Below are positions 1 through 64,000 of a stretch of DNA of 64,000 nt, one piece after another. The stretch comes from Poseidonia sp. (GTDB taxonomy: Archaea > Thermoplasmatota > Poseidoniia > Poseidoniales > Poseidoniaceae). The stretch spans positions 11,075-75,074 of the forward strand of contig JBMSEL010000004.1 in NCBI GenBank assembly GCA_049412325.1, in the 5' to 3' direction. The notes beneath the pieces were generated by a model. That model saw nothing but the letters and a program-made list of their open reading frames with translations, was not told the DNA's origin and did no database searches. The translations under genes and the position numbers were made by a program. Positions within the stretch are counted from its first letter, which is position 1. The number at the start of each line of letters is the position of its first letter.

Positions 1-1332
1 GTGGCCGGCGTGTTGGCCTCACAAGAAAACGCCTGGGGAAAGGTGAAGAAAAGCCTCCGTCGACCCCGTGGCCCCGTTCGCTTGCCTTCCGCTGCCCCTC
101 AACCAACTCCAGCAACCGTGGAATCTACGGTGGCTTCCTTTGTTGAGGACCATGAAGAAGGATGGTCGTTTGAAGATGAAACGGAGCTTCGAGAAGAGTT
201 GGCTACCATCGGTCACGATGCATCCCGATCAACGGTTGACGCCTTGGTTGAGCAGCAACTGCGCCAAGAAGAACCAGCGCCGTCAACGATTCCTCCCATG
301 GTTCAACATACAGGAGGTGGAGAGACCCACAGCCTTGAGACCGAGACAGCCCTCATGGAACTCCGTGAGCGTGCGGCCGAGGTCCAAGCTTTTGCTCGTG
401 ATTTCCTCATGGTCAGTTCAACCACCAACCAGGCCGACATGGAGGCGTTCATTCACTCGCTTCGAGGCCAGGGCTTTGCAACCGACATCCCTGCTGTTCA
501 TCAGGCGGTGGCGACGATGATCATGGAACTCGACTACCGTGTCCAAAACGAAAGCACCGCCTCGACGGCCATGCCACAATCGTGGACGGAACGGGAAGCC
601 CTCCGTCGATTTGAGGAAGTCCGAAGCACGTTGCGAGACCGCCTTGAGAACATCCTTGCGCTTCATGCCATGGACGTGGTAAAGGCGAGAATGGCATTTG
701 AACAAGAAGGAAGAGACCTCGACCTTGATCTCCGGGTCCCCAGCGTCTCTGGCCGCCTCCACGCCTTGTTTGACCTCCACATTGAAATCGCTGAATCACA
801 AGCACTCCACGACCCGGTGGTACAACGACGCCAGCGCATGATGCGCATTCTCCACCGAGGGGCCGTTCACATGACAACGACAGAACGGATGACCATTGAG
901 CGGCTCGAGCGAAACATCGCTTCGTTTGAGGAACTCGTTCAAACCATCCTCGAATCGGGTGAAGAAGGCTTTGATGATGCTCAACAAGCGCTGGTTATTC
1001 GCTTCCTTGAATCCAAGGGCTACGAGGTCAACACCAGCACCCTTCGTCCACGAATCCTCGCTTGTGCGGGCATTTTGGGGGCTGAATTGGGCTACCTTTC
1101 ACCCAGCGAGATTCCACGCATTGCCCCGGGCGTCTTGGTCACCGAGACCGAAGTGGACGCCATCGTGACCGAACTCAAGTCGCTGGCAGCGAGTTTCAAA
1201 CCCGCCTCAGACAATGTCCAAGAAGAAGAGGAAGCCGTTGCCGAATCCGTATCGGACGCCTCCGACAACATCGCAAGAGTTCGTGGCAAAATCGACCGCG
1301 TGGATGAGTTGCTGAACCGGCTCAACGGCTGA
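1..1332 (+). CDS. Hypothetical acidic protein, possibly 5'-truncated by the window edge
   Basis: ORF is open from base 1, and the GTG at 1 may not be the real start. Glu/Leu/Ala-rich, no family motif recognised. Convergent with the ATPase gene. Confidence 0.45.
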   Translation: MAGVLASQENAWGKVKKSLRRPRGPVRLPSAAPQPTPATVESTVASFVEDHEEGWSFEDETELREELATIGHDASRSTVDALVEQQLRQEEPAPSTIPPMVQHTGGGETHSLETETALMELRERAAEVQAFARDFLMVSSTTNQADMEAFIHSLRGQGFATDIPAVHQAVATMIMELDYRVQNESTASTAMPQSWTEREALRRFEEVRSTLRDRLENILALHAMDVVKARMAFEQEGRDLDLDLRVPSVSGRLHALFDLHIEIAESQALHDPVVQRRQRMMRILHRGAVHMTTTERMTIERLERNIASFEELVQTILESGEEGFDDAQQALVIRFLESKGYEVNTSTLRPRILACAGILGAELGYLSPSEIPRIAPGVLVTETEVDAIVTELKSLAASFKPASDNVQEEEEAVAESVSDASDNIARVRGKIDRVDELLNRLNG

Positions 1333-1347
1333 TTCGAGAGCAATTGA

Positions 1348-1386
1348 CTCCTCGCAAGCCTTGCCCAAGTTCAACAACGCGAGGAG
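1348..1386. terminator. Inverted repeat between convergent genes (CTCCTCGC ... GCGAGGAG, 8-bp arms, 23-nt loop)
   Basis: Perfect 8-bp arms at 1348-1355 and 1379-1386, in the only sizeable convergent spacer (60 bp) in the window. No adjacent T-run, so terminator function is uncertain. Confidence 0.25.
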
Positions 1387-1392
1387 CACGCT

Positions 1393-2634
1393 TCAGTGCT
1401 GCTGGGCGTAGAAGTTCTGAACCACCGAGGTGACGGTTTGAATGTCGGAAATGCCACGCTGGCACAAATCTTCGATGATGGCCTGCCGCTGCGCAACGTG
1501 CCGTTCAAAGACATCGGGGGTGACACCTGCTGCATTGCAAATGGTTTCACGCAACTTGGAAGGAATGCCCGTTTCTTCGATCTGGTCGGTCGCAGCGTTG
1601 TACTTCCAAATGGCATTCAGTCGCGGTTTGTCACCTTCCATGCCCGCCACTTCGGCAACCTCGGTGATTTTTCGAGCGGTCTTCCCGTTGACGTGAAGGC
1701 GGGCTTGGATGATGATCAAATCAAGTCCGCTGAGCATGATGGGAGGGACGTTCATGGGCGGGTTGATCATACGCGTCACCGTCTCTTGGGCCGTGTTGGC
1801 GTGAAGGGAACCAAACGAACCGTCGTGGCCCGTGTTCATGGCCGTGAGCAAGGTTGCACATTCCGGGCCACGCACTTCACCGACGATGATGCGATCAGGG
1901 CGCATACGCAGACTGGACTTGAGACAGTCGTTCATGTCAACCTCCGGTGTGCCGTCGGGCCGCTCACGACGAGTCTCCATGCGCAGCCAGTGGTCGTGAT
2001 AGACTTGCAATTCAGCCGTGTCTTCGACGGTGAGAAGGCGACGAGACCATGGAATGTACATGCCCAGGCAATTGAGCGTGGTGGTCTTACCCGAACCCGT
2101 ACCACCAGCGATAACAAAGTTGGCCGGCCGGCTATCAAGGCCCTCAATCCACACCCACATCATCGCAGCAAGGCGGGAATTCACGGTTCCAAAATTCACG
2201 AGATCGATCATCGTGAGCGGATCTTCCTTGAATTTACGGATGGTCAAGGTGGGCCCGTCGGGTGAAACAGGAGGAATGGTTCCGTTGACACGAGAGCCGT
2301 CAGGCAATCGACCGTCGAAGATGGGGACGAGGCCGGGGCCGTCTCCCAACGGTACATTCGTGAACGATGCGATGTTTTTGGCGATTTGAAGACCTGATTC
2401 ATCGTCGATCCAGATGTTGGTTCGGCACATGCCGTGGTTGCGGTGCGCCACTTTCACGCACTGGGTTCCCCCGTTGTACATCACCTCTTCAAGCGCATCG
2501 TCTTCAAACAGTGCTGCCAAATCACCGTAGGGATTTGGTTGAATGTCGCCATCAACATGGTAAATGGGCGAGGGGTGGTTGGCTTCGGTGTAAATTGTGA
2601 CGCGTCCGTATTGTTCAAGAATTTGTTCTGACAT
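1393..2634 (-). CDS. Type II/IV secretion-family ATPase (VirB11 / FlaI / TadA(CpaF)-like hexameric motor)
   Basis: Walker A 'AGGTGSGKTTTLN', Walker B-like 'DRIIVGEVRG' and 'LPDGSRVNGT...TIRKF' are typical of archaeal FlaI/PilB and bacterial CpaF. ATG at 2634 is preceded by GGAGGT with a 6-nt spacer. Confidence 0.85.
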   Translation of the reverse strand: MSEQILEQYGRVTIYTEANHPSPIYHVDGDIQPNPYGDLAALFEDDALEEVMYNGGTQCVKVAHRNHGMCRTNIWIDDESGLQIAKNIASFTNVPLGDGPGLVPIFDGRLPDGSRVNGTIPPVSPDGPTLTIRKFKEDPLTMIDLVNFGTVNSRLAAMMWVWIEGLDSRPANFVIAGGTGSGKTTTLNCLGMYIPWSRRLLTVEDTAELQVYHDHWLRMETRRERPDGTPEVDMNDCLKSSLRMRPDRIIVGEVRGPECATLLTAMNTGHDGSFGSLHANTAQETVTRMINPPMNVPPIMLSGLDLIIIQARLHVNGKTARKITEVAEVAGMEGDKPRLNAIWKYNAATDQIEETGIPSKLRETICNAAGVTPDVFERHVAQRQAIIEDLCQRGISDIQTVTSVVQNFYAQQH

Positions 2635-2637
2635 GGT

Positions 2638-3369
2638 TCAACCTCCAACGGCTTTGACGGCCCCCAAGTAGAGGCCCATGGAAATCACCATCCACATTGG
2701 CAGCCACCAAAGGGTGTCCTTGAGGCGGCCCATCATGCGACCGGAAACACCCACGGCGACGGCAGAAGCGGCGGCGAAAAACAAGCTGAATGTTTGATTG
2801 AAGGCTGTGATTTGGAATCCTTTGCTGGCGGGTGCAAACAAACCGACAATAAAGGCGATAAGAACAGGTAAGCCGACGCTTACAAAGATGATGATGAGCA
2901 TACCACGGCCCGAGAGTTCGGTTTCCCGCTGGTTCATCAAATCGTTCAAACGCTCGTAATCACGGCTGAGATCGGTGAGGATATCTCTGAGGGATGAATC
3001 CTGTTGAATCGCTGTTTCAATCAGCATCATGACACGCTGTACCTGCGTCGACCTGGTCTTGGCTGCGAAGGCCTGGAGACTGGCTTCAAACGACGAGGCG
3101 TGGGCTTCTTTGAGAGTCTCGGAAAGCAAGGTTGCCAGGAGGCTGTCGTTTGATTCAGACTGTTCCATCATGGCTTCTTGCAAGCCGCGACCAGCCCCGA
3201 CGGAATCGGAGAGCGCTTCAAGGAAGGCTGGCAATTGATTCTCGATGGAGCGGCGCCTGCGTCGCTCAAGCATGGGTGGAATTCCACCGCCGATGCAGGC
3301 GATGGAAATCACGCCCAAATACAGCAACAACGGCGAGTCGTTGAACGATTCAAGAATACCGAAAATCAC
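2638..3369 (-). CDS. TadC/FlaJ-like polytopic membrane platform protein (single T2SSF-type domain)
   Basis: N-terminal TM helix, a helical cytoplasmic domain of about 120 aa, then 2-3 C-terminal TM helices. GTG start at 3369 is preceded by GAGGTGAT. Sits 3 nt upstream of the ATPase gene. Confidence 0.6.
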   Translation of the reverse strand: MIFGILESFNDSPLLLYLGVISIACIGGGIPPMLERRRRRSIENQLPAFLEALSDSVGAGRGLQEAMMEQSESNDSLLATLLSETLKEAHASSFEASLQAFAAKTRSTQVQRVMMLIETAIQQDSSLRDILTDLSRDYERLNDLMNQRETELSGRGMLIIIFVSVGLPVLIAFIVGLFAPASKGFQITAFNQTFSLFFAAASAVAVGVSGRMMGRLKDTLWWLPMWMVISMGLYLGAVKAVGG

Positions 3370-3378
3370 TCCATCACC

Positions 3379-3960
3379 TCACAGCCCCGGGTCCTTGGTG
3401 TGGGCCTTGATTCCCACAGCGGCCATGGCCAGCAACGTCACCAGAAGGCCCATGTTGACGACGGCGTTGATGGTTGAAGAATCAGGCAGGGACATGAAGG
3501 CCCCCAAATCACCCGACATCAATTGTGGGACAAGGCCGACGATGGAGAGAATGATGGGACCGATCATACCAATGGAAAGCAGAGTCTCGGGAACACCGCC
3601 CAATTCCTCAATGTATTTCTCGACGTCCGCCGTTCGCTCTTCTTCGATACGAGCGCCCTGTTTTTTGAGCGTCTCAACCAAATCGGTGTTCTGCGTGACG
3701 TTGGTGTACAATGTGTTCAGCAATCGCTTATATCCTGCGGACTCCGCCTTTTTCATCAGTCCTTTGAGTTCCTTGTCGAGGCCACCGCCCGTACCTTTTC
3801 GCAATCGTTTCATCATGGACGAAAAGTCCTCTGAAATGATGCCATAACCACCCTTTCCAATGGTGTGAATGGCGGCTTCAAGACCGACACCAGATGACAT
3901 CAAGACATCCATGGTACGAATAACGTAAAGCAGTTCACGCTTTTCGTCAAGCTTCCGCAT
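3379..3960 (-). CDS. TadB/FlaJ-like membrane platform protein (single T2SSF-type domain, no N-terminal TM)
   Basis: Soluble helical domain followed by C-terminal TM helices ('LLSIGMIGPIILSIVGLVP', 'VVNMGLLVTLLAMAAVGI'). ATG at 3960 has a GAGGGGG SD. Nine nt from the next platform ORF. Confidence 0.55.
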   Translation of the reverse strand: MRKLDEKRELLYVIRTMDVLMSSGVGLEAAIHTIGKGGYGIISEDFSSMMKRLRKGTGGGLDKELKGLMKKAESAGYKRLLNTLYTNVTQNTDLVETLKKQGARIEEERTADVEKYIEELGGVPETLLSIGMIGPIILSIVGLVPQLMSGDLGAFMSLPDSSTINAVVNMGLLVTLLAMAAVGIKAHTKDPGL

Positions 3961-3973
3961 GCCTAGCGCCCCC

Positions 3974-4327
3974 TCAAATCACGTCTTCAAGCAGTTCAAA
4001 ATGGAACCCTTCATTGGCGCTATCGTATTCCATCACGGCAAAGATGACCTTGACATCCCGCTCCTCAAAGGGATCGTGAATGTAGGGTTGGCCGGTACGG
4101 AACATGGCCACGATTCGCTTGTACTCGTCGATGGTAAGTTCACCTCGCACCGTGTAAACCGTGGATTCAGAACCTTCGTCGTGAAGATCGTCGCCTTCCT
4201 GACCACGAACCACTGTTCGGGTCAATCGGCGAGTCATCCTGACTTTGATGTCAGCGTTAGCAATGCGTACCCAGTCAGAACTTGAGGTTCCGGTTGCGGG
4301 TCGAATAAAGAAATCCATTCCAGCCAT
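3974..4327 (-). CDS. Hypothetical small soluble protein (117 aa)
   Basis: ATG start. Its stop lies 13 nt before the TadB-like start. No signal or prepilin-like hydrophobic N-terminus, and no family recognised. Confidence 0.45.
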   Translation of the reverse strand: MAGMDFFIRPATGTSSSDWVRIANADIKVRMTRRLTRTVVRGQEGDDLHDEGSESTVYTVRGELTIDEYKRIVAMFRTGQPYIHDPFEERDVKVIFAVMEYDSANEGFHFELLEDVI

Positions 4328-4387
4328 GTTTGAGCCCTGTATCTTCCACAGTGCGAGAAGGACTTGAATGTGTTGGAGGCAGATGAA

Positions 4388-5308
4388 TCACTGGCTTGCA
4401 AGTCGGAACCACCCAAAGCGTGGTTCTTCCAGTGTCCCAGCGTCAAGCATGTCATCCAGTTTGGCTTCGGCCACCTCACGAACAAAGCCTCGTGCCACGG
4501 CATTCTTCAGCAACGTGTCGAAGGTTACGCCTTCACCCTGGTCCAGATGGCCAATGGCTTGCAACAAGAACGCCTGCACGTCCTGATCACCGCTCGACGG
4601 CGCCTCGCCTGTTTCTTCATCTGCATCGGGCAGCGACATCATCGGCGGCGGTGTGGTCGCTGCCTCAATTCGGCCTTCTGCGATGTCAAGTGCCTGCATG
4701 AGGTTGAGTTTGAAAGGTTCCAAATCAACCTCACCGTAATGATTGCGAGCTGCAAGAAGACTGGTTGGTAAACCAGTCCTTCCGTAAGCGTCCAACGTTG
4801 GTTCCACTTCAAGCGAAGAGGTGAATTGGTTCATTCGCATCATGGTCGCTTCACAAGCATCGAGCAGCCAGTTGGCATAGACTTCACGGCTCACCACACA
4901 GGCCTCTTCAGGACGCAATGAAGTGTAAACAGCCCCTTCGTCGGTTTGGTACCAACGCGTTTTCGACGTCATCATGACCAACAATGGTTCACCATCGTCC
5001 AACCGCTCTGTCCACTGGTGAGCAAGTTCCTGCATCATTTCAGAGTTGTACTCCCCAATGGAGAAGTAATGAAGTCCAGTAGGGTCTCGAAGTTGACCTT
5101 GATAGAGCGATGAGCCATTGCTGGTTTCTCGAAGTTCAAGTCGTTCAAGGAGCCCTGCTGCGACAATCCTGTTGACCTTGGCACCGAGTTTGGTGATGAC
5201 GAAGGATGGGTCGTACTCACCGGAGCCCTTCTCATGGAGCGTAGCGCTTCCGAATTCAGACGCCAACAGCAAATGGGCTGGCTGTCGAGCGATTCTCGCA
5301 CGCTCCAT
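4388..5308 (-). CDS. RPA-associated OB-fold protein (COG3390-like, 'rpap')
   Basis: N-terminal 'LLLASEF...FVITKLGAKVNRIVAAGLL...GQLRDPTGLHYFSIGEY' matches the OB-fold partner encoded downstream of euryarchaeal rpa genes. ATG at 5308 shares one base with the rpa stop (TGATG). The track's GTG at 5323 is the alternative start. Confidence 0.6.
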   Translation of the reverse strand: MERARIARQPAHLLLASEFGSATLHEKGSGEYDPSFVITKLGAKVNRIVAAGLLERLELRETSNGSSLYQGQLRDPTGLHYFSIGEYNSEMMQELAHQWTERLDDGEPLLVMMTSKTRWYQTDEGAVYTSLRPEEACVVSREVYANWLLDACEATMMRMNQFTSSLEVEPTLDAYGRTGLPTSLLAARNHYGEVDLEPFKLNLMQALDIAEGRIEAATTPPPMMSLPDADEETGEAPSSGDQDVQAFLLQAIGHLDQGEGVTFDTLLKNAVARGFVREVAEAKLDDMLDAGTLEEPRFGWFRLASQ

Positions 5309-6993
5309 CAGGCCCACCCCCACTGAGCTCGCAACTCGCTTGCACGCATTTGTGCATCGTGCGCTTCAACCTCAAAGCCATCAGCGAGGACCATGGCTCC
5401 TTGGTCGTCCACGATGCTTCGGCCTGAGACCGTGATCTTCCGCCCGAGCATTCGCTCCCGTATGTGCTGAACAAACCCGAGATCGCCGAGCTCCTCCACC
5501 TTGGCTCGCATCTCGTCCTGCGACATTCCAAGCGCTGCCAGCGAGGCGTCTTTGTTGACCAGCACGGCGGCCGTGGCGCCGTCATGATCCATCACGAGGC
5601 GAAGACGTACATCCTCGTTTCCTTCGTTGGCGCCGTGGTCAAAACACGCACCATCACGGAGCACACGACGGCACTCCGTGCATCGCTTGATGAATCCAGA
5701 ATCTTCTCGAACGCTGACCAGCATGCCGTTGGTCTTCATGCCCACGCGACTTGGTCCAGCAACCACATCGGTCAGACTCACTTCCACGGCGTGGTTGGTC
5801 AAATCCATTCCAGCATCCCAGGGCGGGGTTTCCAATACCGTCAACTGATCGGTGGTGTCCACCGTGATGTCAGGAATACCCTGCCATGCACGCACACGAG
5901 CCCCTTTGACCTCCACCGTTACCGGCAAATCCCCTTCCTCGAAGGGCAAGGCATCCCAGACGCTGATACGGCATCGGCCGGTAGGGTCAGCGATTTGCCC
6001 GGACCAGAGGAATTTCTCTTCGCCCTCGCGGTTGAACGTGCGCTTGGTCATCTCCGTGATTTGGACAACAGCATCAACGTCTCGGGAACCATCCCTCAAC
6101 GCAGCAATCGTGGTCAATGTGCTGGCCGCAAGTGTGTCCAAATCGGCAAAATTGGCGTCATGGAAAACCTCGATTCGGGTGGTTCGGCCGAAATTCAACT
6201 CTGGTGTGTCTCGGAAACTACGCACTTGGGCACCATCAATTTTCAACAGCGTACCCACTTCATGCTCAAAGGGTTCCCACGATAGGAAACCGATGGTTCC
6301 CGTATCGTCGGCCAGACGACCCCTCACCACATCGATGGAACCCGAGCCATCCTTTCGATGGATTTGGTCGGGACGACTGGCGAGGACTCGCCCTACAACG
6401 CAGATGTAACCCTCCTTGGGAATGTCATTGATATCGATAGGGTCGTTGGAGGGCACGGGTGTGGCGACGCCCTCCTTGAGGACAACAATCCGAGTGGACT
6501 GGTTGATGTTCAAGGACATTTTTCCATTGTATTCGTTAACACTGGCTCCCTCGATGCGGACAATGCTCCCGGCAGCGAGGTTCGCGTGAGGGCCCCAATC
6601 CTTGTAATCCCAACGAGTTCGTTGGCCGTTTTCTTCCCAAGGGTTATCTTCGAGCATCCCGAAAGCGATCTGCTTTTCTTCACCTCGAATCATCTGGTCT
6701 CGAATGTTGTGCGATACGATGGCTACCTCAATCTCCACATCCCGGTCCGTTCCTGTCAATTCGGAAAGGCCGGCGACCTTCTTGGTGGTTCGAGCTTGCT
6801 GACCGCCACCTGAGACGGGCGTCGGTGAGGTTCCACTCTGAAAGCGGCGAAGGACAGAGCGCATCGCGTCTTGAGGGGGGATGTAGAATTCCTCTTCGTA
6901 CTTGGCGAAGGCCTCTGCCACTTCTGTTGGGCTGGCATCCGGGCACTCTTTGAGGACGGCCTGGACATAGTCTGCATATTTCTCTTCAGCCAC
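5308..6993 (-). CDS. rpa: Replication protein A (multi-OB-fold ssDNA-binding protein with zinc finger)
   Basis: Several OB-fold-like repeats plus a C4-type motif 'CTECRRV...GACFDH'. GTG start at 6993 is preceded by GGGGTGAT with a 5-nt spacer. Confidence 0.85.
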   Translation of the reverse strand: MAEEKYADYVQAVLKECPDASPTEVAEAFAKYEEEFYIPPQDAMRSVLRRFQSGTSPTPVSGGGQQARTTKKVAGLSELTGTDRDVEIEVAIVSHNIRDQMIRGEEKQIAFGMLEDNPWEENGQRTRWDYKDWGPHANLAAGSIVRIEGASVNEYNGKMSLNINQSTRIVVLKEGVATPVPSNDPIDINDIPKEGYICVVGRVLASRPDQIHRKDGSGSIDVVRGRLADDTGTIGFLSWEPFEHEVGTLLKIDGAQVRSFRDTPELNFGRTTRIEVFHDANFADLDTLAASTLTTIAALRDGSRDVDAVVQITEMTKRTFNREGEEKFLWSGQIADPTGRCRISVWDALPFEEGDLPVTVEVKGARVRAWQGIPDITVDTTDQLTVLETPPWDAGMDLTNHAVEVSLTDVVAGPSRVGMKTNGMLVSVREDSGFIKRCTECRRVLRDGACFDHGANEGNEDVRLRLVMDHDGATAAVLVNKDASLAALGMSQDEMRAKVEELGDLGFVQHIRERMLGRKITVSGRSIVDDQGAMVLADGFEVEAHDAQMRASELRAQWGWA

Positions 6994-7154
6994 GTCGAAT
7001 CACCCCGACAGGCGTTGTTGTTCTTGGCCTGTACGGAGAACAGGCGGCGGGCTTTCGTGCGGGTTGGTTAAGATTGGACACTCCCTTGACCTCCATGGGA
7101 CACCTCACCAACGACGACAGGACATAAAGAATGCCGTGGCCATTGACGGCCAAC

Positions 7155-8558
7155 TCATGCGGGGTTCACACGCAATCCGTCCATCAATAAGACATCGGGC
7201 AAGTGCATGCTTCCCGATGAATACGAGCCCTGGCGACGAACCTCTGACCCGAGGTGGACGGCCCCGTTGAGCGCCTTGGCAAGATTGCCCGACAGACCCG
7301 CTTGTTTGAGTGAGCCAACGATCTCCCCGTTTTCGACCTTGAGGATGGAACTGGTCGTGACCGAAAAGTCCCCGCTGCTCGGGTTGGCGGTGTGGGCGCC
7401 CATCACGCTGTTGACCACGTAGCCATTGTCCATATGAGCCAGCAACGCCTCCATGGAACGGGCCGCTTCGGTGGAGGTAAGAAACAACTCAGTGCAACCT
7501 GTTGAGGGAGGGGCTTGATGACCACCAGAACTTGCCGAACCGGTTGAAGCGGCCGACTCAATTCGACCCTCTGCCACCTGTTGTGCAGCGTCTCGGGTGG
7601 ACCACAACATGTTGCATAGCCGCCCTTCCTCCACCAGAGCACGATGTTGACGGGGGACGCCTTCTGCATCTCTTGAGCCCGAGGACATACCACCCTCCAG
7701 CAATCCATCATCATGCAGCGAAAGAGCGGGATTCATGACCAGTTCTCCAAGGTGCTCTGACCAGAACGATTCTTTTCGGACCATTTTCTCCCCGGTCATG
7801 GCAGGAGGCACCACCATGGAAAACAACGGAGAGAACCCCTCACTGGTCATGAGCACCGGAGCATCAATAGCAGCGCTTTCAACTTGAAGTGGGTTTTGAG
7901 TTACTTGTGCCCAATGAACGGCTCGTTCAACACAATCGGGCACATCCTGGAGCCTTGAGCGACTCGAAGCACCTTGGTAGGAACTGGTTAATTCGCCGTC
8001 CACATCAAGGCTCACCTGAACGCCCAGGCCGTGGGAAGTCGTCATTCCTGTGGACAGCACCCCTTCACTGTTCATCATGCATCCTGCCGTAGCAGAAATG
8101 CCGATACCACCGCCGGTAACCACGGCTCGTTCATCGAGCGATTGAACCGCAGAGAGAATGGTGTCCGCCTGTTCCAAGAGGTCTTCGGGACTGAGGTCCA
8201 ACAACGAAGCATCCATTCGCCCTCCAACCTGCTGAGCAGGTTGCTCCGAAGGAAGCACGAAGCCCTCAATGGAAGGCGATTTTTTGGCGATGGCCACCGC
8301 TTGGTCAACTGCACGTTCGGCACCTGCTACATCAACGAGGTGAGCGAAACCGAAGCGACCACCATCGACCACGCGGACACCAAAACCACCTTCTCCTCCG
8401 CCGGCAGCCATCGTGATTTTTCCTGCCTCAATGTCGAGTTGCTGGCCGTAAGATTGGAAGCCGACCAAATCCCACTGCTGGACGCCGCTCGCTTTGCAGG
8501 CGTCGGCGAGGATGTTGGCGTTGGCCAGCAGGCGATCTTCGGCGCCGTCTGGAAGCAT
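7155..8558 (-). CDS. pmbA: PmbA/TldE-family metalloprotease subunit
   Basis: C-terminal 'SSGDFSVTTSSILKVENGEIVGSLKQAGLSGNL' is typical of PmbA/TldD-fold proteins. It lies immediately downstream of tldD. I chose the ATG at 8558, which leaves 1 nt (8559) between the tldD stop and the pmbA start codon. The track's longer ORF to 8696 would overlap tldD by 137 nt. Confidence 0.8.
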   Translation of the reverse strand: MLPDGAEDRLLANANILADACKASGVQQWDLVGFQSYGQQLDIEAGKITMAAGGGEGGFGVRVVDGGRFGFAHLVDVAGAERAVDQAVAIAKKSPSIEGFVLPSEQPAQQVGGRMDASLLDLSPEDLLEQADTILSAVQSLDERAVVTGGGIGISATAGCMMNSEGVLSTGMTTSHGLGVQVSLDVDGELTSSYQGASSRSRLQDVPDCVERAVHWAQVTQNPLQVESAAIDAPVLMTSEGFSPLFSMVVPPAMTGEKMVRKESFWSEHLGELVMNPALSLHDDGLLEGGMSSGSRDAEGVPRQHRALVEEGRLCNMLWSTRDAAQQVAEGRIESAASTGSASSGGHQAPPSTGCTELFLTSTEAARSMEALLAHMDNGYVVNSVMGAHTANPSSGDFSVTTSSILKVENGEIVGSLKQAGLSGNLAKALNGAVHLGSEVRRQGSYSSGSMHLPDVLLMDGLRVNPA

Positions 8559-8559
8559 T

Positions 8560-10002
8560 TCATCCCACCAACGCTTCACTGATTCGCATGACGGGGCCGC
8601 CATCACCAACGGGAACGGTTTGCCCCTTCCCACAGAACCCAGGCGACGCCAACGAAGCATCGCGAGTGAGGCCGTTGACGTTGTTGAGAATCTCAAGGGT
8701 CAAACCACTGACGCTGACATCCTTGAGTGGGCGTGTTAACTCGCCGTTCTCGATGAGCCACGCTTCTTGGGCGGCGAACTGGAACGAACCTCGGCCAGTG
8801 TCGACTTGCCCACCTCGTGTTCCGCAGGCGTAGACGCCGTACTGGATGTCTTCCATCAATTCGTCGATATCGGCGTGGGTGCCACCCTGAATCATGGTGT
8901 TACTCATCCGGACCAGTGGGTGATGAAGACCGTCTTGGGCACGGGCGCCGCCGTTGGGGTCAACATCGAAGTGGTGGGCCGTTTCCCTGTGGTTGAGGTA
9001 CTCGGTCAGCACACCGTTTTTGATGAGAACTTTCTCTCGGGTATTCACGCCCTCATCGTCGACCGGGTAGGCGCCATAACCACCCATCATGGTCGGGTCG
9101 TCGACCACGGTGACGAGTTCATTGCCAATCTTTTGCCCGAGTTTTCCATCGAGGCATGAATCACCCGCTGCGACCAAATCGGCTTCACACGGGTGGCCGA
9201 GGGCTTCGTGAATGTAGACGCCGGTGAGGTCCTTGTCTGCGATGAGCGGGAGTTTACCAGAGGGGGCGCGTTCGGCACCCAACAAACGGAGCGCCGCTCT
9301 CTGGGCAGCTTCGCCCAATTCAACGAGGTCGCAAGCATGAATCACTTCAAGGCCTCCTTGGCCTCCGTGTCGGGTCCTGTAGGAGACGACTTCGCCCTCT
9401 CTTCGAGCGGTGACCATCCCGTGGATAAGTGAGCGTTGGAACGACCAAACACGATCCATGCCTTCCGTGGTCATGAGTTCGGTGTGAATGTGTTCGTCGC
9501 TCCAACCGGTGCGCACGGAAACGATGTCATCATGGCCCGTTGCACCCTTGTAGAGGTCGTTCATGAGGTTCATCTTCTCGTCGAGTTCTGTATGGCGAAC
9601 GTCGAGGGTTGAACGCCAGTGCGTTTCGTCCTCGATGATGGGGACTTCTGCTAGCGCTTTCGGGCGTTCACCGGGTGACCGACGCTTTGCGACTGCCTTT
9701 GCCAAGCGAGTGGTGGATTCAATTTGATCAGCGAGGGAAGCAAGATCCGTGGTGGAATGTACCCCCCAAGCACCATCGGCTAACACGCGGAGCGTCATAC
9801 CAAGTTCCTGCCCGGGGATGGCTCGTTCAAGAGCACCATCTCGCATGGCCACCGTTGATTCAGTCAAAGCGACCACGCGAACTTCAGCATAACTCGCCCC
9901 GTGGGCGGTGGCTGCATCGAGTGCCTTCCTGACCTTTTCCTGGTCAAGGTACCGTCCTGTGCTCGGCCGGTGCCCTTCGTTTTGCTTCGCTGCCATGACC
10001 AT
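8560..10002 (-). CDS. tldD: TldD-family metalloprotease
   Basis: Contains 'HEALGHPCEAD' (the TldD HExxxH zinc motif) and 'GGRGGQVDTGRGSFQF' near the C-terminus. Length of 480 aa is typical. Confidence 0.9.
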   Translation of the reverse strand: MVMAAKQNEGHRPSTGRYLDQEKVRKALDAATAHGASYAEVRVVALTESTVAMRDGALERAIPGQELGMTLRVLADGAWGVHSTTDLASLADQIESTTRLAKAVAKRRSPGERPKALAEVPIIEDETHWRSTLDVRHTELDEKMNLMNDLYKGATGHDDIVSVRTGWSDEHIHTELMTTEGMDRVWSFQRSLIHGMVTARREGEVVSYRTRHGGQGGLEVIHACDLVELGEAAQRAALRLLGAERAPSGKLPLIADKDLTGVYIHEALGHPCEADLVAAGDSCLDGKLGQKIGNELVTVVDDPTMMGGYGAYPVDDEGVNTREKVLIKNGVLTEYLNHRETAHHFDVDPNGGARAQDGLHHPLVRMSNTMIQGGTHADIDELMEDIQYGVYACGTRGGQVDTGRGSFQFAAQEAWLIENGELTRPLKDVSVSGLTLEILNNVNGLTRDASLASPGFCGKGQTVPVGDGGPVMRISEALVG

Positions 10003-10039
10003 GGATTGTGGACAACGAAGGAGCCTTTCAACCCTCCCA

Positions 10040-10606
10040 TCATCGGTGCGACGAACTCTGGTCGTCCGCCATCAAAACATGAGCAACCAAGGATTCCTCT
10101 TGCCGACCCTCGGCCCAACCGTCGAGGTCAACCCCTAACTGCTTTGCACCCTCTATAGAAAAGATAACGCTGGAGTTTTGGCGGACCCATCCCAAACCAC
10201 GAATGACCCCCTCAAGATCATTCTCAAACGATGCAGAAGGTGGAGCAACCGGCTGAACATGGCCCAAATCATTGGCCTCCCCCTTCGCCACGGGAAGGTG
10301 AAGTATCCAGGCTTGCTGCTGAGTTTGTTGGAGACCTGCACGGGCGAAGGCTTCCGAAATATGGTGAGTCCCGGCAAGGTACCGAAGGAACTCTGCGTCG
10401 ATGCTCCGGGCGACCATGGTTTGCCTCAGCTCGTTACGTGTGGCTTGAATCCAAGCCGTCCACAACTGGTCCATGCTTTGTGCTGCATGGCCACCAAGTA
10501 ACACCCATCGTTCGGTAGGACGGTGCTCGAGGAAGCGGTTGATGGCGTCGCTCGGCTGTTCCCCACCGAGTTGAACACTCGCAATCGGAAAGGGTGGGAG
10601 GCTCAT
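10040..10606 (-). CDS. cgi121: Probable KEOPS subunit Cgi121
   Basis: 'ARSIDAEFLRYLAGTHHISEAFARAG' matches the conserved Cgi121 signature (compare M. jannaschii 'SFWMEILVRASGQRQIHEAIKIIG', recalled from memory). Size is appropriate. Confidence 0.5.
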   Translation of the reverse strand: MSLPPFPIASVQLGGEQPSDAINRFLEHRPTERWVLLGGHAAQSMDQLWTAWIQATRNELRQTMVARSIDAEFLRYLAGTHHISEAFARAGLQQTQQQAWILHLPVAKGEANDLGHVQPVAPPSASFENDLEGVIRGLGWVRQNSSVIFSIEGAKQLGVDLDGWAEGRQEESLVAHVLMADDQSSSHR

Positions 10607-10633
10607 CGGCCAGTTCCAGAAGGTTCACTGCTT

Positions 10634-13231
10634 TCAATCATGCTCAGAACGTTCACCTTCCAGCGGAGCATCGTCGTCTCTGCTCGATGATTTTCGAGGA
10701 CTGGTTCTTCGTTTGAGGACGCGCTCGATTTCAGTGAAAATCTTGTCCAACAGCACCGGCCCCCATCCTCGCTGGGAAAGGAGCGTGGAGCGTTGCTTGG
10801 ATGACATGCGAAGCACGTCGTTCGGTTCTCGCATACCCAAGGCTGCCAGTTCACGGGCACGTTGTCGACCAACATGCCGAATGTTGACAAGTTGCAGAAG
10901 ATCGGGCTTGCACCCGTGGCGGACGCGTTGCTGGAGGGTGCTGATGCGTTGAACGAGTTCTGCGACGACGGGAAGGTGCTCATCAGCAAACACATCATCG
11001 GTGAGCAACACTTGTTGGGCACCTGCCAGCAGCCAGCCCATCAAATCAATTCGATGGTGAACATCTCCCGGGAGAACATCCAACTCCTTCTCCAGTTGGC
11101 GCAGCGTGGTCTCTTCTGTCCATTCCTCCACCATCCAAGCCGATTTGATGTCGCTTAACATCGCCTCTGCATAGCCTGGGTCAACGAGGAGTTCGTCTTC
11201 CGTTGCATTGGCCTTCAGCCATGTTGGTGAATTGACTTCAAAGTCGGCCGATTTGGCCCACAGCGAGACAAAATCAGGCGTGGCAACCGCCAGATGCAGG
11301 AAGCCAAAATCCGAGACGGGGGCGTCCTTTCGAACACAACGACGAACCGCCCTTCGAAGCCCACGGCGAAGAATGGAGGCCGAAAGCGGATCAAGATACA
11401 ATTGTGTCACCCGTTCGCCCATGGCGGTGGCCTCGTAGCGCATGTCGGGGCCGTCCTCAGCGACCGGTTGAACCCAACCACCCGTCTGCTCCAAGGAAGT
11501 AGCCCTTGAAAAGCCGAATGAGGGAGACGAATGCGCGCTGCTCGCTCGAGGTCGTGGTTTGGAACCCGGTCGTTCAGGTTCCCACGACACGCCCTGCGTG
11601 AGGTGAGCGCTGGTGGCCCATGATGGCACCGTGTCGTCCCATGCTTCTTCATCATCAACCGAAGCATTGGTCCAGGAAGGGGTGAAATGTTCATCGGGGC
11701 CGCACCGTCGTACAAATCGCTCTTCAACCAGCCAGTCCAGCATGCTTGTGAGCCGTTCCCTGAGTTGGGACGGAGGCATGGATGCCCCAAGGAATGTCGA
11801 CGAAAAGAAGTGCTCAATGGACCCCTTATGGACGAGCCCGCCCGTGGCAATGCTGGCGAGGACATGCATTCTGAGGGCTGGTTCAGAGGCCAGTTTTGAT
11901 GAGATGTCCTCGATGGGGCCGAAGAAATATCGGTCGGATACGGCGTCAGCCACTTCCCATCCATCCGTGCCCTTGCAGTAGACCCAGGCCTCTCCCTTGG
12001 TGTCGTATTTTGGCCTACCAGCACGACCGAGCATTTGGCGAACTTCCATGACGGGCAAGGGACGACTCATGCCGTCGTCCCATCGCTTGAGATCTCGAAC
12101 GAGGACGCGTCTGGCTGGAAGGTTCACGCCAGCAGCGAGGGTCGGTGTAGCGGTAAGGGCCACCAGCAAGCCATCCTTGAACGCCGCTTCCACGTCCTTT
12201 CGCTGCGCATTGGTGAGACCCGCATGATGAAACCCAACGCCAGATGACAGACAGGCGGCCAACTGCTCTGCAAGGTTTGACTGACTTCGCCCGGCCAAGT
12301 TGTCTGCGAAGTCCTTGAGGGAGGCCAACCGTTCTGGGTCTTCTTTCTCAAGGCGTTTACGAACCCGCTTCGCCAAGTTTTTGGCCTCGGATTGAGCACT
12401 TCTCCGGGTGCCTACGAACATGAGAACCTGTGCCCCTTGGGTGAGACCATCATCCACGACGCTCCAAACGGGATGGCTCTTCAACCCTTCAAGATCTCGT
12501 GGCGGGCTCAACCTGCCCAGACCATCGTCATCCCCCGGAGATTGGATCTTACGTGGCTCAACATGGAAATCGTGGAACGTAGCGTACTCCAGAGCCACAG
12601 GGCGCCAGTCGGATTGAATCAACGTCGCATCGAGCCACTTGGCAAGGTCCGGTGAATTCCCAACCGTTGCCGAAAGTGCAATGATTTGCGCGTCGGGTTT
12701 GATGTGGCGCAAGCGGGTGAGGTTAATTTCCAGCGTTGGCCCTCGCGTCCCGTCGTTCATCAAATGAAATTCATCCGCCACAACGCAACAGACGTCCGAA
12801 ACCAATTCAGCACGGTGGCGAAGCAACGAATCCAATTTTTCCGAGGTACAGACCAGGATGTTGCAGTCGTCGATGTTCTTGGCCTCTGCAGTCGCATCAC
12901 CAATGCCCAGCCCCACGGACCACCCCATCGCTCCAGCAACGGCACTCAAATCTTCATACTTCTCCATCGCAAGGGCTTTCAACGGCACGATGTAAATCGC
13001 CTTTGACCTCGAATGACCCTCAGAAATTCGCTTAACCATCCCCATGTAGGCAAGCAGTGACTTCCCCGATGCCGTAGGAATCGCCACCAAGGTGTTGTCC
13101 CCTTTGAGAATCGAAGGAGCGGCTTCTGCTTGAGGCGGATGAAGTCGTTCAATCCCCCAATCTTGGGTCAAGAATTTGGTAAAGCGGGCCGGCAAATCCA
13201 GCGATGAAACCGCTCGTTCTGCCACCTCCAT
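10634..13231 (-). CDS. hel308: Hel308 / Ski2-like DNA helicase, long form with internal insertion
   Basis: Motif I 'IPTASGKSL', motif II 'VVADEFH', 'ALSATVGN', 'GVGFHHAGL', 'TPTLAAGVNLPARRV', 'QMLGRAGRP' and a C-terminal HhH-like 'NIRHVGRQRARELAALG'. At 865 aa it exceeds the usual length of about 700-720. Confidence 0.9.
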   Translation of the reverse strand: MEVAERAVSSLDLPARFTKFLTQDWGIERLHPPQAEAAPSILKGDNTLVAIPTASGKSLLAYMGMVKRISEGHSRSKAIYIVPLKALAMEKYEDLSAVAGAMGWSVGLGIGDATAEAKNIDDCNILVCTSEKLDSLLRHRAELVSDVCCVVADEFHLMNDGTRGPTLEINLTRLRHIKPDAQIIALSATVGNSPDLAKWLDATLIQSDWRPVALEYATFHDFHVEPRKIQSPGDDDGLGRLSPPRDLEGLKSHPVWSVVDDGLTQGAQVLMFVGTRRSAQSEAKNLAKRVRKRLEKEDPERLASLKDFADNLAGRSQSNLAEQLAACLSSGVGFHHAGLTNAQRKDVEAAFKDGLLVALTATPTLAAGVNLPARRVLVRDLKRWDDGMSRPLPVMEVRQMLGRAGRPKYDTKGEAWVYCKGTDGWEVADAVSDRYFFGPIEDISSKLASEPALRMHVLASIATGGLVHKGSIEHFFSSTFLGASMPPSQLRERLTSMLDWLVEERFVRRCGPDEHFTPSWTNASVDDEEAWDDTVPSWATSAHLTQGVSWEPERPGSKPRPRASSAHSSPSFGFSRATSLEQTGGWVQPVAEDGPDMRYEATAMGERVTQLYLDPLSASILRRGLRRAVRRCVRKDAPVSDFGFLHLAVATPDFVSLWAKSADFEVNSPTWLKANATEDELLVDPGYAEAMLSDIKSAWMVEEWTEETTLRQLEKELDVLPGDVHHRIDLMGWLLAGAQQVLLTDDVFADEHLPVVAELVQRISTLQQRVRHGCKPDLLQLVNIRHVGRQRARELAALGMREPNDVLRMSSKQRSTLLSQRGWGPVLLDKIFTEIERVLKRRTSPRKSSSRDDDAPLEGERSEHD

Positions 13232-13319
13232 ATCGCCTCATATTGGGCAGCGGTTCAAAAGGACAACGCCCTCTCTTTGTTGCCGACACTTAGAAGTCCC
13301 ACCTGCGCGTGGTCAATCC

Positions 13320-13937
13320 ATGAGCGACGAACGCGATGCCATGGTCGAAGAACGACTTTCGGTGTTTGATGACGAACCCGATCTCAATGATTGGGTCGAG
13401 GTCATGTGCGGTGCCGCCATGGCCGTGTTGGGTATTTTTCACCTGGTCGAACCGGGCAACCTTGTCGATCCAGACATCATGCGCTGGTTTGCAGCCGCCG
13501 TGGTCGCCGCAGGGGCCGTTTGGGCAGGCCACGGCCTCAAGGACATGGCCGTCAAAGAAGTTCGACGCTCCATCGCCCTCCTCGACATGGTCAACAATGA
13601 TCAAGGCGTTGACACCGGTCTGATTCGGGATGTTCTGCTCAACCAAGAAGCCTACAAGGAATTCTTGGTCCACGCTTACGAGTCGGCTTGGGAAGACGGC
13701 GTCATCACAGAAGCCGAACTCAAGGAACTCAACTCCTTCCAAAAAGCCCTCGGCATCAGCGACGAAGAAGCCGCCGGTTTGAACGTCAAGGCCGCCATCA
13801 AGTCTGCTGCCGCTGATGGAGAGATCACCGCCGAGGAAGCAAAATCCATTGAAGCCGCTGCCAAGGCGGCCAACATGACGGAAGCGGACACAGCGAAGGC
13901 GGTCAGCGATGAACTCGGGAAAACCGAGGGCAACTGA
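13320..13937 (+). CDS. Hypothetical membrane protein with TerB-like acidic repeats
   Basis: ATG at 13320; the track's upstream extension overlaps the hel308 start. Two TM helices, then repeated 'DG(V/E)IT(E/A)EE(L/A)K' segments. Confidence 0.5.
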   Translation: MSDERDAMVEERLSVFDDEPDLNDWVEVMCGAAMAVLGIFHLVEPGNLVDPDIMRWFAAAVVAAGAVWAGHGLKDMAVKEVRRSIALLDMVNNDQGVDTGLIRDVLLNQEAYKEFLVHAYESAWEDGVITEAELKELNSFQKALGISDEEAAGLNVKAAIKSAAADGEITAEEAKSIEAAAKAANMTEADTAKAVSDELGKTEGN

Positions 13938-16010
13938 TCAGGCCCACTGGTTGGACCCCGGAGCATACTCCCGCGCCAGGGCCTCAGCCCTTGATTTGCG
14001 CTGAACTTCCATCCAGGTCGCTAACAACCCAAGGCTGAGACCTGCCAACATCAACCCACCACCGTACGGAACAAATCCGTCGGCGTTTTTGAGGTCCCAT
14101 GAGGGCGGGATGTCCCTGCTGTCAAAGCCGTTGGGTGGGATGAAATTGACATCGAGCAAATCGAGGTCACAATCGCAAAGCGAGATGGTGATTCGCTCTG
14201 GGAACAAGGCCGCCTGAAGCCGCACCCAGTCGTCGGCATCAACCGTCGAGGGGCGAGTGGACCATGCGGGTACGGCGAGTGAACCACTTGCTGGTGCTGC
14301 GACCATCTCGGTATCGATGTGAAAGACGGAGGATGAAGGGGCTTCATCGACCACCAACATCGCTTCCAACATGAGCAAGTCAAGCAACAGTGACCGGCCT
14401 GCAAGGAGGATGAATCGGACGGTTTGCGCTTCGAGCATCCCCTCCTGTGTTGTTTGTGTTTGCCCTTCAGCCACCTGACCGAAGATGGCTTGGTCCAAAC
14501 GGAGCGAAGCCAATTCTGGAACCACGAGTTGCCAACGGCCGTCGTCGGTTGGGATGGCTTGATCGATGTCGAGTTTGAGTTGAAGGCGTTCCCCTTCGAG
14601 CATGCCCCATGTGGCCCCCGTGTGGGTGGCGAGTGTTTGCTCCGGCACCCCTTCTGCTGAAACGTCCCAAAGTTGCTGGAGACGCATGTCGACCAACTCC
14701 TCGATGGTGATTTCCTCAGGATGTTGAACCTGATTGACCATGGCAACGGCAGGATTGAGAATACCGCCGACGACCAGTAACAGGACACCGGGTGCAAACA
14801 ATCCGAATCGGACGCCGTAGGCAGTCGTCGGCCGAAAAGCGACGATGATGAACATTCCAAGCGTGAGCAGCGAAACCAACAACAAACCGAGACCTTGGTC
14901 GTCCAAAGTCATCGGGTCGTCCATATTCCCAACCAGCGCTGCACCCTGCGGATAATAGCTCGCAGAAGTGAAGCCAGTAGGGTCGGTTGGACCCGTGCCC
15001 TCGTAGCCGAACACGCCCGTCCAAGCATATGGTTGGATTTTGTCGGGTGAACCGTGCATGCACAAAGTGTAATCGCCGGTTGGCAGGGCTCGCCACCGGT
15101 AGGTGATGCGCAGAGACTCGCCATCGTCGTCCACCACGACTTCGGGCGTGGGCGACAGTCGTCCCGCAGCCGTGATCAAGTCGGGTATGGGGTGTGGCTG
15201 CTCAATTTCAATGGGGACGAGTTCCCATTCGACCAACAAGCGGAGCACCTCATGAGTTTCAACCTCAAACGCCCAACAATCGTGGTCTGCTCCGACCAAG
15301 GCCCCTCGATGAACATCTTCAAACGATGTAGGAGCCGGCTGTATTTGGGACGAGGGCTCGTCCAAGTTCACTTGCTCTGCATTCATGGACCAAGGGATGC
15401 TGAGTCGGACAAACGAAGCCCCTCGCATGTTCAACGACCATGTTCCGGGCCGGTCGAGGGTGACCGTGATCAGCAACCGGACGCTTTCTCCCTCCCACAG
15501 CACCCTACCAGCCGATGTATCGAGGGGCTCATCTTCCAACTGATACGGCGTGGCTGCCACCTCGGGAAGCGTACTCGCTTCAAACGACCACTCGTTCACG
15601 TTTTCACCAAGCACCAATCGAACATCCATCGCCGGGCGAAACAAACTCCCTGCCTCGGTTTGATGTTTGAAATCAATCTCAAGCTCATCCATGAACTCGG
15701 GCAAGAGCGCAATGTGATCTTGTCCCGGGCTCATGATGAATTCGAAAAGAACGGTTTCTGGCTGCACGATGTTGGCAAAGGTCTGGTCGGACACTTGCTC
15801 TTCGCCGACCGGGGTTGGCGAAAGAACGCAATCGTTGTCGGCCAAGCACGACAAGAACAAATCCCCCTCCTCTTCGGTCAACCCCGCAGAAGCGACCGAA
15901 ACGAATGGATGGGCCAACAAGGCCAGCAAGCAAGCGACCAACACCACGCATCGCAAGGGGCGGGTCAACACCTGCTTCATTGGATGGAGGGTTCGGTCGC
16001 AGTATTTCAT
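13938..16010 (-). CDS. Large secreted / C-terminally membrane-anchored hypothetical protein
   Basis: Signal-like N-terminus 'MKQVLTRPLRCVVLVACLLALLAHPFVSVASA' (alternative ATG at 15980), internal TM segments and a C-terminal TM helix with a basic tail. The ATG at 16010 overlaps the upstream stop (ATGA). Confidence 0.6.
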   Translation of the reverse strand: MKYCDRTLHPMKQVLTRPLRCVVLVACLLALLAHPFVSVASAGLTEEEGDLFLSCLADNDCVLSPTPVGEEQVSDQTFANIVQPETVLFEFIMSPGQDHIALLPEFMDELEIDFKHQTEAGSLFRPAMDVRLVLGENVNEWSFEASTLPEVAATPYQLEDEPLDTSAGRVLWEGESVRLLITVTLDRPGTWSLNMRGASFVRLSIPWSMNAEQVNLDEPSSQIQPAPTSFEDVHRGALVGADHDCWAFEVETHEVLRLLVEWELVPIEIEQPHPIPDLITAAGRLSPTPEVVVDDDGESLRITYRWRALPTGDYTLCMHGSPDKIQPYAWTGVFGYEGTGPTDPTGFTSASYYPQGAALVGNMDDPMTLDDQGLGLLLVSLLTLGMFIIVAFRPTTAYGVRFGLFAPGVLLLVVGGILNPAVAMVNQVQHPEEITIEELVDMRLQQLWDVSAEGVPEQTLATHTGATWGMLEGERLQLKLDIDQAIPTDDGRWQLVVPELASLRLDQAIFGQVAEGQTQTTQEGMLEAQTVRFILLAGRSLLLDLLMLEAMLVVDEAPSSSVFHIDTEMVAAPASGSLAVPAWSTRPSTVDADDWVRLQAALFPERITISLCDCDLDLLDVNFIPPNGFDSRDIPPSWDLKNADGFVPYGGGLMLAGLSLGLLATWMEVQRKSRAEALAREYAPGSNQWA

Positions 16011-16537
16011 TCAATGTCCCGGCTGGGCTCATCCTTCAGCACCGATTTGCATCGCCTGCACATGTATCGCCCCTGGCCTTTTCGCTGACGAGGATAGCGC
16101 TCTTCGCATGTCGGACACACCCAGTGCCACGAGGCCCTGGCCAGTCGTCTGGCGTGCGTGAATGCTTTTCCACGAGACGAGGCCGTGGTGTTTGGCCAGC
16201 GTGATTCCAATGCCCTGAAGGTGCGGTCGTGAGCGCGGTGGCCCAAGACATGGAGATATTCATGAAACAAGACAAACGCTGCATAATCGCGCCAGTGTTC
16301 GGTGAGCAAATGTGGATTCAAGTCGACCACGTCGACCTTCAGGCCGCCCTGCCCGTCGCCACTCCATCGAGTCACTCCGTGGCGTTGGGTTGCGTTTGAT
16401 CGCAGGACACCCAGCGGAACAGCCTGCAACGTTTGCCGATGCTCCGCGCTCAGCATACCAATGGCCAGCATCTCGGCGAGCACCTCTGCCCGAAGACCCT
16501 CGAGATGCCGTACCTGCTGGGGGGATGGCCGAGGCAT
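16007..16537 (-). CDS. SprT/DUF45-like zincin metallopeptidase with C-terminal zinc ribbon
   Basis: 'FVLFHEYLHVLGHRAHDRTF' is an HExxH...H..F zincin motif. It is followed by 'CPTC...(14)...CRRC'. Confidence 0.6.
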   Translation of the reverse strand: MPRPSPQQVRHLEGLRAEVLAEMLAIGMLSAEHRQTLQAVPLGVLRSNATQRHGVTRWSGDGQGGLKVDVVDLNPHLLTEHWRDYAAFVLFHEYLHVLGHRAHDRTFRALESRWPNTTASSRGKAFTHARRLARASWHWVCPTCEERYPRQRKGQGRYMCRRCKSVLKDEPSRDIE

Positions 16538-16546
16538 ACAACGCCC

Positions 16547-17041
16547 TCAGGACCAACGATGATACGCGGGGTGCCCTTCTTTCACGGCGACAAAGAGCCC
16601 GCTGCCCGTAGCACACACCTTGCCCTCTGCCTCCAATGTGAGGGTGACACGAACCCTGTCCTCGAGCACCTCTGTTGGTGTGGCGTTGACCGTCAGGGTT
16701 GCACCGTGAGGTGTAGGGCGCCGTAGCTGTACGTCGTAGGAGGCGGTTACCGTGCACGGTGGTTCCTCTAGGCCCTGGGTGTCCATGAGTGCCACAGCCG
16801 CTGCCCAATTGCCATGACAGTCAAGCAGCGTTCCGATGATGCCGCCGTTGATCATCCCCGGAAAGGCCTGGTGGTGGTCAGATGGAACGAATTCCATGGT
16901 CAACCCGTCCTCTGTACGAAACGAGTCGATTCTGAGGCCGTGCTCGTTGGCTGGACCGCAACCAAAGCAAATCGAATTTGGAGCATAGGTTCGTTGTACG
17001 CCAAGTTCACTCATGGAGAGGAGACTGACGACACGATTCAT
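16547..17041 (-). CDS. PaaI-family hotdog-fold thioesterase
   Basis: 'CFGCGPANEHGLRIDSF...FPGMINGGIIGTLLDCHG' is typical of the PaaI/thioesterase superfamily. I chose the internal ATG at 17041 because the track's N-terminal 85 aa has no family support. Confidence 0.7.
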   Translation of the reverse strand: MNRVVSLLSMSELGVQRTYAPNSICFGCGPANEHGLRIDSFRTEDGLTMEFVPSDHHQAFPGMINGGIIGTLLDCHGNWAAAVALMDTQGLEEPPCTVTASYDVQLRRPTPHGATLTVNATPTEVLEDRVRVTLTLEAEGKVCATGSGLFVAVKEGHPAYHRWS

Positions 17042-17185
17042 GGTTCTTGCCTCGCAGAAAAACGGAGCGTTGATGACGGGCAAAGCCTTGGGAAAGCCAT
17101 GAGCGGGGGGAGGAAGAAAACCGTCCGCAAGGTGCGCGTCGCTCACGAACTCCCAAAGCGACGGCGAATCGCCATTGAAGAGGCG

Positions 17186-18412
17186 ATGAAGGAACACCAA
17201 ACCGAAGACCGCCCTGAATGGGACCGAACCTCGGAATGGGGCGACATCCGATTCAATCGAAAAAGGATCAAACCCGGAACGCTTCGAACCGTGCACCTCC
17301 CCTTACTCAACGTAAGCCTTGGTGATGCTTGGCCCATTCCGGTCACCATCATCCATGGTTCAAGGCCGGGCCCATGCATCACGGTCATTGGTGGCATTCA
17401 TGGCGACGAATTGACCGGCCCCTCCGCCTGTACACATCTTCTGAGCAATGCGTTCACAGACGAGGGAAAGCCACTCGACCCGAAGAGCCTCGCTGGCACA
17501 CTCCGCATCGTCCCCATCGTGAACCTGCCCGGTTACCGCATGAAATCAAGGTATTTCCCTGATGGAAGGGACCTGAACCGTCAATTTCCTGGCGACCCAG
17601 CGGGCTCAACGACACGGCGAGTCGCTCACCAGGTGTGGACCCATTTGGTCGAGGACAGCGACGCCATCATCGATTTGCACAGCGCCGCCAAAGGCCGTCG
17701 AAATATGCCTCAAGTTCGCTGCGACCTCACGCATACAAGTTCATACCTACTTGCAAAATCATTTGGCATTGAAATCATTCTTGACTCGGTCCCTTCCAAA
17801 GGGACCTTGCGACGAACCGGCAACGCCGCTGACATCCCGGTGGTCACCTACGAAGGCGGCGGGGCAGATTCGCTGGGCGACCTCTCGGTCAAGGTGGCCG
17901 TTCACGGTGTCATGAACGCCCTCCGCTCCATGCGTATGGTGCCCGGCAACCCTCAACGACCCAAGTTCCGAATCATGGCCAGCGGATCGACGTGGCTGCG
18001 CGCCGCCGAAGGTGGCTTGCTTGACATGTTTGTGAAGGCGGGGAGCGTCATGCGAGAGGGCGAAGTGGTGGCAACCATCTCCGACCCAGCCACCCCAGGC
18101 ATGTCGGTTGACATCGTCGCACCAGAAGACGGGCTCATCATCGGTGCTGCCACCAACCCGTTCACGGCGGCCGGGATGCCCGTCGGCCATTTCCTGCCCA
18201 TTTCCAAGCACTTCGCCCTGCTGGAGGAACAAATCGATGAAAACGGTCAGTTCATCGTCAACGGCAGCCTTGAGGAAAGAGTCTGGAGAGAAGAGCACGA
18301 AATCAACGAAATTTCACTCGATGGCGAGTGGAGTGGTGGTGAAGTGGATTCTGAATGGATTGGCTCCAAGCCCACCGGCGACGAAAAGGACTTCGAAGAG
18401 GAAGCGGCTTGA
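17186..18412 (+). CDS. Succinylglutamate desuccinylase/aspartoacylase (AstE/AspA, M14-like) family deacylase with acidic C-terminal tail
   Basis: 'VIGGIHGDELTG', 'VPIVNLPGY' and 'DLNRQFPGD' are signatures of this family. Start is uncertain (ATG 17186 or ATG 17099). The track start at 16814 runs antisense through the thioesterase gene. Confidence 0.75.
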   Translation: MKEHQTEDRPEWDRTSEWGDIRFNRKRIKPGTLRTVHLPLLNVSLGDAWPIPVTIIHGSRPGPCITVIGGIHGDELTGPSACTHLLSNAFTDEGKPLDPKSLAGTLRIVPIVNLPGYRMKSRYFPDGRDLNRQFPGDPAGSTTRRVAHQVWTHLVEDSDAIIDLHSAAKGRRNMPQVRCDLTHTSSYLLAKSFGIEIILDSVPSKGTLRRTGNAADIPVVTYEGGGADSLGDLSVKVAVHGVMNALRSMRMVPGNPQRPKFRIMASGSTWLRAAEGGLLDMFVKAGSVMREGEVVATISDPATPGMSVDIVAPEDGLIIGAATNPFTAAGMPVGHFLPISKHFALLEEQIDENGQFIVNGSLEERVWREEHEINEISLDGEWSGGEVDSEWIGSKPTGDEKDFEEEAA

Positions 18413-19669
18413 TCAGGAAGCACTGAACGCAGCAACCGCAGCGTGAATTTCCTCGTCCAGCATGTTTCGCTTTTGGCTCTTGGCCACCTCAAACAGATGA
18501 GCGACCAAGTCGTCCTGGGGCTCAATACCCGCCTGCTCCAACCACCAGATGATGTTCGAACGACCGGACATGTGTCCAATCCGAATGACTTGCTTCAAAC
18601 CAAAATCACCGGCGGGAACGCCGGAGTACACTCGGTCAGCGAGCCAGTTGTCGCCTTTCCGCATGGCCTTGATGACCGCTGACGCGTGCACGCCGGTGCC
18701 GGTTTCGAACGCATCCTCGCCGAAGACAGGATAGTTCCGAGGCAACGGGACTTCGATGTATTCGTTGGCCTTCTGCATGTACGTGTCCAGCATGGTCAGG
18801 TCGTTGTCAATGACCCCCATGAGTTTCAGGTTGACCAAGGTCTGGTCGAGCGGGGCATTTCCGGCTCGCTCACCGACACCAAGGGCCGTGCCGTGAATCA
18901 CATCGGCGCCGGCTTCCACGGCAGCGATGTTGTTGGCCACGCCGAGGCCTCGGTCTTGATGGCCGTGCCAGTTGACTTCGATGTCTCGACGCTGATATCC
19001 TGCGTCCTTGATGACTTCTTCATCGATGAAAGCGAGGAGTTTCTTGACACCGTTGGGCGTGACGTGGCCGCACGTATCACAAACGCAGAGGCGGCGGACA
19101 CCGAGTTCCATGGCACGCTGGTAGATCATCTTGACATCCTCTGGATTGGAACGGGTGGTGTCTTCGGTGACGAACATCACCGGCACGTCGTTTTCAACGG
19201 CGAAGGAAACCGCCTTTTCCATGGTGGTCATGAGTTTCTCCATCGTCCACCCTTCGGTGTACTGGCGGATGGGGCTGGTACCGAGGAAGGCCGAGGCTTG
19301 GATTTCCATTTCATGCTTGGCCTGCATCTCAACCAACGGCTCAATGTCGCCCATCAGGGTTCGAACAGCAGCGCCTGGCCGAATGGCATAGTCGTTCTCA
19401 CGGATGTGGGTGAGCATGGCATCGATGTGGCTGCGATGGAACGGGCCAGCCCCCGGCAAGCCCAAGTCGACCTTTTGCAAGCCCAGTTGCTCCATGTAAC
19501 CGAGAAGTTCGATCTTCTGTTCGATGGTAGGGTTGCGTGCACTGGGACTCTGAAGCCCGTCGCGCAGGGTTTCATCATCAAACCAGACACCGTGGGGATG
19601 GTTGGTAGCATCACGCTTGAAGTCGTACTCCACCGTATTCCAGTCGTAAATCAAAGAACGCTCGTCCAT
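18413..19669 (-). CDS. 2-isopropylmalate/homocitrate/citramalate synthase-family (DRE-TIM, HMGL-like) enzyme
   Basis: 'FDDETLRDGLQSP', 'HGHQDRGLGVANNIAAVEAGADVIHGTALGVGERAGNAPL'. No LeuA regulatory domain. ATG at 19669 has a GGTGA SD; the track start is a TTG at 19729. Confidence 0.75.
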   Translation of the reverse strand: MDERSLIYDWNTVEYDFKRDATNHPHGVWFDDETLRDGLQSPSARNPTIEQKIELLGYMEQLGLQKVDLGLPGAGPFHRSHIDAMLTHIRENDYAIRPGAAVRTLMGDIEPLVEMQAKHEMEIQASAFLGTSPIRQYTEGWTMEKLMTTMEKAVSFAVENDVPVMFVTEDTTRSNPEDVKMIYQRAMELGVRRLCVCDTCGHVTPNGVKKLLAFIDEEVIKDAGYQRRDIEVNWHGHQDRGLGVANNIAAVEAGADVIHGTALGVGERAGNAPLDQTLVNLKLMGVIDNDLTMLDTYMQKANEYIEVPLPRNYPVFGEDAFETGTGVHASAVIKAMRKGDNWLADRVYSGVPAGDFGLKQVIRIGHMSGRSNIIWWLEQAGIEPQDDLVAHLFEVAKSQKRNMLDEEIHAAVAAFSAS

Positions 19670-19779
19670 CAGTCTCACCGCAGGAGGGAAGGCCCCTTGC
19701 GAAGCGAAGACACCGGCATCCCGTTTCAATGCGTCGCTCGCTTGCGTTGCAACTCAATTCCCGAACCGAGACTGGCACA

Positions 19780-24445
<4,666 letters not shown>

Positions 24446-24533
24446 TCAAAAACGTATCAGAATCGGGGGGCTGCGGGCATTTTTTGCGTTGCAAGAATGC
24501 CGTTTTCCTCCTACAAAATCTACTGCCCGCCAC

Positions 24534-24551
24534 GGGGTATAAACATACCCC
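24534..24551. promoter_or_regulatory. Perfect hairpin/palindrome GGGGTAT-AAAC-ATACCCC followed by a TATA-like 'CTATATGA'
   Basis: 7-bp arms at 24534-24540 and 24545-24551 in the 288-bp gyrB/aroD divergent spacer. Function is unknown. Confidence 0.3.
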
Positions 24552-24724
24552 CCTATATGACAGAAAAACGATGACTTGCGACCCATTTCATGTCGCCGAA
24601 ACAGACCCATACGTCCATCTTCCACCCTTCACCGTCATCAATCCTTATGCAAAGCAGGCTCACGCGCAAAAAGCGATATTGAGTCCAGCGTGACCGTTAA
24701 GAAGAGGGGTCAGATGGGTGCTTC

Positions 24725-25522
24725 ATGGCTGACCCAAAAGTGTGCGTTTCTTTGGAAGGAACAACCGTGAAAGAAATGGCAGACGAAGCAGCACGAGCAA
24801 ACCTCGCTGGCGCCGACTTTGTCGAAGTTCGATTCGACCGCCTTTATCTGAAGCGACCCGAAGCACAACCTGTTGAGGGCGAAGACGGCGAAATCAAACA
24901 CGTGATGCCACCAGAAAATGAATGGCCCGTTCGTGAAATAGAAAGTATCGATGTAGACACCTCCATTCAGAACCTCAAGGAGAGCATCCCTCTCCCAGTC
25001 ATCTTCACGGTTCGCCCCGTTGAAGAAGGCGGCTACTACCCCGGCGAGGCCGGTCAACGTCATGAGATTCTTGAGAAAGCCATCGCATCGGGCGTCAACT
25101 CGGTGGACCTTGAGCTGTCCATTGACGACAGCATTCGCACCGACCTCCTCGCAAAAGCCAACAACGGTGGAGTTCGTGTCATTTCATCCATTCACAACAC
25201 CACCACCACCCCAAGTGCCGAAGAATTGGTGGCCCTCGTGAACGAGCACGCCAAGGAAGGCGAGGTGTTCAAGTTCTGTGGAACCGTCAACGACCACCAA
25301 GATGCACTCCAGATCGTTGAGGCCAGTTATGATCTGCAGAGTTCCAAGCATGCCTTCTCCATGATGGCGCTTGGCAACGGTGGCGACTGGGCTCGCCTTC
25401 ACGCTCCTGTTCTCGGCCAATCGCTCGTCTATGCAACGCTCCGCTCGGAGTTCAAACTCTCCAACAAGGGCCTAGTCAACATCCGAGACCTCAAGAACGC
25501 CTGGACGTTGATGGAATACTGA
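24725..25522 (+). CDS. aroD: 3-dehydroquinate dehydratase, type I
   Basis: 'VCVSLEGTTVKEMADEA...GADFVEVRFDRL', 'VDLEL' and 'ISSIHN' match the AroD type I pattern. Confidence 0.8.
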   Translation: MADPKVCVSLEGTTVKEMADEAARANLAGADFVEVRFDRLYLKRPEAQPVEGEDGEIKHVMPPENEWPVREIESIDVDTSIQNLKESIPLPVIFTVRPVEEGGYYPGEAGQRHEILEKAIASGVNSVDLELSIDDSIRTDLLAKANNGGVRVISSIHNTTTTPSAEELVALVNEHAKEGEVFKFCGTVNDHQDALQIVEASYDLQSSKHAFSMMALGNGGDWARLHAPVLGQSLVYATLRSEFKLSNKGLVNIRDLKNAWTLMEY

Positions 25523-25525
25523 GGC

Positions 25526-26557
25526 CTACTCAAGTTCCGCAGCAGACCGCTGTTCCATCACCGGAACGGATACATCGCTGGTTGAGTGTTGGTCAAGACC
25601 TGCTTGCATGTAGCGACTGTTGAGGACCACGGGAATGACCACCACGGCCGCCAACAAGACGAACAGCGTCAACGGCACCGTCCACGGTGGAAGAAGTGCA
25701 GATCGTTCGGTGGGTAGCACGGTTACATCAGCCACCAAGACGCTGTTCAACGCTCCTGCGTCATCGTCATTGGTGTTGTCCCAGGCATCGATGACGAGGT
25801 AGAAATCTTGCCATTCCGAACCACCGAACAGCGAGGAATACACCTCAGGGCCGTCCATAGCGACGGAAAAGGTGAGCTCCTCTCGCTGTTCATACTGATG
25901 GACGTCCCGGTACGATTGCCAACCAAGGGGGTTGAAACTGCGCCATTCGGGAGGGATATCGCTCAACACATTGCCGTCTCCACCAGCAAAGTCGAGGTCG
26001 TCCCACCACCAACCACCATGCATCATTCGGTAGACCTCTTCGTAGGCATTGTATTGCGAGGTGGTCATCAAGTACACATCGGCCATGGCCGGCGTCGTAG
26101 TGTTCCCATCGGTTTCATACAAGGAAATGCAGAAGGTGGTTCGGTGAGCGCTGGAGAGGTTCATCCGGAGTACACCTGAACTATCGTTTCCAATTTCCAT
26201 CACGGTGTACTGCCCTGTTGTGAGCGGATCAAGCCTGGGCAGGGGCCAAACCGGATTGTACACCCAATCATCTTCGGGATGCAGGGCCGGATCAAGGTCT
26301 CCTACAGAGGTCTCGTAGTACTCCTCGTGATCTCTGCCCTCGGTAGCATAAGCAGGTTCACCGTAGTAAGGGTCGAAGGCGTAAGGGCTGCTCCAGTGAG
26401 GGACCAAAGCCATGTGCTGCATGCTGGTATTCCATTCAGGAGCGACGACTTGCCCCTCGCATCCTGATGCAGCCTGCGCAGAAGGCAGCACGCTTGTGCT
26501 CGGCGACGCAAAGATGGCCATCAGGACCATCAAGGCTACCGCAGATGTCGTTCGCAT
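25526..26557 (-). CDS. Secreted, C-terminally TM-anchored hypothetical protein
   Basis: ATG at 26557 gives a signal peptide 'MRTTSAVALMVLMAIFASPSTSVLPSAQA' and has a GGGTGA SD. C-terminal TM helix 'LTLFVLLAAVVVIPVVL'. The track's TTG at 26608 is less likely. Confidence 0.55.
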   Translation of the reverse strand: MRTTSAVALMVLMAIFASPSTSVLPSAQAASGCEGQVVAPEWNTSMQHMALVPHWSSPYAFDPYYGEPAYATEGRDHEEYYETSVGDLDPALHPEDDWVYNPVWPLPRLDPLTTGQYTVMEIGNDSSGVLRMNLSSAHRTTFCISLYETDGNTTTPAMADVYLMTTSQYNAYEEVYRMMHGGWWWDDLDFAGGDGNVLSDIPPEWRSFNPLGWQSYRDVHQYEQREELTFSVAMDGPEVYSSLFGGSEWQDFYLVIDAWDNTNDDDAGALNSVLVADVTVLPTERSALLPPWTVPLTLFVLLAAVVVIPVVLNSRYMQAGLDQHSTSDVSVPVMEQRSAAELE

Positions 26558-26604
26558 GCCTTCACCCGGTTGGAGACTATCCCGCTCGGTTTTAGGACAT
26601 TCCC

Positions 26605-29600
26605 TCAACGGCGGCGTAGGGGACGAACATATCCGCTCTCATCGTTCCGTCGTTCATCCTTTGAGAGAATCTTCGGGGCCGGTGGTGGCATATGATGGTC
26701 CATGCCCAACAAACCGCCTTGTGTCTCAACATGCTCAATGTCCGTGTAGGTCTCCGCAGCTTCCTTCGCTTCTTCCTCAAGCGCCGACGGCTCACGCATG
26801 ACCAACCAACCCAAGACAAGCGCCATAACGATGAGCGCAATGAATGTGGCCAATTCGGACCCTGCGTCGGCTAGCCAGGATTTCCACTCGTCTGCGCTGA
26901 AGTCAGACAATGAGGGTGGGCCATCTGGCTCCGGGACGACTTCAATGTCTTCGGTCAAAATGTCGCACTGACCCATACCGTCGCAAATTTCCACCAACAC
27001 CGTGTAGAATCCTGTGGCTTCCCACGTGTTGATGGTTCGGACAGAAGACCCGGCGATGGGCGTGATCCAGTCATCGGCAGGGTTACCGTTTTCATCCGCA
27101 TCGGTTTCAATGTCAAAGTCCCACCGAACGGTGAACTGGGTGAGGATGCGCTCGTCCCGTTCCGTGATGGAACCATCATTGACATCCAAGTCTCGATAGA
27201 TTTCCATTTCACTTCCAGCCTCTGCATCAAACACGTCAGCATCGAAGGAAACCGACGAGCCTGCAAAGATGTTCTCTGGAATGAAGATTTCACGGGCCTC
27301 GGGCGGTTCATCCACGACCACCGTGAAGGTCTGCCGGGACACATCGCCGGTTCCGAAACCGTCGCGAACGGTAAGCGAGACCGTGTATGTTCCTGGAAGG
27401 GTGTAAGCGTGCCAGGGCGTTGCTTCGTGCACCAGTGGCGTTGCATCGCCGAAATCCCACGTGTATTGGACCAAACCGTTCCAATCGGGCGATTCCACTT
27501 CAAAGGGCACGTATTTACCCTCGAATTGTCGGTCGCCGTCCCGGGTACCCGATGAGTCGAAGAAAAGCATGCGTTCGGGTGCCGTGACCACTGCACCATC
27601 CTCGTTGAACGTGTGTGACCAAGCATCGGGTACAGAGCCCTCTGGGAAGGGCGTTGAGCTGGTGATGATGTCGTCATCAATGTAGCCGTCCAAAATTCGA
27701 ACTTGGATGATGGGGAGCGGATTGGCGATTCGCACCGTCATGGTCCGAGTGAAGCTTTCTTGTCCGTCCTTGTCCGTTACAACCAGCGACACAATGTGAA
27801 CGCCTGGCGTGGTGAACGTGTGCGTGACTTGAGGGCGGTCACCAAATGTGCCATCGGAGAAGGTCCAGTTCCAGACCTCAATGTCCGTTGAATCCCCCAC
27901 TGAACCGTCGGGGTCCATGCTGTCAAGCCCGTCGAAGACGTAGGCCGTGTCAACTTCGCCGTCTTCCTCACGGAAGTCGATCTCACGGGACCCCATCGCA
28001 GACAGCGTTCGGACATCGAAGGTGGCCACTGGAATTTGGTTCAACACCACCACGTTCAGGACGGCCGTGGCTTGGCTGCCGTCATCGTCCGTGACTGTAA
28101 GCGAGACCGTCTTGTTCCCGGGGACATCCCAAGCCACAATGGGGTTCGTGGCGCTGCTGCTCACGATTGAGAAGTCATCGTTTCGGGTCGGCGTTCCCGT
28201 TCCAACACGGACGCCATCGGGGAAGGACCACGCATAGGTGAGGATCTCACCGTCGTCGTCCACGAAAACATCTGGAAGGACCAAACTGGTGTAGGTCATC
28301 GTGGTCAGTGTCTCGGCGTAAATTTGGACAGGAATCCTGTTGTTGATATGAACCTGGAGCGTCTTCGTTCCGACGTTGATGCCGTCCGAGACGGTGAGCG
28401 TGAGGTTGAAAGTTTCACTCTCACCGTCGATGTCGTCCCATTCATGTTGTTGAGAATAGACGCCAACACCGCCGCTTTGCGTCCCATCACCCCAATCCCA
28501 TTGGAAATCGAGATGGTCGATGGGAACATTGTCAACAGAGCGCCCAGCCGAGAAAAGGATACGTTGACCGGTTAACAAGGAAATGTTGTTTTCAATCACC
28601 ACGTTGTTTACGGTGATGATCGGGAGAGGTTCAGTGATGTCGCTGACGTTGATGGTGTGAACTTGCGTCTCCGACCACGTGCCACCCTGGTCCATCACAC
28701 GCAGGGTTGCGTTGTAGCTACCGACCTCAGTGTAGGACCGAAGGGGCGATTTAAGGTTCGAAGAGGCGTTATCGCCAAACACCCACGCATAAGCCGTCGG
28801 TGGGTCGAGGTAGGGCAGGCTGTTGTTGGTCAGCGAAAGACCCCATGCATCAAAACCAGCGCCTTGGAACTGAATGTTCTCCCAGGTTTGAACATCGGTG
28901 AGCGAGACACTCCCGTTGGCCACGGGGCGCATGTTACTCAACTGTTGGGGCGAGGTTTGGAGGGTGTCAACCGGTTCCCCAAGCATGTCGTTCATGACCA
29001 TCTCAAAGGCGTACTGATCGGCCTGTGGTGCAGTGAAATAGACCTGGCTGTCAACGACCACGCCACCACCAGCAGCGACTCTGTCGGTGATGGTGTCCAC
29101 GAGTGTACCACTCGCATCACGGACTGCAATTTCGACATCGAGGTCTTCAAAGAAGGCATTGGACAAGACACCGTAGTTGATCTCCACGGTATCGTCCATG
29201 CCATCACCGTCTCGGTCCGAGAGCACCGTGTTGTTGAGTGAAATCGTGGCAGGTGAAGTGATTCGAGCAGCCTCGATATCAACGGTGCCTTCCGGGTAGG
29301 ATGGGCCGCAAGAGGTGTAATCGCAATCTGCCACGGTGGAAGCATACCACGTGATGACCCAGACCTCATCGGTCAAGTTGCCGAAGCCAGGCACCAAGCC
29401 AGTGGCCACGTTGTTGACGAAATTGAGGTCGGTGACGCTCCACAAACCGTCCGAGACGGCTTTGGAGACGATCACCCCGTCGAATTGGCTCTTGTCCGCC
29501 GTCAGGCGCAGGGTAAGCGGTGCAGGTGAAGCAGACCCGGGGGTAAACTGGAAGGAACGAATGCCCCACCCCTCAAGGGTGTTGCCAGTGGAGGACCAAG

Positions 29601-30810
29601 GCGTGGACCAGTCGCTGTTGACTTCGGTTGGCTGCGCCCTACAAAACGCCCCACCGGTGCAGACGGGGTTGAGGTCAAGGTTAGGGTAGCCGTAGATACC
29701 TTGGTCAGAATCCAGGGTGGCTGCAATGCTGAAATTCGCAAAAATCTCGCCCATCGTGCGCCCCAAGAGACCGACTTGGCCAGACTGCGGTGACAGAGCG
29801 AGGTTCTCAACGCCACGACCACCTGTTGCAGAATCCTGAACAAGTTGACGAACAGCGGGTCCACCGCCGAGGTGTTCGGCGAGGTACATGGTGAACATGT
29901 AGCCTGCGCCATAATCCGCAATGCGCTGATTCCACCAGCGTACGGATTGCTCGGGTGCACCCGTCCAGGCGTTGACGTGCCCTGTGAGGGTTGAATCCGC
30001 ACCAAAGCAGAGATAAATCGCTACGTCAGCGTTTCCTTCATCGATCCAGAGGTTCTCGTAAGGATCAAGAGCGTTGTGGAGCAAGTGCTCGAGTTCGTGG
30101 GCGAGAATGGAACGGCCCCAAGAGAGGGTAATGTCTGCGTAATCCACGAACACCGCTTCGCGAGATGAGGAGAACGAGGGTGCAAAGTAGCCACCCGTGT
30201 TGTAAGCACCGTCAATGTCGTAGATGATGATTTGAACCTGACAATTGTTGTCGATGTCGGGCGGGGCGAGTCCGCGCCCGTCCTGGTAGTCCTTGCCGTA
30301 ATAGGTTGTCATGGTGGGGTAAATGGTGGAGTCCCAGGTGCTCGCCAAATTGTTGAGGACGGTGGAGGAGAGGGTTCGTCCACTTTGAACAATAAACGCC
30401 ACCGTGTTGGTTGTTTTTGCAACATAAGCCGAAATGGAGCCACCGGAGATGGGGACCGTCAATGTATCACCGACGACGTGTGGGGTGCAAGCACGGCCGG
30501 AAGAACGCCCCATCGAGGGCTGGATGACCATGTCCTCCACCCCTGGCCGACCTTCCTCAATCCAAGCCTGACGCATGAACTGAGTGGCGGAGACGACGGG
30601 TTCATCTTCATGAATAAACAAATACTCACTTCCATCGCTGGGGTCGAATTCGTCCAAATCACCGATGATAATGCCACCTGCATCGTACGTGCTGGCGGAG
30701 GTTGATTCCTCACTGCCTTCGGCCGCCACGCTCATCAGCAGTGGCGCTGTGCTGGAAACCAGCATCAGGAGGACGAAGGCAAAGGCTGGACTGGAGCGTC
30801 GTTCCGACAT
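26605..30810 (-). CDS. Giant surface protein: N-terminal gluzincin-like metallopeptidase domain, about 6 PKD-like repeats, C-terminal TM anchor
   Basis: Signal-like N-terminus. 'ILAHELEHLLHNALDPYENLWIDEGNAD' has the HExxH ... W(I/L)xEG arrangement seen in MA-clan peptidases. Repeated PKD-type 'W.F(G/S)DG' motifs (AWVFGDN, WDWGDGT, YAWSFPDG, WNWTFSDGT, YTWDFGDAT). TM helix 'FIALIVMALVLGWLV'. ATG at 30810. Confidence 0.75.
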   Translation of the reverse strand: MSERRSSPAFAFVLLMLVSSTAPLLMSVAAEGSEESTSASTYDAGGIIIGDLDEFDPSDGSEYLFIHEDEPVVSATQFMRQAWIEEGRPGVEDMVIQPSMGRSSGRACTPHVVGDTLTVPISGGSISAYVAKTTNTVAFIVQSGRTLSSTVLNNLASTWDSTIYPTMTTYYGKDYQDGRGLAPPDIDNNCQVQIIIYDIDGAYNTGGYFAPSFSSSREAVFVDYADITLSWGRSILAHELEHLLHNALDPYENLWIDEGNADVAIYLCFGADSTLTGHVNAWTGAPEQSVRWWNQRIADYGAGYMFTMYLAEHLGGGPAVRQLVQDSATGGRGVENLALSPQSGQVGLLGRTMGEIFANFSIAATLDSDQGIYGYPNLDLNPVCTGGAFCRAQPTEVNSDWSTPWSSTGNTLEGWGIRSFQFTPGSASPAPLTLRLTADKSQFDGVIVSKAVSDGLWSVTDLNFVNNVATGLVPGFGNLTDEVWVITWYASTVADCDYTSCGPSYPEGTVDIEAARITSPATISLNNTVLSDRDGDGMDDTVEINYGVLSNAFFEDLDVEIAVRDASGTLVDTITDRVAAGGGVVVDSQVYFTAPQADQYAFEMVMNDMLGEPVDTLQTSPQQLSNMRPVANGSVSLTDVQTWENIQFQGAGFDAWGLSLTNNSLPYLDPPTAYAWVFGDNASSNLKSPLRSYTEVGSYNATLRVMDQGGTWSETQVHTINVSDITEPLPIITVNNVVIENNISLLTGQRILFSAGRSVDNVPIDHLDFQWDWGDGTQSGGVGVYSQQHEWDDIDGESETFNLTLTVSDGINVGTKTLQVHINNRIPVQIYAETLTTMTYTSLVLPDVFVDDDGEILTYAWSFPDGVRVGTGTPTRNDDFSIVSSSATNPIVAWDVPGNKTVSLTVTDDDGSQATAVLNVVVLNQIPVATFDVRTLSAMGSREIDFREEDGEVDTAYVFDGLDSMDPDGSVGDSTDIEVWNWTFSDGTFGDRPQVTHTFTTPGVHIVSLVVTDKDGQESFTRTMTVRIANPLPIIQVRILDGYIDDDIITSSTPFPEGSVPDAWSHTFNEDGAVVTAPERMLFFDSSGTRDGDRQFEGKYVPFEVESPDWNGLVQYTWDFGDATPLVHEATPWHAYTLPGTYTVSLTVRDGFGTGDVSRQTFTVVVDEPPEAREIFIPENIFAGSSVSFDADVFDAEAGSEMEIYRDLDVNDGSITERDERILTQFTVRWDFDIETDADENGNPADDWITPIAGSSVRTINTWEATGFYTVLVEICDGMGQCDILTEDIEVVPEPDGPPSLSDFSADEWKSWLADAGSELATFIALIVMALVLGWLVMREPSALEEEAKEAAETYTDIEHVETQGGLLGMDHHMPPPAPKILSKDERRNDESGYVRPLRRR

Positions 30811-30867
30811 GTCAAACACCAAGGAGAATCGTGGTACGGATTCCCAATTTTGCGAGAAGAAAGGAGG

Positions 30868-30875
30868 TATTTAAG
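30868..30875 (+). promoter_or_regulatory. TATA-box-like element (TATTTAAG) about 26 nt upstream of the M28 peptidase ATG
   Basis: The distance fits an archaeal leaderless transcript. It is the only AT-rich octamer in the 87-bp divergent spacer. Confidence 0.35.
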
Positions 30876-30897
30876 AGTCCGTGGTCGAGGCGTCATC

Positions 30898-32100
30898 ATG
30901 CGTCATGCAGATGTGCGTGCTCCAACCGCACCGCGTGGCCTCATCCTGGCCGTTCTCGCCATCATGGTCATGGCATCCACCACCACGGGAACACACGCCT
31001 CCTTTGACCGTGCAACGCCCGCAGGTATTTGCTCGGCCATCGACGACCTGCAATTTGATGGGGCACGAGCCAATGCCTCGGTTGCCTGGCAGGTCGATTT
31101 GGGGCCGAGAACCCCCGGTTCAAACGCCTCGGCCGAACTCCGTTCAACCATCACGGCTGACCTTGAGTCCCTGGGCTACGATGTCAGCAACCAAACTCAC
31201 GAGCGGTTCGGTATGGAACTCACGAATCTCTTTGCCCGCTGGCCATCAAACTCAACGGGGAACGGTCAACTCGTGCTCTCCGCCCACTACGATTCTCGAA
31301 ATGTAGCGGACCAAGACGAGAACGAGAGCAATCAATCCCTCCCTGTCCCGGGCGCCAACGATGCAGCCAGTGGCGTTGCCGTGCTCTTGGAACTCGCCCG
31401 ACACATCCCTGCCATGGACTTGGATTACGACGTGCTGTTGTTCTTCAACGATGCCGAAGACCAGCAGCCAAAGTACACGCTGGGAGCGGAGGCTTGGGCT
31501 GAGAACCTCACGGAGGACGAAATCAACGCCACGCACGCCTTTGTGCTGTTGGACATGGTAGGAGACGCCGATTTGCAACTCCACGATGTCGCCCCGGGCA
31601 ACGCCACGCTCAAATCCAGGGTGGTGGAACTTGGGACCTCATTGGGGCTGGTAAACGGCACCACAGCCTGCAACGAACAAGCTGGTGAGGATATCATTCA
31701 ATACGACACCACCGTGCATGTACTGGACGATCATGTCCACGCACACAACCTTGGCATCCCGGCCATCGACCTCATGGACACCTCGTTCGGCGAAGCCAAG
31801 CCCTACACCTTCGGTTCGTACTGGCACACGATGGAGGATACACCCGACAAGGTCAGCGCTGATTCACTCGGCAAGGTGGGTCGGCTGGTCGAACTTGGAT
31901 TACGAACCAACGCCTTTGTTGGCATCGACGCCCACCAGGAGGTGCAAGAACACGACAGCCCTTCCCCTGATGGCGACGTCGGGGGGGTTGAAACCGAAGA
32001 CCATCCCCGCCGAAACACCGGTCTCACCGTCATGGCGATGGCCGGTCTGGTCAGCATCGTTGGCCTGCTCGTGGTCGTTGAAGTAAAAGGAAAACGTTGA
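30898..32100 (+). CDS. M28-family secreted metallopeptidase / glutaminyl-cyclase-like, C-terminal TM anchor
   Basis: Signal peptide 'RGLILAVLAIMVMASTTTGTHA'. 'LVLSAHYDSR', 'PGANDAASGVAVLLELAR' and 'LLFFNDAEDQ' are M28 zinc-ligand blocks. The protein ends in a TM helix plus 'KGKR'. Confidence 0.75.
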   Translation: MRHADVRAPTAPRGLILAVLAIMVMASTTTGTHASFDRATPAGICSAIDDLQFDGARANASVAWQVDLGPRTPGSNASAELRSTITADLESLGYDVSNQTHERFGMELTNLFARWPSNSTGNGQLVLSAHYDSRNVADQDENESNQSLPVPGANDAASGVAVLLELARHIPAMDLDYDVLLFFNDAEDQQPKYTLGAEAWAENLTEDEINATHAFVLLDMVGDADLQLHDVAPGNATLKSRVVELGTSLGLVNGTTACNEQAGEDIIQYDTTVHVLDDHVHAHNLGIPAIDLMDTSFGEAKPYTFGSYWHTMEDTPDKVSADSLGKVGRLVELGLRTNAFVGIDAHQEVQEHDSPSPDGDVGGVETEDHPRRNTGLTVMAMAGLVSIVGLLVVVEVKGKR

Positions 32101-32167
32101 ATCAAATCGCGGTCCCCTAACAAAGAGGTATTATCCGCGCACACACTCGGCGTAACGGGAGGGTAGC

Positions 32168-33031
32168 ATGTCCGACGAGCGTGAAGCAAGGATGGAAGCC
32201 CTCCGGGCCCGTGTGAAGGCCAAGAAAGAGGCGGCCCTGAGCGGCGGCATCATCGAGGAGGAATTGGTGGTCAGTACCCAAGAGCTTCCCGCCTCCGAAT
32301 CAACCCGTCAACAGGAAGATGATGAGTGGTATGAACTCATGGACTTGGACGCAGACCGATGGAGAAATTTAGCAGCCGTTCTCATTCTTGTGGGCAGCAT
32401 CCTCGGCATGGTCAGCGGTGCGCTCATCCTCCAAGGAAACCCCACCGAACTCCTCAACACGTCCCTGTTCGCAGAGCAAGAATCGGTTGACATTTCGGGA
32501 ACGGCGCTCGAGGATGTGGACGGAAACGGCGTGGAAAACGTCTCCGTGGTGCTCCTTGAAGCCGAATCTCGGGCAGAATTGCAATCCACCATAACCGACA
32601 GCTTCGGCTTCTTCTCGATGAAAAACGTCGCCCAAGAGACCCATATCATCGTGTTCTCGAAGGAAGGCTACGTCACGGTAGAACGGACATTTGTCCCTGA
32701 CAATGTCGGCTTGGACCCTGTCACGATGAAGCCAGGGAACGCAACCCCTGTCCGGGAAGAGAACGACCAGCAATCCATTTCAGGTTGGACCCTCGATAAC
32801 GCCGTCGGTCTTTCAACCGCCATTGGTGTGTTAACGATCGGAACTGCGCTGCTTGGCATCCAAGCGGCGGTTGAAATTCGTCGTGGGAAACACTACCGAC
32901 GAAGCCAGTACCTTGCTGCAGGCGCCCTCTTCAGTCGTGGCCTTATCATCGTTGGACCGACGCTGATCTTGTTTGGCATGATCGTGAACCTGTTCGCTAA
33001 ATTAGACTTTGAAGACCAGCGTGAGGACTGA
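32168..33031 (+). CDS. Membrane protein with carboxypeptidase-regulatory-like beta-sandwich domain
   Basis: A charged N-terminus, a TM helix, then 'GTALEDVDGNGVENVSVVLLEAES...TDSFGFFSMKNV...FSKEGYVTVERTF' (CarboxypepD_reg-like), then 2 TM helices. Confidence 0.5.
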   Translation: MSDEREARMEALRARVKAKKEAALSGGIIEEELVVSTQELPASESTRQQEDDEWYELMDLDADRWRNLAAVLILVGSILGMVSGALILQGNPTELLNTSLFAEQESVDISGTALEDVDGNGVENVSVVLLEAESRAELQSTITDSFGFFSMKNVAQETHIIVFSKEGYVTVERTFVPDNVGLDPVTMKPGNATPVREENDQQSISGWTLDNAVGLSTAIGVLTIGTALLGIQAAVEIRRGKHYRRSQYLAAGALFSRGLIIVGPTLILFGMIVNLFAKLDFEDQRED

Positions 33032-33033
33032 GC

Positions 33034-34401
33034 ATGTACTTGATTTCGGTCGAGGGCGGCGACGGGTCCGGAAAGGGCGAGGCCGCTCGCATCCTCGGCG
33101 AGCTGCTCAGTGAGTTTCCTTTCCCCGATGTGGTGATGACGCATGAACCTCGGCGACACAGCGAGTTGGGGAAGTTGGCCCTTCAATCCGTCAAACTTGG
33201 CAACAAAACACCACTTGAGGAAGCGGGTTTATTCGCCGCCGACCGGCTTGACCACTCCCACACCTTCATTCGACCGCATCTCACGAAGGGATGCGTGGTG
33301 ATCTCCGACCGAAACATCCACTCTTCCCTCATCTACCAGGGCGTAGTTGGCGACCTTGGGCTCGAAAAGGTCGCCGGGATGAACGCTGCTGCCATGATTC
33401 CCGACCTCGTGTTTTGGATTGATTGCGACCCGGAAAAGGCGATGAAGCGAATCAAGTCGGGAACACTCCGCATGACGAGTCAAAAACAGGAATATTTTGA
33501 GACCCAAGAAATCCAAACCGCCATTCGCCAAGGCTTTCACGCCCTGTTTGGTGAACTTGGTGAAGTCCCTCCACCCTTCAATCAATGTTGTGTTGTAGGG
33601 CCCATCATGAACGAAGGGGGGTTGGATGAACTGAAAACCAAACTTCGAAGGGAACTTCGCCGGTTCTTCAACAAAAAACCCCTGCCGCTCAACGTTGACC
33701 GGGACGCCGTAGACCGTACCCTGCTCAACGCCTTGGTGCACGACGTCAAGAAGCAACGTCGGCTACCAGGAGCGCCGCAAGAACGGACGGCCATCCACGT
33801 GGGTTGGTTGGGAGGAAAATCACCTGCTCATTGGATGAAAGAAGCCGAGGACAATTGGCCCATTGAATCGGCTCAGGAGCATGATGTGCCTGCCTCACCA
33901 CTAGCCCACTCCTGCTGGTCCATTTTGGGCACCCTCTCATTGATGGTGGGGTCAAGCGAAGTCCCACGCTTGCATGCTGCGCTTGGTCCCGTACGCATGG
34001 TCACGCAACGCCACACACAGCGCCTGATCAAGTGGCTGTTGACCGAACATTGGGTTCACAAGCAACAGAACCACACACCGTTCAGCGATGCTCAACTCTT
34101 CAAACTTCGAGAAGAGCGGCTCGGGTTCGCTCGGCTGACGTTGGCCATGTGGCCCTTGAGAACCCAACTTGCCTCTTGGCGACGGGCCAACCCCGACGGC
34201 GCCTGGACCCAAGCCCTGCATGACGTGTTTGCAGTGGAAGAAGGCAAATCCCTGTCGACCACCTTGCAGAAGGCCGTCGGGGACGTGCATGAACGTCTGC
34301 AAATATTGACCAGCGGCCACGAAGGTTGCCCGCTTCCAACGACCGCAGCTGAATTGACGGTCTGGTGGTCGATGCAACCGCCGAATCATTCGGATTCCTG
34401 A
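33034..34401 (+). CDS. tmk: Thymidylate kinase fused to an uncharacterised C-terminal domain of about 250 aa
   Basis: P-loop 'SVEGGDGSGKGE', DR motif 'ISDRNIHSSLIYQG' and a lid region in the first ~200 aa. Residues ~205-455 are Trp/His/Leu-rich with no recognised motif. It is one uninterrupted frame. Confidence 0.75.
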   Translation: MYLISVEGGDGSGKGEAARILGELLSEFPFPDVVMTHEPRRHSELGKLALQSVKLGNKTPLEEAGLFAADRLDHSHTFIRPHLTKGCVVISDRNIHSSLIYQGVVGDLGLEKVAGMNAAAMIPDLVFWIDCDPEKAMKRIKSGTLRMTSQKQEYFETQEIQTAIRQGFHALFGELGEVPPPFNQCCVVGPIMNEGGLDELKTKLRRELRRFFNKKPLPLNVDRDAVDRTLLNALVHDVKKQRRLPGAPQERTAIHVGWLGGKSPAHWMKEAEDNWPIESAQEHDVPASPLAHSCWSILGTLSLMVGSSEVPRLHAALGPVRMVTQRHTQRLIKWLLTEHWVHKQQNHTPFSDAQLFKLREERLGFARLTLAMWPLRTQLASWRRANPDGAWTQALHDVFAVEEGKSLSTTLQKAVGDVHERLQILTSGHEGCPLPTTAAELTVWWSMQPPNHSDS

Positions 34402-35147
34402 GGTCCGTTGCTCGCAAGGGTAAAGCGCGCTTCACCAGGCAGAAGGACCTGCCCCGCACCGAAGAAGGCCTCGGCTCGGGCAGCAAACATTGAGCAAAGA
34501 AGAATCCCAAGGCCAAATCCAAAGGGAACGCCGGTCAACACGCGCTTGAAGTTCGTCGATTCATACGCCGTGAGGAGTTGAAGGAATCCATCGGCGATCA
34601 GAGGGACACAAAGCAACACACCGCATGCCAACCACACCATCGTTCGTTGATTCTTTACGTAGACATTGTGAAGCATCGATTCAGGGAGGAGTGAAAGGCA
34701 GGTATCACGGACCGTCCATCGATTCCAACCTCGACGGGAGAACACCACGCCGCCGATAAAGAGGCCAGCAAAGATGCCAACATCTCGCGTACAGACAGGA
34801 AGTTGGTTGTTATTTACTTCCCACGATCGCTCTGATTTTTGATGGCAGTTCACGTCTCCAAACCCGTAAATGATGGCGGCGTAGAAATTGACCTCAGACC
34901 ATGCAAAGGCGGGGCAACATTGGCCGTCAACGGCGCCTTCATTGTTGGCTTGATTGCCATACGAACCAAAACCGTCCTCGCTGTAGTAGTCGATGGCGTT
35001 GGCCCGGCCTTGAAGCGGCCCAACTGAGCCTTCCTCAAGGGTCATGGGGGCGAGAAAAAACGACACGAGCAAAAAGCCACAAACGCCCAAGACCCAGCGG
35101 CCGATCTTGGCCTCCCGAAGCCGGTCGGGTAAACCGTTGCGCTCCAT
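34386..35147 (-). CDS. DUF2085-like polytopic membrane protein
   Basis: 'CHQKSERSW...LPVCTRDVGIFAGLFIG' resembles the DUF2085 signature, with several TM helices. ATG at 35147. The 3' end overlaps tmk by 16 nt (convergent). Confidence 0.5.
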   Translation of the reverse strand: MERNGLPDRLREAKIGRWVLGVCGFLLVSFFLAPMTLEEGSVGPLQGRANAIDYYSEDGFGSYGNQANNEGAVDGQCCPAFAWSEVNFYAAIIYGFGDVNCHQKSERSWEVNNNQLPVCTRDVGIFAGLFIGGVVFSRRGWNRWTVRDTCLSLLPESMLHNVYVKNQRTMVWLACGVLLCVPLIADGFLQLLTAYESTNFKRVLTGVPFGFGLGILLCSMFAARAEAFFGAGQVLLPGEARFTLASNGPQESE

Positions 35148-35225
35148 GCCGGTCAAGATTCACAATGCCTCTTGATTCTTTCTTTTCAACCAAGCCTTCA
35201 ATGGCCCCACGCTTCACCCACCACC

Positions 35226-35858
35226 ATGGCCGAGGCCGAACGCCCCCGCATCGGTTTGGTCACCGGCGTGCAGGCCGGCGGTTTTATCGGTCTTTTTCTC
35301 GGTTTTTCACTCGCCGTCGTCTCGGCGTTAACCGACCCAGATGCCTTGGTTCGGCTCGTCCAGCTCATGTGTATCACACCAGTGGCATGTGCGTTTCTCC
35401 TGGGCCCTTTCTTGGGCTTCCGGAGGGCACCCAACGTCTCCAACGTCGACCCCATCGATGAAATCCGAACCCGCCTTCAGCCCTTTAACGAAGGCCAGGG
35501 AAAGTGGCGAGTCCTCAGCCATGTACGTAGCGACGGGCGAACGGTGCGAATCGATCTCCACAACTCAGCCCAACCCCTATCCATTGTTGCTTCAACGCTT
35601 GAATTGGCCGAGGAACACCCTATTCGATACATCGTCGGAAGGGGCGAAGCACGAAGCAGAGACCCCGAGTTACGTGGCACGGTGCTGGCTTACATCGAAG
35701 AACACGTGATGCTGAACCGGCGCCGACGAACGTCCTCGTCCGTGGAGGTGCTCCCGCCATCGGTGATTGAGCACATGGAAGCCACCCATCGCATGCATCG
35801 ACGCTTGTTCTACCTCCTCCCCATCATCCTGTTCTTTGCGTGGTTGGAGATGCGCTGA
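35226..35858 (+). CDS. Hypothetical membrane protein; central region weakly Smr-like
   Basis: ATG at 35226. Two N-terminal TM helices. 'VRIDLHN...IRYIVGRGEARS...LRGTVLAYIEEH' loosely resembles the Smr 'DLHG...IIHGKG' pattern. C-terminal TM helix. Confidence 0.35.
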   Translation: MAEAERPRIGLVTGVQAGGFIGLFLGFSLAVVSALTDPDALVRLVQLMCITPVACAFLLGPFLGFRRAPNVSNVDPIDEIRTRLQPFNEGQGKWRVLSHVRSDGRTVRIDLHNSAQPLSIVASTLELAEEHPIRYIVGRGEARSRDPELRGTVLAYIEEHVMLNRRRRTSSSVEVLPPSVIEHMEATHRMHRRLFYLLPIILFFAWLEMR

Positions 35859-35901
35859 AGTCAACGCAACAGGCTATGAGGGAGCGGCGCTTCCCGCAAG
35901 C

Positions 35902-36894
35902 ATGGCCAACGACATCGGGAAAGCCATGGCTCGGTTAAAACACCGAGATATCCGTACCCGGCGTCGAGCGGTTCGGACGCTCTTTGAACACGACGACCCC
36001 TCCGTGCTGCAAGCGTTCAAGCCACTGCTCGATGATGATGACACTTGGTTTGTCTCAAAAGCACTGGATGCCTACCGAACATGGGGCTTGGCCTCAGGTG
36101 CTGAAGCCATTGAGACTCTTCTGAACCACCGCAATTTGGATGTCCGCCGAGCAGGTGCCAATCTTCTCGCCCCCCTTGGACAGGAAGGCACCTCCTTGGC
36201 CATGGATGCCTTGGACGACGAGGACAGCGTCGTTCAGCGCAAGGCAGCCAGGGCCCTGCTTCTCGTGGAGGATATCGTTGTAGCAGAACGATTGGCTTCG
36301 CACGAAAGTGATTCGATTCGAACCACTGGCATGGGGCACCTCATGTTGCCCGAACCGGCCCTGAGAAGCGGCTTAGGCGACCCACACGAAGGTGTCCGAG
36401 TCGCAGCTTTGAAGAGCGCCATCAAGCGAAAATTGAACCTTGAGATGAACGATTTGGTGCCGTTTTTGGAAGCGGGGCACCACACCGTGGACATCCTCGT
36501 GTGGGCGGCCGAACACGAAGCATCGCAACTTAAGCAACTCACCCAACACATCAAACCAAAGGACATGAAGGCACTGGGCGACCACCTTCGAGCGACCGTT
36601 TCAGAACATTCTGAACCATTGATTCAACACCTCCTCGAAGGCGGCCTGCTCGAGCCTGTGGCCCGTTGGGTGATCCGTCAAGATGCCTCAGAGGACGACC
36701 TCCGGTGGCAACTCATCAACGATGATCGCCTCCACGTCATCGAACGGTGCAAATTGCTTGAACGGCTCATCGGCCGTGCCAACGAACCAAACATCATCGA
36801 GCGGGTGAAACGCCTCGCTGAACGTACCGATGAAGAACTTCTCAAGGTGGCGTGCGAGAACCTATCAACCGCCGCAACTGAACTTGGTGCATGA
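35902..36894 (+). CDS. HEAT/PBS-lyase-like repeat protein
   Basis: Repeated 'D.(D/N)..VR..A...L' units such as 'HRDIRTRRRAVRTL', 'HRNLDVRRAGANLL', 'DEDSVVQRKAARAL', 'HESDSIRTTGMGHL' and 'DPHEGVRVAALKSA'. Its stop overlaps the next gene's start (ATGA). Confidence 0.6.
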   Translation: MANDIGKAMARLKHRDIRTRRRAVRTLFEHDDPSVLQAFKPLLDDDDTWFVSKALDAYRTWGLASGAEAIETLLNHRNLDVRRAGANLLAPLGQEGTSLAMDALDDEDSVVQRKAARALLLVEDIVVAERLASHESDSIRTTGMGHLMLPEPALRSGLGDPHEGVRVAALKSAIKRKLNLEMNDLVPFLEAGHHTVDILVWAAEHEASQLKQLTQHIKPKDMKALGDHLRATVSEHSEPLIQHLLEGGLLEPVARWVIRQDASEDDLRWQLINDDRLHVIERCKLLERLIGRANEPNIIERVKRLAERTDEELLKVACENLSTAATELGA

Positions 36895-38702
36895 GCCTAC
36901 CCTCCTCCGGCATCAGCTTTCACGCAGACGCCACCAACGGACGCCAACACCACCTCGGCGCTGGGTTGACCGTTGAAGGCCCCTTCACCTCCTTGCAACT
37001 TGTCTTGAGATTCCCTCGATGGGTGCCAGGGTCGTACTTTCTTCGTGAACCGATTCAGCACATGTTTGATTTTACTGCGACCGATGATGCGGGCACGACA
37101 TTGACATGGAAGCGCGTGGGCGTCGACGGGATCTCGGTTCGTCTCCGGAAGAATTCCAACACCGTGCGCATCAACTACACGCTGCTTGCCAAGGAACTGA
37201 GCGTCCGGTCCAACCACCTCGATACGACGCATCTGCACCTGATGCCACCGTTTACTTGGTTCTGGCCCGAGCGAGGCATCGAGAACAAGCGTTTGGAATT
37301 GAACCACAACGTCAACATCACGGCACCATCCACCTGGACTCCAGCAACCCAACTCCATCTTGATTCAAGCAAGGACTTGGATGAGACCAGCAAGCAGTGG
37401 CACTTCTCCACCGACGGAAGGGACATGGTGCTCGACAGCATCATCGAGGTCAATCCAAACCCCACCATCACGCACAACATTTCCGGTCGCCTTCACCATC
37501 TGAAGTGGTGGGACAGCGGTGGCCACCAGCCCGACAGCGCCCGCCTCCAAGCCTTCATCGACGACATGGAACGCATTGCGAAGGAACACTATGCCTTGTT
37601 CGGCGTGCCTGATTGGCCGGACTATACCACGGTACTCCACTTAACCGACACCGGCAGAGGTGGGCTGGAACACATGAATTCCCAAACCTCGATGATGCCA
37701 CGTTCATGCCTGTTTCCCGATCATGCCGACGAATACAGAGACCTTGTGAGTTTGTTTTCACATGAGTACCTCCACCAGTGGAACGTCAAACGTCTTCGCC
37801 CCAAATCCTTCCTTGACTACGACCTGCAGTCCGAGACCCACACCGACCTTCTGTGGTGGTTTGAAGGGGCGACGTCCTGGCTTGGCGACATGATCTGTGT
37901 TCGTTCTGGGGCATGGAGTGAAGAGGATTGGAGATTGGATTTTGAGCGGAAAATGATACGGCACACCGCAAACAACGGCATGCTCCGAGAATCCCTCGCA
38001 GAATCGAGCCACGATGCATGGATTCACCTCTATAGAAGCGGGCCATACACGAGAGAGAACCAAATTTCATACTACCTTGAAGGTGAACTAGCGCTGCTCT
38101 GCTTGGATGTGGAGTTGCGACGGCGAAATGACCACAGCTTCGGCGCATGCGACTTGATGGCCGAACTCGTGCGCCGCTACGCCATCAGTTCATCCGAAGC
38201 AGAAGAATTGGGCGTAGAATACAACGATATCCGAACCACCCTGAAATCATGCCCTGGTGGAGAAGCCATGGGCCCATACCTCGACCGCTTGGTCAAGCAC
38301 CGAAACCATCCCAATCTGCAACGCGCCCTGTCGGCATTCCGATTGAAACTGGTACCGCACGCCACCGACAAGGAAGGGAAAGGGTGGCTGGGTGTTGGAC
38401 TCAAAGAAACGGCAGGGCAGGTGACCATCACCACCTATCACGCCGGTTCGCCACTTCGAGAACTGACCCAAGTCGGCGATGAATTGTTGGCCATTGACGG
38501 CGTACGCATCAAGTCCGTCGCCCACTTGAAGAAATTGATCGCCGGCCGAACCGCCGATGAACTCACCCTTGATGTGGTGCATGAGGGCATCCTGAGTTCA
38601 GTAAACCTAACCTTACCACCCTCACCTCAGCACGGCGTTTCTCTCAGCGGGAAGGGAAATCAACGCTGGCGAGATTGGATCAAGACTCGTCAGGCCCCGT
38701 GA
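36891..38702 (+). CDS. M61 (glycyl aminopeptidase) family metallopeptidase with C-terminal PDZ domain
   Basis: 'FSHEYLHQWNVKRLRP' and 'WWFEGATSWLG' are M61 signatures. The C-terminal 'GWLGVGLKE..GQVTITTYHAGSPL..QVGDELLAIDGVRI' is PDZ-like. Confidence 0.8.
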   Translation: MSLPSSGISFHADATNGRQHHLGAGLTVEGPFTSLQLVLRFPRWVPGSYFLREPIQHMFDFTATDDAGTTLTWKRVGVDGISVRLRKNSNTVRINYTLLAKELSVRSNHLDTTHLHLMPPFTWFWPERGIENKRLELNHNVNITAPSTWTPATQLHLDSSKDLDETSKQWHFSTDGRDMVLDSIIEVNPNPTITHNISGRLHHLKWWDSGGHQPDSARLQAFIDDMERIAKEHYALFGVPDWPDYTTVLHLTDTGRGGLEHMNSQTSMMPRSCLFPDHADEYRDLVSLFSHEYLHQWNVKRLRPKSFLDYDLQSETHTDLLWWFEGATSWLGDMICVRSGAWSEEDWRLDFERKMIRHTANNGMLRESLAESSHDAWIHLYRSGPYTRENQISYYLEGELALLCLDVELRRRNDHSFGACDLMAELVRRYAISSSEAEELGVEYNDIRTTLKSCPGGEAMGPYLDRLVKHRNHPNLQRALSAFRLKLVPHATDKEGKGWLGVGLKETAGQVTITTYHAGSPLRELTQVGDELLAIDGVRIKSVAHLKKLIAGRTADELTLDVVHEGILSSVNLTLPPSPQHGVSLSGKGNQRWRDWIKTRQAP

Positions 38703-39123
38703 GCGAAGGAAGGACCGCCAAGGTCTCGAGCGGAACGAAAATCGGAGGCGTCTCATCCGGGAGCGTATGGCGACTCGTCTTGGGAGGAAACACGTCATCG
38801 GAAAGCGACATTTCAATCACTTCTGCCTTCGTGAGTGATTCACGTCCACACGCTGGCCAAACGCCAAGTTGGATGGTATCATCCTCAAGGTAGTCCACGC
38901 AGACGGCTGGTACCCGTTTCAAGCCCAACAGCACGGCAATGGAATGCCGATGATGACCGTCCAAAATGGCCCCTGTCCGCTTGTCAACGATGAGCGGTTT
39001 GGTGTACCCACCCCATTTTTTGGTCATCTCGAGAAGTTTATCGCGATTCTTTGATTTGATTTCCTCGTGGACTTTGAGCCATGCGACAGGGACCAGTTGG
39101 ACATCGTCTTCTTCCCACGACAT
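38680..39123 (-). CDS. Small ParB/sulfiredoxin-fold (ParB N-terminal-like) protein
   Basis: 'LKVHEEI...KPLIVDKRTGAILDGHHRHSIAVLLG' fits the ParB_N/Srx fold signature. The 3' end overlaps the M61 gene by 23 nt (convergent). Confidence 0.55.
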   Translation of the reverse strand: MSWEEDDVQLVPVAWLKVHEEIKSKNRDKLLEMTKKWGGYTKPLIVDKRTGAILDGHHRHSIAVLLGLKRVPAVCVDYLEDDTIQLGVWPACGRESLTKAEVIEMSLSDDVFPPKTSRHTLPDETPPIFVPLETLAVLPSLTGPDES

Positions 39124-39160
39124 GCCTATGTCTCACTGCCGATTCACATAATGCTTTTTC

Positions 39161-40561
39161 ATGCCCCGCACGCCAGAACGACCAAGGGTGTGCATCATGG
39201 GAACGACCGAGGCTCTTCCGGAAGGTCTTGAGGCCGACATGGAAGGCGCCCCTTGCCCACCCCCCATCGCCAGGTGGTTGGCAACCTTGCCGAGCGATTT
39301 GCTGAGCCTGCTCCAAACGCTTGCCGAAGCGGGCGAGGGGGCTTGGCTGGTCGGTGGCTGTGTTCGTGATGCATGGCTCGGCGAAGCGGCTCCAGACATC
39401 GATGTCTGCACCACCTGCACCCCGGGCCGCATGATGGAACTCTTCGGCGACCGAGCGATTCCAACAGGCATTGACTTTGGCACCATCACGGTCAAGGGGC
39501 AAGGTCGACATTACGAGGTGACGACCCTACGGACCGAATCACTCTACAGGGACGGTCGTCGCCCCGATGTCGTTTCGTGGGGTCGTTCGTTGAAGGAGGA
39601 TTTGAGCCGCAGGGACTTCACCTTCAACAGCATGGCCATCGATGTCGCTCGGCATCGCCTCTACGATCCCTACAACGGGATGGGCGACCTCCAACAACGC
39701 GTGGTTCGAGCTGTTGGCGACGCCAGCCAGCGATGCGAAGAAGATGCGCTTCGCATTCTTCGCGCTTACCGATTTACTCGGCGGGATAACGGGCCCCTTT
39801 GGGTGATGGACGGGGCTCTTGAGCACGCCATCGCTCAACACAGCACCCGCCTCAGCATGGTAGCGATTGAACGACGATGGATGGAAGTGCAAAAGATCCT
39901 CGCTGGACCAAAGCCGGGTGCTGTTCTTCAAGCCATGCAGGACGGGGGAGTTTTGCGTCATGTCTTTGAGCGCCTTGTCGTCATGAACCCCGCCCTGCTC
40001 ATCATGCTTGACGATGGCCGACTTCAGCGCCTTCATCTCCATCAACGCCTCGCCCTATTGATGGTCGAGCACCCATCAAAAGAGGCGGTTCATCAACTCA
40101 AAGACTTGCGGGCGTCCAATGAACTCCAACGTACCATGGCCGTGTTCCACGAACATCTCGGCCACCTCCCCGTCAACGACACCGCAGCCTTGCGAGTGTT
40201 CAACCATGCCCTCACGACACAAGCAGAGGCGCATTTGCTGACCTTGGAGTGTTTGTCAGAACACGACATCCGGCTGCACACCGGCCTCCAACTCGATTCA
40301 GCAGCTGTCGCAGAAGTGAAAAAACACTGGCAGACCATTACCCCAAGAAGCGAACCCGTAGCGTGTTTGGTGGACGGGCACTGGCTCATGGCTCGGACGA
40401 ACATCGGCCAGGGAATGCGCCTGGGACGATTGAAGCAGTGGCTGCACCGTCTCCAAATTGAGCAGGATGTGACCTCGGTCGGAGGCATGGAATCCTTGCT
40501 CATTCGGACGCCATACGAACACGGTTCGGTTGAAGATTGGCCAACTCCATCCTTCCCTTGA
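39161..40561 (+). CDS. cca: Class II tRNA nucleotidyltransferase (CCA-adding enzyme / poly(A) polymerase family)
   Basis: 'WLVGGCVRDAWLG...PDIDV', 'RRDFTFNSMA' and 'EDALRILRAYRF' are class II (bacterial/eukaryotic type) motifs. Alternative starts are ATG 39197 and ATG 39239. Confidence 0.75.
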   Translation: MPRTPERPRVCIMGTTEALPEGLEADMEGAPCPPPIARWLATLPSDLLSLLQTLAEAGEGAWLVGGCVRDAWLGEAAPDIDVCTTCTPGRMMELFGDRAIPTGIDFGTITVKGQGRHYEVTTLRTESLYRDGRRPDVVSWGRSLKEDLSRRDFTFNSMAIDVARHRLYDPYNGMGDLQQRVVRAVGDASQRCEEDALRILRAYRFTRRDNGPLWVMDGALEHAIAQHSTRLSMVAIERRWMEVQKILAGPKPGAVLQAMQDGGVLRHVFERLVVMNPALLIMLDDGRLQRLHLHQRLALLMVEHPSKEAVHQLKDLRASNELQRTMAVFHEHLGHLPVNDTAALRVFNHALTTQAEAHLLTLECLSEHDIRLHTGLQLDSAAVAEVKKHWQTITPRSEPVACLVDGHWLMARTNIGQGMRLGRLKQWLHRLQIEQDVTSVGGMESLLIRTPYEHGSVEDWPTPSFP

Positions 40562-40604
40562 ACGCCGGCATCAATTTCATGTGGGCCAGGGTCCTCGGCG
40601 TCAC

Positions 40605-41660
40605 ATGGCGACCGTGGAATTTCGCGACAAAGAGAACCTCATGAAGCGAGCAGCCGCTATTGAGCGACGGGTTGAAAGCATCACCAAAAACAACACCATG
40701 GCAGGCTTGCTGAATAAGAATTTCAAGAAATGGCTGTCCGATTCTTCCATGTCCCCAGTGAAACTCACCGAGGAACTCGACACCAACAAGGACGGGTTCA
40801 TCTCTGGTGATGAATTCGCAACGCTGCTGGGGAGAATGACTGGCGAACGGCCACCAGAATGGGTGGTAGAACTGGTCTTTTCCTTCGTCAACGCCGATAT
40901 CAACGACGGCATTCCGACCAGGGACTGGATGGCGTTTTTGGCCGCCAGCGGCATGGAGTTTCCTGACGAATTGTTCGAGGAGAAGGTGGAGGTCACTGGC
41001 ACCATCGCCATTCTTGACGAGGCTTTTGAAACAGGGAAGCCGATTTCTGTGACGGTCTCGTTTAACGTCGAAGTCGTAGCCTATGAATTCGTCGTCGTTC
41101 AAAACACCACCAAACAGGAAATTCACTCCTCGCTCACCCCAAATGTTGACATGGATCGACCCGATTTTGATGATTTCGAGATTGAACTGGATGAAGCGGG
41201 CACCTATACAGCTGAACTGCGACATCTCGGTGTTCGCCTCGACACGCACACGTTCACCGTCTCGGCAGCGCCGATTGAACCAGTGGTGGAACACGTCGAC
41301 GAAGCAACGGCCCCGGTTGAGGCGGACGAGGCCACCGCTGAACCCGTTGAGGACGGCTTCGAAGCCTTCGTGGCTCATGTTGAATCCATGAAATTACGCA
41401 GTGAGGCCCAAGCGGTCATCAGTGCGTCGGCGACCTTCGGTGTCTCCATCACCGTCCAATCCATATCGCGGACGCTGCTCGGTGTTGACCAGTACCGCAA
41501 CGGCCACACCGCCCACTGTACGAGTGATGGGGGAACGGCCTTCCGCGTGATGCTCATGCCGACAGAGAACCTACCGGAGCCGGGACATACCTACGCAGCA
41601 GTTGTGAAGCCACACGATTGGGACGTCGCCCTCAAACAACTCGTTTGTCTTGAACGATGA
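40605..41660 (+). CDS. Hypothetical protein with one canonical EF-hand
   Basis: EF-hand loop 'DTNKDGFISGDE' at nt 40779-40814. The remainder is beta-rich and acidic. ATG at 40605; the track start is a TTG at 40530 inside cca. Confidence 0.5.
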   Translation: MATVEFRDKENLMKRAAAIERRVESITKNNTMAGLLNKNFKKWLSDSSMSPVKLTEELDTNKDGFISGDEFATLLGRMTGERPPEWVVELVFSFVNADINDGIPTRDWMAFLAASGMEFPDELFEEKVEVTGTIAILDEAFETGKPISVTVSFNVEVVAYEFVVVQNTTKQEIHSSLTPNVDMDRPDFDDFEIELDEAGTYTAELRHLGVRLDTHTFTVSAAPIEPVVEHVDEATAPVEADEATAEPVEDGFEAFVAHVESMKLRSEAQAVISASATFGVSITVQSISRTLLGVDQYRNGHTAHCTSDGGTAFRVMLMPTENLPEPGHTYAAVVKPHDWDVALKQLVCLER

Positions 41661-42830
41661 TCACTTCAATGCCCGAGCGATGACGATGCGTTGCACCTCT
41701 TGGGTGCCCTCGTAAATCTGTGTGATCTTCGCATCTCGGAAGAAGCGTTCCACAGGGAATTCCTTGGTGTAGCCGTACCCACCAAGCACCTGAATGGCTC
41801 GCTCTGAGACCCACATAGCGGTATCGCCGGCAAACAACTTCGCCATGCTGGCCTCCTTTGAGTGCCGTGGACCACCGGCGTGGTAATGTTGTTCCTTGGT
41901 CCAGGCGGCCTTGTAGACAAGCAGGCGAGCGGCCTCGATCTGGGTCGCCATATCGGCAAGGTAGGCCATGATCATCTGGTGATAGGCAATCGGCTTGCCG
42001 AAGGCCTCACGCTCGTGTGCGTACTGCAAGGCGGATTCGTAGGCACCCTGAGCGATGCCCAAGGCTTGAGCGGCGATGCCAATGCGGCTGTTGTCAAGGG
42101 CGTTCATGGCGATGGGGAAGCCGTTTCCAACGCCCTTGATGACGTTTTCAATCGGCACCTTGCAGTTGTTGAGGACCAGGGTGCAGGTATCCGAGGAGCG
42201 AATGCCAAGTTTGTCCTCTTTCTTTCCAACAGCGAAACCTTCGTACTCTGCATCGACAATAAACGCCGTGGTACCGCCGTGCTTCTTTGTCCCGTAGTCG
42301 GGGTGGTCAACGTCTTTAGCGAACAGGACGATGATTTGAGCTTGGGCGCCGTTGGTCACCCACATCTTCTCACCGTTGAGAATGTAATGCGTGCCGTCGT
42401 CGGAAAGTTTGGCTTTGCACGACATGGCAGCGGCGTCGGTTCCGGCGCCGGCTTCGGAAAGTGAGTATGCGCCGACTTCGCCTGCTGCAAGGCGGGGCAG
42501 GAAGGTTGACTTCTGATGCTCGTCCCCGTGGAGGGCGATGGTCATGGAGCACAGGCCGACATGAACACAGTACATCACGGCAAAGGAGGGGTCGACTCGT
42601 GCCAACTCTTCGATGATGATGGCCTCCGACACATCATCGATGGGTGAGCCCCCATGGGCTTCGGGGATGGTGATCCCGTGGAGACCGTATTCGAGGAAGG
42701 CCTGCCACTCCTCGGAGGGTGGAATTTGATTTTGGTCTCGGTGCTCCACTGTAGGCGCAAGCACCGTTTCAGCGAAGTCTCTTACCAGTTCTCGAATCAT
42801 CTGTTGTTCGTCGGTTTCACCGAAGTTCAT
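41661..42830 (-). CDS. Acyl-CoA dehydrogenase (short/medium-chain type)
   Basis: Full-length ACAD pattern: 'YSLSEAGAGTDAA', 'NGEKMWVTNG', 'RIGIAAQALGIAQGA' and 'QVLGGYGYTKEFPVERFFRDAKITQIYEGTQEVQ'. Confidence 0.9.
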   Translation of the reverse strand: MNFGETDEQQMIRELVRDFAETVLAPTVEHRDQNQIPPSEEWQAFLEYGLHGITIPEAHGGSPIDDVSEAIIIEELARVDPSFAVMYCVHVGLCSMTIALHGDEHQKSTFLPRLAAGEVGAYSLSEAGAGTDAAAMSCKAKLSDDGTHYILNGEKMWVTNGAQAQIIVLFAKDVDHPDYGTKKHGGTTAFIVDAEYEGFAVGKKEDKLGIRSSDTCTLVLNNCKVPIENVIKGVGNGFPIAMNALDNSRIGIAAQALGIAQGAYESALQYAHEREAFGKPIAYHQMIMAYLADMATQIEAARLLVYKAAWTKEQHYHAGGPRHSKEASMAKLFAGDTAMWVSERAIQVLGGYGYTKEFPVERFFRDAKITQIYEGTQEVQRIVIARALK

Positions 42831-42948
42831 GCGCTCACCGAATCTCCCAACATGAGGAGTCTCTTAACCCGTTTGATTCGGAAAAATTACATTTTTTCCC
42901 TCAGTCTTCATATACCCCCTTCGGAAGCCGCGTGTTGAGGCCGCAACG

Positions 42949-43374
42949 ATGGATGACGACATCATTGAATTTGTAATTGCTCAAGACCGAAAATACTCGA
43001 TGGACCACCTGTGGTTCCAGCAGAAAGACCAGAAGTTGATGATTGGCGTGAGTGAATTCCTCCGCGTTGAAATTGGTGATGTATTGCGTGTGATTTTGCC
43101 GCAGGCAGAGACCGAAATTGACGAAGGCGGCAGCCTGTTCTCTCTATGGACGGCTGATGAAAAAGTCTCGTTGACATCCCCGTTTTCTGGCGTGATTTCC
43201 GATGTGAACGGCGAGGTTGAAATCAACCCTGACCTCGTCAACGATTCCGCCTACAATGACGGCTGGATCATCCTGCTCGAGCCCCATGAATTGCAACTCA
43301 ATCCCGACGACAAGCAGCTCCTTGAGAACCTCATGGAACACGACGAATACGTCGAGTACCTGGCCGAACTTTGA
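42949..43374 (+). CDS. Glycine-cleavage H-protein-like (lipoyl/biotinyl-fold) protein, atypical lysine position
   Basis: 'YSMDHLWFQQ...IGVSEF...GDVLRVILPQ...SPFSGVISDVNGEV..NPDLVNDSAYNDGWI' aligns without gaps to GcvH. The residue at the lipoyl-Lys position is Asp (D70), and Lys lies 2 residues later. Confidence 0.65.
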   Translation: MDDDIIEFVIAQDRKYSMDHLWFQQKDQKLMIGVSEFLRVEIGDVLRVILPQAETEIDEGGSLFSLWTADEKVSLTSPFSGVISDVNGEVEINPDLVNDSAYNDGWIILLEPHELQLNPDDKQLLENLMEHDEYVEYLAEL

Positions 43375-43439
43375 GCCGACGACACCCCGGTTTCATTCTC
43401 CTCCCGAAGGATGATGAACTCAAACCCCCACGGAATTTC

Positions 43440-44018
43440 ATGTCTGACCCTATGGAACAACTCCGTGCCAGCCTCCAAGCTGCACCGGTGATTTGGAAAG
43501 GCGACTACCCATATTTCATCCACCCCATCACCGACGGCGTCCCCCGGATGAATCCCGATGTCTTGACAGCCATCACCGAACTTGTTGTTGACCGCGTCGA
43601 TTGGTCCGGAGTTGACATTTTGCTGGGCATTGAAGCGATGGGTTTGCCCTTGACGGCCCCGCTGAGCATGGCCACTGGCATTCCACTTGTGATCGCTCGT
43701 AAACGCTCCTACGGACTTGAGGACGAGGTGGAGATTGACCAGTCAACGGGTTACTCCAAAGGCGCCATGTACCTCAACGACCTGAAACAGGGCGAACGTG
43801 TGGCCATCCTCGATGACGTGCTCTCAACTGGAGGGACGCTCGAGGCGGTGATCGAAGGTGTTCGCCGTGCTGGAGCGGAAGTGGTTGAAATCATCGCTGT
43901 TGTGGAGAAGGGCGGCGGCTTGCGTCGCCTGCAAGACCTCTACCCGGACCTGCGCATCCAATCCCTCGTTCGCCTCGAGATGGACGGCGACAAAGTGGTG
44001 CTCCTCGACGAAGACTGA
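43440..44018 (+). CDS. hpt: Archaeal-type hypoxanthine/guanine phosphoribosyltransferase
   Basis: 'LRASLQAAPVIWKGDYPYFIHPITDGVP' and the PRPP motif 'VAILDDVLSTGGT'. ATG at 43440; the track start is a TTG at 43371. Confidence 0.8.
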   Translation: MSDPMEQLRASLQAAPVIWKGDYPYFIHPITDGVPRMNPDVLTAITELVVDRVDWSGVDILLGIEAMGLPLTAPLSMATGIPLVIARKRSYGLEDEVEIDQSTGYSKGAMYLNDLKQGERVAILDDVLSTGGTLEAVIEGVRRAGAEVVEIIAVVEKGGGLRRLQDLYPDLRIQSLVRLEMDGDKVVLLDED

Positions 44019-44099
44019 ACATGCCAAGCCTTTGGAGGTGCATCGGTCCAATGGGTGGCTTCATGAGGGAGTGGCACCGCCGTTGAAATGAGGGGAAGC

Positions 44100-45209
44100 A
44101 TGGACCTTGACCGTCACGATTTCGAACTGGACGAGTTGATGGAGCGAATTCGCGCCAACGACAATCGTCTTATTGCGCTTCAAGTGCCCGAAGGCCTCAA
44201 AATGCAGGCGCTCGAGATGATGGACACCATCGAAACCGAAACCAGCGCTCAGGTGGTCCTGGCCGCCGACCCGTGCTACGGTGCGTGTGATCTCGTGCAC
44301 GACAAGATGCAGCTCATGGGCGTGGAACTCGTCGCCCACATGGGACATTCCCAAATGAACATCGATTCAGGTATGCCCACACAATTCATCAACGTCACCT
44401 ACGATGGCGACCCTGAACTCAGCCCTGTTCTTCCCTGGCTTGAACAACACCGAACCATGGCTCAAGCACGCCTTGCTGAGCAAGGGCAAACCTCGGAGTT
44501 GACCGAAGAAGAAGCACAAGAGAAATTCATGGACGCTGTGGGACGCATGGCACCGCTCACCAACACCAAACTCGGCCTGGTGGGTTCCATACAACACCTC
44601 CATCTGTTGCCTGACTTCCACGACCGTTTGGAAAAGGCTGGCTTTGATGTCACCATCCCCATTGGTGGTGCTCGCCTCTCGTTCCCCGGACAGGTGTTGG
44701 GCTGCAATTACTCCGGAGACGACCCTTCCATCGGACACTACCTCTTCCTTGGAAGTGGCGATTTCCACCCCATCGGCCTCGTCCTTCACACCGGCAAACC
44801 ACTGGCCATGCTCGACCCCTACACCGGTGATGCAGAGGAAATGTCGCTTCAGCGGATTGAACGCATCCTGCGTCAGCGCTTCGGCCTGATCATGAGTGTC
44901 CAAGATGCCAATTCCTTTGGCATCCTCATCGGAGAAAAACCAGGTCAAATGCGCCGCACCCTTGCCCTTCGAATGAAGCGCATGCTCGCCAAGCACGGCA
45001 AGAAAGGCTACCTGCTGGCACTGGAGCACGTCGGCCCTGAGCTCATCGACTTCTACCCCGTTGATGCGTTTGTCAACACGGCCTGCCCCCGCATTGCTAT
45101 CGATGATGCCGTCAAGTACCGCAAACCACTCATCACACCGTTTGAACTTGAAGTGGCCCTGGGCGAGAAGCAGTGGGAAACCGGCTACCAGTTTGATGAA
45201 ATCCCCTGA
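44100..45209 (+). CDS. dph2: Diphthamide synthesis radical-SAM enzyme Dph2 (2-(3-amino-3-carboxypropyl)histidine synthase)
   Basis: 'LIALQVPEGLKMQALEMMDTIE..VVLAADPCYGACDL', 'LGCNYS' and 'VNTACPRIAIDD' (three Cys blocks). ATG at 44100 has a GAGGGG SD. Confidence 0.85.
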   Translation: MDLDRHDFELDELMERIRANDNRLIALQVPEGLKMQALEMMDTIETETSAQVVLAADPCYGACDLVHDKMQLMGVELVAHMGHSQMNIDSGMPTQFINVTYDGDPELSPVLPWLEQHRTMAQARLAEQGQTSELTEEEAQEKFMDAVGRMAPLTNTKLGLVGSIQHLHLLPDFHDRLEKAGFDVTIPIGGARLSFPGQVLGCNYSGDDPSIGHYLFLGSGDFHPIGLVLHTGKPLAMLDPYTGDAEEMSLQRIERILRQRFGLIMSVQDANSFGILIGEKPGQMRRTLALRMKRMLAKHGKKGYLLALEHVGPELIDFYPVDAFVNTACPRIAIDDAVKYRKPLITPFELEVALGEKQWETGYQFDEIP

Positions 45210-45264
45210 TTCACTGAACCACAGCGACCTAAAGGCGAACATTGCGGCCGCTGTGAGACCACAT

Positions 45265-45273
45265 GTTTTAGAA
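45265..45273 (+). promoter_or_regulatory. TATA-like element (GTTTTAGAA) about 30 nt upstream of the orc1/cdc6 ATG
   Basis: Its position is consistent with a leaderless transcript. There is no SD before the ATG at 45299. Confidence 0.3.
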
Positions 45274-45298
45274 CGGTTGACATCAGCATTCTCATGAT

Positions 45299-46498
45299 AT
45301 GGTAGACTACCTTGACCGCATCGGCGCTGGGCTCATCATCGCCCATCCAGAGATGCTTGATTTCGACTATGTCCCCGATGAACTGGTGGGTCGAGAAGAG
45401 ATTCAACGTGAATTGGCCTCGAAGTTCTCCAACGTGGCTTCCCCAGAGGGGGCGGCCCGTGCGGTGATCACCGGTCCGGTTGGCAGCGGAAAAACGGTGC
45501 TCGCCAAGACCTTCTGCAGGGACCTGCAACGACACCTCGCCGGCAAGCGTGAACTGAAGGTGGCCCACATCAACTGCCGCAATGCCTCCACCAGCATGAG
45601 GGTGGCACAACGCATCCTCCACCAGTTTGACCCGGGTCATCCCGACCGTGGGCTCTCCCTCGGCGAAATGCTCCTCAGCCTGAGAAAGATGCTACGCCGA
45701 ACCTCAACCCACCTCATGGTGGTGCTCGACGAAGTGGACCACATGCTGCGGCGGTCTGGAGACGAGTTGCTGTACCAACTTCTGCGCATTGATGAAGACC
45801 AAGAAGGAACGGGGACGATCTCCTTGATGCTCATCAGCCAAGAGCAAGTGCTTGATGTCCTCGAGACCGCCGTCATTTCCAAGTTCGGCCAGTCCAATCA
45901 CCTTCGCATCCCACCCTATACCGTGGATGGGCTCGAGGCCATTGCCCTGCAGCGAGCCGAATTGGCGCTGGTGCCGGGAACCTACAACGAGGCCACCGTT
46001 CGCCTGCTCGCAGAGCGAGCTGGACCAAGTGGCGACGCACGCCGTGTGATCGAATACCTGAGCGCAGCGGCTGAGCGATGTGAATTTCGCCAAGACAAGT
46101 ACTCGGAACGCCTTATCAGCATTGAAGACGTTCACGCCATGAGCGACAATGTCGCCTTGGATACCACCGCTCGCTTGGAAGTGGTCGACGACCTCGCACC
46201 CCAGGGCATGTTGGTCCTGCTTGCTATGTGCCGGCGTCTTCGCACGGAAGAATCCATGACCATGGGCGACGTTGAACGGCTCTATGCGGTGGTGTGCGAA
46301 GAATATGAACAGAAGCCAAAAAGCCACACGACGCTTTGGAAATACATCAAACAGATCGAGCAAGACGGCGTCATCGCCACACGGGTGGCCACCGTCCCCG
46401 GTGGACGGGGGCGAACAACGCATCTAAGCATGCCACACTTCCTTCCGGCTGACATCGCCAGCCGCCTTGAATTGCTCTTACCGAAGCGACTTCGCTGA
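45299..46498 (+). CDS. cdc6: Orc1/Cdc6 replication initiator
   Basis: 'LVGREEIQRELA', Walker A 'GPVGSGKTVLAK', Walker B 'VVLDEVDHM' and a C-terminal winged helix 'GRGRTTHLSM'. Confidence 0.9.
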   Translation: MVDYLDRIGAGLIIAHPEMLDFDYVPDELVGREEIQRELASKFSNVASPEGAARAVITGPVGSGKTVLAKTFCRDLQRHLAGKRELKVAHINCRNASTSMRVAQRILHQFDPGHPDRGLSLGEMLLSLRKMLRRTSTHLMVVLDEVDHMLRRSGDELLYQLLRIDEDQEGTGTISLMLISQEQVLDVLETAVISKFGQSNHLRIPPYTVDGLEAIALQRAELALVPGTYNEATVRLLAERAGPSGDARRVIEYLSAAAERCEFRQDKYSERLISIEDVHAMSDNVALDTTARLEVVDDLAPQGMLVLLAMCRRLRTEESMTMGDVERLYAVVCEEYEQKPKSHTTLWKYIKQIEQDGVIATRVATVPGGRGRTTHLSMPHFLPADIASRLELLLPKRLR

Positions 46499-46571
46499 CC
46501 GTGTTGGCCATGCAGCAGACGATGGGGCTAAATACGGGTCTTTTGTCGGACAAATCCCGAGAGGTGCTACC

Positions 46572-47048
46572 ATGGCAGAATTCATCGCAGTCGTCAACGA
46601 CACTGACGCAAAGAACGGCGGCAAGTCCTACGCTCTGAAAATCACCGGCAACAACCACGCACAGATGCTCGGAAAGCGCATCGGCGATGTTGTTGACGGC
46701 CTGTTTGTTGGCGAGGGCGACAAGACGCTCTCCGGCTACAAACTCGAAATCACGGGTGGTTCCGACAAGACCGGGACCCCCATGCGCCGAGACCTCGAAG
46801 GTGGCAACCGCCAATCCATTCTCGTCACCCAGTCGACGGGGTACAAGGGCGAAGTCATCGTCAACAAGAAGAAGAGCGGTGAACAGAGGCGCTTCCGATA
46901 CAAGCCCGATGGCCTGCGCAAGCGACGAAACTTCCGTGGCAACACGGTCACCCAAGACACCCGTCAAATCAACCTCAAAGTGGTTGAAGCTGGCAAAAAG
47001 CCACTCGCCACCATCCTCGCCGCTGAGGGCGAGGAAGCATCGGAGTGA
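46572..47048 (+). CDS. rps6e: 30S ribosomal protein S6e
   Basis: 'GYKLEITGGSDKTGTPMRRDL...ILV...GLRKRRNFRGNTV..DTRQINLKVV'. ATG at 46572 has a GAGGTG SD. Confidence 0.9.
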   Translation: MAEFIAVVNDTDAKNGGKSYALKITGNNHAQMLGKRIGDVVDGLFVGEGDKTLSGYKLEITGGSDKTGTPMRRDLEGGNRQSILVTQSTGYKGEVIVNKKKSGEQRRFRYKPDGLRKRRNFRGNTVTQDTRQINLKVVEAGKKPLATILAAEGEEASE

Positions 47049-47087
47049 ACCCGAGAGGGTAATCGCAGGACATAGGAAGGGGGAAGC

Positions 47088-48326
47088 ATGGCACGAAAGC
47101 TTCCCGCTCAACCTGAGGTCAACATCGGTTTGGTTGGCCATGTCGACCACGGAAAAACCACGCTGACGCAAGCGTTGTCTGGCGTATGGACCGACACCCA
47201 TTCTGAAGAGCGAAAACGCGGCATCTCAATCAAACTCGGCTATGCCGACACGGCGTTCTACAAAGACGATAACGGCCAATATTACGCCACGGGCAAGCGC
47301 CCGGATGGCGGTGATGACGTTGAGGGGGAGTTGCAGCGTGTGGTGTCCTTCGTTGACGCCCCTGGCCACGAGACCCTGATGGCCATCATGATCACCGGTG
47401 CTTCCATCATGGACGGTGCCATGTTGATGGTGGCCGCCAACGAAACCTGCCCCCAGCCTCAAACCCGTGAACATCTCATGGCGCTAGAAATCGCTGGCAT
47501 TGAGAACATCGTCATCGTTCAAAACAAGATCGACCTGGTTTCCAAAGAGCGGGCCATGGAATCACAAGCAGAGATCAAGGCCTTCCTCAAGGGCACCATC
47601 GCAGAAAAGGCACCCATCATTCCCGTCTCGGCCCACCACGATGTGAACCTCGATGTGCTCATCCATGCCATTGAGGCTACCATTCCAACGCCCGATCGCT
47701 CAAAGGACAAGCGCTCGATTATGCATGTTGCTCGTTCCTTTGACATCAATCGTCCCGGCACGCGCCCCACCAAACTCCGAGGCGGCGTCATCGGCGGCAG
47801 CATCGTGGAAGGGGAGTTCTCAGAGGGCGATGAGATCATCATCGGCCCCGGTCGAAAAATCGAGAAAGGCAACAAATCCACCTGGGAACCGATTGAAGCC
47901 GTGGTAAGCAGCATGCAGGGCGGTGGATTGACCCTCGACACGATGCACGCCGGAGGTCTCTGCGGTATGGCCACGTTCCTCGACCCCTCCATCACGACCT
48001 CGGATAACCTTTCAGGCCAAGTTGTCGCTCGTAAAGGCGACCTCCCTGAGGTTCACAACAGCCTATCCATTGAGGTCAACCTGATGCAGCACATGGTGGC
48101 TGGAGACGGCGAATCGCCCGAAAAGATTCACCCGCTTCGCAACAACGAGATGTTGATGCTCAACGTGGCCACCGCCACATCAGTTGGTGTGACCCGAAAC
48201 GCTGAGAAAGGGAGAACAGACCTCGATTTGCGCCTGCCCATTTGTGCTGACAAAGGCCAACGCATCTCTCTTTCACGACGCATCGGCTCTCGTTGGCGCC
48301 TCATCGGCTACGGAACCATCGTGTGA
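47088..48326 (+). CDS. eif2g: Translation initiation factor aIF2 gamma subunit
   Basis: G1 'GHVDHGKTTL', 'DAPGHE', 'NKIDLV' and the zinc-knuckle region. Length and domain II/III pattern are typical. Confidence 0.95.
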   Translation: MARKLPAQPEVNIGLVGHVDHGKTTLTQALSGVWTDTHSEERKRGISIKLGYADTAFYKDDNGQYYATGKRPDGGDDVEGELQRVVSFVDAPGHETLMAIMITGASIMDGAMLMVAANETCPQPQTREHLMALEIAGIENIVIVQNKIDLVSKERAMESQAEIKAFLKGTIAEKAPIIPVSAHHDVNLDVLIHAIEATIPTPDRSKDKRSIMHVARSFDINRPGTRPTKLRGGVIGGSIVEGEFSEGDEIIIGPGRKIEKGNKSTWEPIEAVVSSMQGGGLTLDTMHAGGLCGMATFLDPSITTSDNLSGQVVARKGDLPEVHNSLSIEVNLMQHMVAGDGESPEKIHPLRNNEMLMLNVATATSVGVTRNAEKGRTDLDLRLPICADKGQRISLSRRIGSRWRLIGYGTIV

Positions 48327-48336
48327 GGCGTGAGCC

Positions 48337-48714
48337 ATGCAGCACGTGCTCATCGATGCGTGCGGTTGGGTCGCCTGCATGGAAGCTGGATTGAATGTCG
48401 AGCGCGACCTCGAATCCCTGCTTGGACCTTGCTCATGGGTGCTTCTGCCGCAGGTTGAGAAGGAACTTGAACAACTTGAACGCGGGCGTCCGAAGAAGAA
48501 GTCGTTGTTACTGAGCCTGTTGCGGTCTCGAGCACAACGGTTGCAGGGACAACCAATCGGCCATACCGACGACATCCTCGTGGCGTGCGCCATGGAGAAC
48601 AACTGGGCAACCCTCACCGTTGATACGGCCCTGAAACGCCGCCTGTACGAAGCGAACCTGCCCGTGATCGAAGTGCGACAAAACAGCCATCTTCACCTTG
48701 TCGAATCGCTATAG
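48337..48714 (+). CDS. PIN-domain protein (COG1412/Fcf1-like), conserved partner downstream of aIF2-gamma
   Basis: 'VLIDACGW...' provides the acidic PIN residues and 'TDDILVACA...ATLTVDTALKRRL' follows. The S6e / aIF2-gamma / PIN gene order is widespread in archaea. Confidence 0.7.
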   Translation: MQHVLIDACGWVACMEAGLNVERDLESLLGPCSWVLLPQVEKELEQLERGRPKKKSLLLSLLRSRAQRLQGQPIGHTDDILVACAMENNWATLTVDTALKRRLYEANLPVIEVRQNSHLHLVESL

Positions 48715-48719
48715 AACGA

Positions 48720-49019
48720 TTACGGAAGCGTGAACAAAACGTCGTCACCATGCCCGTCAAGCCAACCGATTTTCACGCCTGCATCGATCCATGCGTGGGC
48801 ATAGTTAATCGCTCCAAAGGCACGGACCAAATCTCCAGTCTTGAGGAAATGCTGAGCGTCAGAAGCGTAGTCGTCAGCCATCCGAAGCATCACCGCCAGG
48901 TGCACCGCTTCATCCGAGGGCGCTTCCACCAAAGGTGTGGCTTTGGCACGTGCCCGCCGTGTGATGTCAAGGTAGGATTCAACGCGCTCAACGGTAAGTG
49001 AAGTCAAATCTCCGCTCAT
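48720..49019 (-). CDS. DUF357-family small archaeal protein
   Basis: 'MADDYASDAQHFLKTGDLVRAFGAINYAHAWIDAGVKIGWLD' fits the DUF357 helical-hairpin signature. ATG at 49019 overlaps the upstream stop (ATGA) and has a GGAGGGTG SD. Confidence 0.55.
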   Translation of the reverse strand: MSGDLTSLTVERVESYLDITRRARAKATPLVEAPSDEAVHLAVMLRMADDYASDAQHFLKTGDLVRAFGAINYAHAWIDAGVKIGWLDGHGDDVLFTLP

Positions 49020-50068
49020 TCCCCACCCTCCTTTTGCCGCTTCAATAAGCGTCGAGCGTCTTCGGTACGCCCAAGGGCTTCGTAAAGTTCGATGGCGAGG
49101 GAAAGTTTTCCGAGGTCTTCGGCTTCTTGGGCTCGTACAAACATCTGACGCCGTTCCTCCCAATTTCGAGCCATGGCAGCTTCTGCGGCTGCTTTGTACC
49201 GGCCTTCACGCTCTGCATCGGCGAGATGAGGAGCCGTCCATCGACGCAGAAGACCTTCACGAGTCGCCGTTACCATAGCGTCCGGGGTGCACAGCACCAA
49301 CAAGTCGCCGAGATTCATGCCCTCCGTCAATGGCTTCTCATCCTCGGCGTCGTTTGGGCCATCGGTCATGGAGATGAGATGGCCTTCAATCCCGAGAACC
49401 CACCAACCATCGCCGCTTCGAACCGCCCCCATGGGCTCAAGGCTGTCGTATTCCAGCCGATTCAACATGTCCCAACCAAAGGGATGGGGAACGCCCTCCC
49501 AAAGACCACCATCACTGCTTTGCAACAACAATCGGCCCTCAGATAGTGTGGAACACCAACTCCATGAGCGATCTTCCAGCTTTCGTTTTCGGTCATCACC
49601 GGTCAACCGTCCACACCACAGATGGCCATCAGGGTCCTGCCAGAGCAGGTGCTCTCGGTCCAACCAACCAACCAACCGGCGAACGGGCCCGCTGTCAACG
49701 CGTCGAATACCACGGCCCTGTTGAGAGAAGAGGTGAATCTCACCACGTCGACCTGCAAGGGCCCAACCGCCGCCGGGCCGTGGTGACAAGTCACTGAATC
49801 CGCCAGGGGCACTTCGCCCCTCGTTTACCATTGAACCGTCGTTGGTGTTGATCAGGTAAAAACCGTGAGCGGCGAGGACTCCCACGGCGCCTTGCGTGGC
49901 TTTGGCCGCGTGAACTTTGAACGGAATGTCGACCGCCCACCGAAGGGTACCATCTGCCTCCAGCAAATCCAGTTGGAGTCCAGCGCTCACCAACACTCCA
50001 CCCTCAACAGCAGCGATCGTAGCCACGCGGTCGTTGGCTTGCCATGACCATGCAATGTTCCATGTCAC
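49016..50068 (-). CDS. Beta-propeller (PQQ/WD-like repeat) protein with C-terminal helical tail
   Basis: Repeated 'DG.LW/ DG..W' blades (EADGTLRW, NDGSMV, DPDGHLWCG, SSDGGLWEG, SGDGWWVLG). The C-terminus is TPR-like and helical. GTG start at 50068 overlaps the upstream stop (GTGA) and follows a perfect GGAGGTGA with a 6-nt spacer. Confidence 0.55.
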   Translation of the reverse strand: MTWNIAWSWQANDRVATIAAVEGGVLVSAGLQLDLLEADGTLRWAVDIPFKVHAAKATQGAVGVLAAHGFYLINTNDGSMVNEGRSAPGGFSDLSPRPGGGWALAGRRGEIHLFSQQGRGIRRVDSGPVRRLVGWLDREHLLWQDPDGHLWCGRLTGDDRKRKLEDRSWSWCSTLSEGRLLLQSSDGGLWEGVPHPFGWDMLNRLEYDSLEPMGAVRSGDGWWVLGIEGHLISMTDGPNDAEDEKPLTEGMNLGDLLVLCTPDAMVTATREGLLRRWTAPHLADAEREGRYKAAAEAAMARNWEERRQMFVRAQEAEDLGKLSLAIELYEALGRTEDARRLLKRQKEGGE

Positions 50069-51948
50069 TGTAATTCACCTCCATTGATGGCGCCCCATGC
50101 CGTTAATTGCGCCCTCGCCGCTTGTGTGAGTGAATACTTGCGTGAGCGCCCTACTTGACGTGCCTGCAAAATACCGTGCTTCAGGAGGCGATTACTGATC
50201 TGGGAGAGGCGAGCGCGTTTGATCTTCAGGTGCGTCAACACTTCCTCGTCCGAGGGTGAGTAAGCACGCTCATGTGCGAGGGCCACGATGTAACTCTCAC
50301 TCGAATTCAAGGAGCCGAGAAGATGCTTGTTGAGGGCATAAGATTCGTTGGGCCCTGTACGTTCACGAATACGGCCTTCAAGAAATGCCAGAAGGCCCTG
50401 ATGGTGCGAGTTGGACATGGATTGACCCGTACCCAAGAGACCGGCGAGCGCTGACAACAGCGCTCTGTCCGTCAATTGTTCAGCCTCAGCAGGCATCGAA
50501 CCCATCGGTTGGTATGCAGCAGCATCGAACCCGTCGGTTGGTTCTCCCTCGTCGACCTCTTCCATCATCCCGATTTCATCGTGGAGCAACATGGCCGATT
50601 CCTCTTCAGGGATCTCTTCTGGTAGCGATGGAGGAAGGATTTCTTCAGCCACCCAATACTCATACTCGCTCGAGGCGTCAATGAGTTCTTGCCGGGGAGG
50701 TTGTTTCTCCTCCTCCTCCATCTCATCTGTTTTCGTGGCCGTTTTGGCGTCTTTGTTGCGGTTGGCCAATCCTTTGAACATCCCGTGTACCGGCGTGCGG
50801 CCGCCCAACGCCTGGTCAGCATCGATGATGGGGGGGTTGAGCGGGTTGGGCTGTAACGGTTCGTCCTCTGCCTGTTGCTCGTTCAGACGATCCATGTCCA
50901 ATTCAAAGCCCGCCAAGGCGGGAGGTTCTGAGGCGCTTGCATCCATGTTGCTCGCGAGGGACGGGCGTTGATCCCACGGCATTGAGGCATCAATCACCTC
51001 GGAGGAGGCCTCTGAAAGGGGTTCTTCCTCTGGAGGTTGCACCGTGGTGTGGCCAGAAGGTTCACCATCAGCCATGGGTGGCTCTTGTGCTCCTGGTTCG
51101 TGGTCGAAGGCGGGGGTCTCTTCATAACCCATCAATCGGTGAAGACGTTCAGGTTCATCTCGAGGTTGAATCCTCGCCGAGGTGTCGAGAAACGGTGCTG
51201 GCACCTCCTCCGATTGACGCATCCGAATGCTGTCCACCGCATCACGAAGGATGGTGATGACCGAAGCAGGGTAGCCATCGCACTTGTCGAGGATGGTCGT
51301 GGCGTCTTGCATGGTGAACGAACTGTCCATGACGCCAACTGAAGCAAGGCGTTGTCGAACCAGCGCCATCACATCGTTGGCAGTGAATGGAGAAAGTCGA
51401 AACGACTCAAAGCCATCCACGACGGCACCCGGTAGCTGGTGACGCTCTTTGATATCACAGACCAAAACAAGCAAGGCGTTGAGTCGCTCGAGCGAGGAAT
51501 GAGCATCCCGCAGGGCAACTTCCAACACCGAGAGGTCGCTCGCTGGAACGTCGATGACGATCATGGGCAATTTGTCGTTGTAGGCGTACATTTCATTGAC
51601 GAGCTCCGTGACAAGTTCGGTTCGGTTGACCGGCGGCTCCCCACCGATCATTTGGCGATAGCACATGCTGAGCAGCGAAGTCGCAGGAGAATGAGCAGGA
51701 AGGTGATCGATGGTTGCCACGGCCGCAGCATAGGTTTTCAGGCAACTGACCAGGGACGTCCGCCCGGAACCCAACGGGCCCAGCAACATCACTCGGCGAG
51801 CAGACCGGAATCGCAAGAAATTCTGAAGGCGGGTGAAGATGTCATCACGGCCGACCAGTTTACCCGACTCGCCAGGTTCGAGAGGGCGAATCGAAAATGG
51901 GTTTTCCTCCAAACAAGGTAAGCCATAAGCATGGGTTTCGCGAACCAT
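50065..51948 (-). CDS. Degenerate AAA+ (Orc/Cdc6- or Arch_ATPase-like) domain, long acidic disordered linker, C-terminal winged-helix protein
   Basis: 'LVGRDDIFTRLQNFL...VMLLGPLGSGRTSLV' is a P-loop with Arg in place of the Walker A Lys. The Walker B-like 'PMIVIDVP' lacks the D-E pair. About 250 aa are Glu/Asp/Pro-rich. The C-terminal 'RARLSQISNRLLKHGILQARQVGRSRKYSLT' is wHTH-like. ATG at 51948 lies about 23 nt downstream of a TATA-like 'GATATACTT'. The alternative start is a GTG at 51999. Confidence 0.6.
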   Translation of the reverse strand: MVRETHAYGLPCLEENPFSIRPLEPGESGKLVGRDDIFTRLQNFLRFRSARRVMLLGPLGSGRTSLVSCLKTYAAAVATIDHLPAHSPATSLLSMCYRQMIGGEPPVNRTELVTELVNEMYAYNDKLPMIVIDVPASDLSVLEVALRDAHSSLERLNALLVLVCDIKERHQLPGAVVDGFESFRLSPFTANDVMALVRQRLASVGVMDSSFTMQDATTILDKCDGYPASVITILRDAVDSIRMRQSEEVPAPFLDTSARIQPRDEPERLHRLMGYEETPAFDHEPGAQEPPMADGEPSGHTTVQPPEEEPLSEASSEVIDASMPWDQRPSLASNMDASASEPPALAGFELDMDRLNEQQAEDEPLQPNPLNPPIIDADQALGGRTPVHGMFKGLANRNKDAKTATKTDEMEEEEKQPPRQELIDASSEYEYWVAEEILPPSLPEEIPEEESAMLLHDEIGMMEEVDEGEPTDGFDAAAYQPMGSMPAEAEQLTDRALLSALAGLLGTGQSMSNSHHQGLLAFLEGRIRERTGPNESYALNKHLLGSLNSSESYIVALAHERAYSPSDEEVLTHLKIKRARLSQISNRLLKHGILQARQVGRSRKYSLTQAARAQLTAWGAINGGELQ

Positions 51949-52007
51949 GGCCGAGCAACTTTCTCCAAGTATATCATGTTTCACCGGAGCAGAGGGCACT
52001 GCGATAC

Positions 52008-52110
52008 CGTTAGCACACGTTAATCGCTTTACCGAGCAGAGGAGATGGGTGTTTTTAACGCGTGATTAACGCAACATTAACGCGTTAACCGAGGCGTTAG
52101 AAGCGTTAAT
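52008..52110. repeat. Array of 8 (A)TTAACGC-type motifs: 3 direct copies at 11-bp phase, central 12-bp palindrome, inverted copies
   Basis: TTAACGC at 52055-61, 52066-72 and 52077-83. GCGTTAA at 52082-88 and 52103-09, and GCGTTAG at 52094-100. Degenerate CGTTAG at 52008-13 and CGTTAA at 52018-23. TTAACGCGTTAA at 52077-88 is a perfect palindrome. Confidence 0.7.
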
Positions 52111-52182
52111 TTCCCGTGTTCGCCAACGACCCTCCAGCGATTGATTGAAGGAACGAAGGCCCCACCCATCAACGGGAGCGAC

Positions 52183-53481
52183 ATGCCGGTTGAAAACAGT
52201 CGAGTCAAAGGATTGTACAAACTCAGCGTTGAAGAGCGCCGTTCCTTGGTTGCTGCGGCGGCCGACCTCTCAGACGCTCATGTCGCCGCCCTGGCCGCCC
52301 ACGGAGAATTGGACGAAACCGCAGCAGACCGAATGATCGAGAACGTCATCGGCACGATGTCGCTCCCAGTGGGCGTGGCCACGAACTTCGTCATCGACGG
52401 CTCGCATTACCTCATCCCGTTTTGCCTTGAAGAATCGAGCGTTGTCGCCGCTGCCTCAAACATGGCCAAGCGCTGCTTGCACCATGGTGGCTTCACGACC
52501 AACAACGACGCTCCCGTCATGATCGGCCAGATTCAACTCTTGGACATTGAAGATCTCGAGCAAGCAATCGCTCACATCACGGACGCCAAAGACGATTTGA
52601 TGACATTTTGCAACGATATCCCTTCCCGAATGATCGCAATGGGCGGAGGCTGCAAGAACATCGAAGTTCGTCGTTTGCCCACCCACGTAGGTGAGATGCT
52701 CATCGTTCATCTGCTGGTGGATTGCCGTGATGCCATGGGGGCCAACGCCGTCAACACCATGGCAGAGCGCGTGGCACCTCGCTTGGAAGCGTTGACGGGT
52801 GGACGGGCTCATCTTCGCATCCTTTCCAACCTTGCTGGACACCGCCTGGCCCGTGTGCAAGCGGTGTTTACGCCTGAAGAAATGGCATCCGATGGAACCC
52901 GAGAGGACGGCTTGGCCGTCATTGAAGGCATCCTTGAAGCCCATGCTTTCGCCGTAGAAGACCCGTTTCGAGCCACCACGCACAACAAAGGCGTGATGAA
53001 CGCCATTAGCAGCGTAGCGCTTGCCTGCGGGCAAGATTGGAGAGCGATTGAAGCTGGCTGTCATGCATGGACGACCATGGCGGACGGACGCTATACATCC
53101 ATGTCAGACTGGGCGCAGGACAGCGAGGGCAATCTGGTTGGAAGCATGGACCTGCCCATGGCCGTCGGCATCGTCGGCGGTGCCTCCAAAGTCCACCCTG
53201 CTGCACAAGCGAACCTTGCCATCTTGGGCGTGGAAACGGCCCAAGAGTTGGCCGGCATCATTCTGTGCGCAGGTTTGGCGCAAAATTTGGGAGCGCTCCG
53301 GGCCCTTTCAACCAAAGGAATCCAAGCGGGCCACATGAAACTCCATGCGAAGAACATGGCCGTCAGTGCTGGAGCGGTGGGTGAAGAGATTGAGATCTTG
53401 GCTGCTCGACTCCAAGCCCATGAAGGCCACCGAACCCAAACCTTGGTCGAATCGTGGCTGAAAGAACTTCGCGGCGAGTGA
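52183..53481 (+). CDS. hmgA: HMG-CoA reductase, class II
   Basis: 'ENVIGTMSLPVGVATNFVIDG..YLIPFCLEESSVVAAASNMAK' shows the class II 'EE(P/S)SVVAA' block, whereas class I has 'TTEGCLVAS'. Also 'DAMGANAVNT' and 'GHMKLHA'. ATG at 52183; the track start is a TTG at 52141. Confidence 0.9.
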   Translation: MPVENSRVKGLYKLSVEERRSLVAAAADLSDAHVAALAAHGELDETAADRMIENVIGTMSLPVGVATNFVIDGSHYLIPFCLEESSVVAAASNMAKRCLHHGGFTTNNDAPVMIGQIQLLDIEDLEQAIAHITDAKDDLMTFCNDIPSRMIAMGGGCKNIEVRRLPTHVGEMLIVHLLVDCRDAMGANAVNTMAERVAPRLEALTGGRAHLRILSNLAGHRLARVQAVFTPEEMASDGTREDGLAVIEGILEAHAFAVEDPFRATTHNKGVMNAISSVALACGQDWRAIEAGCHAWTTMADGRYTSMSDWAQDSEGNLVGSMDLPMAVGIVGGASKVHPAAQANLAILGVETAQELAGIILCAGLAQNLGALRALSTKGIQAGHMKLHAKNMAVSAGAVGEEIEILAARLQAHEGHRTQTLVESWLKELRGE

Positions 53482-53483
53482 AA

Positions 53484-54095
53484 TCATTCTTCTTCGCCAA
53501 CCGGAAGCGACGACTGGACCGTCCCCTCTTCATCGGATTCCTCTCGTAGGATCTCTTTGCTGTCGCCAAGTTCATCCAACAAACCACTCGATTGGACCTG
53601 TTCTCGGAACCACGCCTTGACCTTTTTTCGGTCCGTATGCGGGCACCCAAAGGCTTCGGAAAATCGGCGCGTGGTCGCCAGACGCCGGGTGTTCCCGTCC
53701 TTCCGGCGGTCAATCATGCCGTGTTGGGCGAGTTCTCGAACGTAATCGTAGGCCTTCTGGCCGAGCAGTTCCACCAACCGGGATTGGGGCATGGGCTGGT
53801 GGTAGGCGATAAGAGCGGCCGCTTTGAGCAACTTGGGCGGCATGTCGGTCTTGGTCTCCCGAGGCAAGTGCGAGGCGATGGCGGGCTTGACCTCAAGGGC
53901 CCAGCGGTCGCCAACTTCAGCCAGCTGAAGCGCACCACCCTTACGTCGCTTGAGCGTGGCTTGAAGGGAACCAAGGCAGTCGAGCATCTCGTCCTCATCA
54001 TAACCCAAAACCTTGGACAATTCATCCACGGACATGGATTTCCCTGAACTGAACAGGGTCGCCTCAATCAGGGATTCCAACGGTACTTCTGCCAT
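53484..54095 (-). CDS. scpB: Segregation and condensation protein B
   Basis: 'LIEATLFSSGKSMSVDELSKVLG' and a second wHTH 'ALIAYHQPMPQSRLVELLG'. ATG at 54095 has a GAGGGAG SD. Alternative ATG at 54122. Confidence 0.8.
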   Translation of the reverse strand: MAEVPLESLIEATLFSSGKSMSVDELSKVLGYDEDEMLDCLGSLQATLKRRKGGALQLAEVGDRWALEVKPAIASHLPRETKTDMPPKLLKAAALIAYHQPMPQSRLVELLGQKAYDYVRELAQHGMIDRRKDGNTRRLATTRRFSEAFGCPHTDRKKVKAWFREQVQSSGLLDELGDSKEILREESDEEGTVQSSLPVGEEE

Positions 54096-54102
54096 GTCTC
54101 CC

Positions 54103-55314
54103 TCACTCCACCAACCAATCATGTTCCTCGAAGCCTTCGGCAGACTCCACCTCAACCGCTACCTCCGGCGATTGATGTTCGGCCTCTTTCGCAGCCTTGG
54201 CCTCCAACTTGGCCTGTCGACGGACCTCCCGTTCTTCGGCCAACCTTGCACGCTCAGCGATGGCTTCCATGCGATGTTCCGAGCCAGTGGTTTGACCGTC
54301 GAGCTCAACCGCATCCTCGGCCATCAAGGCCTCAACCGCCTCGAGGACGTCAGTGAAGGATGTCAAATCAGGCCAGAGGTCCTCGATCATGATGTTGGCG
54401 ACCGCCTCACCTTCCTGGGTGATGCTGGCCATCCGTCGATGCGTGAGGAACAAACCAGCGATGAATGAAGCGACGAAGGCCTCGCTTTCTGGATCCCCAA
54501 GCGACGTCCCAAAAGTGGAGACCAGCAGTGGTTTGAGCCTCGCCATGACATCGACCAGAGGGACAACGGAGGAACTGGCCGCTTCACATGTTGCTTTCAG
54601 AGCACGCCAGCAGCGTTCAATGTCACCTTCGAGGTCTTCATTGTGCATGCGCCCCCCAATGTCTTGGAGGTATTCACTCAGTTCTCGCTCGTGCTCAATA
54701 CGATTGATCTCACGCTGTTTGAGTGCCTCTGCATCGTCTGCTGCATCCTTGAAGGCCGACAGCAGTTCGGCAAGCGTCACCGGCCGGCCTTCATCGCGAC
54801 GGACCCGTTCGTCAAACAGATTGGTGAGAAGGTCATCTGCGTCCCCGTCAAGAACGGATTGGGTGAAAAAGAAAGCTTCGTCGTCGTATTCGCTCTCCCA
54901 TCCAAAGCCGTGGTCATCGTCCCACACCTCTTCCTCAACAGGCTGAATTTTCTCGAAGAGAACGGCAGATTGGTGGTGCAGCACCTCCCATGAGAGGCGA
55001 ATGAGGCGCCCGCATGCAGGCAAGTCGAGATTTTCACCGTCCTTGACACGCTGAGCGAACACCGAAAGGAAGGCCGAAAGGTCGACATCCCACGGATTGA
55101 AGGCTTCTTCGCGTACCAGAGAGAGGACCAAGGCAACCGAACGGTCAAACGGATCATGGAGACTTTGGTGCTCGGCTTCTTCGGTCGCAGCGATGGAGGC
55201 GATTCGTTGTCCGAACTGCTCAGCATCCTCTCGGTCTTCGCCTTGACCGAGAAGCTGGTCAATGACTTCCTGTTGGAGGAACCACCGGTCCAGCATGCTC
55301 TGTTCTTCTGCCAC
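54103..55314 (-). CDS. scpA: Segregation and condensation protein A (kleisin), extended form
   Basis: 'FNPWDVDLSAFLSVF' is the N-terminal ScpA motif and 'RPVTLAELLSAF' also fits. It lies between smc and scpB. GTG at 55314 is preceded by GAGGTGG. At 403 aa it exceeds the usual length of about 250. Confidence 0.75.
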   Translation of the reverse strand: MAEEQSMLDRWFLQQEVIDQLLGQGEDREDAEQFGQRIASIAATEEAEHQSLHDPFDRSVALVLSLVREEAFNPWDVDLSAFLSVFAQRVKDGENLDLPACGRLIRLSWEVLHHQSAVLFEKIQPVEEEVWDDDHGFGWESEYDDEAFFFTQSVLDGDADDLLTNLFDERVRRDEGRPVTLAELLSAFKDAADDAEALKQREINRIEHERELSEYLQDIGGRMHNEDLEGDIERCWRALKATCEAASSSVVPLVDVMARLKPLLVSTFGTSLGDPESEAFVASFIAGLFLTHRRMASITQEGEAVANIMIEDLWPDLTSFTDVLEAVEALMAEDAVELDGQTTGSEHRMEAIAERARLAEEREVRRQAKLEAKAAKEAEHQSPEVAVEVESAEGFEEHDWLVE

Positions 55315-55323
55315 GTTTCCACC

Positions 55324-58300
55324 TCACTGTTCTTCTGATTCCACCAGGGGGTCGCTCTCAGTCAGTTCCTCTGAGGCGTCGCTTTGTTCGGCTTCAGCCA
55401 CCTGCGTGGCGATTTCTGCCCGCTCGTTGATGTCCTCAGTCATCTCACTCGTGCGTTCCATCAAACCACCGAGCGATGCCTCGGCGGTGGGGGAAGCCTC
55501 AGCCTCATCGTGCATGTGATTCAACAAACCGCCAAGACTGCGCGGGACAGTGAGGGGGTCGGGAACTTCGGGCATGTCTTGGGCGGCAGCCACGGCGTCC
55601 ATGATGCGACTCTCGTTTTTGTCGGCGTCTTTCTGGGCTTCTTTGAGAGCAGCCTCGCCCAGCGCGATGGCGCGTTCACGGTCAAAGTCAAGGATACGTC
55701 GACTGCAACCGTCCCCGCCATGCGTAATGCCGATGTGGTGGTCGGCCAGCTTGAGCGAGACTTTGCGAAGGGTGACCATGATGAATTGGGCTCGCTTGCT
55801 GCGTTCTCGGCACATCTTGGCAATCCGTTCTGCATTGTAAGCGTCGAGGTTTTGGTCAACTTCGTCAAAGTAGTAAAACGGACTTGGATCGTAATCTTGG
55901 ATGGCAAAAATGAGCGCCAGAGCTGCCATTGATTGCTCTCCACCAGAGAGTTGCTGACGGCTGACCTTGGATGATTTCCCACGCGGTTGAGCCCAGAGTT
56001 CCAAGCCGCCCTTGAACGGCTCTTCGGGGTTCTCAAGGAACAGTTCACCCCGCCCGCCATCCGAGAGTTGGTGGTAAGAGACTTTGAAATTCTCGTTGAC
56101 CTTTTCCAGCACGGCGACCAAACGTTCCTTGCGCTGGGTTTCCAATTGTTCAGTGACCTCAATCAAATGCTTGCGACGCGCCTGGAGAGTGGCGAATTCG
56201 TCCTTCATCAGGTCAAGGCGTGCCTGGCACTCATCGTATTGTTCGATGGCCATCATGTTGACGTTACCGAAGCCTTCCATGCGACGTTGCAGATTGCGGA
56301 GATCTCGCTCCAATTCACCAACATTCTTCAGCCCATCTGGCAGATCGTTGAGGGAAAGATTGGCATCGATGAGTTCCTGAGCCATGAGTTGAACTTCGGC
56401 TTCTTTGTCACTGATGGTTCGCAACAATTCTTCTGCGAGGCGACGATGATTTTGTGCTTGAATGAGGCGTTCTTCGTTTCGAACCCGGAGGGTGGCCCGT
56501 TGGTCGGTGAGCTCCTGCCGCTCTTGCTCCAGACCTTGGTTTTCTTCGAGATAGACGGCCTGTTCGTCTTTTTTGGCCTTGAGAGCGATTCGATCGGTCG
56601 CCAGCGTGGCTTCCAGTTCATCGATTCGAACAAGACGTGTTTCCTTGTTCTCGTTGAGGGAGTTAAGCCGCCCCTGAGTTTCGTCCACCCTTCGCTGAAG
56701 TAGCGCTTGATGACTGGTGCCGCTGCTGAGGACTTCCTCAGCCTTGTCCTTCGCCCCGTTGGCCGTCACGCGCAACAAGTCAACGGCATGCATGCGCTCC
56801 CGAAGATGTTCGGGACTGGCAGCCTCAACGGCCTCTTTGGCCATTTCATACGCTTCCTTTGAACTCGCGAGAATTCGGTCAGCCGCATCAAGGCCACGAA
56901 GGGCTTCTTGGGCACTTTGCCGCAACTCGTCCAATTTCAATTCAAGGCCAGCGACAACCCCTTGCGCCTTTTTGTGCGCTTGGCCAACTTGCTTTTGCTC
57001 AGCCTTGACCTCTCGCACTTCAGTGGCGTATGAATCGTCGACCATGGCGTTGATCTTATTTCGGATGCTTTGTTGGTTCGTTCGAGCTTCCCTGAGGGCT
57101 TCGTTGACGGTTTGTTCCATCAGATGGAATTTCTCGACCTCGGCCGTGTGCTTCTCCACCTCAGAGGCGCCCTGGATGCGACCGCCGAAGGCGATGTTCA
57201 TTTTTCGCTTGGAGCCACCGACCATGGCACCGCCCGATTCAATGACGTCGCCTCGGAGCGTGACGAAGCGAGTCCCGCCCATGTACTGGCGAGCGACGCT
57301 GAGGTTCTCCACAATCAGCGTGTTTCGCAGTGCAAAGCGAACAGCTACGTCGATGCGAGGGTCGTAATCCAACATCTCGTGAGCAAAGCCGAGCACGCCT
57401 TCTTTCCGGGCGGTCATGACGGTTTTTCCACCTGCTCGAGAACTGCTCAATTTGTTGAGGGGGAGGAACGTGGCACGACCGGCACGATTCTCAGCCAACC
57501 AACGGATGGCATTGGCTGCATCTTGGTCCGTTTCGACGACGACGGAAGCCATACCTGCGCCGATGGCGGTAGCGAGGGCAATTTCGTGAGCACTGTCTTT
57601 AGGAGCACACAGTTCGGCCACGGTTCCAATGATGCCCTTCAACGCTTGACTGTCTCGTGCCCCCAGAACTGCGCTGGCACCGCCTGCCAACCCCTTGGCA
57701 CCGGATTTCTGTTCCATCTCTGCCTTGGCGAGGCTCAAGGCCCGCTCGGCTTCGCGCAACCGAACTTCGATCCTCGTACGGTCCTCGGAGAGTTGAGCCT
57801 CCGCTCGTTGAGCCTCGGTCAATTGGAGAGCGAGGGCTGCACGGTCGTATTCCGGTGCATCTTCAGCCAATTCTTGCAGCCTGATGTCAAGTTCGCCAAG
57901 GGCTAAGCGAATCTCCTCAGACTCCTGCTGGGCATCGGCGAGTTGCTGGCCGACAAGGTCTGCTTCGACGGCCAGTTTATCCACCTCGGATTGGGCCTCG
58001 GCCCGTTGGGCTTCATGCCCGGCAACCTGTGTTTCTGCTGCCCCCAAGGCTTCGCTGAGATGCTGGTTCTTCTCGCCAGCCGTGGCCAGTGCATCTCGCA
58101 CCTGCTGCTCCTCGGCTTGAGCCTGCTCAAGTTGTTGAAGCGCTTCTGCAAGGGCGGCATTCGCGGAGACAAGGCTCGCTTTGAACGTCGAGAGTTCCTC
58201 GTTCGCTTCCTGTAATTGCTCACCAAGGGCAGCGATTTCCAGTGCTTCATCTTCTTCTTCTTTGGCCGCTTCAGTGAGGCGGTCGTTGTTGAGTTCAATG

Positions 58301-59238
58301 GCGACTTGCAGGGCTTGGATGGCTTGACCGAGTTCCGAAGTCTCGCCGCCTGTCAGTTGATTGATCTCTTTTTGGAGTTCGGCGATTTTGTCGTCAAGTT
58401 CCAACAGCGTTTTCTCCGTTGCTTTGTGCTCGTCAAGCAAGTCTTGGCTCTGCGTCAGGTACTTTTGTCGCTCCTCGTTGTGGAACGCCAACTCGTTCTT
58501 GAGTGTTGCATAGCGAGATTGGAGCAGCATGGCATTCGTGACCTGAATGGCATCCGAGACTTCCTTCGCTTTTTGAGCGACGTGACGTTCCTTGGCCAAG
58601 GTGGACAAGCGCTCGAGTTGTTCTTTCTCCAACAGCCCAATGCGGTCAAGATAATTCTCAACCATCTCTTTCTGCTTGTTGGCCTTGCGAATTTCGTCAT
58701 CGTAGGATGTGACTCCAGCGACGTTGTCGAGCACTTTGCGGCGTTCGTTGGCGGTCATTTTCGCCAGGCTCGTGACATCGCCTTGCAGCACGATGTTGTA
58801 ACCATCGGGACGAGCGTTGGCTGCACCGAGAAGACGATGGAACACCTTCTGTGTGCTGTCCTCACCATTGAGTTTGTAGGTGGTCACCGGGTTGTTCGAA
58901 GCGGTCAAACGAATGCTTCGGGACATGCGAATTTCTTCCTTGTCCAGCGGCAGGCGGCGACGGCCATTACTCATCACAGGATTAGCAAAGACAAGAGTAA
59001 CGGAACATTCTCGTGCAGGCTTGGAATTCTTTCCGCCGTTGAAGATCAAATCCGTGGAGTTTTGGGCCCGAATCACCCGGTTCGATTTTGGTCCGAGGAC
59101 GAACTGAATCGCATCGCCACAATTTGATTTTCCAGAACCGTTTGGCCCCGTGATGGCCGTAAAACCACGATCCAAGGGGACGGTCACTTCGCCCTTGAAC
59201 GATTTGAAATTGAGCACTTCAAGTGATTTTAGGTACAT
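55324..59238 (-). CDS. smc: Chromosome segregation ATPase SMC with acidic C-terminal extension
   Basis: Walker A 'GPNGSGKSN', long coiled coils, a hinge 'GIIGTVAELC...', the signature 'LSGGEQSMAALALIFAI' and Walker B 'FYYFDEVDQNLD'. About 125 aa follow the head domain. Confidence 0.95.
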   Translation of the reverse strand: MYLKSLEVLNFKSFKGEVTVPLDRGFTAITGPNGSGKSNCGDAIQFVLGPKSNRVIRAQNSTDLIFNGGKNSKPARECSVTLVFANPVMSNGRRRLPLDKEEIRMSRSIRLTASNNPVTTYKLNGEDSTQKVFHRLLGAANARPDGYNIVLQGDVTSLAKMTANERRKVLDNVAGVTSYDDEIRKANKQKEMVENYLDRIGLLEKEQLERLSTLAKERHVAQKAKEVSDAIQVTNAMLLQSRYATLKNELAFHNEERQKYLTQSQDLLDEHKATEKTLLELDDKIAELQKEINQLTGGETSELGQAIQALQVAIELNNDRLTEAAKEEEDEALEIAALGEQLQEANEELSTFKASLVSANAALAEALQQLEQAQAEEQQVRDALATAGEKNQHLSEALGAAETQVAGHEAQRAEAQSEVDKLAVEADLVGQQLADAQQESEEIRLALGELDIRLQELAEDAPEYDRAALALQLTEAQRAEAQLSEDRTRIEVRLREAERALSLAKAEMEQKSGAKGLAGGASAVLGARDSQALKGIIGTVAELCAPKDSAHEIALATAIGAGMASVVVETDQDAANAIRWLAENRAGRATFLPLNKLSSSRAGGKTVMTARKEGVLGFAHEMLDYDPRIDVAVRFALRNTLIVENLSVARQYMGGTRFVTLRGDVIESGGAMVGGSKRKMNIAFGGRIQGASEVEKHTAEVEKFHLMEQTVNEALREARTNQQSIRNKINAMVDDSYATEVREVKAEQKQVGQAHKKAQGVVAGLELKLDELRQSAQEALRGLDAADRILASSKEAYEMAKEAVEAASPEHLRERMHAVDLLRVTANGAKDKAEEVLSSGTSHQALLQRRVDETQGRLNSLNENKETRLVRIDELEATLATDRIALKAKKDEQAVYLEENQGLEQERQELTDQRATLRVRNEERLIQAQNHRRLAEELLRTISDKEAEVQLMAQELIDANLSLNDLPDGLKNVGELERDLRNLQRRMEGFGNVNMMAIEQYDECQARLDLMKDEFATLQARRKHLIEVTEQLETQRKERLVAVLEKVNENFKVSYHQLSDGGRGELFLENPEEPFKGGLELWAQPRGKSSKVSRQQLSGGEQSMAALALIFAIQDYDPSPFYYFDEVDQNLDAYNAERIAKMCRERSKRAQFIMVTLRKVSLKLADHHIGITHGGDGCSRRILDFDRERAIALGEAALKEAQKDADKNESRIMDAVAAAQDMPEVPDPLTVPRSLGGLLNHMHDEAEASPTAEASLGGLMERTSEMTEDINERAEIATQVAEAEQSDASEELTESDPLVESEEQ

Positions 59239-59254
59239 CCCTATCCCTCATGCA

Positions 59255-59272
59255 ATGGAACGTTCGTTCCAT
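59255..59272. promoter_or_regulatory. Palindrome ATGGAACG-TT-CGTTCCAT between a TATA-like box and the smc start codon
   Basis: 8-bp perfect arms, 17 nt upstream of the smc ATG (59238). A TATA-like 'TTGTTTAAAA' (minus strand, about 59301-59310) lies further upstream. Confidence 0.3.
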
Positions 59273-59372
59273 CACTTTCCCCCCACCCATGCTTGAGGGG
59301 TTTTAAACAATCCGAAAAAACAGGGCTCAGTACCACGGTTTTGAGGGGTGGAATTTGAGCGCCGAAGGGGGC

Positions 59373-60125
59373 TCAAAACACACCGTGATTGTTGCACTTC
59401 TTACATCCTGCACCTTGACAGTAGGGACAGGTGGCCATGACCAGCAAGTTGCTTCGGCGCCGGCTCATGGCGAGGTCCTTGTCGGACCTGAGGAAACGAG
59501 AGCGCTCGGAGCGATCAAGTGTTTTCTGACTGTGTTTCTCTTTGTCAAAGAACGATGAGCGGAACACACCTGCTTTTTCGCGACGCCGTTCCAATTTATC
59601 TCGGGTTTGTGCAACAGCCTCGGCCTCCCAATATTTTGGCCCACGAATCATCAGGACGCCGATCACAGCGAACATGATTTGCACCACCCATCCAGCCACG
59701 GGGAACGGGAACAACGCTGCCAAACCGTCAGAACTGGCCGATGTTGGCAAGAGCGTGAGTCGGTCCAATACGGCGAGGGTGCAAAGAACGCAACCCATCA
59801 TGAATCCGGCTTTCCGAAGTCGTCGGGCCCAGCCCTTGTTTTGTGGCAGTTCAAAGCCGTATACGAACAAAAAGAGACCTTCCATCATCATCAGCAGGTC
59901 GGCACCCGACCATTGACCAACTTCGCCAAGACAGTAGGAGGTGCCACTTGAGCGCAGTTCTTCCTCAATCGCATCAAACGAGCAACTCGGCTCAAACATC
60001 AACAACGCATCGAGCTTGTAGCCCTCCGCACCATCAATGACACGAGGCGCCACGCTACCAAATTGGACGTTGGCGATAACGAACAGCATCATCACCGCCC
60101 CAAAGACGGTGAGAATTTTTCGCAT
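59373..60125 (-). CDS. Polytopic membrane protein ending in a DnaJ-type CxxCxGxG zinc knuckle
   Basis: ATG at 60125 ('MRKILTVFGAVMMLFVIA'). About 5 TM helices, a basic linker and an extreme C-terminus 'CPYCQGAGCKKCNNHGVF'. Confidence 0.5.
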   Translation of the reverse strand: MRKILTVFGAVMMLFVIANVQFGSVAPRVIDGAEGYKLDALLMFEPSCSFDAIEEELRSSGTSYCLGEVGQWSGADLLMMMEGLFLFVYGFELPQNKGWARRLRKAGFMMGCVLCTLAVLDRLTLLPTSASSDGLAALFPFPVAGWVVQIMFAVIGVLMIRGPKYWEAEAVAQTRDKLERRREKAGVFRSSFFDKEKHSQKTLDRSERSRFLRSDKDLAMSRRRSNLLVMATCPYCQGAGCKKCNNHGVF

Positions 60126-60262
60126 CGAAAGTCCAAACACCGGGAATCCTCGTCCATCCCACCCGTCGCCAATTGATAGGGATTGCGAGACAAAGGAACA
60201 GGCCATGCGTCCATCATCGTCAAGAAGGGGGAAGGTGAGGGGAACGTGCAGGAGAGCAGGAC

Positions 60263-61897
60263 ATGGCCCACATCGCCATCATCGGCAGCGGCATTGCAGG
60301 CTTGTTTGCCGCAAGCCAACTGGCTGATGCAGGTCATGATGTCACGGTGGTCACGAAGAAAAGGCCCAAAGATTCCTCAACGAACTGGGCACAGGGCGGC
60401 GTGGCTGCTATTCTGGACAAAACCAACCTCGAAGGGATGGAATCGCATGTCCAAGACACCCTCCGGTCGGGAGGCGGTGTCTGCGATGAAGCCGTGGTTC
60501 GCTCCATCATCAGCGAAGCCGGTGAGCGCATCATGGACCTCATTCGCATCGGCGTCGAATTTGAGAAAGATGAGGATGGAACATACGCCTTGATTCGTGA
60601 GGGGGGGCATTCCAACAAGCGCATTCTTCACGCCAAGGACGCTACGGGAAAGGAAATCGAGCGAGCCCTCACCGCTTATGCCCGTAAGCATTCAAAGATC
60701 AGACTCAAGCCGAATACACTCGCCATCGACCTGATTCAACGCCAACATGGGCGCCCAGAACATGGTGTGGCCGGCGTATGGTGCCTTGACCAGGATTCAC
60801 AGGCCGTCATCACGCTGGAGGCCGATGCCATCGTGCTCGCCACGGGCGGTGTTGGCCGATTATGGGAACAAACCACCAACCCAGATGTAGCCACGGGAGA
60901 CGGGTTGGCCATGGCCTATAGAACAGGTGCTTCCGTGGACAATTTGGCCTACATCCAATTCCATCCAACCGCCCTTGCCTCGCCTTCACCTCGCCCGTTC
61001 CTCATCTCCGAAGCCTTGCGTGGCGTTGGTGCCGTTTTGCTCGACGACGAAGGCCTGGCTGCATGGACGGCGGCTTGCGAGGTGGCCAAGGAACGTGGTG
61101 AGGACGAGCCCTCGCCTTCGTCGTATTCGTTCACCCTCGAATACACGCCGGCTGGCTCCTTGGCGACAAGGGACATCGTGGCACGGGCCATTGACCAGCA
61201 GATGAAGAAGCACGGCACGTCCCACGTTCACCTCATCACGTCGCATCTCGACCTTCCATGGCAGGAAAAGTTCCCTACCATTGCTCGCCGGTTGGACCAG
61301 GAGGGGCTTCAACTCGGAACAGATCCAATTCCCGTGGTTCCCGCCGCGCACTACATGGTGGGAGGCGTTCGTGTCGATGACATCGGGCGGGCCTTCCTGC
61401 ATGGCACCACTGAGCCGATGCCGCACCTCTACGCCATCGGCGAGGTCGCCTGTACTGGCATGCACGGCGCCAACCGTTTGGCATCCAACAGCCTGCTCGA
61501 AGCGGTCGTCTATGCTCAACGTGTGGCCCAGCATCTCATTCAATACCCGCCACCAGCCTACGAAGGAAGCCACCCTGCATGGCGTGCAGACGGCTTAGGC
61601 GCCTTGCGGGAGCACGCACCCATCAATCACGACCGGACCAGCCTGGTCCGTACCATGACCAAAGAAGTGGGCATTGTCCGTTCAAACCACCGACTGAAGC
61701 GAGCACAACGCCGCCTTAACTTGATTCAGAATGAGGTCGATATGATGTGGCAGACCGCCCGTCCAACCCGAGAAATCGTTGAATTGCGTAATTTATGCTT
61801 AATCGGTCAGCTCGTTGTCGAGGACGCCTTGAACCAGACTGAAAACAAGGGATTGCACTACAACGTCGACTTGCTTAAGGATGGCACGCCTGAATGA
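60263..61897 (+). CDS. nadB: L-aspartate oxidase
   Basis: FAD motif 'IIGSGIAGL', 'WAQGGVAA', 'HPTAL', 'SEALRGVGA' and 'LYAIGEVACTGMHGANRLASNSLLE'. Confidence 0.9.
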   Translation: MAHIAIIGSGIAGLFAASQLADAGHDVTVVTKKRPKDSSTNWAQGGVAAILDKTNLEGMESHVQDTLRSGGGVCDEAVVRSIISEAGERIMDLIRIGVEFEKDEDGTYALIREGGHSNKRILHAKDATGKEIERALTAYARKHSKIRLKPNTLAIDLIQRQHGRPEHGVAGVWCLDQDSQAVITLEADAIVLATGGVGRLWEQTTNPDVATGDGLAMAYRTGASVDNLAYIQFHPTALASPSPRPFLISEALRGVGAVLLDDEGLAAWTAACEVAKERGEDEPSPSSYSFTLEYTPAGSLATRDIVARAIDQQMKKHGTSHVHLITSHLDLPWQEKFPTIARRLDQEGLQLGTDPIPVVPAAHYMVGGVRVDDIGRAFLHGTTEPMPHLYAIGEVACTGMHGANRLASNSLLEAVVYAQRVAQHLIQYPPPAYEGSHPAWRADGLGALREHAPINHDRTSLVRTMTKEVGIVRSNHRLKRAQRRLNLIQNEVDMMWQTARPTREIVELRNLCLIGQLVVEDALNQTENKGLHYNVDLLKDGTPE

Positions 61898-62807
61898 GCG
61901 AGGCCAACATCTGATTGATGGGAACGGAAAGTCCGTGCTCCTCTGCAAGCGAAACGACCGCCTGATTAAGGGCGGATATTTCCGTGGCTCTTCCCATCTT
62001 GAGATCTTGCAGCATGCTGCAGGTGTTGTCCGAAGTTTGCTCCAGCACCTCTCTGAGACGAGCCTCAAACACCGGTTCCTCAGGAAGGGACACACGTTCC
62101 ATGGCTGCCACTTGTGCTGCCTCTCGGTACACCATCATGCACGCATTGAACAGACCGCTCTCGAGCAGTTCACCGTTGGTCAACCCTGCCAGAGCAGCGA
62201 TGGGATTGATGGCGAGGTTGAGAACGACTTTCTCCCAGATCAAGCCGGCAGCGTCCTCATGGAGATACGGATTCAAACCTGCTGTTTCGAGAAGCGCAAG
62301 GGCCTGCTCAACCCGTGCTGCATCAGGCCCGAGCGGAGGCGCTGCTAACCCGATGCCACCGAAGCCGGCCCACACCACGCTTTCAGCCGAAGCGTATGCT
62401 CCGTGGGTGGTGCTCGCTGCAAGAACGGCTCCTGGGCCGTGAACTCGAGTCAAAGCCTCCACATGACCCAGGCCGTTGCACAAAGCCATGACCACCCCCC
62501 CCGTCTTGAGGAACTGGGCAGCCGTTTGGGCCAACTGAGGCACAGCGCTTGATTTACAGGCGAGGATCACGAGATCTGAACGTTGGACCAATCCACCATC
62601 GATGGGCAGTTCTTCACATGAAAACAGAAAACGATCGGCGGTTGGTTTGAATGCTTGATGGCCAGATACGCAGAGGCCTTGCACCATTTGGACCGCTCCT
62701 CGTTCACCGCGTACATGGAGATGAAGTTCCACGTCCGTTGTTGCCAAAGCCGCCGCCACCACCGAACCGATGGCGCCAACCCCGAGCACAGAAACACGAA
62801 TCCCCAT
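61875..62807 (-). CDS. panE: 2-dehydropantoate 2-reductase (ketopantoate reductase, PanE/ApbA family)
   Basis: 'VSVLGVGAIGSVVAAAL' Rossmann motif, 'WEKVVLNLAINPIAAL' and 'SMLQDLKMGRATEISALNQAVV'. I chose the ATG at 62807. The 3' end overlaps nadB by 23 nt. Confidence 0.8.
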   Translation of the reverse strand: MGIRVSVLGVGAIGSVVAAALATTDVELHLHVRGERGAVQMVQGLCVSGHQAFKPTADRFLFSCEELPIDGGLVQRSDLVILACKSSAVPQLAQTAAQFLKTGGVVMALCNGLGHVEALTRVHGPGAVLAASTTHGAYASAESVVWAGFGGIGLAAPPLGPDAARVEQALALLETAGLNPYLHEDAAGLIWEKVVLNLAINPIAALAGLTNGELLESGLFNACMMVYREAAQVAAMERVSLPEEPVFEARLREVLEQTSDNTCSMLQDLKMGRATEISALNQAVVSLAEEHGLSVPINQMLASLIQACHP

Positions 62808-62811
62808 CACC

Positions 62812-64000
62812 TCATTGATAACTGGAAAGATGGAGAACGACGGAGCCCGCTTCGTAGGAAAGCCACATCGTAGCCAGAGGAGCGTCGGGAGGCACGAGCT
62901 CAAAGGAGGTCGCTCCCGGCGAAAGAGGGGTGCCGTCCCAATCATGGCCCCAGTCTTCCCCGAAACTTCCACCTCGGTCAAGGCGGAAGGGAACACTGGT
63001 GTTGGTCGGGTTGTGGAGGGTAAAGGACGTCATGCCTTCATTGAGGACAGAACCGTTGGATGCGATGGCCCAGGGCATTGTCCAAAATCGTGAGGTGGAG
63101 CCCATCCATGTGGCCAATAATTCAGGCCCTTCCATGACCGTAAACGAAAGCGAAGGATACGGATTGTACATCTCCTTGCACAACGACATGTTGGCTCCGT
63201 CGGGCATGAGCAACGTCAGGTTCTGTTCCGCTTCAACCGCCGGGAGGTCACCAGATGAACGCACCTCAAAGTCCCAAATCCACGGGCTGCTGTCTTGGGG
63301 TCGGGCCGGGGTGCTGATGCTGGCGTTGATGGAGCAATGCGCAGCGTTCATGCTCAACACACCACCTTCTCCGAGCAAGGCTTCCCAAGAACTGCCGGCC
63401 TGTGATTGAACGATCCAGCCTTCTGCTGGAACATGGGCCACCAGCGGCCGGCGAGATGGGAGAAGAGGCGAAAAGGTGTCGTTGTTGAGGGTGAGTGACG
63501 CCATGGAGGCATCGAACACAAGCGGGTCCAATCCCTGAAGACACAGCGTCTCAGGAACTTCGTCCAAGGACATGTTCAATCCCTCGGCGCCGACCAGGCT
63601 GACCAGTTGTGTCTGGACCTCGGCCGAGATGCCACCGGCCACCGAGATGTTGAGCATGGACGATTCGAGGAGGTCACCGGACAAGGCCACGCAACGATGA
63701 ACATAGGCACCCACTTCAACGTCGTACCAACTCGCATCGGGTACCACCTCAATGGCGGGCCTTACAGAGACCGGAACAACATCATACTCGCCGTTCATGG
63801 AAACGACATAGCTCACATTCGCATGGGTTGGTTGCATTGGCCCGTTCCATGTGAGATTCATCCAGAAGAACGCCGTTCGTTTTGGTAGCAAGTCGGCACC
63901 GCAACCGTCGCCATCGAGGCCGTAGGTGGTTTCACCATCACAATTCCACGAAACACTCCAACCTTGACCGGGGTGTTCAAGGTAAGCACCAACTGCATAG
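62812..64000 (-). CDS. Hypothetical, probably extracellular, protein; 5' end lies beyond the window
   Basis: The frame stays open from the track's TTG (63891) up to base 64000. The upstream translation '...GQGWSVSWNCDGETTYGLDGDGCGAD...' looks coding. The protein is Ser/Thr/Asn/Trp-rich and beta-rich. Confidence 0.5.
   Translation of the reverse strand, partial: YAVGAYLEHPGQGWSVSWNCDGETTYGLDGDGCGADLLPKRTAFFWMNLTWNGPMQPTHANVSYVVSMNGEYDVVPVSVRPAIEVVPDASWYDVEVGAYVHRCVALSGDLLESSMLNISVAGGISAEVQTQLVSLVGAEGLNMSLDEVPETLCLQGLDPLVFDASMASLTLNNDTFSPLLPSRRPLVAHVPAEGWIVQSQAGSSWEALLGEGGVLSMNAAHCSINASISTPARPQDSSPWIWDFEVRSSGDLPAVEAEQNLTLLMPDGANMSLCKEMYNPYPSLSFTVMEGPELLATWMGSTSRFWTMPWAIASNGSVLNEGMTSFTLHNPTNTSVPFRLDRGGSFGEDWGHDWDGTPLSPGATSFELVPPDAPLATMWLSYEAGSVVLHLSSYQ

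Follow-up and report, generated by a model that had tools for sequence, protein, structure and literature searches.

What does a degenerate NTPase joined to a C-terminal winged helix do, and why is it encoded together with a beta-propeller protein and a DUF357 protein? The question is raised by three minus-strand genes, here called g1, g2 and g3, that lie in tight series in a window of 64 kb (the whole stretch of DNA that was analysed) from a member of the Poseidoniales. The Poseidoniales (Marine Group II) are uncultured and are among the most abundant archaea of the surface ocean; to our knowledge, almost nothing is known of their gene regulation. A first-pass annotation, made from the sequence alone, knew of no described function for this combination of proteins, and our searches agree: apart from DUF357 for g3, no specific match for the operon proteins was obtained in Pfam, NCBIfam or PADLOC, and a literature search found no description of the g1 protein or of the TTAACGC box sequence discussed below. 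The same annotation had proposed testing whether g1 falls into a well-characterised family; none claims it, and the g1 family is undescribed.

The three genes and the signals at their junctions were located in the list of open reading frames and in the sequence:

50065-51948, minus strand: g1, 627 aa, an NTPase module, a disordered linker and a winged helix (open reading frame and sequence, homologue starts, AF2)
49016-50068, minus strand: g2, 350 aa, a beta-propeller with a helical tail (AF2, Foldseek)
48720-49019, minus strand: g3, 99 aa, DUF357, arCOG01224 (Pfam PF04010, PDB matches)
50074-50081, minus strand: Shine-Dalgarno sequence of g2, GGAGGTGA, within the 3' end of g1 and followed by the GTGA overlap (sequence)
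49024-49031, minus strand: Shine-Dalgarno sequence of g3, GGAGGGTG, within the 3' end of g2 and followed by the ATGA overlap (sequence)

The stop codon of g1 (TGA, 50067-50065) and the start codon of g2 (GTG, 50068-50066) share the GTGA at 50065-50068, and the stop of g2 (TGA, 49018-49016) and the start of g3 (ATG, 49019-49017) share the ATGA at 49016-49019, while the two GGAGG-type ribosome-binding sites are found 4-7 nt ahead of the g2 and g3 starts. These overlaps and sites had been described earlier, and both the coordinates and the related loci support them. At the g1/g2 junction, 53 of the 128 related loci have a 4-nt overlap and 70 a 1-nt overlap, with a Shine-Dalgarno-like motif ahead of g2 in 127; at the g2/g3 junction, the 4-nt overlap is found in 66 loci out of 118 and a Shine-Dalgarno-like motif in 95. 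Because the overlaps and motifs recur over related loci, the coupled arrangement exceeds chance, as judged from these sequence comparisons. Both junctions are spanned by metatranscriptome contigs, which are low-depth assembled contigs in which DNA can be present. The operon architecture and all three domain assignments of the first-pass annotation hold in profile searches and structure models.

The mechanical open reading frame of g1 opens at GTG 51999. We place the true start, probably, at ATG 51948 (MVRET...), because most homologues begin at MVRET and a TATA-like element lies about 24 nt upstream. Conservation suggests that this element is probably the g1 promoter, so that the g1 mRNA would be leaderless or nearly leaderless. 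The AF2 model of g1 contains two folded modules with a low-confidence linker between them:

51968-51981, minus strand: TATA-like element AAACATGATATACT, some 24 nt ahead of the ATG at 51948; its offset is conserved in loci of the Poseidoniaceae type as well as in L043, L049 and L058
51208-51948, minus strand: g1 residues 1-247, with the motif NPFSIRPLE at the N-terminus and an NTPase module that is AAA_16/STAND-like but divergent and includes a lid (Pfam, Foldseek, hhalign, motif statistics)
50407-51207, minus strand: g1 residues 248-514, an acidic, proline-rich disordered linker (pLDDT, composition)
50068-50406, minus strand: g1 residues 515-627, a winged helix-turn-helix of the ArsR/SmtB type with the recognition region IKRARLSQISNRLLKHGIL (profile search, pLDDT)

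The winged helix is the best-conserved region of g1 across the family. A C-terminal profile built from 22 family members matches BigR (7.6e-6), HlyU (1e-5) and ArsR-family structures (6e-5) over both the recognition helix and the wing, while the single sequence alone gives a marginal match. The domain carries the standard ArsR/SmtB recognition-helix signature, its pLDDT is 77-89, and one family member is called a "transcriptional regulator" in an automated TPA record. A C-terminal winged helix had thus been recognised correctly from the sequence, and the profile search assigns it to the ArsR/SmtB type. Members of the ArsR/SmtB family are typically small dimers made of this domain by itself, often with a role in metal or thiol sensing, whereas the winged helix of g1 forms the C-terminus of a 627-aa multidomain protein; its last 100 residues match BigR and HlyU at about 1e-5, and a palindromic target is plausible.

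The linker corresponds to the Glu/Asp/Pro-rich low-complexity stretch of about 250 residues reported earlier. It comprises 267 residues (Asp plus Glu 22.5%, Pro 11.6%, net charge -45), and pLDDT is below 50 across most of it. Within it there are short conserved motifs, of which GxFxGLxxRxR and a Trp motif (EYWV) are kept in relatives that are 23-38% identical to one another, and VIDASxPW, DEPLQPxPFNxPIIDA and EEESAxLIHDEVG are kept within a closer set of relatives. A family comparison yielded no partner-specific linker motif that goes with the presence or absence of g2, which counts against the explanation preferred below.

The ATPase motifs of the NTPase module are degenerate. Its P-loop, GPLGSGRTS (51780-51754), has Arg63 (codon 51762-51760) at the Walker A lysine position, and its Walker B motif, IVIDVP, has Asp133 (codon 51552-51550) followed by Val. 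The first-pass annotation had pointed out both changes, and the family statistics confirm them: the Walker A position is Arg in 283 of 293 members, so that the substitution is not a strain-specific or assembly artefact, and Lys in the other 10, which are spread over several subclades. The P-loop glycines, the Ser and the Walker B Asp do not vary in the family; the residue that follows this Asp is never acidic, and the family motif statistics show no arginine finger that is conserved. These motifs suggest that the module probably binds nucleotide without hydrolysing it. By Pfam, AAA_16 (PF13191) matches all 18 of 18 diverse family members at E<=0.01 (best 5.7e-9), the window's own g1 scoring 25.4-28.2 bits, below the gathering cut-off of 32.6. 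Foldseek returned generic matches to ORC/Cdc6, RFC, RuvBL, NB-ARC, MuB and TnsC at about 1e-7. A profile search identified the nearest relatives outside the family as compact archaeal proteins of about 400 aa that join an AAA_16/ATPase_2/KAP-like module to a winged helix (e.g., P0374, P0378 and P0382). They share with g1 the N-terminal NPF motif, the order of modules and the RPRxSQI recognition-helix signature; unlike g1, they have a canonical GKS/T P-loop, an hhhhDD Walker B motif and no disordered linker.

Which DNA might this winged helix bind? The repeat array was merely mentioned in the first-pass annotation, which rightly placed it next to g1, although it is the most informative part of the locus. 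That it consists of phased TTAACGC boxes ahead of g1 is a new observation:

52017-52109, no strand assigned: TTAACGC box array upstream of g1 (box scan, density over 59 loci, conserved offsets)
52055, 52066 and 52077, plus strand: exact TTAACGC boxes
52082 and 52103, minus strand: exact TTAACGC boxes
52017 and 52094: TTAACGC boxes with one mismatch
52077-52088: perfect palindrome TTAACGCGTTAA within the array, a candidate operator

The box spacing in the array is 11 nt. Five of the six exact boxes of the window fall in this array, and no other TTAACGC cluster was found in the 64 kb. Over 59 loci, the region ahead of g1 has 13.9 boxes per kb and the remaining sequence 0.023 per kb, an enrichment of about 600-fold in the 260 nt upstream of g1, and the boxes are present in genomes of 36% to 70% GC. 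Their offsets from the g1 start are conserved (-161, -140, -135, -124 and -113), with a weaker pair at about -75 and -61. It should be noted that sites 113-161 nt before the presumed start lie beyond classical archaeal repressor and activator sites, which speaks against autoregulation, although the weaker pair is closer. The divergent neighbour of g1 is an HMG-CoA reductase gene, across a spacer of about 234 nt. In one locus, L140, a peroxiredoxin gene sits between the reductase gene and g1; the boxes are upstream of g1, and the reductase-side spacer contains none, even at one mismatch. Because the boxes stay with g1 in this locus, the array belongs to the g1 upstream region. The distance from the array to g1 is also less variable (sd 29 nt) than that to the reductase gene (sd 72 nt). 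The array is probably the binding site of g1, a prediction drawn from adjacency and co-conservation, with L140 as the single discriminating natural rearrangement.

An array of this kind, next to an AAA+ gene, could also be an initiator-like or centromere-like element, in which an Orc-related, non-hydrolysing g1 nucleates on iteron-like boxes near orc1/cdc6 and smc-scpAB and serves replication control or chromosome organisation. The first-pass annotation, too, had regarded g1 as a second initiator-like protein, next to a canonical Orc1/Cdc6 about 3.6 kb away, which is indeed present:

45299-46498: canonical Orc1/Cdc6 with AAA_22, Cdc6_lid and Cdc6_C (Pfam domain matches)

The distance of 3.6 kb is kept in every locus that extends that far, and SMC-ScpAB genes lie within a few kb in nearly all of these. 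Phased direct and inverted boxes beside a gene do resemble initiator-iteron layouts, and no other repeat array was detected near orc1. When the profile of the family N-termini was compared with the window's Orc1 by hhalign, the whole AAA+ module aligned (probability 86%, E=5e-6, 20% identity). The module also resembles ORC/Cdc6 structures, which Foldseek ranks together with RFC, RuvBL, NB-ARC, MuB and TnsC, so that the resemblance is a generic one; both proteins end in a winged helix. By Pfam g1 is AAA_16/nSTAND-like, and its winged helix is of the ArsR/SmtB type; a second initiator-like protein is thus supported in a generic sense only. Neither the Cdc6 lid (PF22703) nor Cdc6_C (PF09079) was matched by g1 in Pfam, while the window's Orc1 matches both, and the C-terminal profile of g1 reaches Cdc6 (2qby) at E=0.43 only. 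Unlike Orc1-type proteins, g1 lacks a canonical GK(T/S) in Walker A and an acidic pair in Walker B, and in Poseidoniaceae the sensor-2 Arg is lost as well; g1 has instead a long disordered insert, and the 7-nt TTAACGC units are unlike ORB elements. Moreover, the spacer must accommodate two promoters and has no AT-rich unwinding stretch, the sign of GC skew is unchanged across the site, and SMC-ScpAB is not adjacent in one locus (L054). The nearest non-degenerate relatives of g1 adjoin a HerA-like ATPase in variable islands rather than origins; in the one locus where the surrounding DNA was available, this island is rich in toxin-antitoxin genes, and DUF357 is not alongside. A role as initiator or centromere-like element is therefore very unlikely in our estimate.

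The second protein, g2, matched no model of Pfam or NCBIfam at E<=1, and its homologues were detected only in Poseidoniales-type contigs. Its AF2 model (mean pLDDT 88, pTM 0.76) has 25 strands in four-stranded sheets, forming six or seven blades, and four helices:

49235-50068, minus strand: g2 residues 1-278, beta-propeller (AF2, Foldseek)
49028-49231, minus strand: g2 residues 280-347, four-helix, TPR-like tail (AF2)

Foldseek matches to BamB and WD40 propellers (3e-13 to 3e-10) agree with the beta-propeller proposed earlier. An NTPase encoded next to a propeller/TPR protein recalls Avs-like antiviral systems: the pair would be an immune sensor of the STAND type in split form, with g1 as the NTPase and g2 as the repeat-domain sensor, whereas STAND NTPases carry the NOD module, the sensor repeats and an effector domain on a single polypeptide. 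Weak nSTAND1 matches in 12 of the 18 family members, and the Sr35 NB-ARC resistosome as the top fold match of the g1 NTPase module, point in this direction. Against it, PADLOC models match none of the three proteins, no effector domain is present, the ATPase motifs are degenerate, and the operon occupies a fixed spot in a housekeeping block in all of the approximately 130 loci, apparently by vertical inheritance, unlike defence islands. We consider an immune function highly improbable.

Another parallel to a STAND-like layout is found in bacterial activators of the MalT/LAL type, by functional analogy only. These proteins likewise join an AAA_16/STAND-like nucleotide-binding module to a DNA-binding helix-turn-helix, have an associated repeat-domain (TPR/WD40-like) component, and act on short asymmetric boxes, direct and inverted, upstream of the promoter, as is presumed for g1. 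They differ in having a LuxR-type helix-turn-helix instead of an ArsR-type winged helix. In g1, in contrast, a 267-residue acidic disordered linker is inserted, 97% of the family have Arg in place of the Walker A Lys, the catalytic acidic residue is gone, and the repeat domain is a separate polypeptide, g2, which is dispensable in one sublineage.

The third protein is a clear member of the DUF357 family (PF04010, E=2.8e-18, 66.1 bits against a gathering cut-off of 29.4; PDB 2OO2 at 7.6e-8 and 2PMR at 3e-4), as the first reading had it. This family is near-universal in archaea (PMC6393860, PMC12680538); it is present in 463 of 524 archaeal genomes, has no known function and ranks, as arCOG01224, among the top-priority uncharacterised archaeal proteins (PMC6393860). 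Elsewhere in archaea a linkage of the family to DUF555 and to a TagD-like cytidylyltransferase is reported (PMC6393860), whereas the Poseidoniales gene shows translational coupling to g1 and g2. Collinearity of the three genes with their neighbours extends over about 130 loci of Poseidoniales (GC 0.36-0.70). The synteny of the triad, which the first-pass annotation wished to see examined, is therefore real, except that the propeller gene is missing from one sublineage. DUF357 is always present, and because that sublineage lacks g2, the conserved core is g1-DUF357 rather than the full triad. It should be noted that the whole neighbourhood is collinear across the order, and synteny alone carries little information.

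The invariance of the g1-DUF357 pair suggests another role for g1, that of scaffold or adaptor for some housekeeping process with DUF357 at its centre, related for example to the adjacent translation and ribosome genes; some other transcription factor would then bind TTAACGC, and the target of the winged helix would be other DNA, RNA or a protein. PIN_9, aIF2-gamma and S6e genes adjoin the operon in every locus, a long linker with conserved short motifs is a typical trait of hub proteins, and the boxes are rather distant from the g1 start. However, the tie to the ribosome is one of neighbourhood only, in a region that is collinear throughout. The ArsR/SmtB signature of the recognition helix, the palindromic phased boxes beside a winged-helix gene, which is a classic autoregulation pattern, and the array accompanying g1 in L140 all argue against this reading. 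A scaffold role is unlikely, though it deserves consideration. Because DUF357 is near-universal in archaea, its presence in the operon need not signal a dedicated complex, and it may merely ride on the transcript.

Our best explanation, which is tentative and has a nearly even chance of being correct, is that g1 is a putative regulator that binds DNA, oligomerises without hydrolysing nucleotide and acts at the promoter of its own gene. The operon would thus supply a DNA-binding regulator or scaffold specific to the order, along with the partners translated with it. The comparisons above establish the structure of the genes, the identity of the domains, the degenerate motifs, the conservation throughout the order and the tie between the array and g1, whereas box binding by g1, nucleotide binding in the absence of hydrolysis, contacts among the three proteins and the regulatory target are inferred. 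Through the ArsR-type winged helix, g1 would bind the phased TTAACGC boxes, with a dimer on the palindrome TTAACGCGTTAA and extra protomers on flanking boxes one helical turn apart. The NTPase module keeps the phosphate-binding loop and the Walker B Asp; because the catalytic Glu, the Lys (mostly) and the conserved arginine finger are lost, it would serve as a nucleotide-binding oligomerisation or switch module and not as a motor. The motifs of the acidic linker may dock partners or mask the DNA-binding domain, and the likeliest partners would be DUF357 (always) and the propeller protein (in most lineages), made from the same mRNA by translational coupling. The predicted output is control of the operon itself, possibly extending to the divergent HMG-CoA reductase gene. 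A more elaborate version, which we regard as quite unlikely, is a split sensor-regulator of STAND-like type, built from g1, DUF357 and, in most lineages, the propeller protein; its NTPase, locked with nucleotide, would nucleate on the TTAACGC array and control both itself and the reductase gene.

At this locus, the gene of a protein that probably binds DNA lies beside a probable operator; both are kept throughout the order, and their sequences suffice for an in vitro test of the pair. It also presents an AAA+/STAND module that has turned into a probable non-hydrolysing switch, in which the toggling between Arg and Lys at the Walker A position informs on the remaining role of the P-loop, while the translational coupling to g1, constant in this order, supplies a candidate partner for DUF357, a top-priority uncharacterised protein. 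If the link to HMG-CoA reductase holds, this would be a rare case of transcriptional control over archaeal lipid synthesis; and the split sensor-regulator, if true, would tie DUF357 to the control of isoprenoid membrane lipids in the most abundant planktonic Euryarchaeota of the ocean.

The g1 gene encodes an NTPase module, an acidic disordered linker and a C-terminal winged helix, g2 a beta-propeller protein and g3 a DUF357 protein. Their arrangement in the window is as follows.

Features of the g1-g2-g3 operon (window coordinates)
48720-51999, minus strand, from sequence: three consecutive open reading frames, g1-g2-g3
50067-50065, minus strand, from sequence: g1 stop codon TGA, overlapping the g2 start codon GTG (50068-50066)
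49018-49016, minus strand, from sequence: g2 stop codon, overlapping the g3 start codon ATG (49019-49017)
50081-50074, minus strand, from sequence: Shine-Dalgarno sequence GGAGGTGA, just 5' of the g2 start
49031-49024, minus strand, from sequence: Shine-Dalgarno sequence GGAGGGTG, just 5' of the g3 start
51981-51968: TATA-like element AAACATGATATACT, about 24 nt 5' of ATG 51948, conserved in many lineages

The overlaps and the Shine-Dalgarno sequences upstream of g2 and g3, on which the first-pass annotation had built a translationally coupled operon, were read directly in the window sequence. The g1/g2 junction has a 4-nt overlap in 53 of 128 loci and a 1-nt overlap in 70 of 128; at the g2/g3 junction, a 4-nt overlap is found in 66 of 118 loci. 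Low-depth metatranscriptome contigs cover g1, g2, g3 and both junctions. The 5' end of g1 had been placed at 51999 and should probably be moved: because most homologues begin at MVRET, the likely start is ATG 51948 (627 aa), and the TATA-like element at its short distance upstream suggests a leaderless g1 mRNA. Some gene calls carry an N-terminal 'KHDILG' extension (window 51949-51999). It looks conserved as a peptide, but its codons coincide with the conserved TATA-like DNA element AAACATSATATACT, and what is conserved is probably the DNA; such starts would then be mis-called. RQKEGGE, the conserved peptide at the C-terminus of g2, is encoded by bases that also form the g3 Shine-Dalgarno sequence and start codon (window 49016-49035), and some of its conservation is probably owed to the translation signal.

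A genome scan yielded 53 loci with g1, every one in a Poseidoniales-type MAG and all 53 collinear, in the order SMC-ScpA-ScpB, HMG-CoA reductase (opposite strand), g1-g2-g3, and PIN_9-aIF2gamma-S6e-Orc1/Cdc6-Dph2 (opposite strand). The family is narrow: when 1.84 billion representative proteins were searched with a profile, just 187 matched at E<=0.001. Full-length relatives with 23-38% mutual identity retain the N-terminal NPFxxRP(L/I)E motif, the P-loop, the linker motifs GxFxGLxxRxR and Trp, and the winged helix; the same arrangement surrounds these divergent relatives and 77 further metagenome loci found with a 6-sequence alignment, over a GC range of 0.36 to 0.70. The Poseidoniales-wide scope is based on record titles, one named cluster member and the shared neighbourhood. 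The gene-neighbourhood check found the trio syntenic in related genomes, with three informative exceptions to the arrangement: (i) in L054- and L056-type lineages, DUF357 directly follows g1 and there is no propeller gene; (ii) in locus L059, the Orc1-S6e-aIF2gamma-PIN block is inverted, with orc1/cdc6 as the next gene after DUF357 and in the same orientation; (iii) in locus L140, a peroxiredoxin gene separates the reductase gene from g1.

The wider housekeeping block (window 43371-59238: phosphoribosyltransferase, Dph2, Orc1/Cdc6, S6e, aIF2gamma, PIN_9, the trio, HMG-CoA reductase and ScpB-ScpA-SMC) keeps its collinear order in almost every one of about 130 loci, and g1 is by far its fastest-evolving gene (79% identity versus 90-99% for neighbours). 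The L059 contig (1-8287) ends 8 nt upstream of g1, short of the region that holds the box array described below. Several non-Poseidoniaceae lineages have an extra small gene (134-150 aa) beside the PIN gene, which is absent from the window.

Extra small gene beside the PIN gene (locus coordinates)
L055, 10730-11143: between DUF357 and PIN; weak MarR match
L057, 3253-3657: between DUF357 and PIN
L058, 5285-5737: between DUF357 and PIN
L059, 7031-7438: on the far side of PIN

An AF2 model of g1 built with 21 homologues contains two folded modules, residues ~30-247 and 515-620 (pLDDT ~76-89), separated by a low-confidence linker (residues 248-514) with 22.5% Asp+Glu, 11.6% Pro and a net charge of -45. 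The linker coding region also contains a 21-nt direct repeat, GCATCGAACCCATCGGTTGGT (window 50493-50542), in two copies that are 95% identical, 29 nt apart and read in different frames. The N-terminal module has a generic AAA+ fold, for which Foldseek returned NB-ARC (Sr35), ORC/Cdc6, RFC, RuvBL, Hda, MuB and TnsC, all at ~1e-7. Pfam detected AAA_16 in all 18 diverse family members searched, nSTAND1 in 12 and AAA_22 in 11; the g1 of the window scores under the AAA_16 cut-off. Single-sequence searches of PDB and NCBIfam gave just marginal RFC and ArsR matches, and domain profiles were needed. In PDB, the N-terminal profile gave P-loop-centred matches alone (midasin, RuvB, Clp) without pointing to a specific family, and a profile of 22 C-termini matched ArsR/SmtB regulators (BigR, 7.6e-6; HlyU, 1e-5), the Cdc6 winged helix not being significant. 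The Orc/Cdc6-like N-terminus proposed in the first-pass annotation stands in part: hhalign aligned g1 with the Orc1/Cdc6 of the window at 86% probability (224 columns, 20% identity), and the two proteins appear homologous at the generic level of AAA+ modules, with no more specific similarity found.

The g1 of the window has the P-loop GPLGSGRTS and the Walker B region IVIDVP, which had been described as degenerate, and the family bears this out. Of 293 full-length members, 283 have Arg as the basic residue of Walker A and 10 have Lys, so the change from Lys to Arg is predominant, though not fixed; Lys is found, for example, in P0484, from a locus with g2, and in P0388, from a locus without it. 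All members keep the P-loop glycines, the Ser that follows the basic residue and the Walker B Asp, an acidic residue after this Asp is found in none of the 293 members, and no arginine finger is conserved in the family. Three compact relatives, P0374, P0378 and P0382 (about 400 aa each), differ from the g1 family in retaining GK(S/T) and hhhhDD and in lacking the linker; they share with it the NPF start and the recognition-helix signature. We infer from these sequences that the ancestor of the Poseidoniales family was an active NTPase-winged-helix protein and that the family has kept phosphate binding while losing hydrolysis. One compact relative adjoins a HerA-like ATPase amid toxin-antitoxin genes: in L060 (5538-9072) and L061, a 397-aa protein with canonical GKS and DD, no linker, the NPF start and the same RPRxSQI helix is directly followed by a HerA/DUF87-like ATPase of 779 aa, within an island that also carries PIN, MazE and TrmB genes. 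The two genes possibly form a mobile or defence-type module. A STAND-type defence system formed by g1 and g2 is highly improbable, given the fixed housekeeping context, and we rejected it because PADLOC returned no match.

Of the six exact TTAACGC heptamers in the 64-kb window, five lie in the spacer between g1 and the divergent reductase gene; they are spaced by 11 nt and include a perfect palindrome, TTAACGCGTTAA. There is no second cluster in the window, and Tandem Repeats Finder reported nothing but this array. In 59 loci, the 260-nt stretches preceding g1 contain 206 exact boxes (13.9 per kb), and the remaining 695 kb contain 16 (0.023 per kb). Box offsets from the g1 start codon are nearly constant in Poseidoniaceae-type loci (-161, -140/-135, -124 and -113), with a weaker pair near -75 and -61. 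Lineages without g2 have the array too, as do genomes with GC contents of 36% and 70%. L140 has its boxes on the upstream side of g1 and none, even with one mismatch allowed, in the reductase-peroxiredoxin spacer; across 115 loci, the array-to-g1 distance is less variable than the array-to-reductase distance. The array therefore belongs to the upstream region of g1. As Rfam gave no match over 47500-53500 at E<=1, the spacer is no known RNA. In two genome-collection loci, L003 (~5700-5910) and L052 (~5900-6000), runs of N cover the region that holds the array elsewhere, the stretch upstream of g1 being the only region inspected. On the reductase side, the mechanical open reading frame starts at TTG 52141; an in-frame stop in the upstream codons of locus L022 makes ATG 52183 (MPVENSRV...) the more likely protein start. 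A conserved non-coding element just 5' of the reductase start, GCGATTGATTGAAGGAACG (window 52135-52153; GCGATTGRTTCAAGGAACG in most related loci), could belong to the promoter or the 5' UTR of the reductase gene.

Given their proximity to orc1 and smc, g1 and its boxes could be read as an initiator- or centromere-like element. We consider this quite unlikely: the winged helix is ArsR-type, the spacer is short and without an unwinding stretch, GC skew does not change sign there, and the SMC neighbourhood is lost in L054. No ORB-like repeats were found in the 40-60 kb region of the window around orc1.

The domain calls for the partners were upheld. The AF2 model of g2 is a 25-strand propeller followed by four helices (pLDDT 88), matching BamB and WD40 propellers in Foldseek, with no match in Pfam and NCBIfam; g3 is DUF357 by Pfam. 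DUF357 (arCOG01224), listed among the priority uncharacterised proteins, occurs in 463 of 524 archaeal genomes (PMC6393860), and it is among the 76 archaeal single-copy marker genes (PMC12680538). No g2-docking motif could be assigned in the g1 linker, because the candidates sought as tracking g2 (IDAS, F-[DE]-L-[DN], GxFxGLxxRxR and the Trp motif) are found in lineages without g2 as well.

In the simplest reading, the winged helix of g1 would recognise the TTAACGC boxes, as suggested by (i) the palindrome with flanking phased half-sites; (ii) the position of the array beside the gene of a multidomain winged-helix protein; and (iii) its co-conservation with the g1 recognition helix. The NTPase module would provide nucleotide-dependent, non-hydrolytic self-association, and the acidic linker, through its conserved motifs, would either dock the DUF357 and propeller proteins co-translated with g1 or shield the DNA-binding domain. 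Conversely, g1 might be a scaffold for a DUF357-centred housekeeping function, with the boxes bound by another factor, which seems unlikely. Under box recognition by g1, the scheme would work like that of MalT/LAL-type regulators, with no membership at the sequence level.

The first-pass annotation knew of no described function for this combination, and in the searchable literature we likewise found neither the g1 family nor the box sequence described, nor any connection of DUF357 with proteins of this kind; in databases, family members are called 'hypothetical protein', 'ATP-binding protein' or, once, 'transcriptional regulator'. The domain logic of the system, an NTPase and HTH with a repeat-domain partner, is already known as a kind. 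What is new is the degenerate motifs and long acidic linker of g1, the split architecture coupled to DUF357, and the conserved operator-like array.

What the first reader, a model, noticed from the sequence alone, without database searches (positions are those of the whole stretch)
52008..52110. Helically phased ATTAACGC repeat array with a perfect 12-bp palindrome in a divergent intergenic region
Three direct TTAACGC copies start at 52055, 52066 and 52077, exactly 11 bp apart, which is about one helical turn. The third copy fuses with an inverted copy to give TTAACGCGTTAA (52077-52088). Two more inverted copies follow at 52094 (GCGTTAG) and 52103. Two degenerate inverted copies lie upstream at 52008 and 52018. 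That is eight copies of a 7-8-mer in about 100 bp. I saw no comparable motif density in the other intergenic regions. The array lies between the divergently oriented degenerate AAA+/wHTH gene and hmgA, which catalyses the committed step of isoprenoid lipid synthesis. Two readings fit. (a) It is a cooperative operator for a (w)HTH regulator, possibly the neighbouring wHTH protein acting on itself and/or on hmgA. (b) It is an initiator-binding repeat cluster (ORB-like logic: inverted repeats beside an Orc-like AAA+/wHTH gene). The last copy overlaps a TTAATTT stretch that could be the hmgA TATA box, which favours a repressor-type operator.
Basis: partly seen in the sequence, partly recalled or inferred. 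Interest (0 to 1): 0.7.

Follow-up and report, generated by a model that had tools for sequence, protein, structure and literature searches.

The report
Conserved protein-binding box array in Poseidoniales
Eight short TAACG boxes between two divergent genes of a marine archaeon (Poseidoniales, Marine Group II) are kept across the whole order at a fixed distance from the promoter of a neighbouring lineage-specific DNA-binding gene, so they are most likely that protein's own control site and not an hmgA operator or a replication origin.

Summary
Eight of the 32 TAACG/CGTTA pentamers in the 64-kb window lie in 52008-52109, with 6 in 60 bp against at most 3 in 300 shuffles.

The window is a Poseidoniales (Marine Group II) MAG contig. 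The array is present in all 73 usable species-level loci of one clade. It is present in a rearranged form in 74 loci of a second, deeper clade (Thalassarchaeaceae-like) and in one deeper lineage. Core positions TAACG are 95-100 % conserved, while the spacers between boxes are randomised but keep their length.

The array centre lies 134 bp from the start codon of the AAA+-like/winged-helix gene in 58 of 73 species, and 114 bp from its TATA-like box in 66 of 73. The only variants add 11 bp. Its distance to hmgA varies from 82 to 139 bp in one clade and 108 to 289 bp in the other.

The array therefore belongs to the AAA-wHTH gene. My best reading is that it is a cooperative binding platform for that protein and controls its own operon. 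I found no AT-rich unwinding element, no ORB consensus and no skew switch, so the origin reading is unsupported. The proposed overlap with an hmgA TATA box is not conserved. This is a new variant of a known kind, and binding is untested.

The parts
51969..51983 (-). Putative core promoter of the AAA-wHTH gene. Read on the - strand it is TGAAACATGATATAC, a BRE-like GAAAC followed by a TATA-like ATATAC, 21-35 nt upstream of the ATG at 51948. This implies a leaderless or near-leaderless mRNA.
   Evidence: The block aGTATaT.ATgTTTcA is conserved in 72 of 73 loci at the same offset from the start codon. Its function as a promoter is inferred from position and composition only.
52007..52013 (-). Box U1 (CCGTTAG; core CGTTA at 52008-52012).
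   Evidence: The consensus cCGTTA is conserved across clade A at a fixed offset.
52017..52025 (-). Box U2 (ACGTTAATC; core CGTTA at 52018-52022), 10 bp from U1.
   Evidence: The consensus acGTTAatc is conserved across clade A.
52026..52054 (.). Spacer between U2 and the first direct box, fixed in length and variable in sequence.
   Evidence: Information content is near zero, but there are almost no length changes. GC is 0.53, so it is not AT-rich.
52055..52061 (+). Box L3 (TTAACGC).
   Evidence: Exact in 42 of 73 species, and the core is kept in the rest.
52066..52072 (+). Box L2 (TTAACGC), 11 bp after L3.
   Evidence: Exact in 51 of 73 species.
52077..52083 (+). Box L1 (TTAACGC), 11 bp after L2. 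It overlaps R1 by 2 bp.
   Evidence: Exact in 53 of 73 species.
52082..52088 (-). Box R1 (GCGTTAA on the + strand). The L1/R1 junction at 52082/52083 is the array centre, 134 bp from the AAA-wHTH ATG.
52094..52100 (-). Box R2 (GCGTTAG), 12 bp after R1.
52103..52109 (-). Box R3 (GCGTTAA), 9 bp after R2. The usual form in other species is CCGTTAA.
52136..52155 (+). hmgA-proximal conserved element AGCGATTGATTGAAGGAACG. It is probably the hmgA core promoter and is not part of the array.
   Evidence: It stays 45-50 bp before the hmgA ATG in every clade A locus, while its distance to the array varies. Clade B has GGTTAGAAG at the same place. It resembles the TTTTAGAA block before orc1. Promoter function is inferred.
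50065..51948 (-). Gene for the 627-aa AAA+-like/winged-helix protein, the proposed binder and regulated gene. It has an AAA+ fold at residues about 28-247, a degenerate Walker A (GSGRTS) and Walker B (DV), a disordered acidic linker at about 248-520, and a wHTH at about 530-620.
49016..50068 (-). Downstream gene of the same transcription unit. Its product is a 350-aa beta-propeller with a C-terminal helical hairpin, found only in Poseidoniales. Its start overlaps the AAA-wHTH stop.
48720..49019 (-). Third gene of the unit, DUF357.
52183..53481 (+). hmgA (class II HMG-CoA reductase), the divergent neighbour on the other side.

Best explanation
The array is a cis-acting protein-binding platform. 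It consists of eight 7-bp boxes, [T/c]TAACG[C/g], in a fixed geometry. Its most likely ligand is the winged-helix domain of the protein encoded next door, a lineage-specific AAA+-like/wHTH protein with a dead-looking ATPase site. Its most likely job is to control that protein's own operon (AAA-wHTH, beta-propeller, DUF357).

Proposed mechanism. One winged helix reads one box. Direct boxes 11 bp apart place successive protomers head-to-tail on one face of the helix. The AAA+-like domains hold neighbours together, which gives cooperativity. Two opposed triplets meet at the overlapping central pair. Two further boxes sit 38-48 bp closer to the promoter. The whole complex is held in helical register with the TATA-like box, so it can help or hinder TBP/TFB recruitment.

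What is shown here: the boxes exist, they are under strong purifying selection across the order, they are phased to this promoter and not to hmgA, and the neighbour has a conserved wHTH. What is inferred: who binds, the stoichiometry, the role of the AAA+ domain, and the sign of regulation.
For: (1) Statistical reality of the cluster.

(2) Phylogenetic footprint. The array is present in 73 of 73 usable GTDB species-representative loci. Core positions are 95-100 % conserved over 438 boxes, while the spacers are randomised.

(3) The box is kept in a second clade of 74 metagenome loci. There the protein is only 19-27 % identical and hmgA about 60 %, and the arrangement is different. It is also kept in a deeper lineage on a 3.0-Mb contig.

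(4) Geometry. The array centre is 134 bp from the AAA-wHTH ATG in 58 of 73 loci, 133-135 bp in 68, and 145-146 bp (that is, +11) in 5. It is 114 bp from GTATAT in 66 of 73. In clade B the distal array starts 138-143 bp from the ATG in 72 of 74 loci. The distance to hmgA ranges over 82-139 bp and 108-289 bp with no 10.5-bp periodicity.

(5) The neighbour has a confident C-terminal winged helix with pLDDT about 85. This is its most conserved part in distant members, at 51-65 % identity against 31-43 % for the AAA+ domain. The motif R-x-R-L-S-Q-I-x-N-x-L ... G-R-x-R is invariant. An invariant reading head matches an invariant box.

(6) The N-terminal domain has an AAA+ fold of the initiator/clamp-loader type, which is an oligomerising module.

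(7) Mirrored boxes vary independently, the DNA hairpin z-score is only -1.6 and there is no Rfam hit, so the constraint is on each box and not on a fold.

(8) No other cluster of boxes occurs in about 1.6 Mb of Poseidoniales sequence examined.
Against: No binding experiment exists. The box never varies, so box/recognition-helix co-variation could not be tested. The whole neighbourhood from dph2 to smc is syntenic order-wide, so adjacency alone does not single out the AAA-wHTH gene.

The boxes lie upstream of the presumed BRE/TATA and do not overlap it, so the sign of regulation is unknown. A protein with an Arg in place of the P-loop Lys and no Walker B Glu may not oligomerise in the usual nucleotide-dependent way.

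Promoter positions are inferred, with no TSS data. Genome-wide uniqueness of the array is untested. The sequence examined outside the window is always the same neighbourhood.
Confidence: 0.5

Rival explanations
1. The array is chiefly an operator or enhancer for hmgA. A regulator, either the neighbour or another protein, would bind the boxes to set the level of HMG-CoA reductase and so isoprenoid lipid synthesis.
For: hmgA is the divergent neighbour in every locus of both clades and in the deeper lineage. A shared intergenic region can serve both promoters.
Against: The distance from the array to the hmgA ATG, and to the conserved hmgA-proximal element, varies over 82-139 bp in clade A and 108-289 bp in clade B without helical periodicity. 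The distance to the other promoter is fixed. The TTAATTT proposed as the hmgA TATA box is not conserved, and in some clade A species the last box lies only 8 bp from the hmgA-proximal element. An outgroup control (hmgA without the AAA-wHTH gene) could not be obtained.
Confidence: 0.12
2. A different trans-acting transcription factor, encoded elsewhere in the genome, binds the boxes. The AAA-wHTH gene would be only its target.
For: Nothing here shows who binds. A short TAACG core could suit many HTH or wHTH proteins. The synteny of the whole region is conserved regardless.
Against: It needs an extra unseen component. The only DNA-binding domain encoded within the conserved unit is the neighbour's wHTH, and its reading head is as invariant as the box. 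Family and array co-occur without exception in 148 loci.
Confidence: 0.15
3. The array is a chromosomal landmark and not a transcriptional operator: a centromere-like or SMC-loading site. The AAA-wHTH protein would be its site-specific adaptor, in the way ParB/parS, SegB or AspA sites lie beside their own genes.
For: scpB, a scpA-like gene and smc lie about 1.4-7 kb away on the far side of hmgA, and orc1/cdc6 about 5.5 kb away on the other side, in all loci. The array has many phased sites, as expected for a nucleation or spreading site. It is the only such cluster in the 64-kb window. The partner gene encodes a beta-propeller scaffold.
Against: The case is purely circumstantial. The fixed register with the TATA-like box is more naturally explained by transcription control. 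No ParA/SegA-type ATPase is adjacent. The synteny of the whole region is conserved anyway.
Confidence: 0.1
4. The array is a replication origin. The boxes would be initiator-binding repeats (ORB logic) for a derived Orc-like AAA+/wHTH initiator.
For: The neighbour has an initiator/clamp-loader-type AAA+ fold plus a winged helix; Hda, RFC, Orc1/Cdc6 and ORC are the top structural matches. Two opposed arrays of helically phased boxes recall DnaA-box arrays at oriC (own knowledge). The canonical orc1/cdc6 5.5 kb away has only about 90 bp of upstream intergenic DNA, with no repeats in it. The array intergenic region is the largest one in the surrounding 21 kb.
Against: There is no AT-rich unwinding element. 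The array region has GC 0.52 against 0.56 overall, the inner spacer has GC 0.53, and the lowest 80-bp GC in the whole window is 0.39, about 9 kb away. There is no ORB or mini-ORB consensus cluster. Cumulative GC skew falls monotonically through 52 kb, and orientation-corrected skew is negative on both sides. The intergenic region is as short as 216 bp and must hold two promoters. Walker A Lys and Walker B Glu are lost, and there is no Cdc6 lid or WHD signature.
Confidence: 0.08

Closest known systems
Self-control sites of archaeal winged-helix regulators, and Orc1/Cdc6 paralogues used as transcription factors (for example Sulfolobus Orc1-2, which binds a conserved hexanucleotide in DNA-damage-response promoters; PMC6061795)
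   Same: An AAA+ plus winged-helix protein is used, or proposed to be used, as a sequence-specific promoter-binding factor. It reads short, hexamer-sized boxes in promoters.
   Different: The protein here is not an Orc1/Cdc6 family member by sequence: it has no Cdc6 lid or WHD and its ATPase motifs are degenerate. It carries a disordered linker of about 270 residues. The sites form one eight-box phased array at its own gene, not single boxes spread over a regulon. Binding is untested.
PhoB/OmpR-type 'pho box' geometry (own knowledge, not checked here): 7-bp direct repeats separated by 4 bp, each read by one winged-helix domain, bound head-to-tail
   Same: The repeat arithmetic is exactly the same, a 7-bp box plus a 4-bp spacer giving an 11-bp period. 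A winged-helix reader is expected.
   Different: That is a bacterial response-regulator family with a receiver domain. It has no opposed triplets and no AAA+ domain. The likeness is one of mechanism only.
DnaA-box arrays in bacterial oriC (own knowledge): two oppositely oriented arrays of helically phased boxes that guide an AAA+/HTH oligomer
   Same: Opposed arrays with phasing of about 11 bp. The proposed binder has an AAA+ fold of the same broad clade (Hda is the top structural match) plus a C-terminal HTH-type domain.
   Different: There is no unwinding element, no skew switch, and the ATPase site is degenerate. The host is archaeal and has a canonical Orc1/Cdc6. The array sits in register with a promoter.
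Archaeal ORB / mini-ORB origin elements bound by Orc1/Cdc6 (PMC1904270 for Pyrococcus, listed; consensus from own knowledge)
   Same: Inverted repeats beside a gene for an AAA+/winged-helix protein, with a canonical orc1/cdc6 within 6 kb.
   Different: The motif is unrelated in sequence and much shorter (7 bp against more than 13-30 bp). There is no AT-rich DUE. The adjacent gene is not orc1/cdc6.
Centromere-like sites next to their binder genes (ParB/parS; archaeal SegB and pNOB8 AspA; own knowledge)
   Same: Multiple binding sites lie immediately upstream of the gene for the protein that binds them. Such sites often double as autoregulatory operators.
   Different: There is no partner ParA/SegA ATPase gene, the protein family is different, and no evidence of spreading or segregation exists.

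Membership tests
Archaeal replication origin (ORB/mini-ORB type) | Repeats matching the ORB/mini-ORB consensus (TCCA..GGAAA core, G-string) | tested here: not met
   The boxes are [T/c]TAACG[C/g]. TCCASWGGAAA with one mismatch or fewer gives 7 scattered hits against 4.8 expected, none in an intergenic cluster.
Archaeal replication origin (ORB/mini-ORB type) | AT-rich duplex-unwinding element flanked by the repeats | tested here: not met
   The intergenic region has GC 0.52 and the inner spacer 0.53, against a window mean of 0.56. The most AT-rich 80-mer in the window (GC 0.39) lies at 42835.
Archaeal replication origin (ORB/mini-ORB type) | Strand-composition or gene-orientation switch at the site | tested here: not met
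   Cumulative GC skew is monotonic through 52 kb. Orientation-corrected skew is negative on both sides. Only 64 kb could be examined, so this is weak evidence.
Archaeal replication origin (ORB/mini-ORB type) | Initiation of replication at the site in vivo (depth peak, 2D gels, marker frequency) | not testable with these tools
Orc1/Cdc6 protein family (for the neighbouring gene) | Intact Walker A GxxGxGK[ST] and Walker B hhhhDE | tested here: not met
   GPLGSGRTS is invariant, with Arg where Lys belongs, and the Walker B region reads VIDVP. A few distant members keep Lys.
Orc1/Cdc6 protein family (for the neighbouring gene) | Cdc6 lid and C-terminal Cdc6 winged-helix domain recognisable by profile | tested here: not met
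   Pfam finds only AAA_16, below its cut-off. The true orc1/cdc6 in the same window hits Cdc6_lid and Cdc6_C. hhalign against that Orc1 aligns only the 42-residue P-loop region. Distant relatives carry MarR/TrmB-type wHTH domains.
Orc1/Cdc6 protein family (for the neighbouring gene) | AAA+ fold of the initiator/clamp-loader clade followed by a winged helix | tested here: met
   The AlphaFold2 model has an AAA+ domain with pLDDT about 80 and a wHTH with pLDDT about 85. Foldseek top matches are Hda, RFC, Orc1/Cdc6 (2qby, 1fnn) and ORC/Cdc6, with E about 1e-7. This is an architectural likeness only.
Transcription-factor binding-site array / autoregulatory operator | Sites conserved in the orthologous intergenic region while the flanking non-coding DNA diverges | tested here: met
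   73 of 73 clade A loci, 74 clade B loci and 1 deeper lineage.
Transcription-factor binding-site array / autoregulatory operator | Fixed position, or helical phasing, relative to the core promoter of the regulated gene | tested here: met
   The array centre is 114 bp from the TATA-like box in 66 of 73 loci, and the variants add 11 bp. The clade B array starts 138-143 bp from the ATG in 72 of 74 loci. This feature is not met for hmgA.
Transcription-factor binding-site array / autoregulatory operator | The regulated gene encodes a sequence-specific DNA-binding domain | tested here: met
   A C-terminal wHTH is predicted with high confidence and shows weak ArsR-family sequence matches. It is the most conserved part of the protein.
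Transcription-factor binding-site array / autoregulatory operator | Demonstrated binding of the protein to the boxes and an effect on transcription | not testable with these tools
   This needs EMSA, footprinting or DAP-seq, and in-vitro transcription.
Structured RNA or DNA hairpin element | Compensatory changes that keep pairing, or a match to a known RNA family | tested here: not met
   No Rfam hit at gathering threshold or at E of 1 or less. DNA fold z-score is -1.6. Mirrored boxes depart from consensus independently.

The most novel reading that the evidence does not exclude
The array and the lineage-specific AAA+-like/wHTH protein together mark a unique chromosomal landmark of Poseidoniales. 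It would be either the replication origin, read by a derived initiator-like protein, or a loading or segregation site linked to the adjacent ScpAB-SMC genes. The promoter phasing would then reflect coupling of that landmark to expression of its own binder.
Probability: 0.15. Interest if true: 0.85.

Novelty: new variant of a known kind. Interest (0 to 1): 0.58.

Why it matters
Poseidoniales (Marine Group II) are among the most abundant archaea in the surface ocean and have no pure culture (own knowledge). Almost nothing is known about how they control genes or organise their chromosome.

This is a precisely defined cis-element paired with an obvious candidate binder. Both are invariant across the order, and both can be tested with recombinant protein and synthetic DNA without growing the organism.

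If the proposed pairing holds, it gives a first worked example of a regulatory circuit in this group. It also gives an example of an ATPase-dead AAA+/winged-helix protein that assembles on helically phased direct repeats. If the landmark reading holds instead, it would locate an origin or an SMC-loading site in an uncultured order.

Tried and rejected
(1) RNA element. Rfam gave no hit at gathering threshold over the whole window, and only a chance miRNA hit at E of 1 or less over the region. No tRNA was found.

(2) Cruciform or hairpin. The DNA fold z-score is -1.6, and mirrored boxes vary independently.

(3) Bacterial-type promoter and terminator scan. Nothing relevant, as expected for an archaeon.

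(4) Canonical ORB search. No cluster.

(5) Defence-system reading of the AAA_16/wHTH protein and its partners. No PADLOC hits.

(6) Outgroup control using hmgA homologues. The search listed only Poseidoniales proteins of 72 % identity or more, so no hmgA without the AAA-wHTH neighbour could be examined.

(7) Viral scan for TTAACGC-N4-TTAACGC. Most hits are single chance matches. A few tailed-phage contigs have 4-5 boxes at 11-bp spacing, but these lie in bacterial-type structural modules and are unrelated.

(8) Co-variation between box and recognition helix. This was impossible because both are invariant, even at 19-27 % protein identity.

(9) Literature. There is nothing on replication origins in Poseidoniales, and the box sequence appears only in unrelated contexts such as primers.

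(10) Function of the co-transcribed 350-aa protein. It is a beta-propeller scaffold, which does not discriminate between the hypotheses.
Full report
**1. What is in the sequence**

- TTAACGC lies at 52055, 52066 and 52077, with 11-bp steps.
- The inverted copy at 52082 overlaps the third direct copy to give TTAACGCGTTAA (52077-52088).
- GCGTTAG lies at 52094 and GCGTTAA at 52103.
- Upstream lie CCGTTAG (52007-52013) and ACGTTAA (52017-52023).

Five of the six exact heptamers in the 64-kb window lie in 55 bp. The window holds only 32 TAACG/CGTTA core pentamers, and eight of them are in 52008-52109. Every pair of cores 14 bp apart or closer is here. The maximum is 6 cores per 60 bp, against 1-3 in 300 dinucleotide-preserving shuffles. 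The cluster is not chance.

**2. Context**

An exact-protein look-up places the window on a 112-kb contig of MAG GCA_049439295.1. Homologues carry Poseidoniales (Marine Group II) names.

The gene order is: dph2, orc1/cdc6 (45299-46498), S6e, eIF2-gamma, PIN_9, then DUF357, a 350-aa protein and a 627-aa AAA_16-like protein on the minus strand, then the array, then hmgA (class II HMG-CoA reductase, 52183-53481), then scpB, a scpA-like gene and smc on the minus strand. The 234-bp array region is the largest intergenic region in the surrounding 21 kb.

**3. Conservation in clade A**

A profile of the 627-aa protein retrieved 78 loci from GTDB species representatives. In every locus that contains both gene starts, hmgA is the divergent neighbour.

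All 73 usable intergenic regions carry the array. Anchored on the centre, the consensus in window orientation reads:

aGTATaT.ATgTTTcA ... cCGTTA....acGTTAatc ... (about 30 variable bp of fixed length) ... aTTAACGc...ATTAACGCa..aTTAACGCGTTAa...AagCGTTAAaccCGTTAa

Pooling 438 boxes gives [T 0.78/C 0.16] T A A C G(0.95) [C 0.80/G 0.18]. The spacers carry no information. hmgA identity falls to 67 % and the AAA-like protein to about 29 % across this set, so the non-coding conservation is a strong footprint.

The perfect 12-bp palindrome occurs in only 26 of 73 species. Departures from consensus in mirrored boxes are independent. The DNA hairpin z-score is -1.6 and there is no Rfam match. Each box is therefore constrained by itself, as expected for protein recognition and not for a nucleic-acid fold.

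**4. A second clade and a deeper lineage**

An exhaustive profile search found only 174 representatives of the family in 1.84 billion proteins. They include full-length members at 19-27 % identity, which sources name Thalassarchaeaceae/Poseidoniales and sometimes 'ArsR family regulator'.

Eighty metagenome loci of that clade again have hmgA as the divergent neighbour, at about 60 % identity, in the 74 loci long enough to show it. Their intergenic regions are 267-427 bp.

These loci keep the same box but in another arrangement. After a TATA-like TaCaTAA come two box-like TTcACGc / CT.ACGc sites 11 bp apart, then one TTAACGc. After a fixed gap comes the distal array: TTAACGc-4-CTAACGC, then gCGTTAA-4-gCGTTAA, then TTAACGC. 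The unit common to both clades is a pair of direct boxes 11 bp apart.

A still deeper member on a 3.0-Mb contig has the same synteny and TAACGT boxes.

**5. Which gene the array belongs to**

In clade A the array centre is 134 bp from the AAA-wHTH start codon in 58 of 73 species. It is 133-135 bp in 68 and 145-146 bp in the other five. It is 114 bp from the GTATAT block in 66 of 73, with the same five at 124-125 bp. The only tolerated change is one helical turn.

The distance to the hmgA start codon takes 23 different values between 82 and 139 bp. A separate conserved element (AGCGATTGATTGAAGGAACG, 52136-52155) stays 45-50 bp before the hmgA ATG.

In clade B the distal array starts 138-143 bp from the AAA-wHTH ATG in 72 of 74 loci, but 108-289 bp from the hmgA ATG.

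The array is therefore in stereospecific register with the AAA-wHTH promoter and floats relative to hmgA.

**6. The neighbouring protein**

- Pfam sees only a sub-threshold AAA_16 match.
- The AlphaFold2 model shows an AAA+ domain (residues about 28-247, pLDDT about 80), a disordered acidic region (about 248-520) and a winged helix (about 530-620, pLDDT about 85).
- Foldseek places the AAA+ domain with Hda, RFC, archaeal Orc1/Cdc6 and ORC/Cdc6.
- Walker A reads GSGRTS, with Arg for Lys, and Walker B reads D-V. Both are invariant in clade A, and a few distant members keep Lys.
- hhalign against the true Orc1/Cdc6 of the window aligns only the P-loop stretch.
- More distant relatives of about 395 aa are AAA_16/ATPase_2 proteins with MarR/TrmB-type wHTH domains, not Cdc6_C.
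- The wHTH is the best-conserved part in distant members, at 51-65 % against 31-43 % for the AAA+ domain. R-x-R-L-S-Q-I-x-N-x-L and G-R-x-R are invariant.

The protein therefore has Orc-like architecture, but it is not an Orc1/Cdc6 member and is probably not an active ATPase.

Its stop overlaps the start of a 350-aa, Poseidoniales-only protein. That protein is modelled with pLDDT 87 as a beta-propeller with a helical tail. DUF357 follows.

**7. Mechanism proposed**

One winged helix would bind one box. Direct boxes 11 bp apart would put protomers head-to-tail on one face of the DNA. This is the same 7+4 arithmetic as PhoB pho boxes, and it resembles the phased, opposed DnaA-box arrays of oriC (both from my own knowledge).

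The AAA+-like domains would supply protomer-protomer contacts. The complex would be held at a fixed rotational setting relative to the TATA-like box and would modulate TBP/TFB recruitment at the protein's own operon.

All clade A boxes lie upstream of the presumed BRE/TATA, so activation, or repression by wrapping, are both possible. In clade B two box-like sites abut the TATA-like box, which would fit autorepression. They might, however, simply be the BRE.

What is shown: the existence, selection and phasing of the boxes, and a conserved wHTH next door. What is inferred: the identity of the binder, cooperativity through the AAA+ domain, and the sign of regulation.

**8. Origin reading**

- There is no AT-rich stretch. 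The intergenic region has GC 0.52, the inner spacer 0.53 and the window 0.56, and the lowest 80-bp GC is 0.39 at 42835.
- There is no ORB-like cluster.
- GC skew falls monotonically across the site. After correction for gene orientation the residual skew is negative on both sides.
- The intergenic region can be as short as 216 bp and has to hold two promoters.

Points in favour also exist. The neighbour has an initiator-type fold. The arrays are opposed and phased. orc1/cdc6 and smc are close in all loci. There are no repeats in the roughly 90 bp upstream of orc1 itself. Only 64 kb of one genome could be tested for skew, and the library holds no paper on origins in Poseidoniales. I therefore rate this reading low but not excluded.

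**9. Uniqueness**

No other cluster of boxes occurs in about 0.99 Mb (window plus genome loci) or in the 0.62 Mb of metagenome loci. Apart from the window, that sequence is always the same neighbourhood, so genome-wide uniqueness remains untested.

**10. Verdict**

It is an operator-like array tied to the neighbouring wHTH gene. It is not shown to act on hmgA, and it is not supported as an origin. In kind it is a binding-site array beside the gene of its likely binder. The box, the eight-site opposed and phased layout and the ATPase-degenerate AAA+/wHTH family are undescribed in the library I searched, so I class it as a new variant of a known kind.

Noticed in passing
window 45257-45298 (just upstream of orc1/cdc6 ATG at 45299): A roughly 40-bp block (ACCACATGTTTTAGAACGGTTGACATCAGCATTCTCATGAT) is nearly invariant in 59 Poseidoniales loci, while the 50 bp before it are random. 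It contains a TATA-like TTTTAGAA and a conserved TATA-to-ATG stretch, so it may be a control site for orc1/cdc6.
   Followed up: partly
window 52136-52155 and 52174-52178: An hmgA-proximal conserved element, AGCGATTGATTGAAGGAACG, lies 45-50 bp before the hmgA ATG in all clade A loci. Clade B has GGTTAGAAG at the same place. A Shine-Dalgarno-like GGGAG lies 5 nt before the ATG. The element is probably the hmgA core promoter with a short leader.
   Followed up: partly
window 49016-50068 (-): A 350-aa protein of unknown function with no Pfam hit is found only in Poseidoniales (151 homologues). It is modelled with pLDDT 87 as a beta-propeller (BamB/WD40-like) with a C-terminal helical hairpin. Its start overlaps the stop of the AAA-wHTH gene, and it is more conserved than that gene, at 55-94 % identity.
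   Followed up: yes
window 50065-51948 (-), residues about 248-520 of the product: The disordered acidic linker of about 270 residues holds several short, strongly conserved motifs (IDAS.PW..R; FELD; DEPLQ..PF..PIIDA; G.F..L..R.K; EYWV; LLHDE.G) that look like partner-binding peptides. Walker A has Arg for Lys throughout clade A, but a few distant members (P0146, P0182, P0184) keep Lys.
   Followed up: no
L194 11415-11462; L202 2003-2053; L213 12050-12086; L250; L251 (IMG/VR contigs): Some tailed-phage contigs carry 4-5 TAACGC-type boxes at 11-bp spacing, for example between terminase and portal genes or just before a head-protease-like gene. They were found only because the search pattern selected for two such boxes, and they are probably unrelated to the archaeal array.
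   Followed up: partly
whole window outside 51949-52182: The core pentamer TAACG/CGTTA occurs 24 times against 36.7 +/- 6.0 in dinucleotide shuffles. This is a mild depletion that could reflect avoidance of stray sites.
   Followed up: no
clade A loci L005-L082 compared with clade B loci L083-L162: Both clades have eight boxes in total, but in different layouts. Clade A has 2 inverted, 3 direct and 3 inverted. Clade B has 3 promoter-proximal direct boxes, then a distal set of 2 direct, 2 inverted and 1 direct. Five clade A species carry an exact +11 bp insertion between promoter and array.
   Followed up: partly
L046 and L024 (long-read or polished assemblies): The tblastn match to the AAA-wHTH protein breaks off early, after 104 residues in L046 and 528 in L024, although the flanks are intact. 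This is probably a frameshift from assembly error and not a pseudogene.
   Followed up: no
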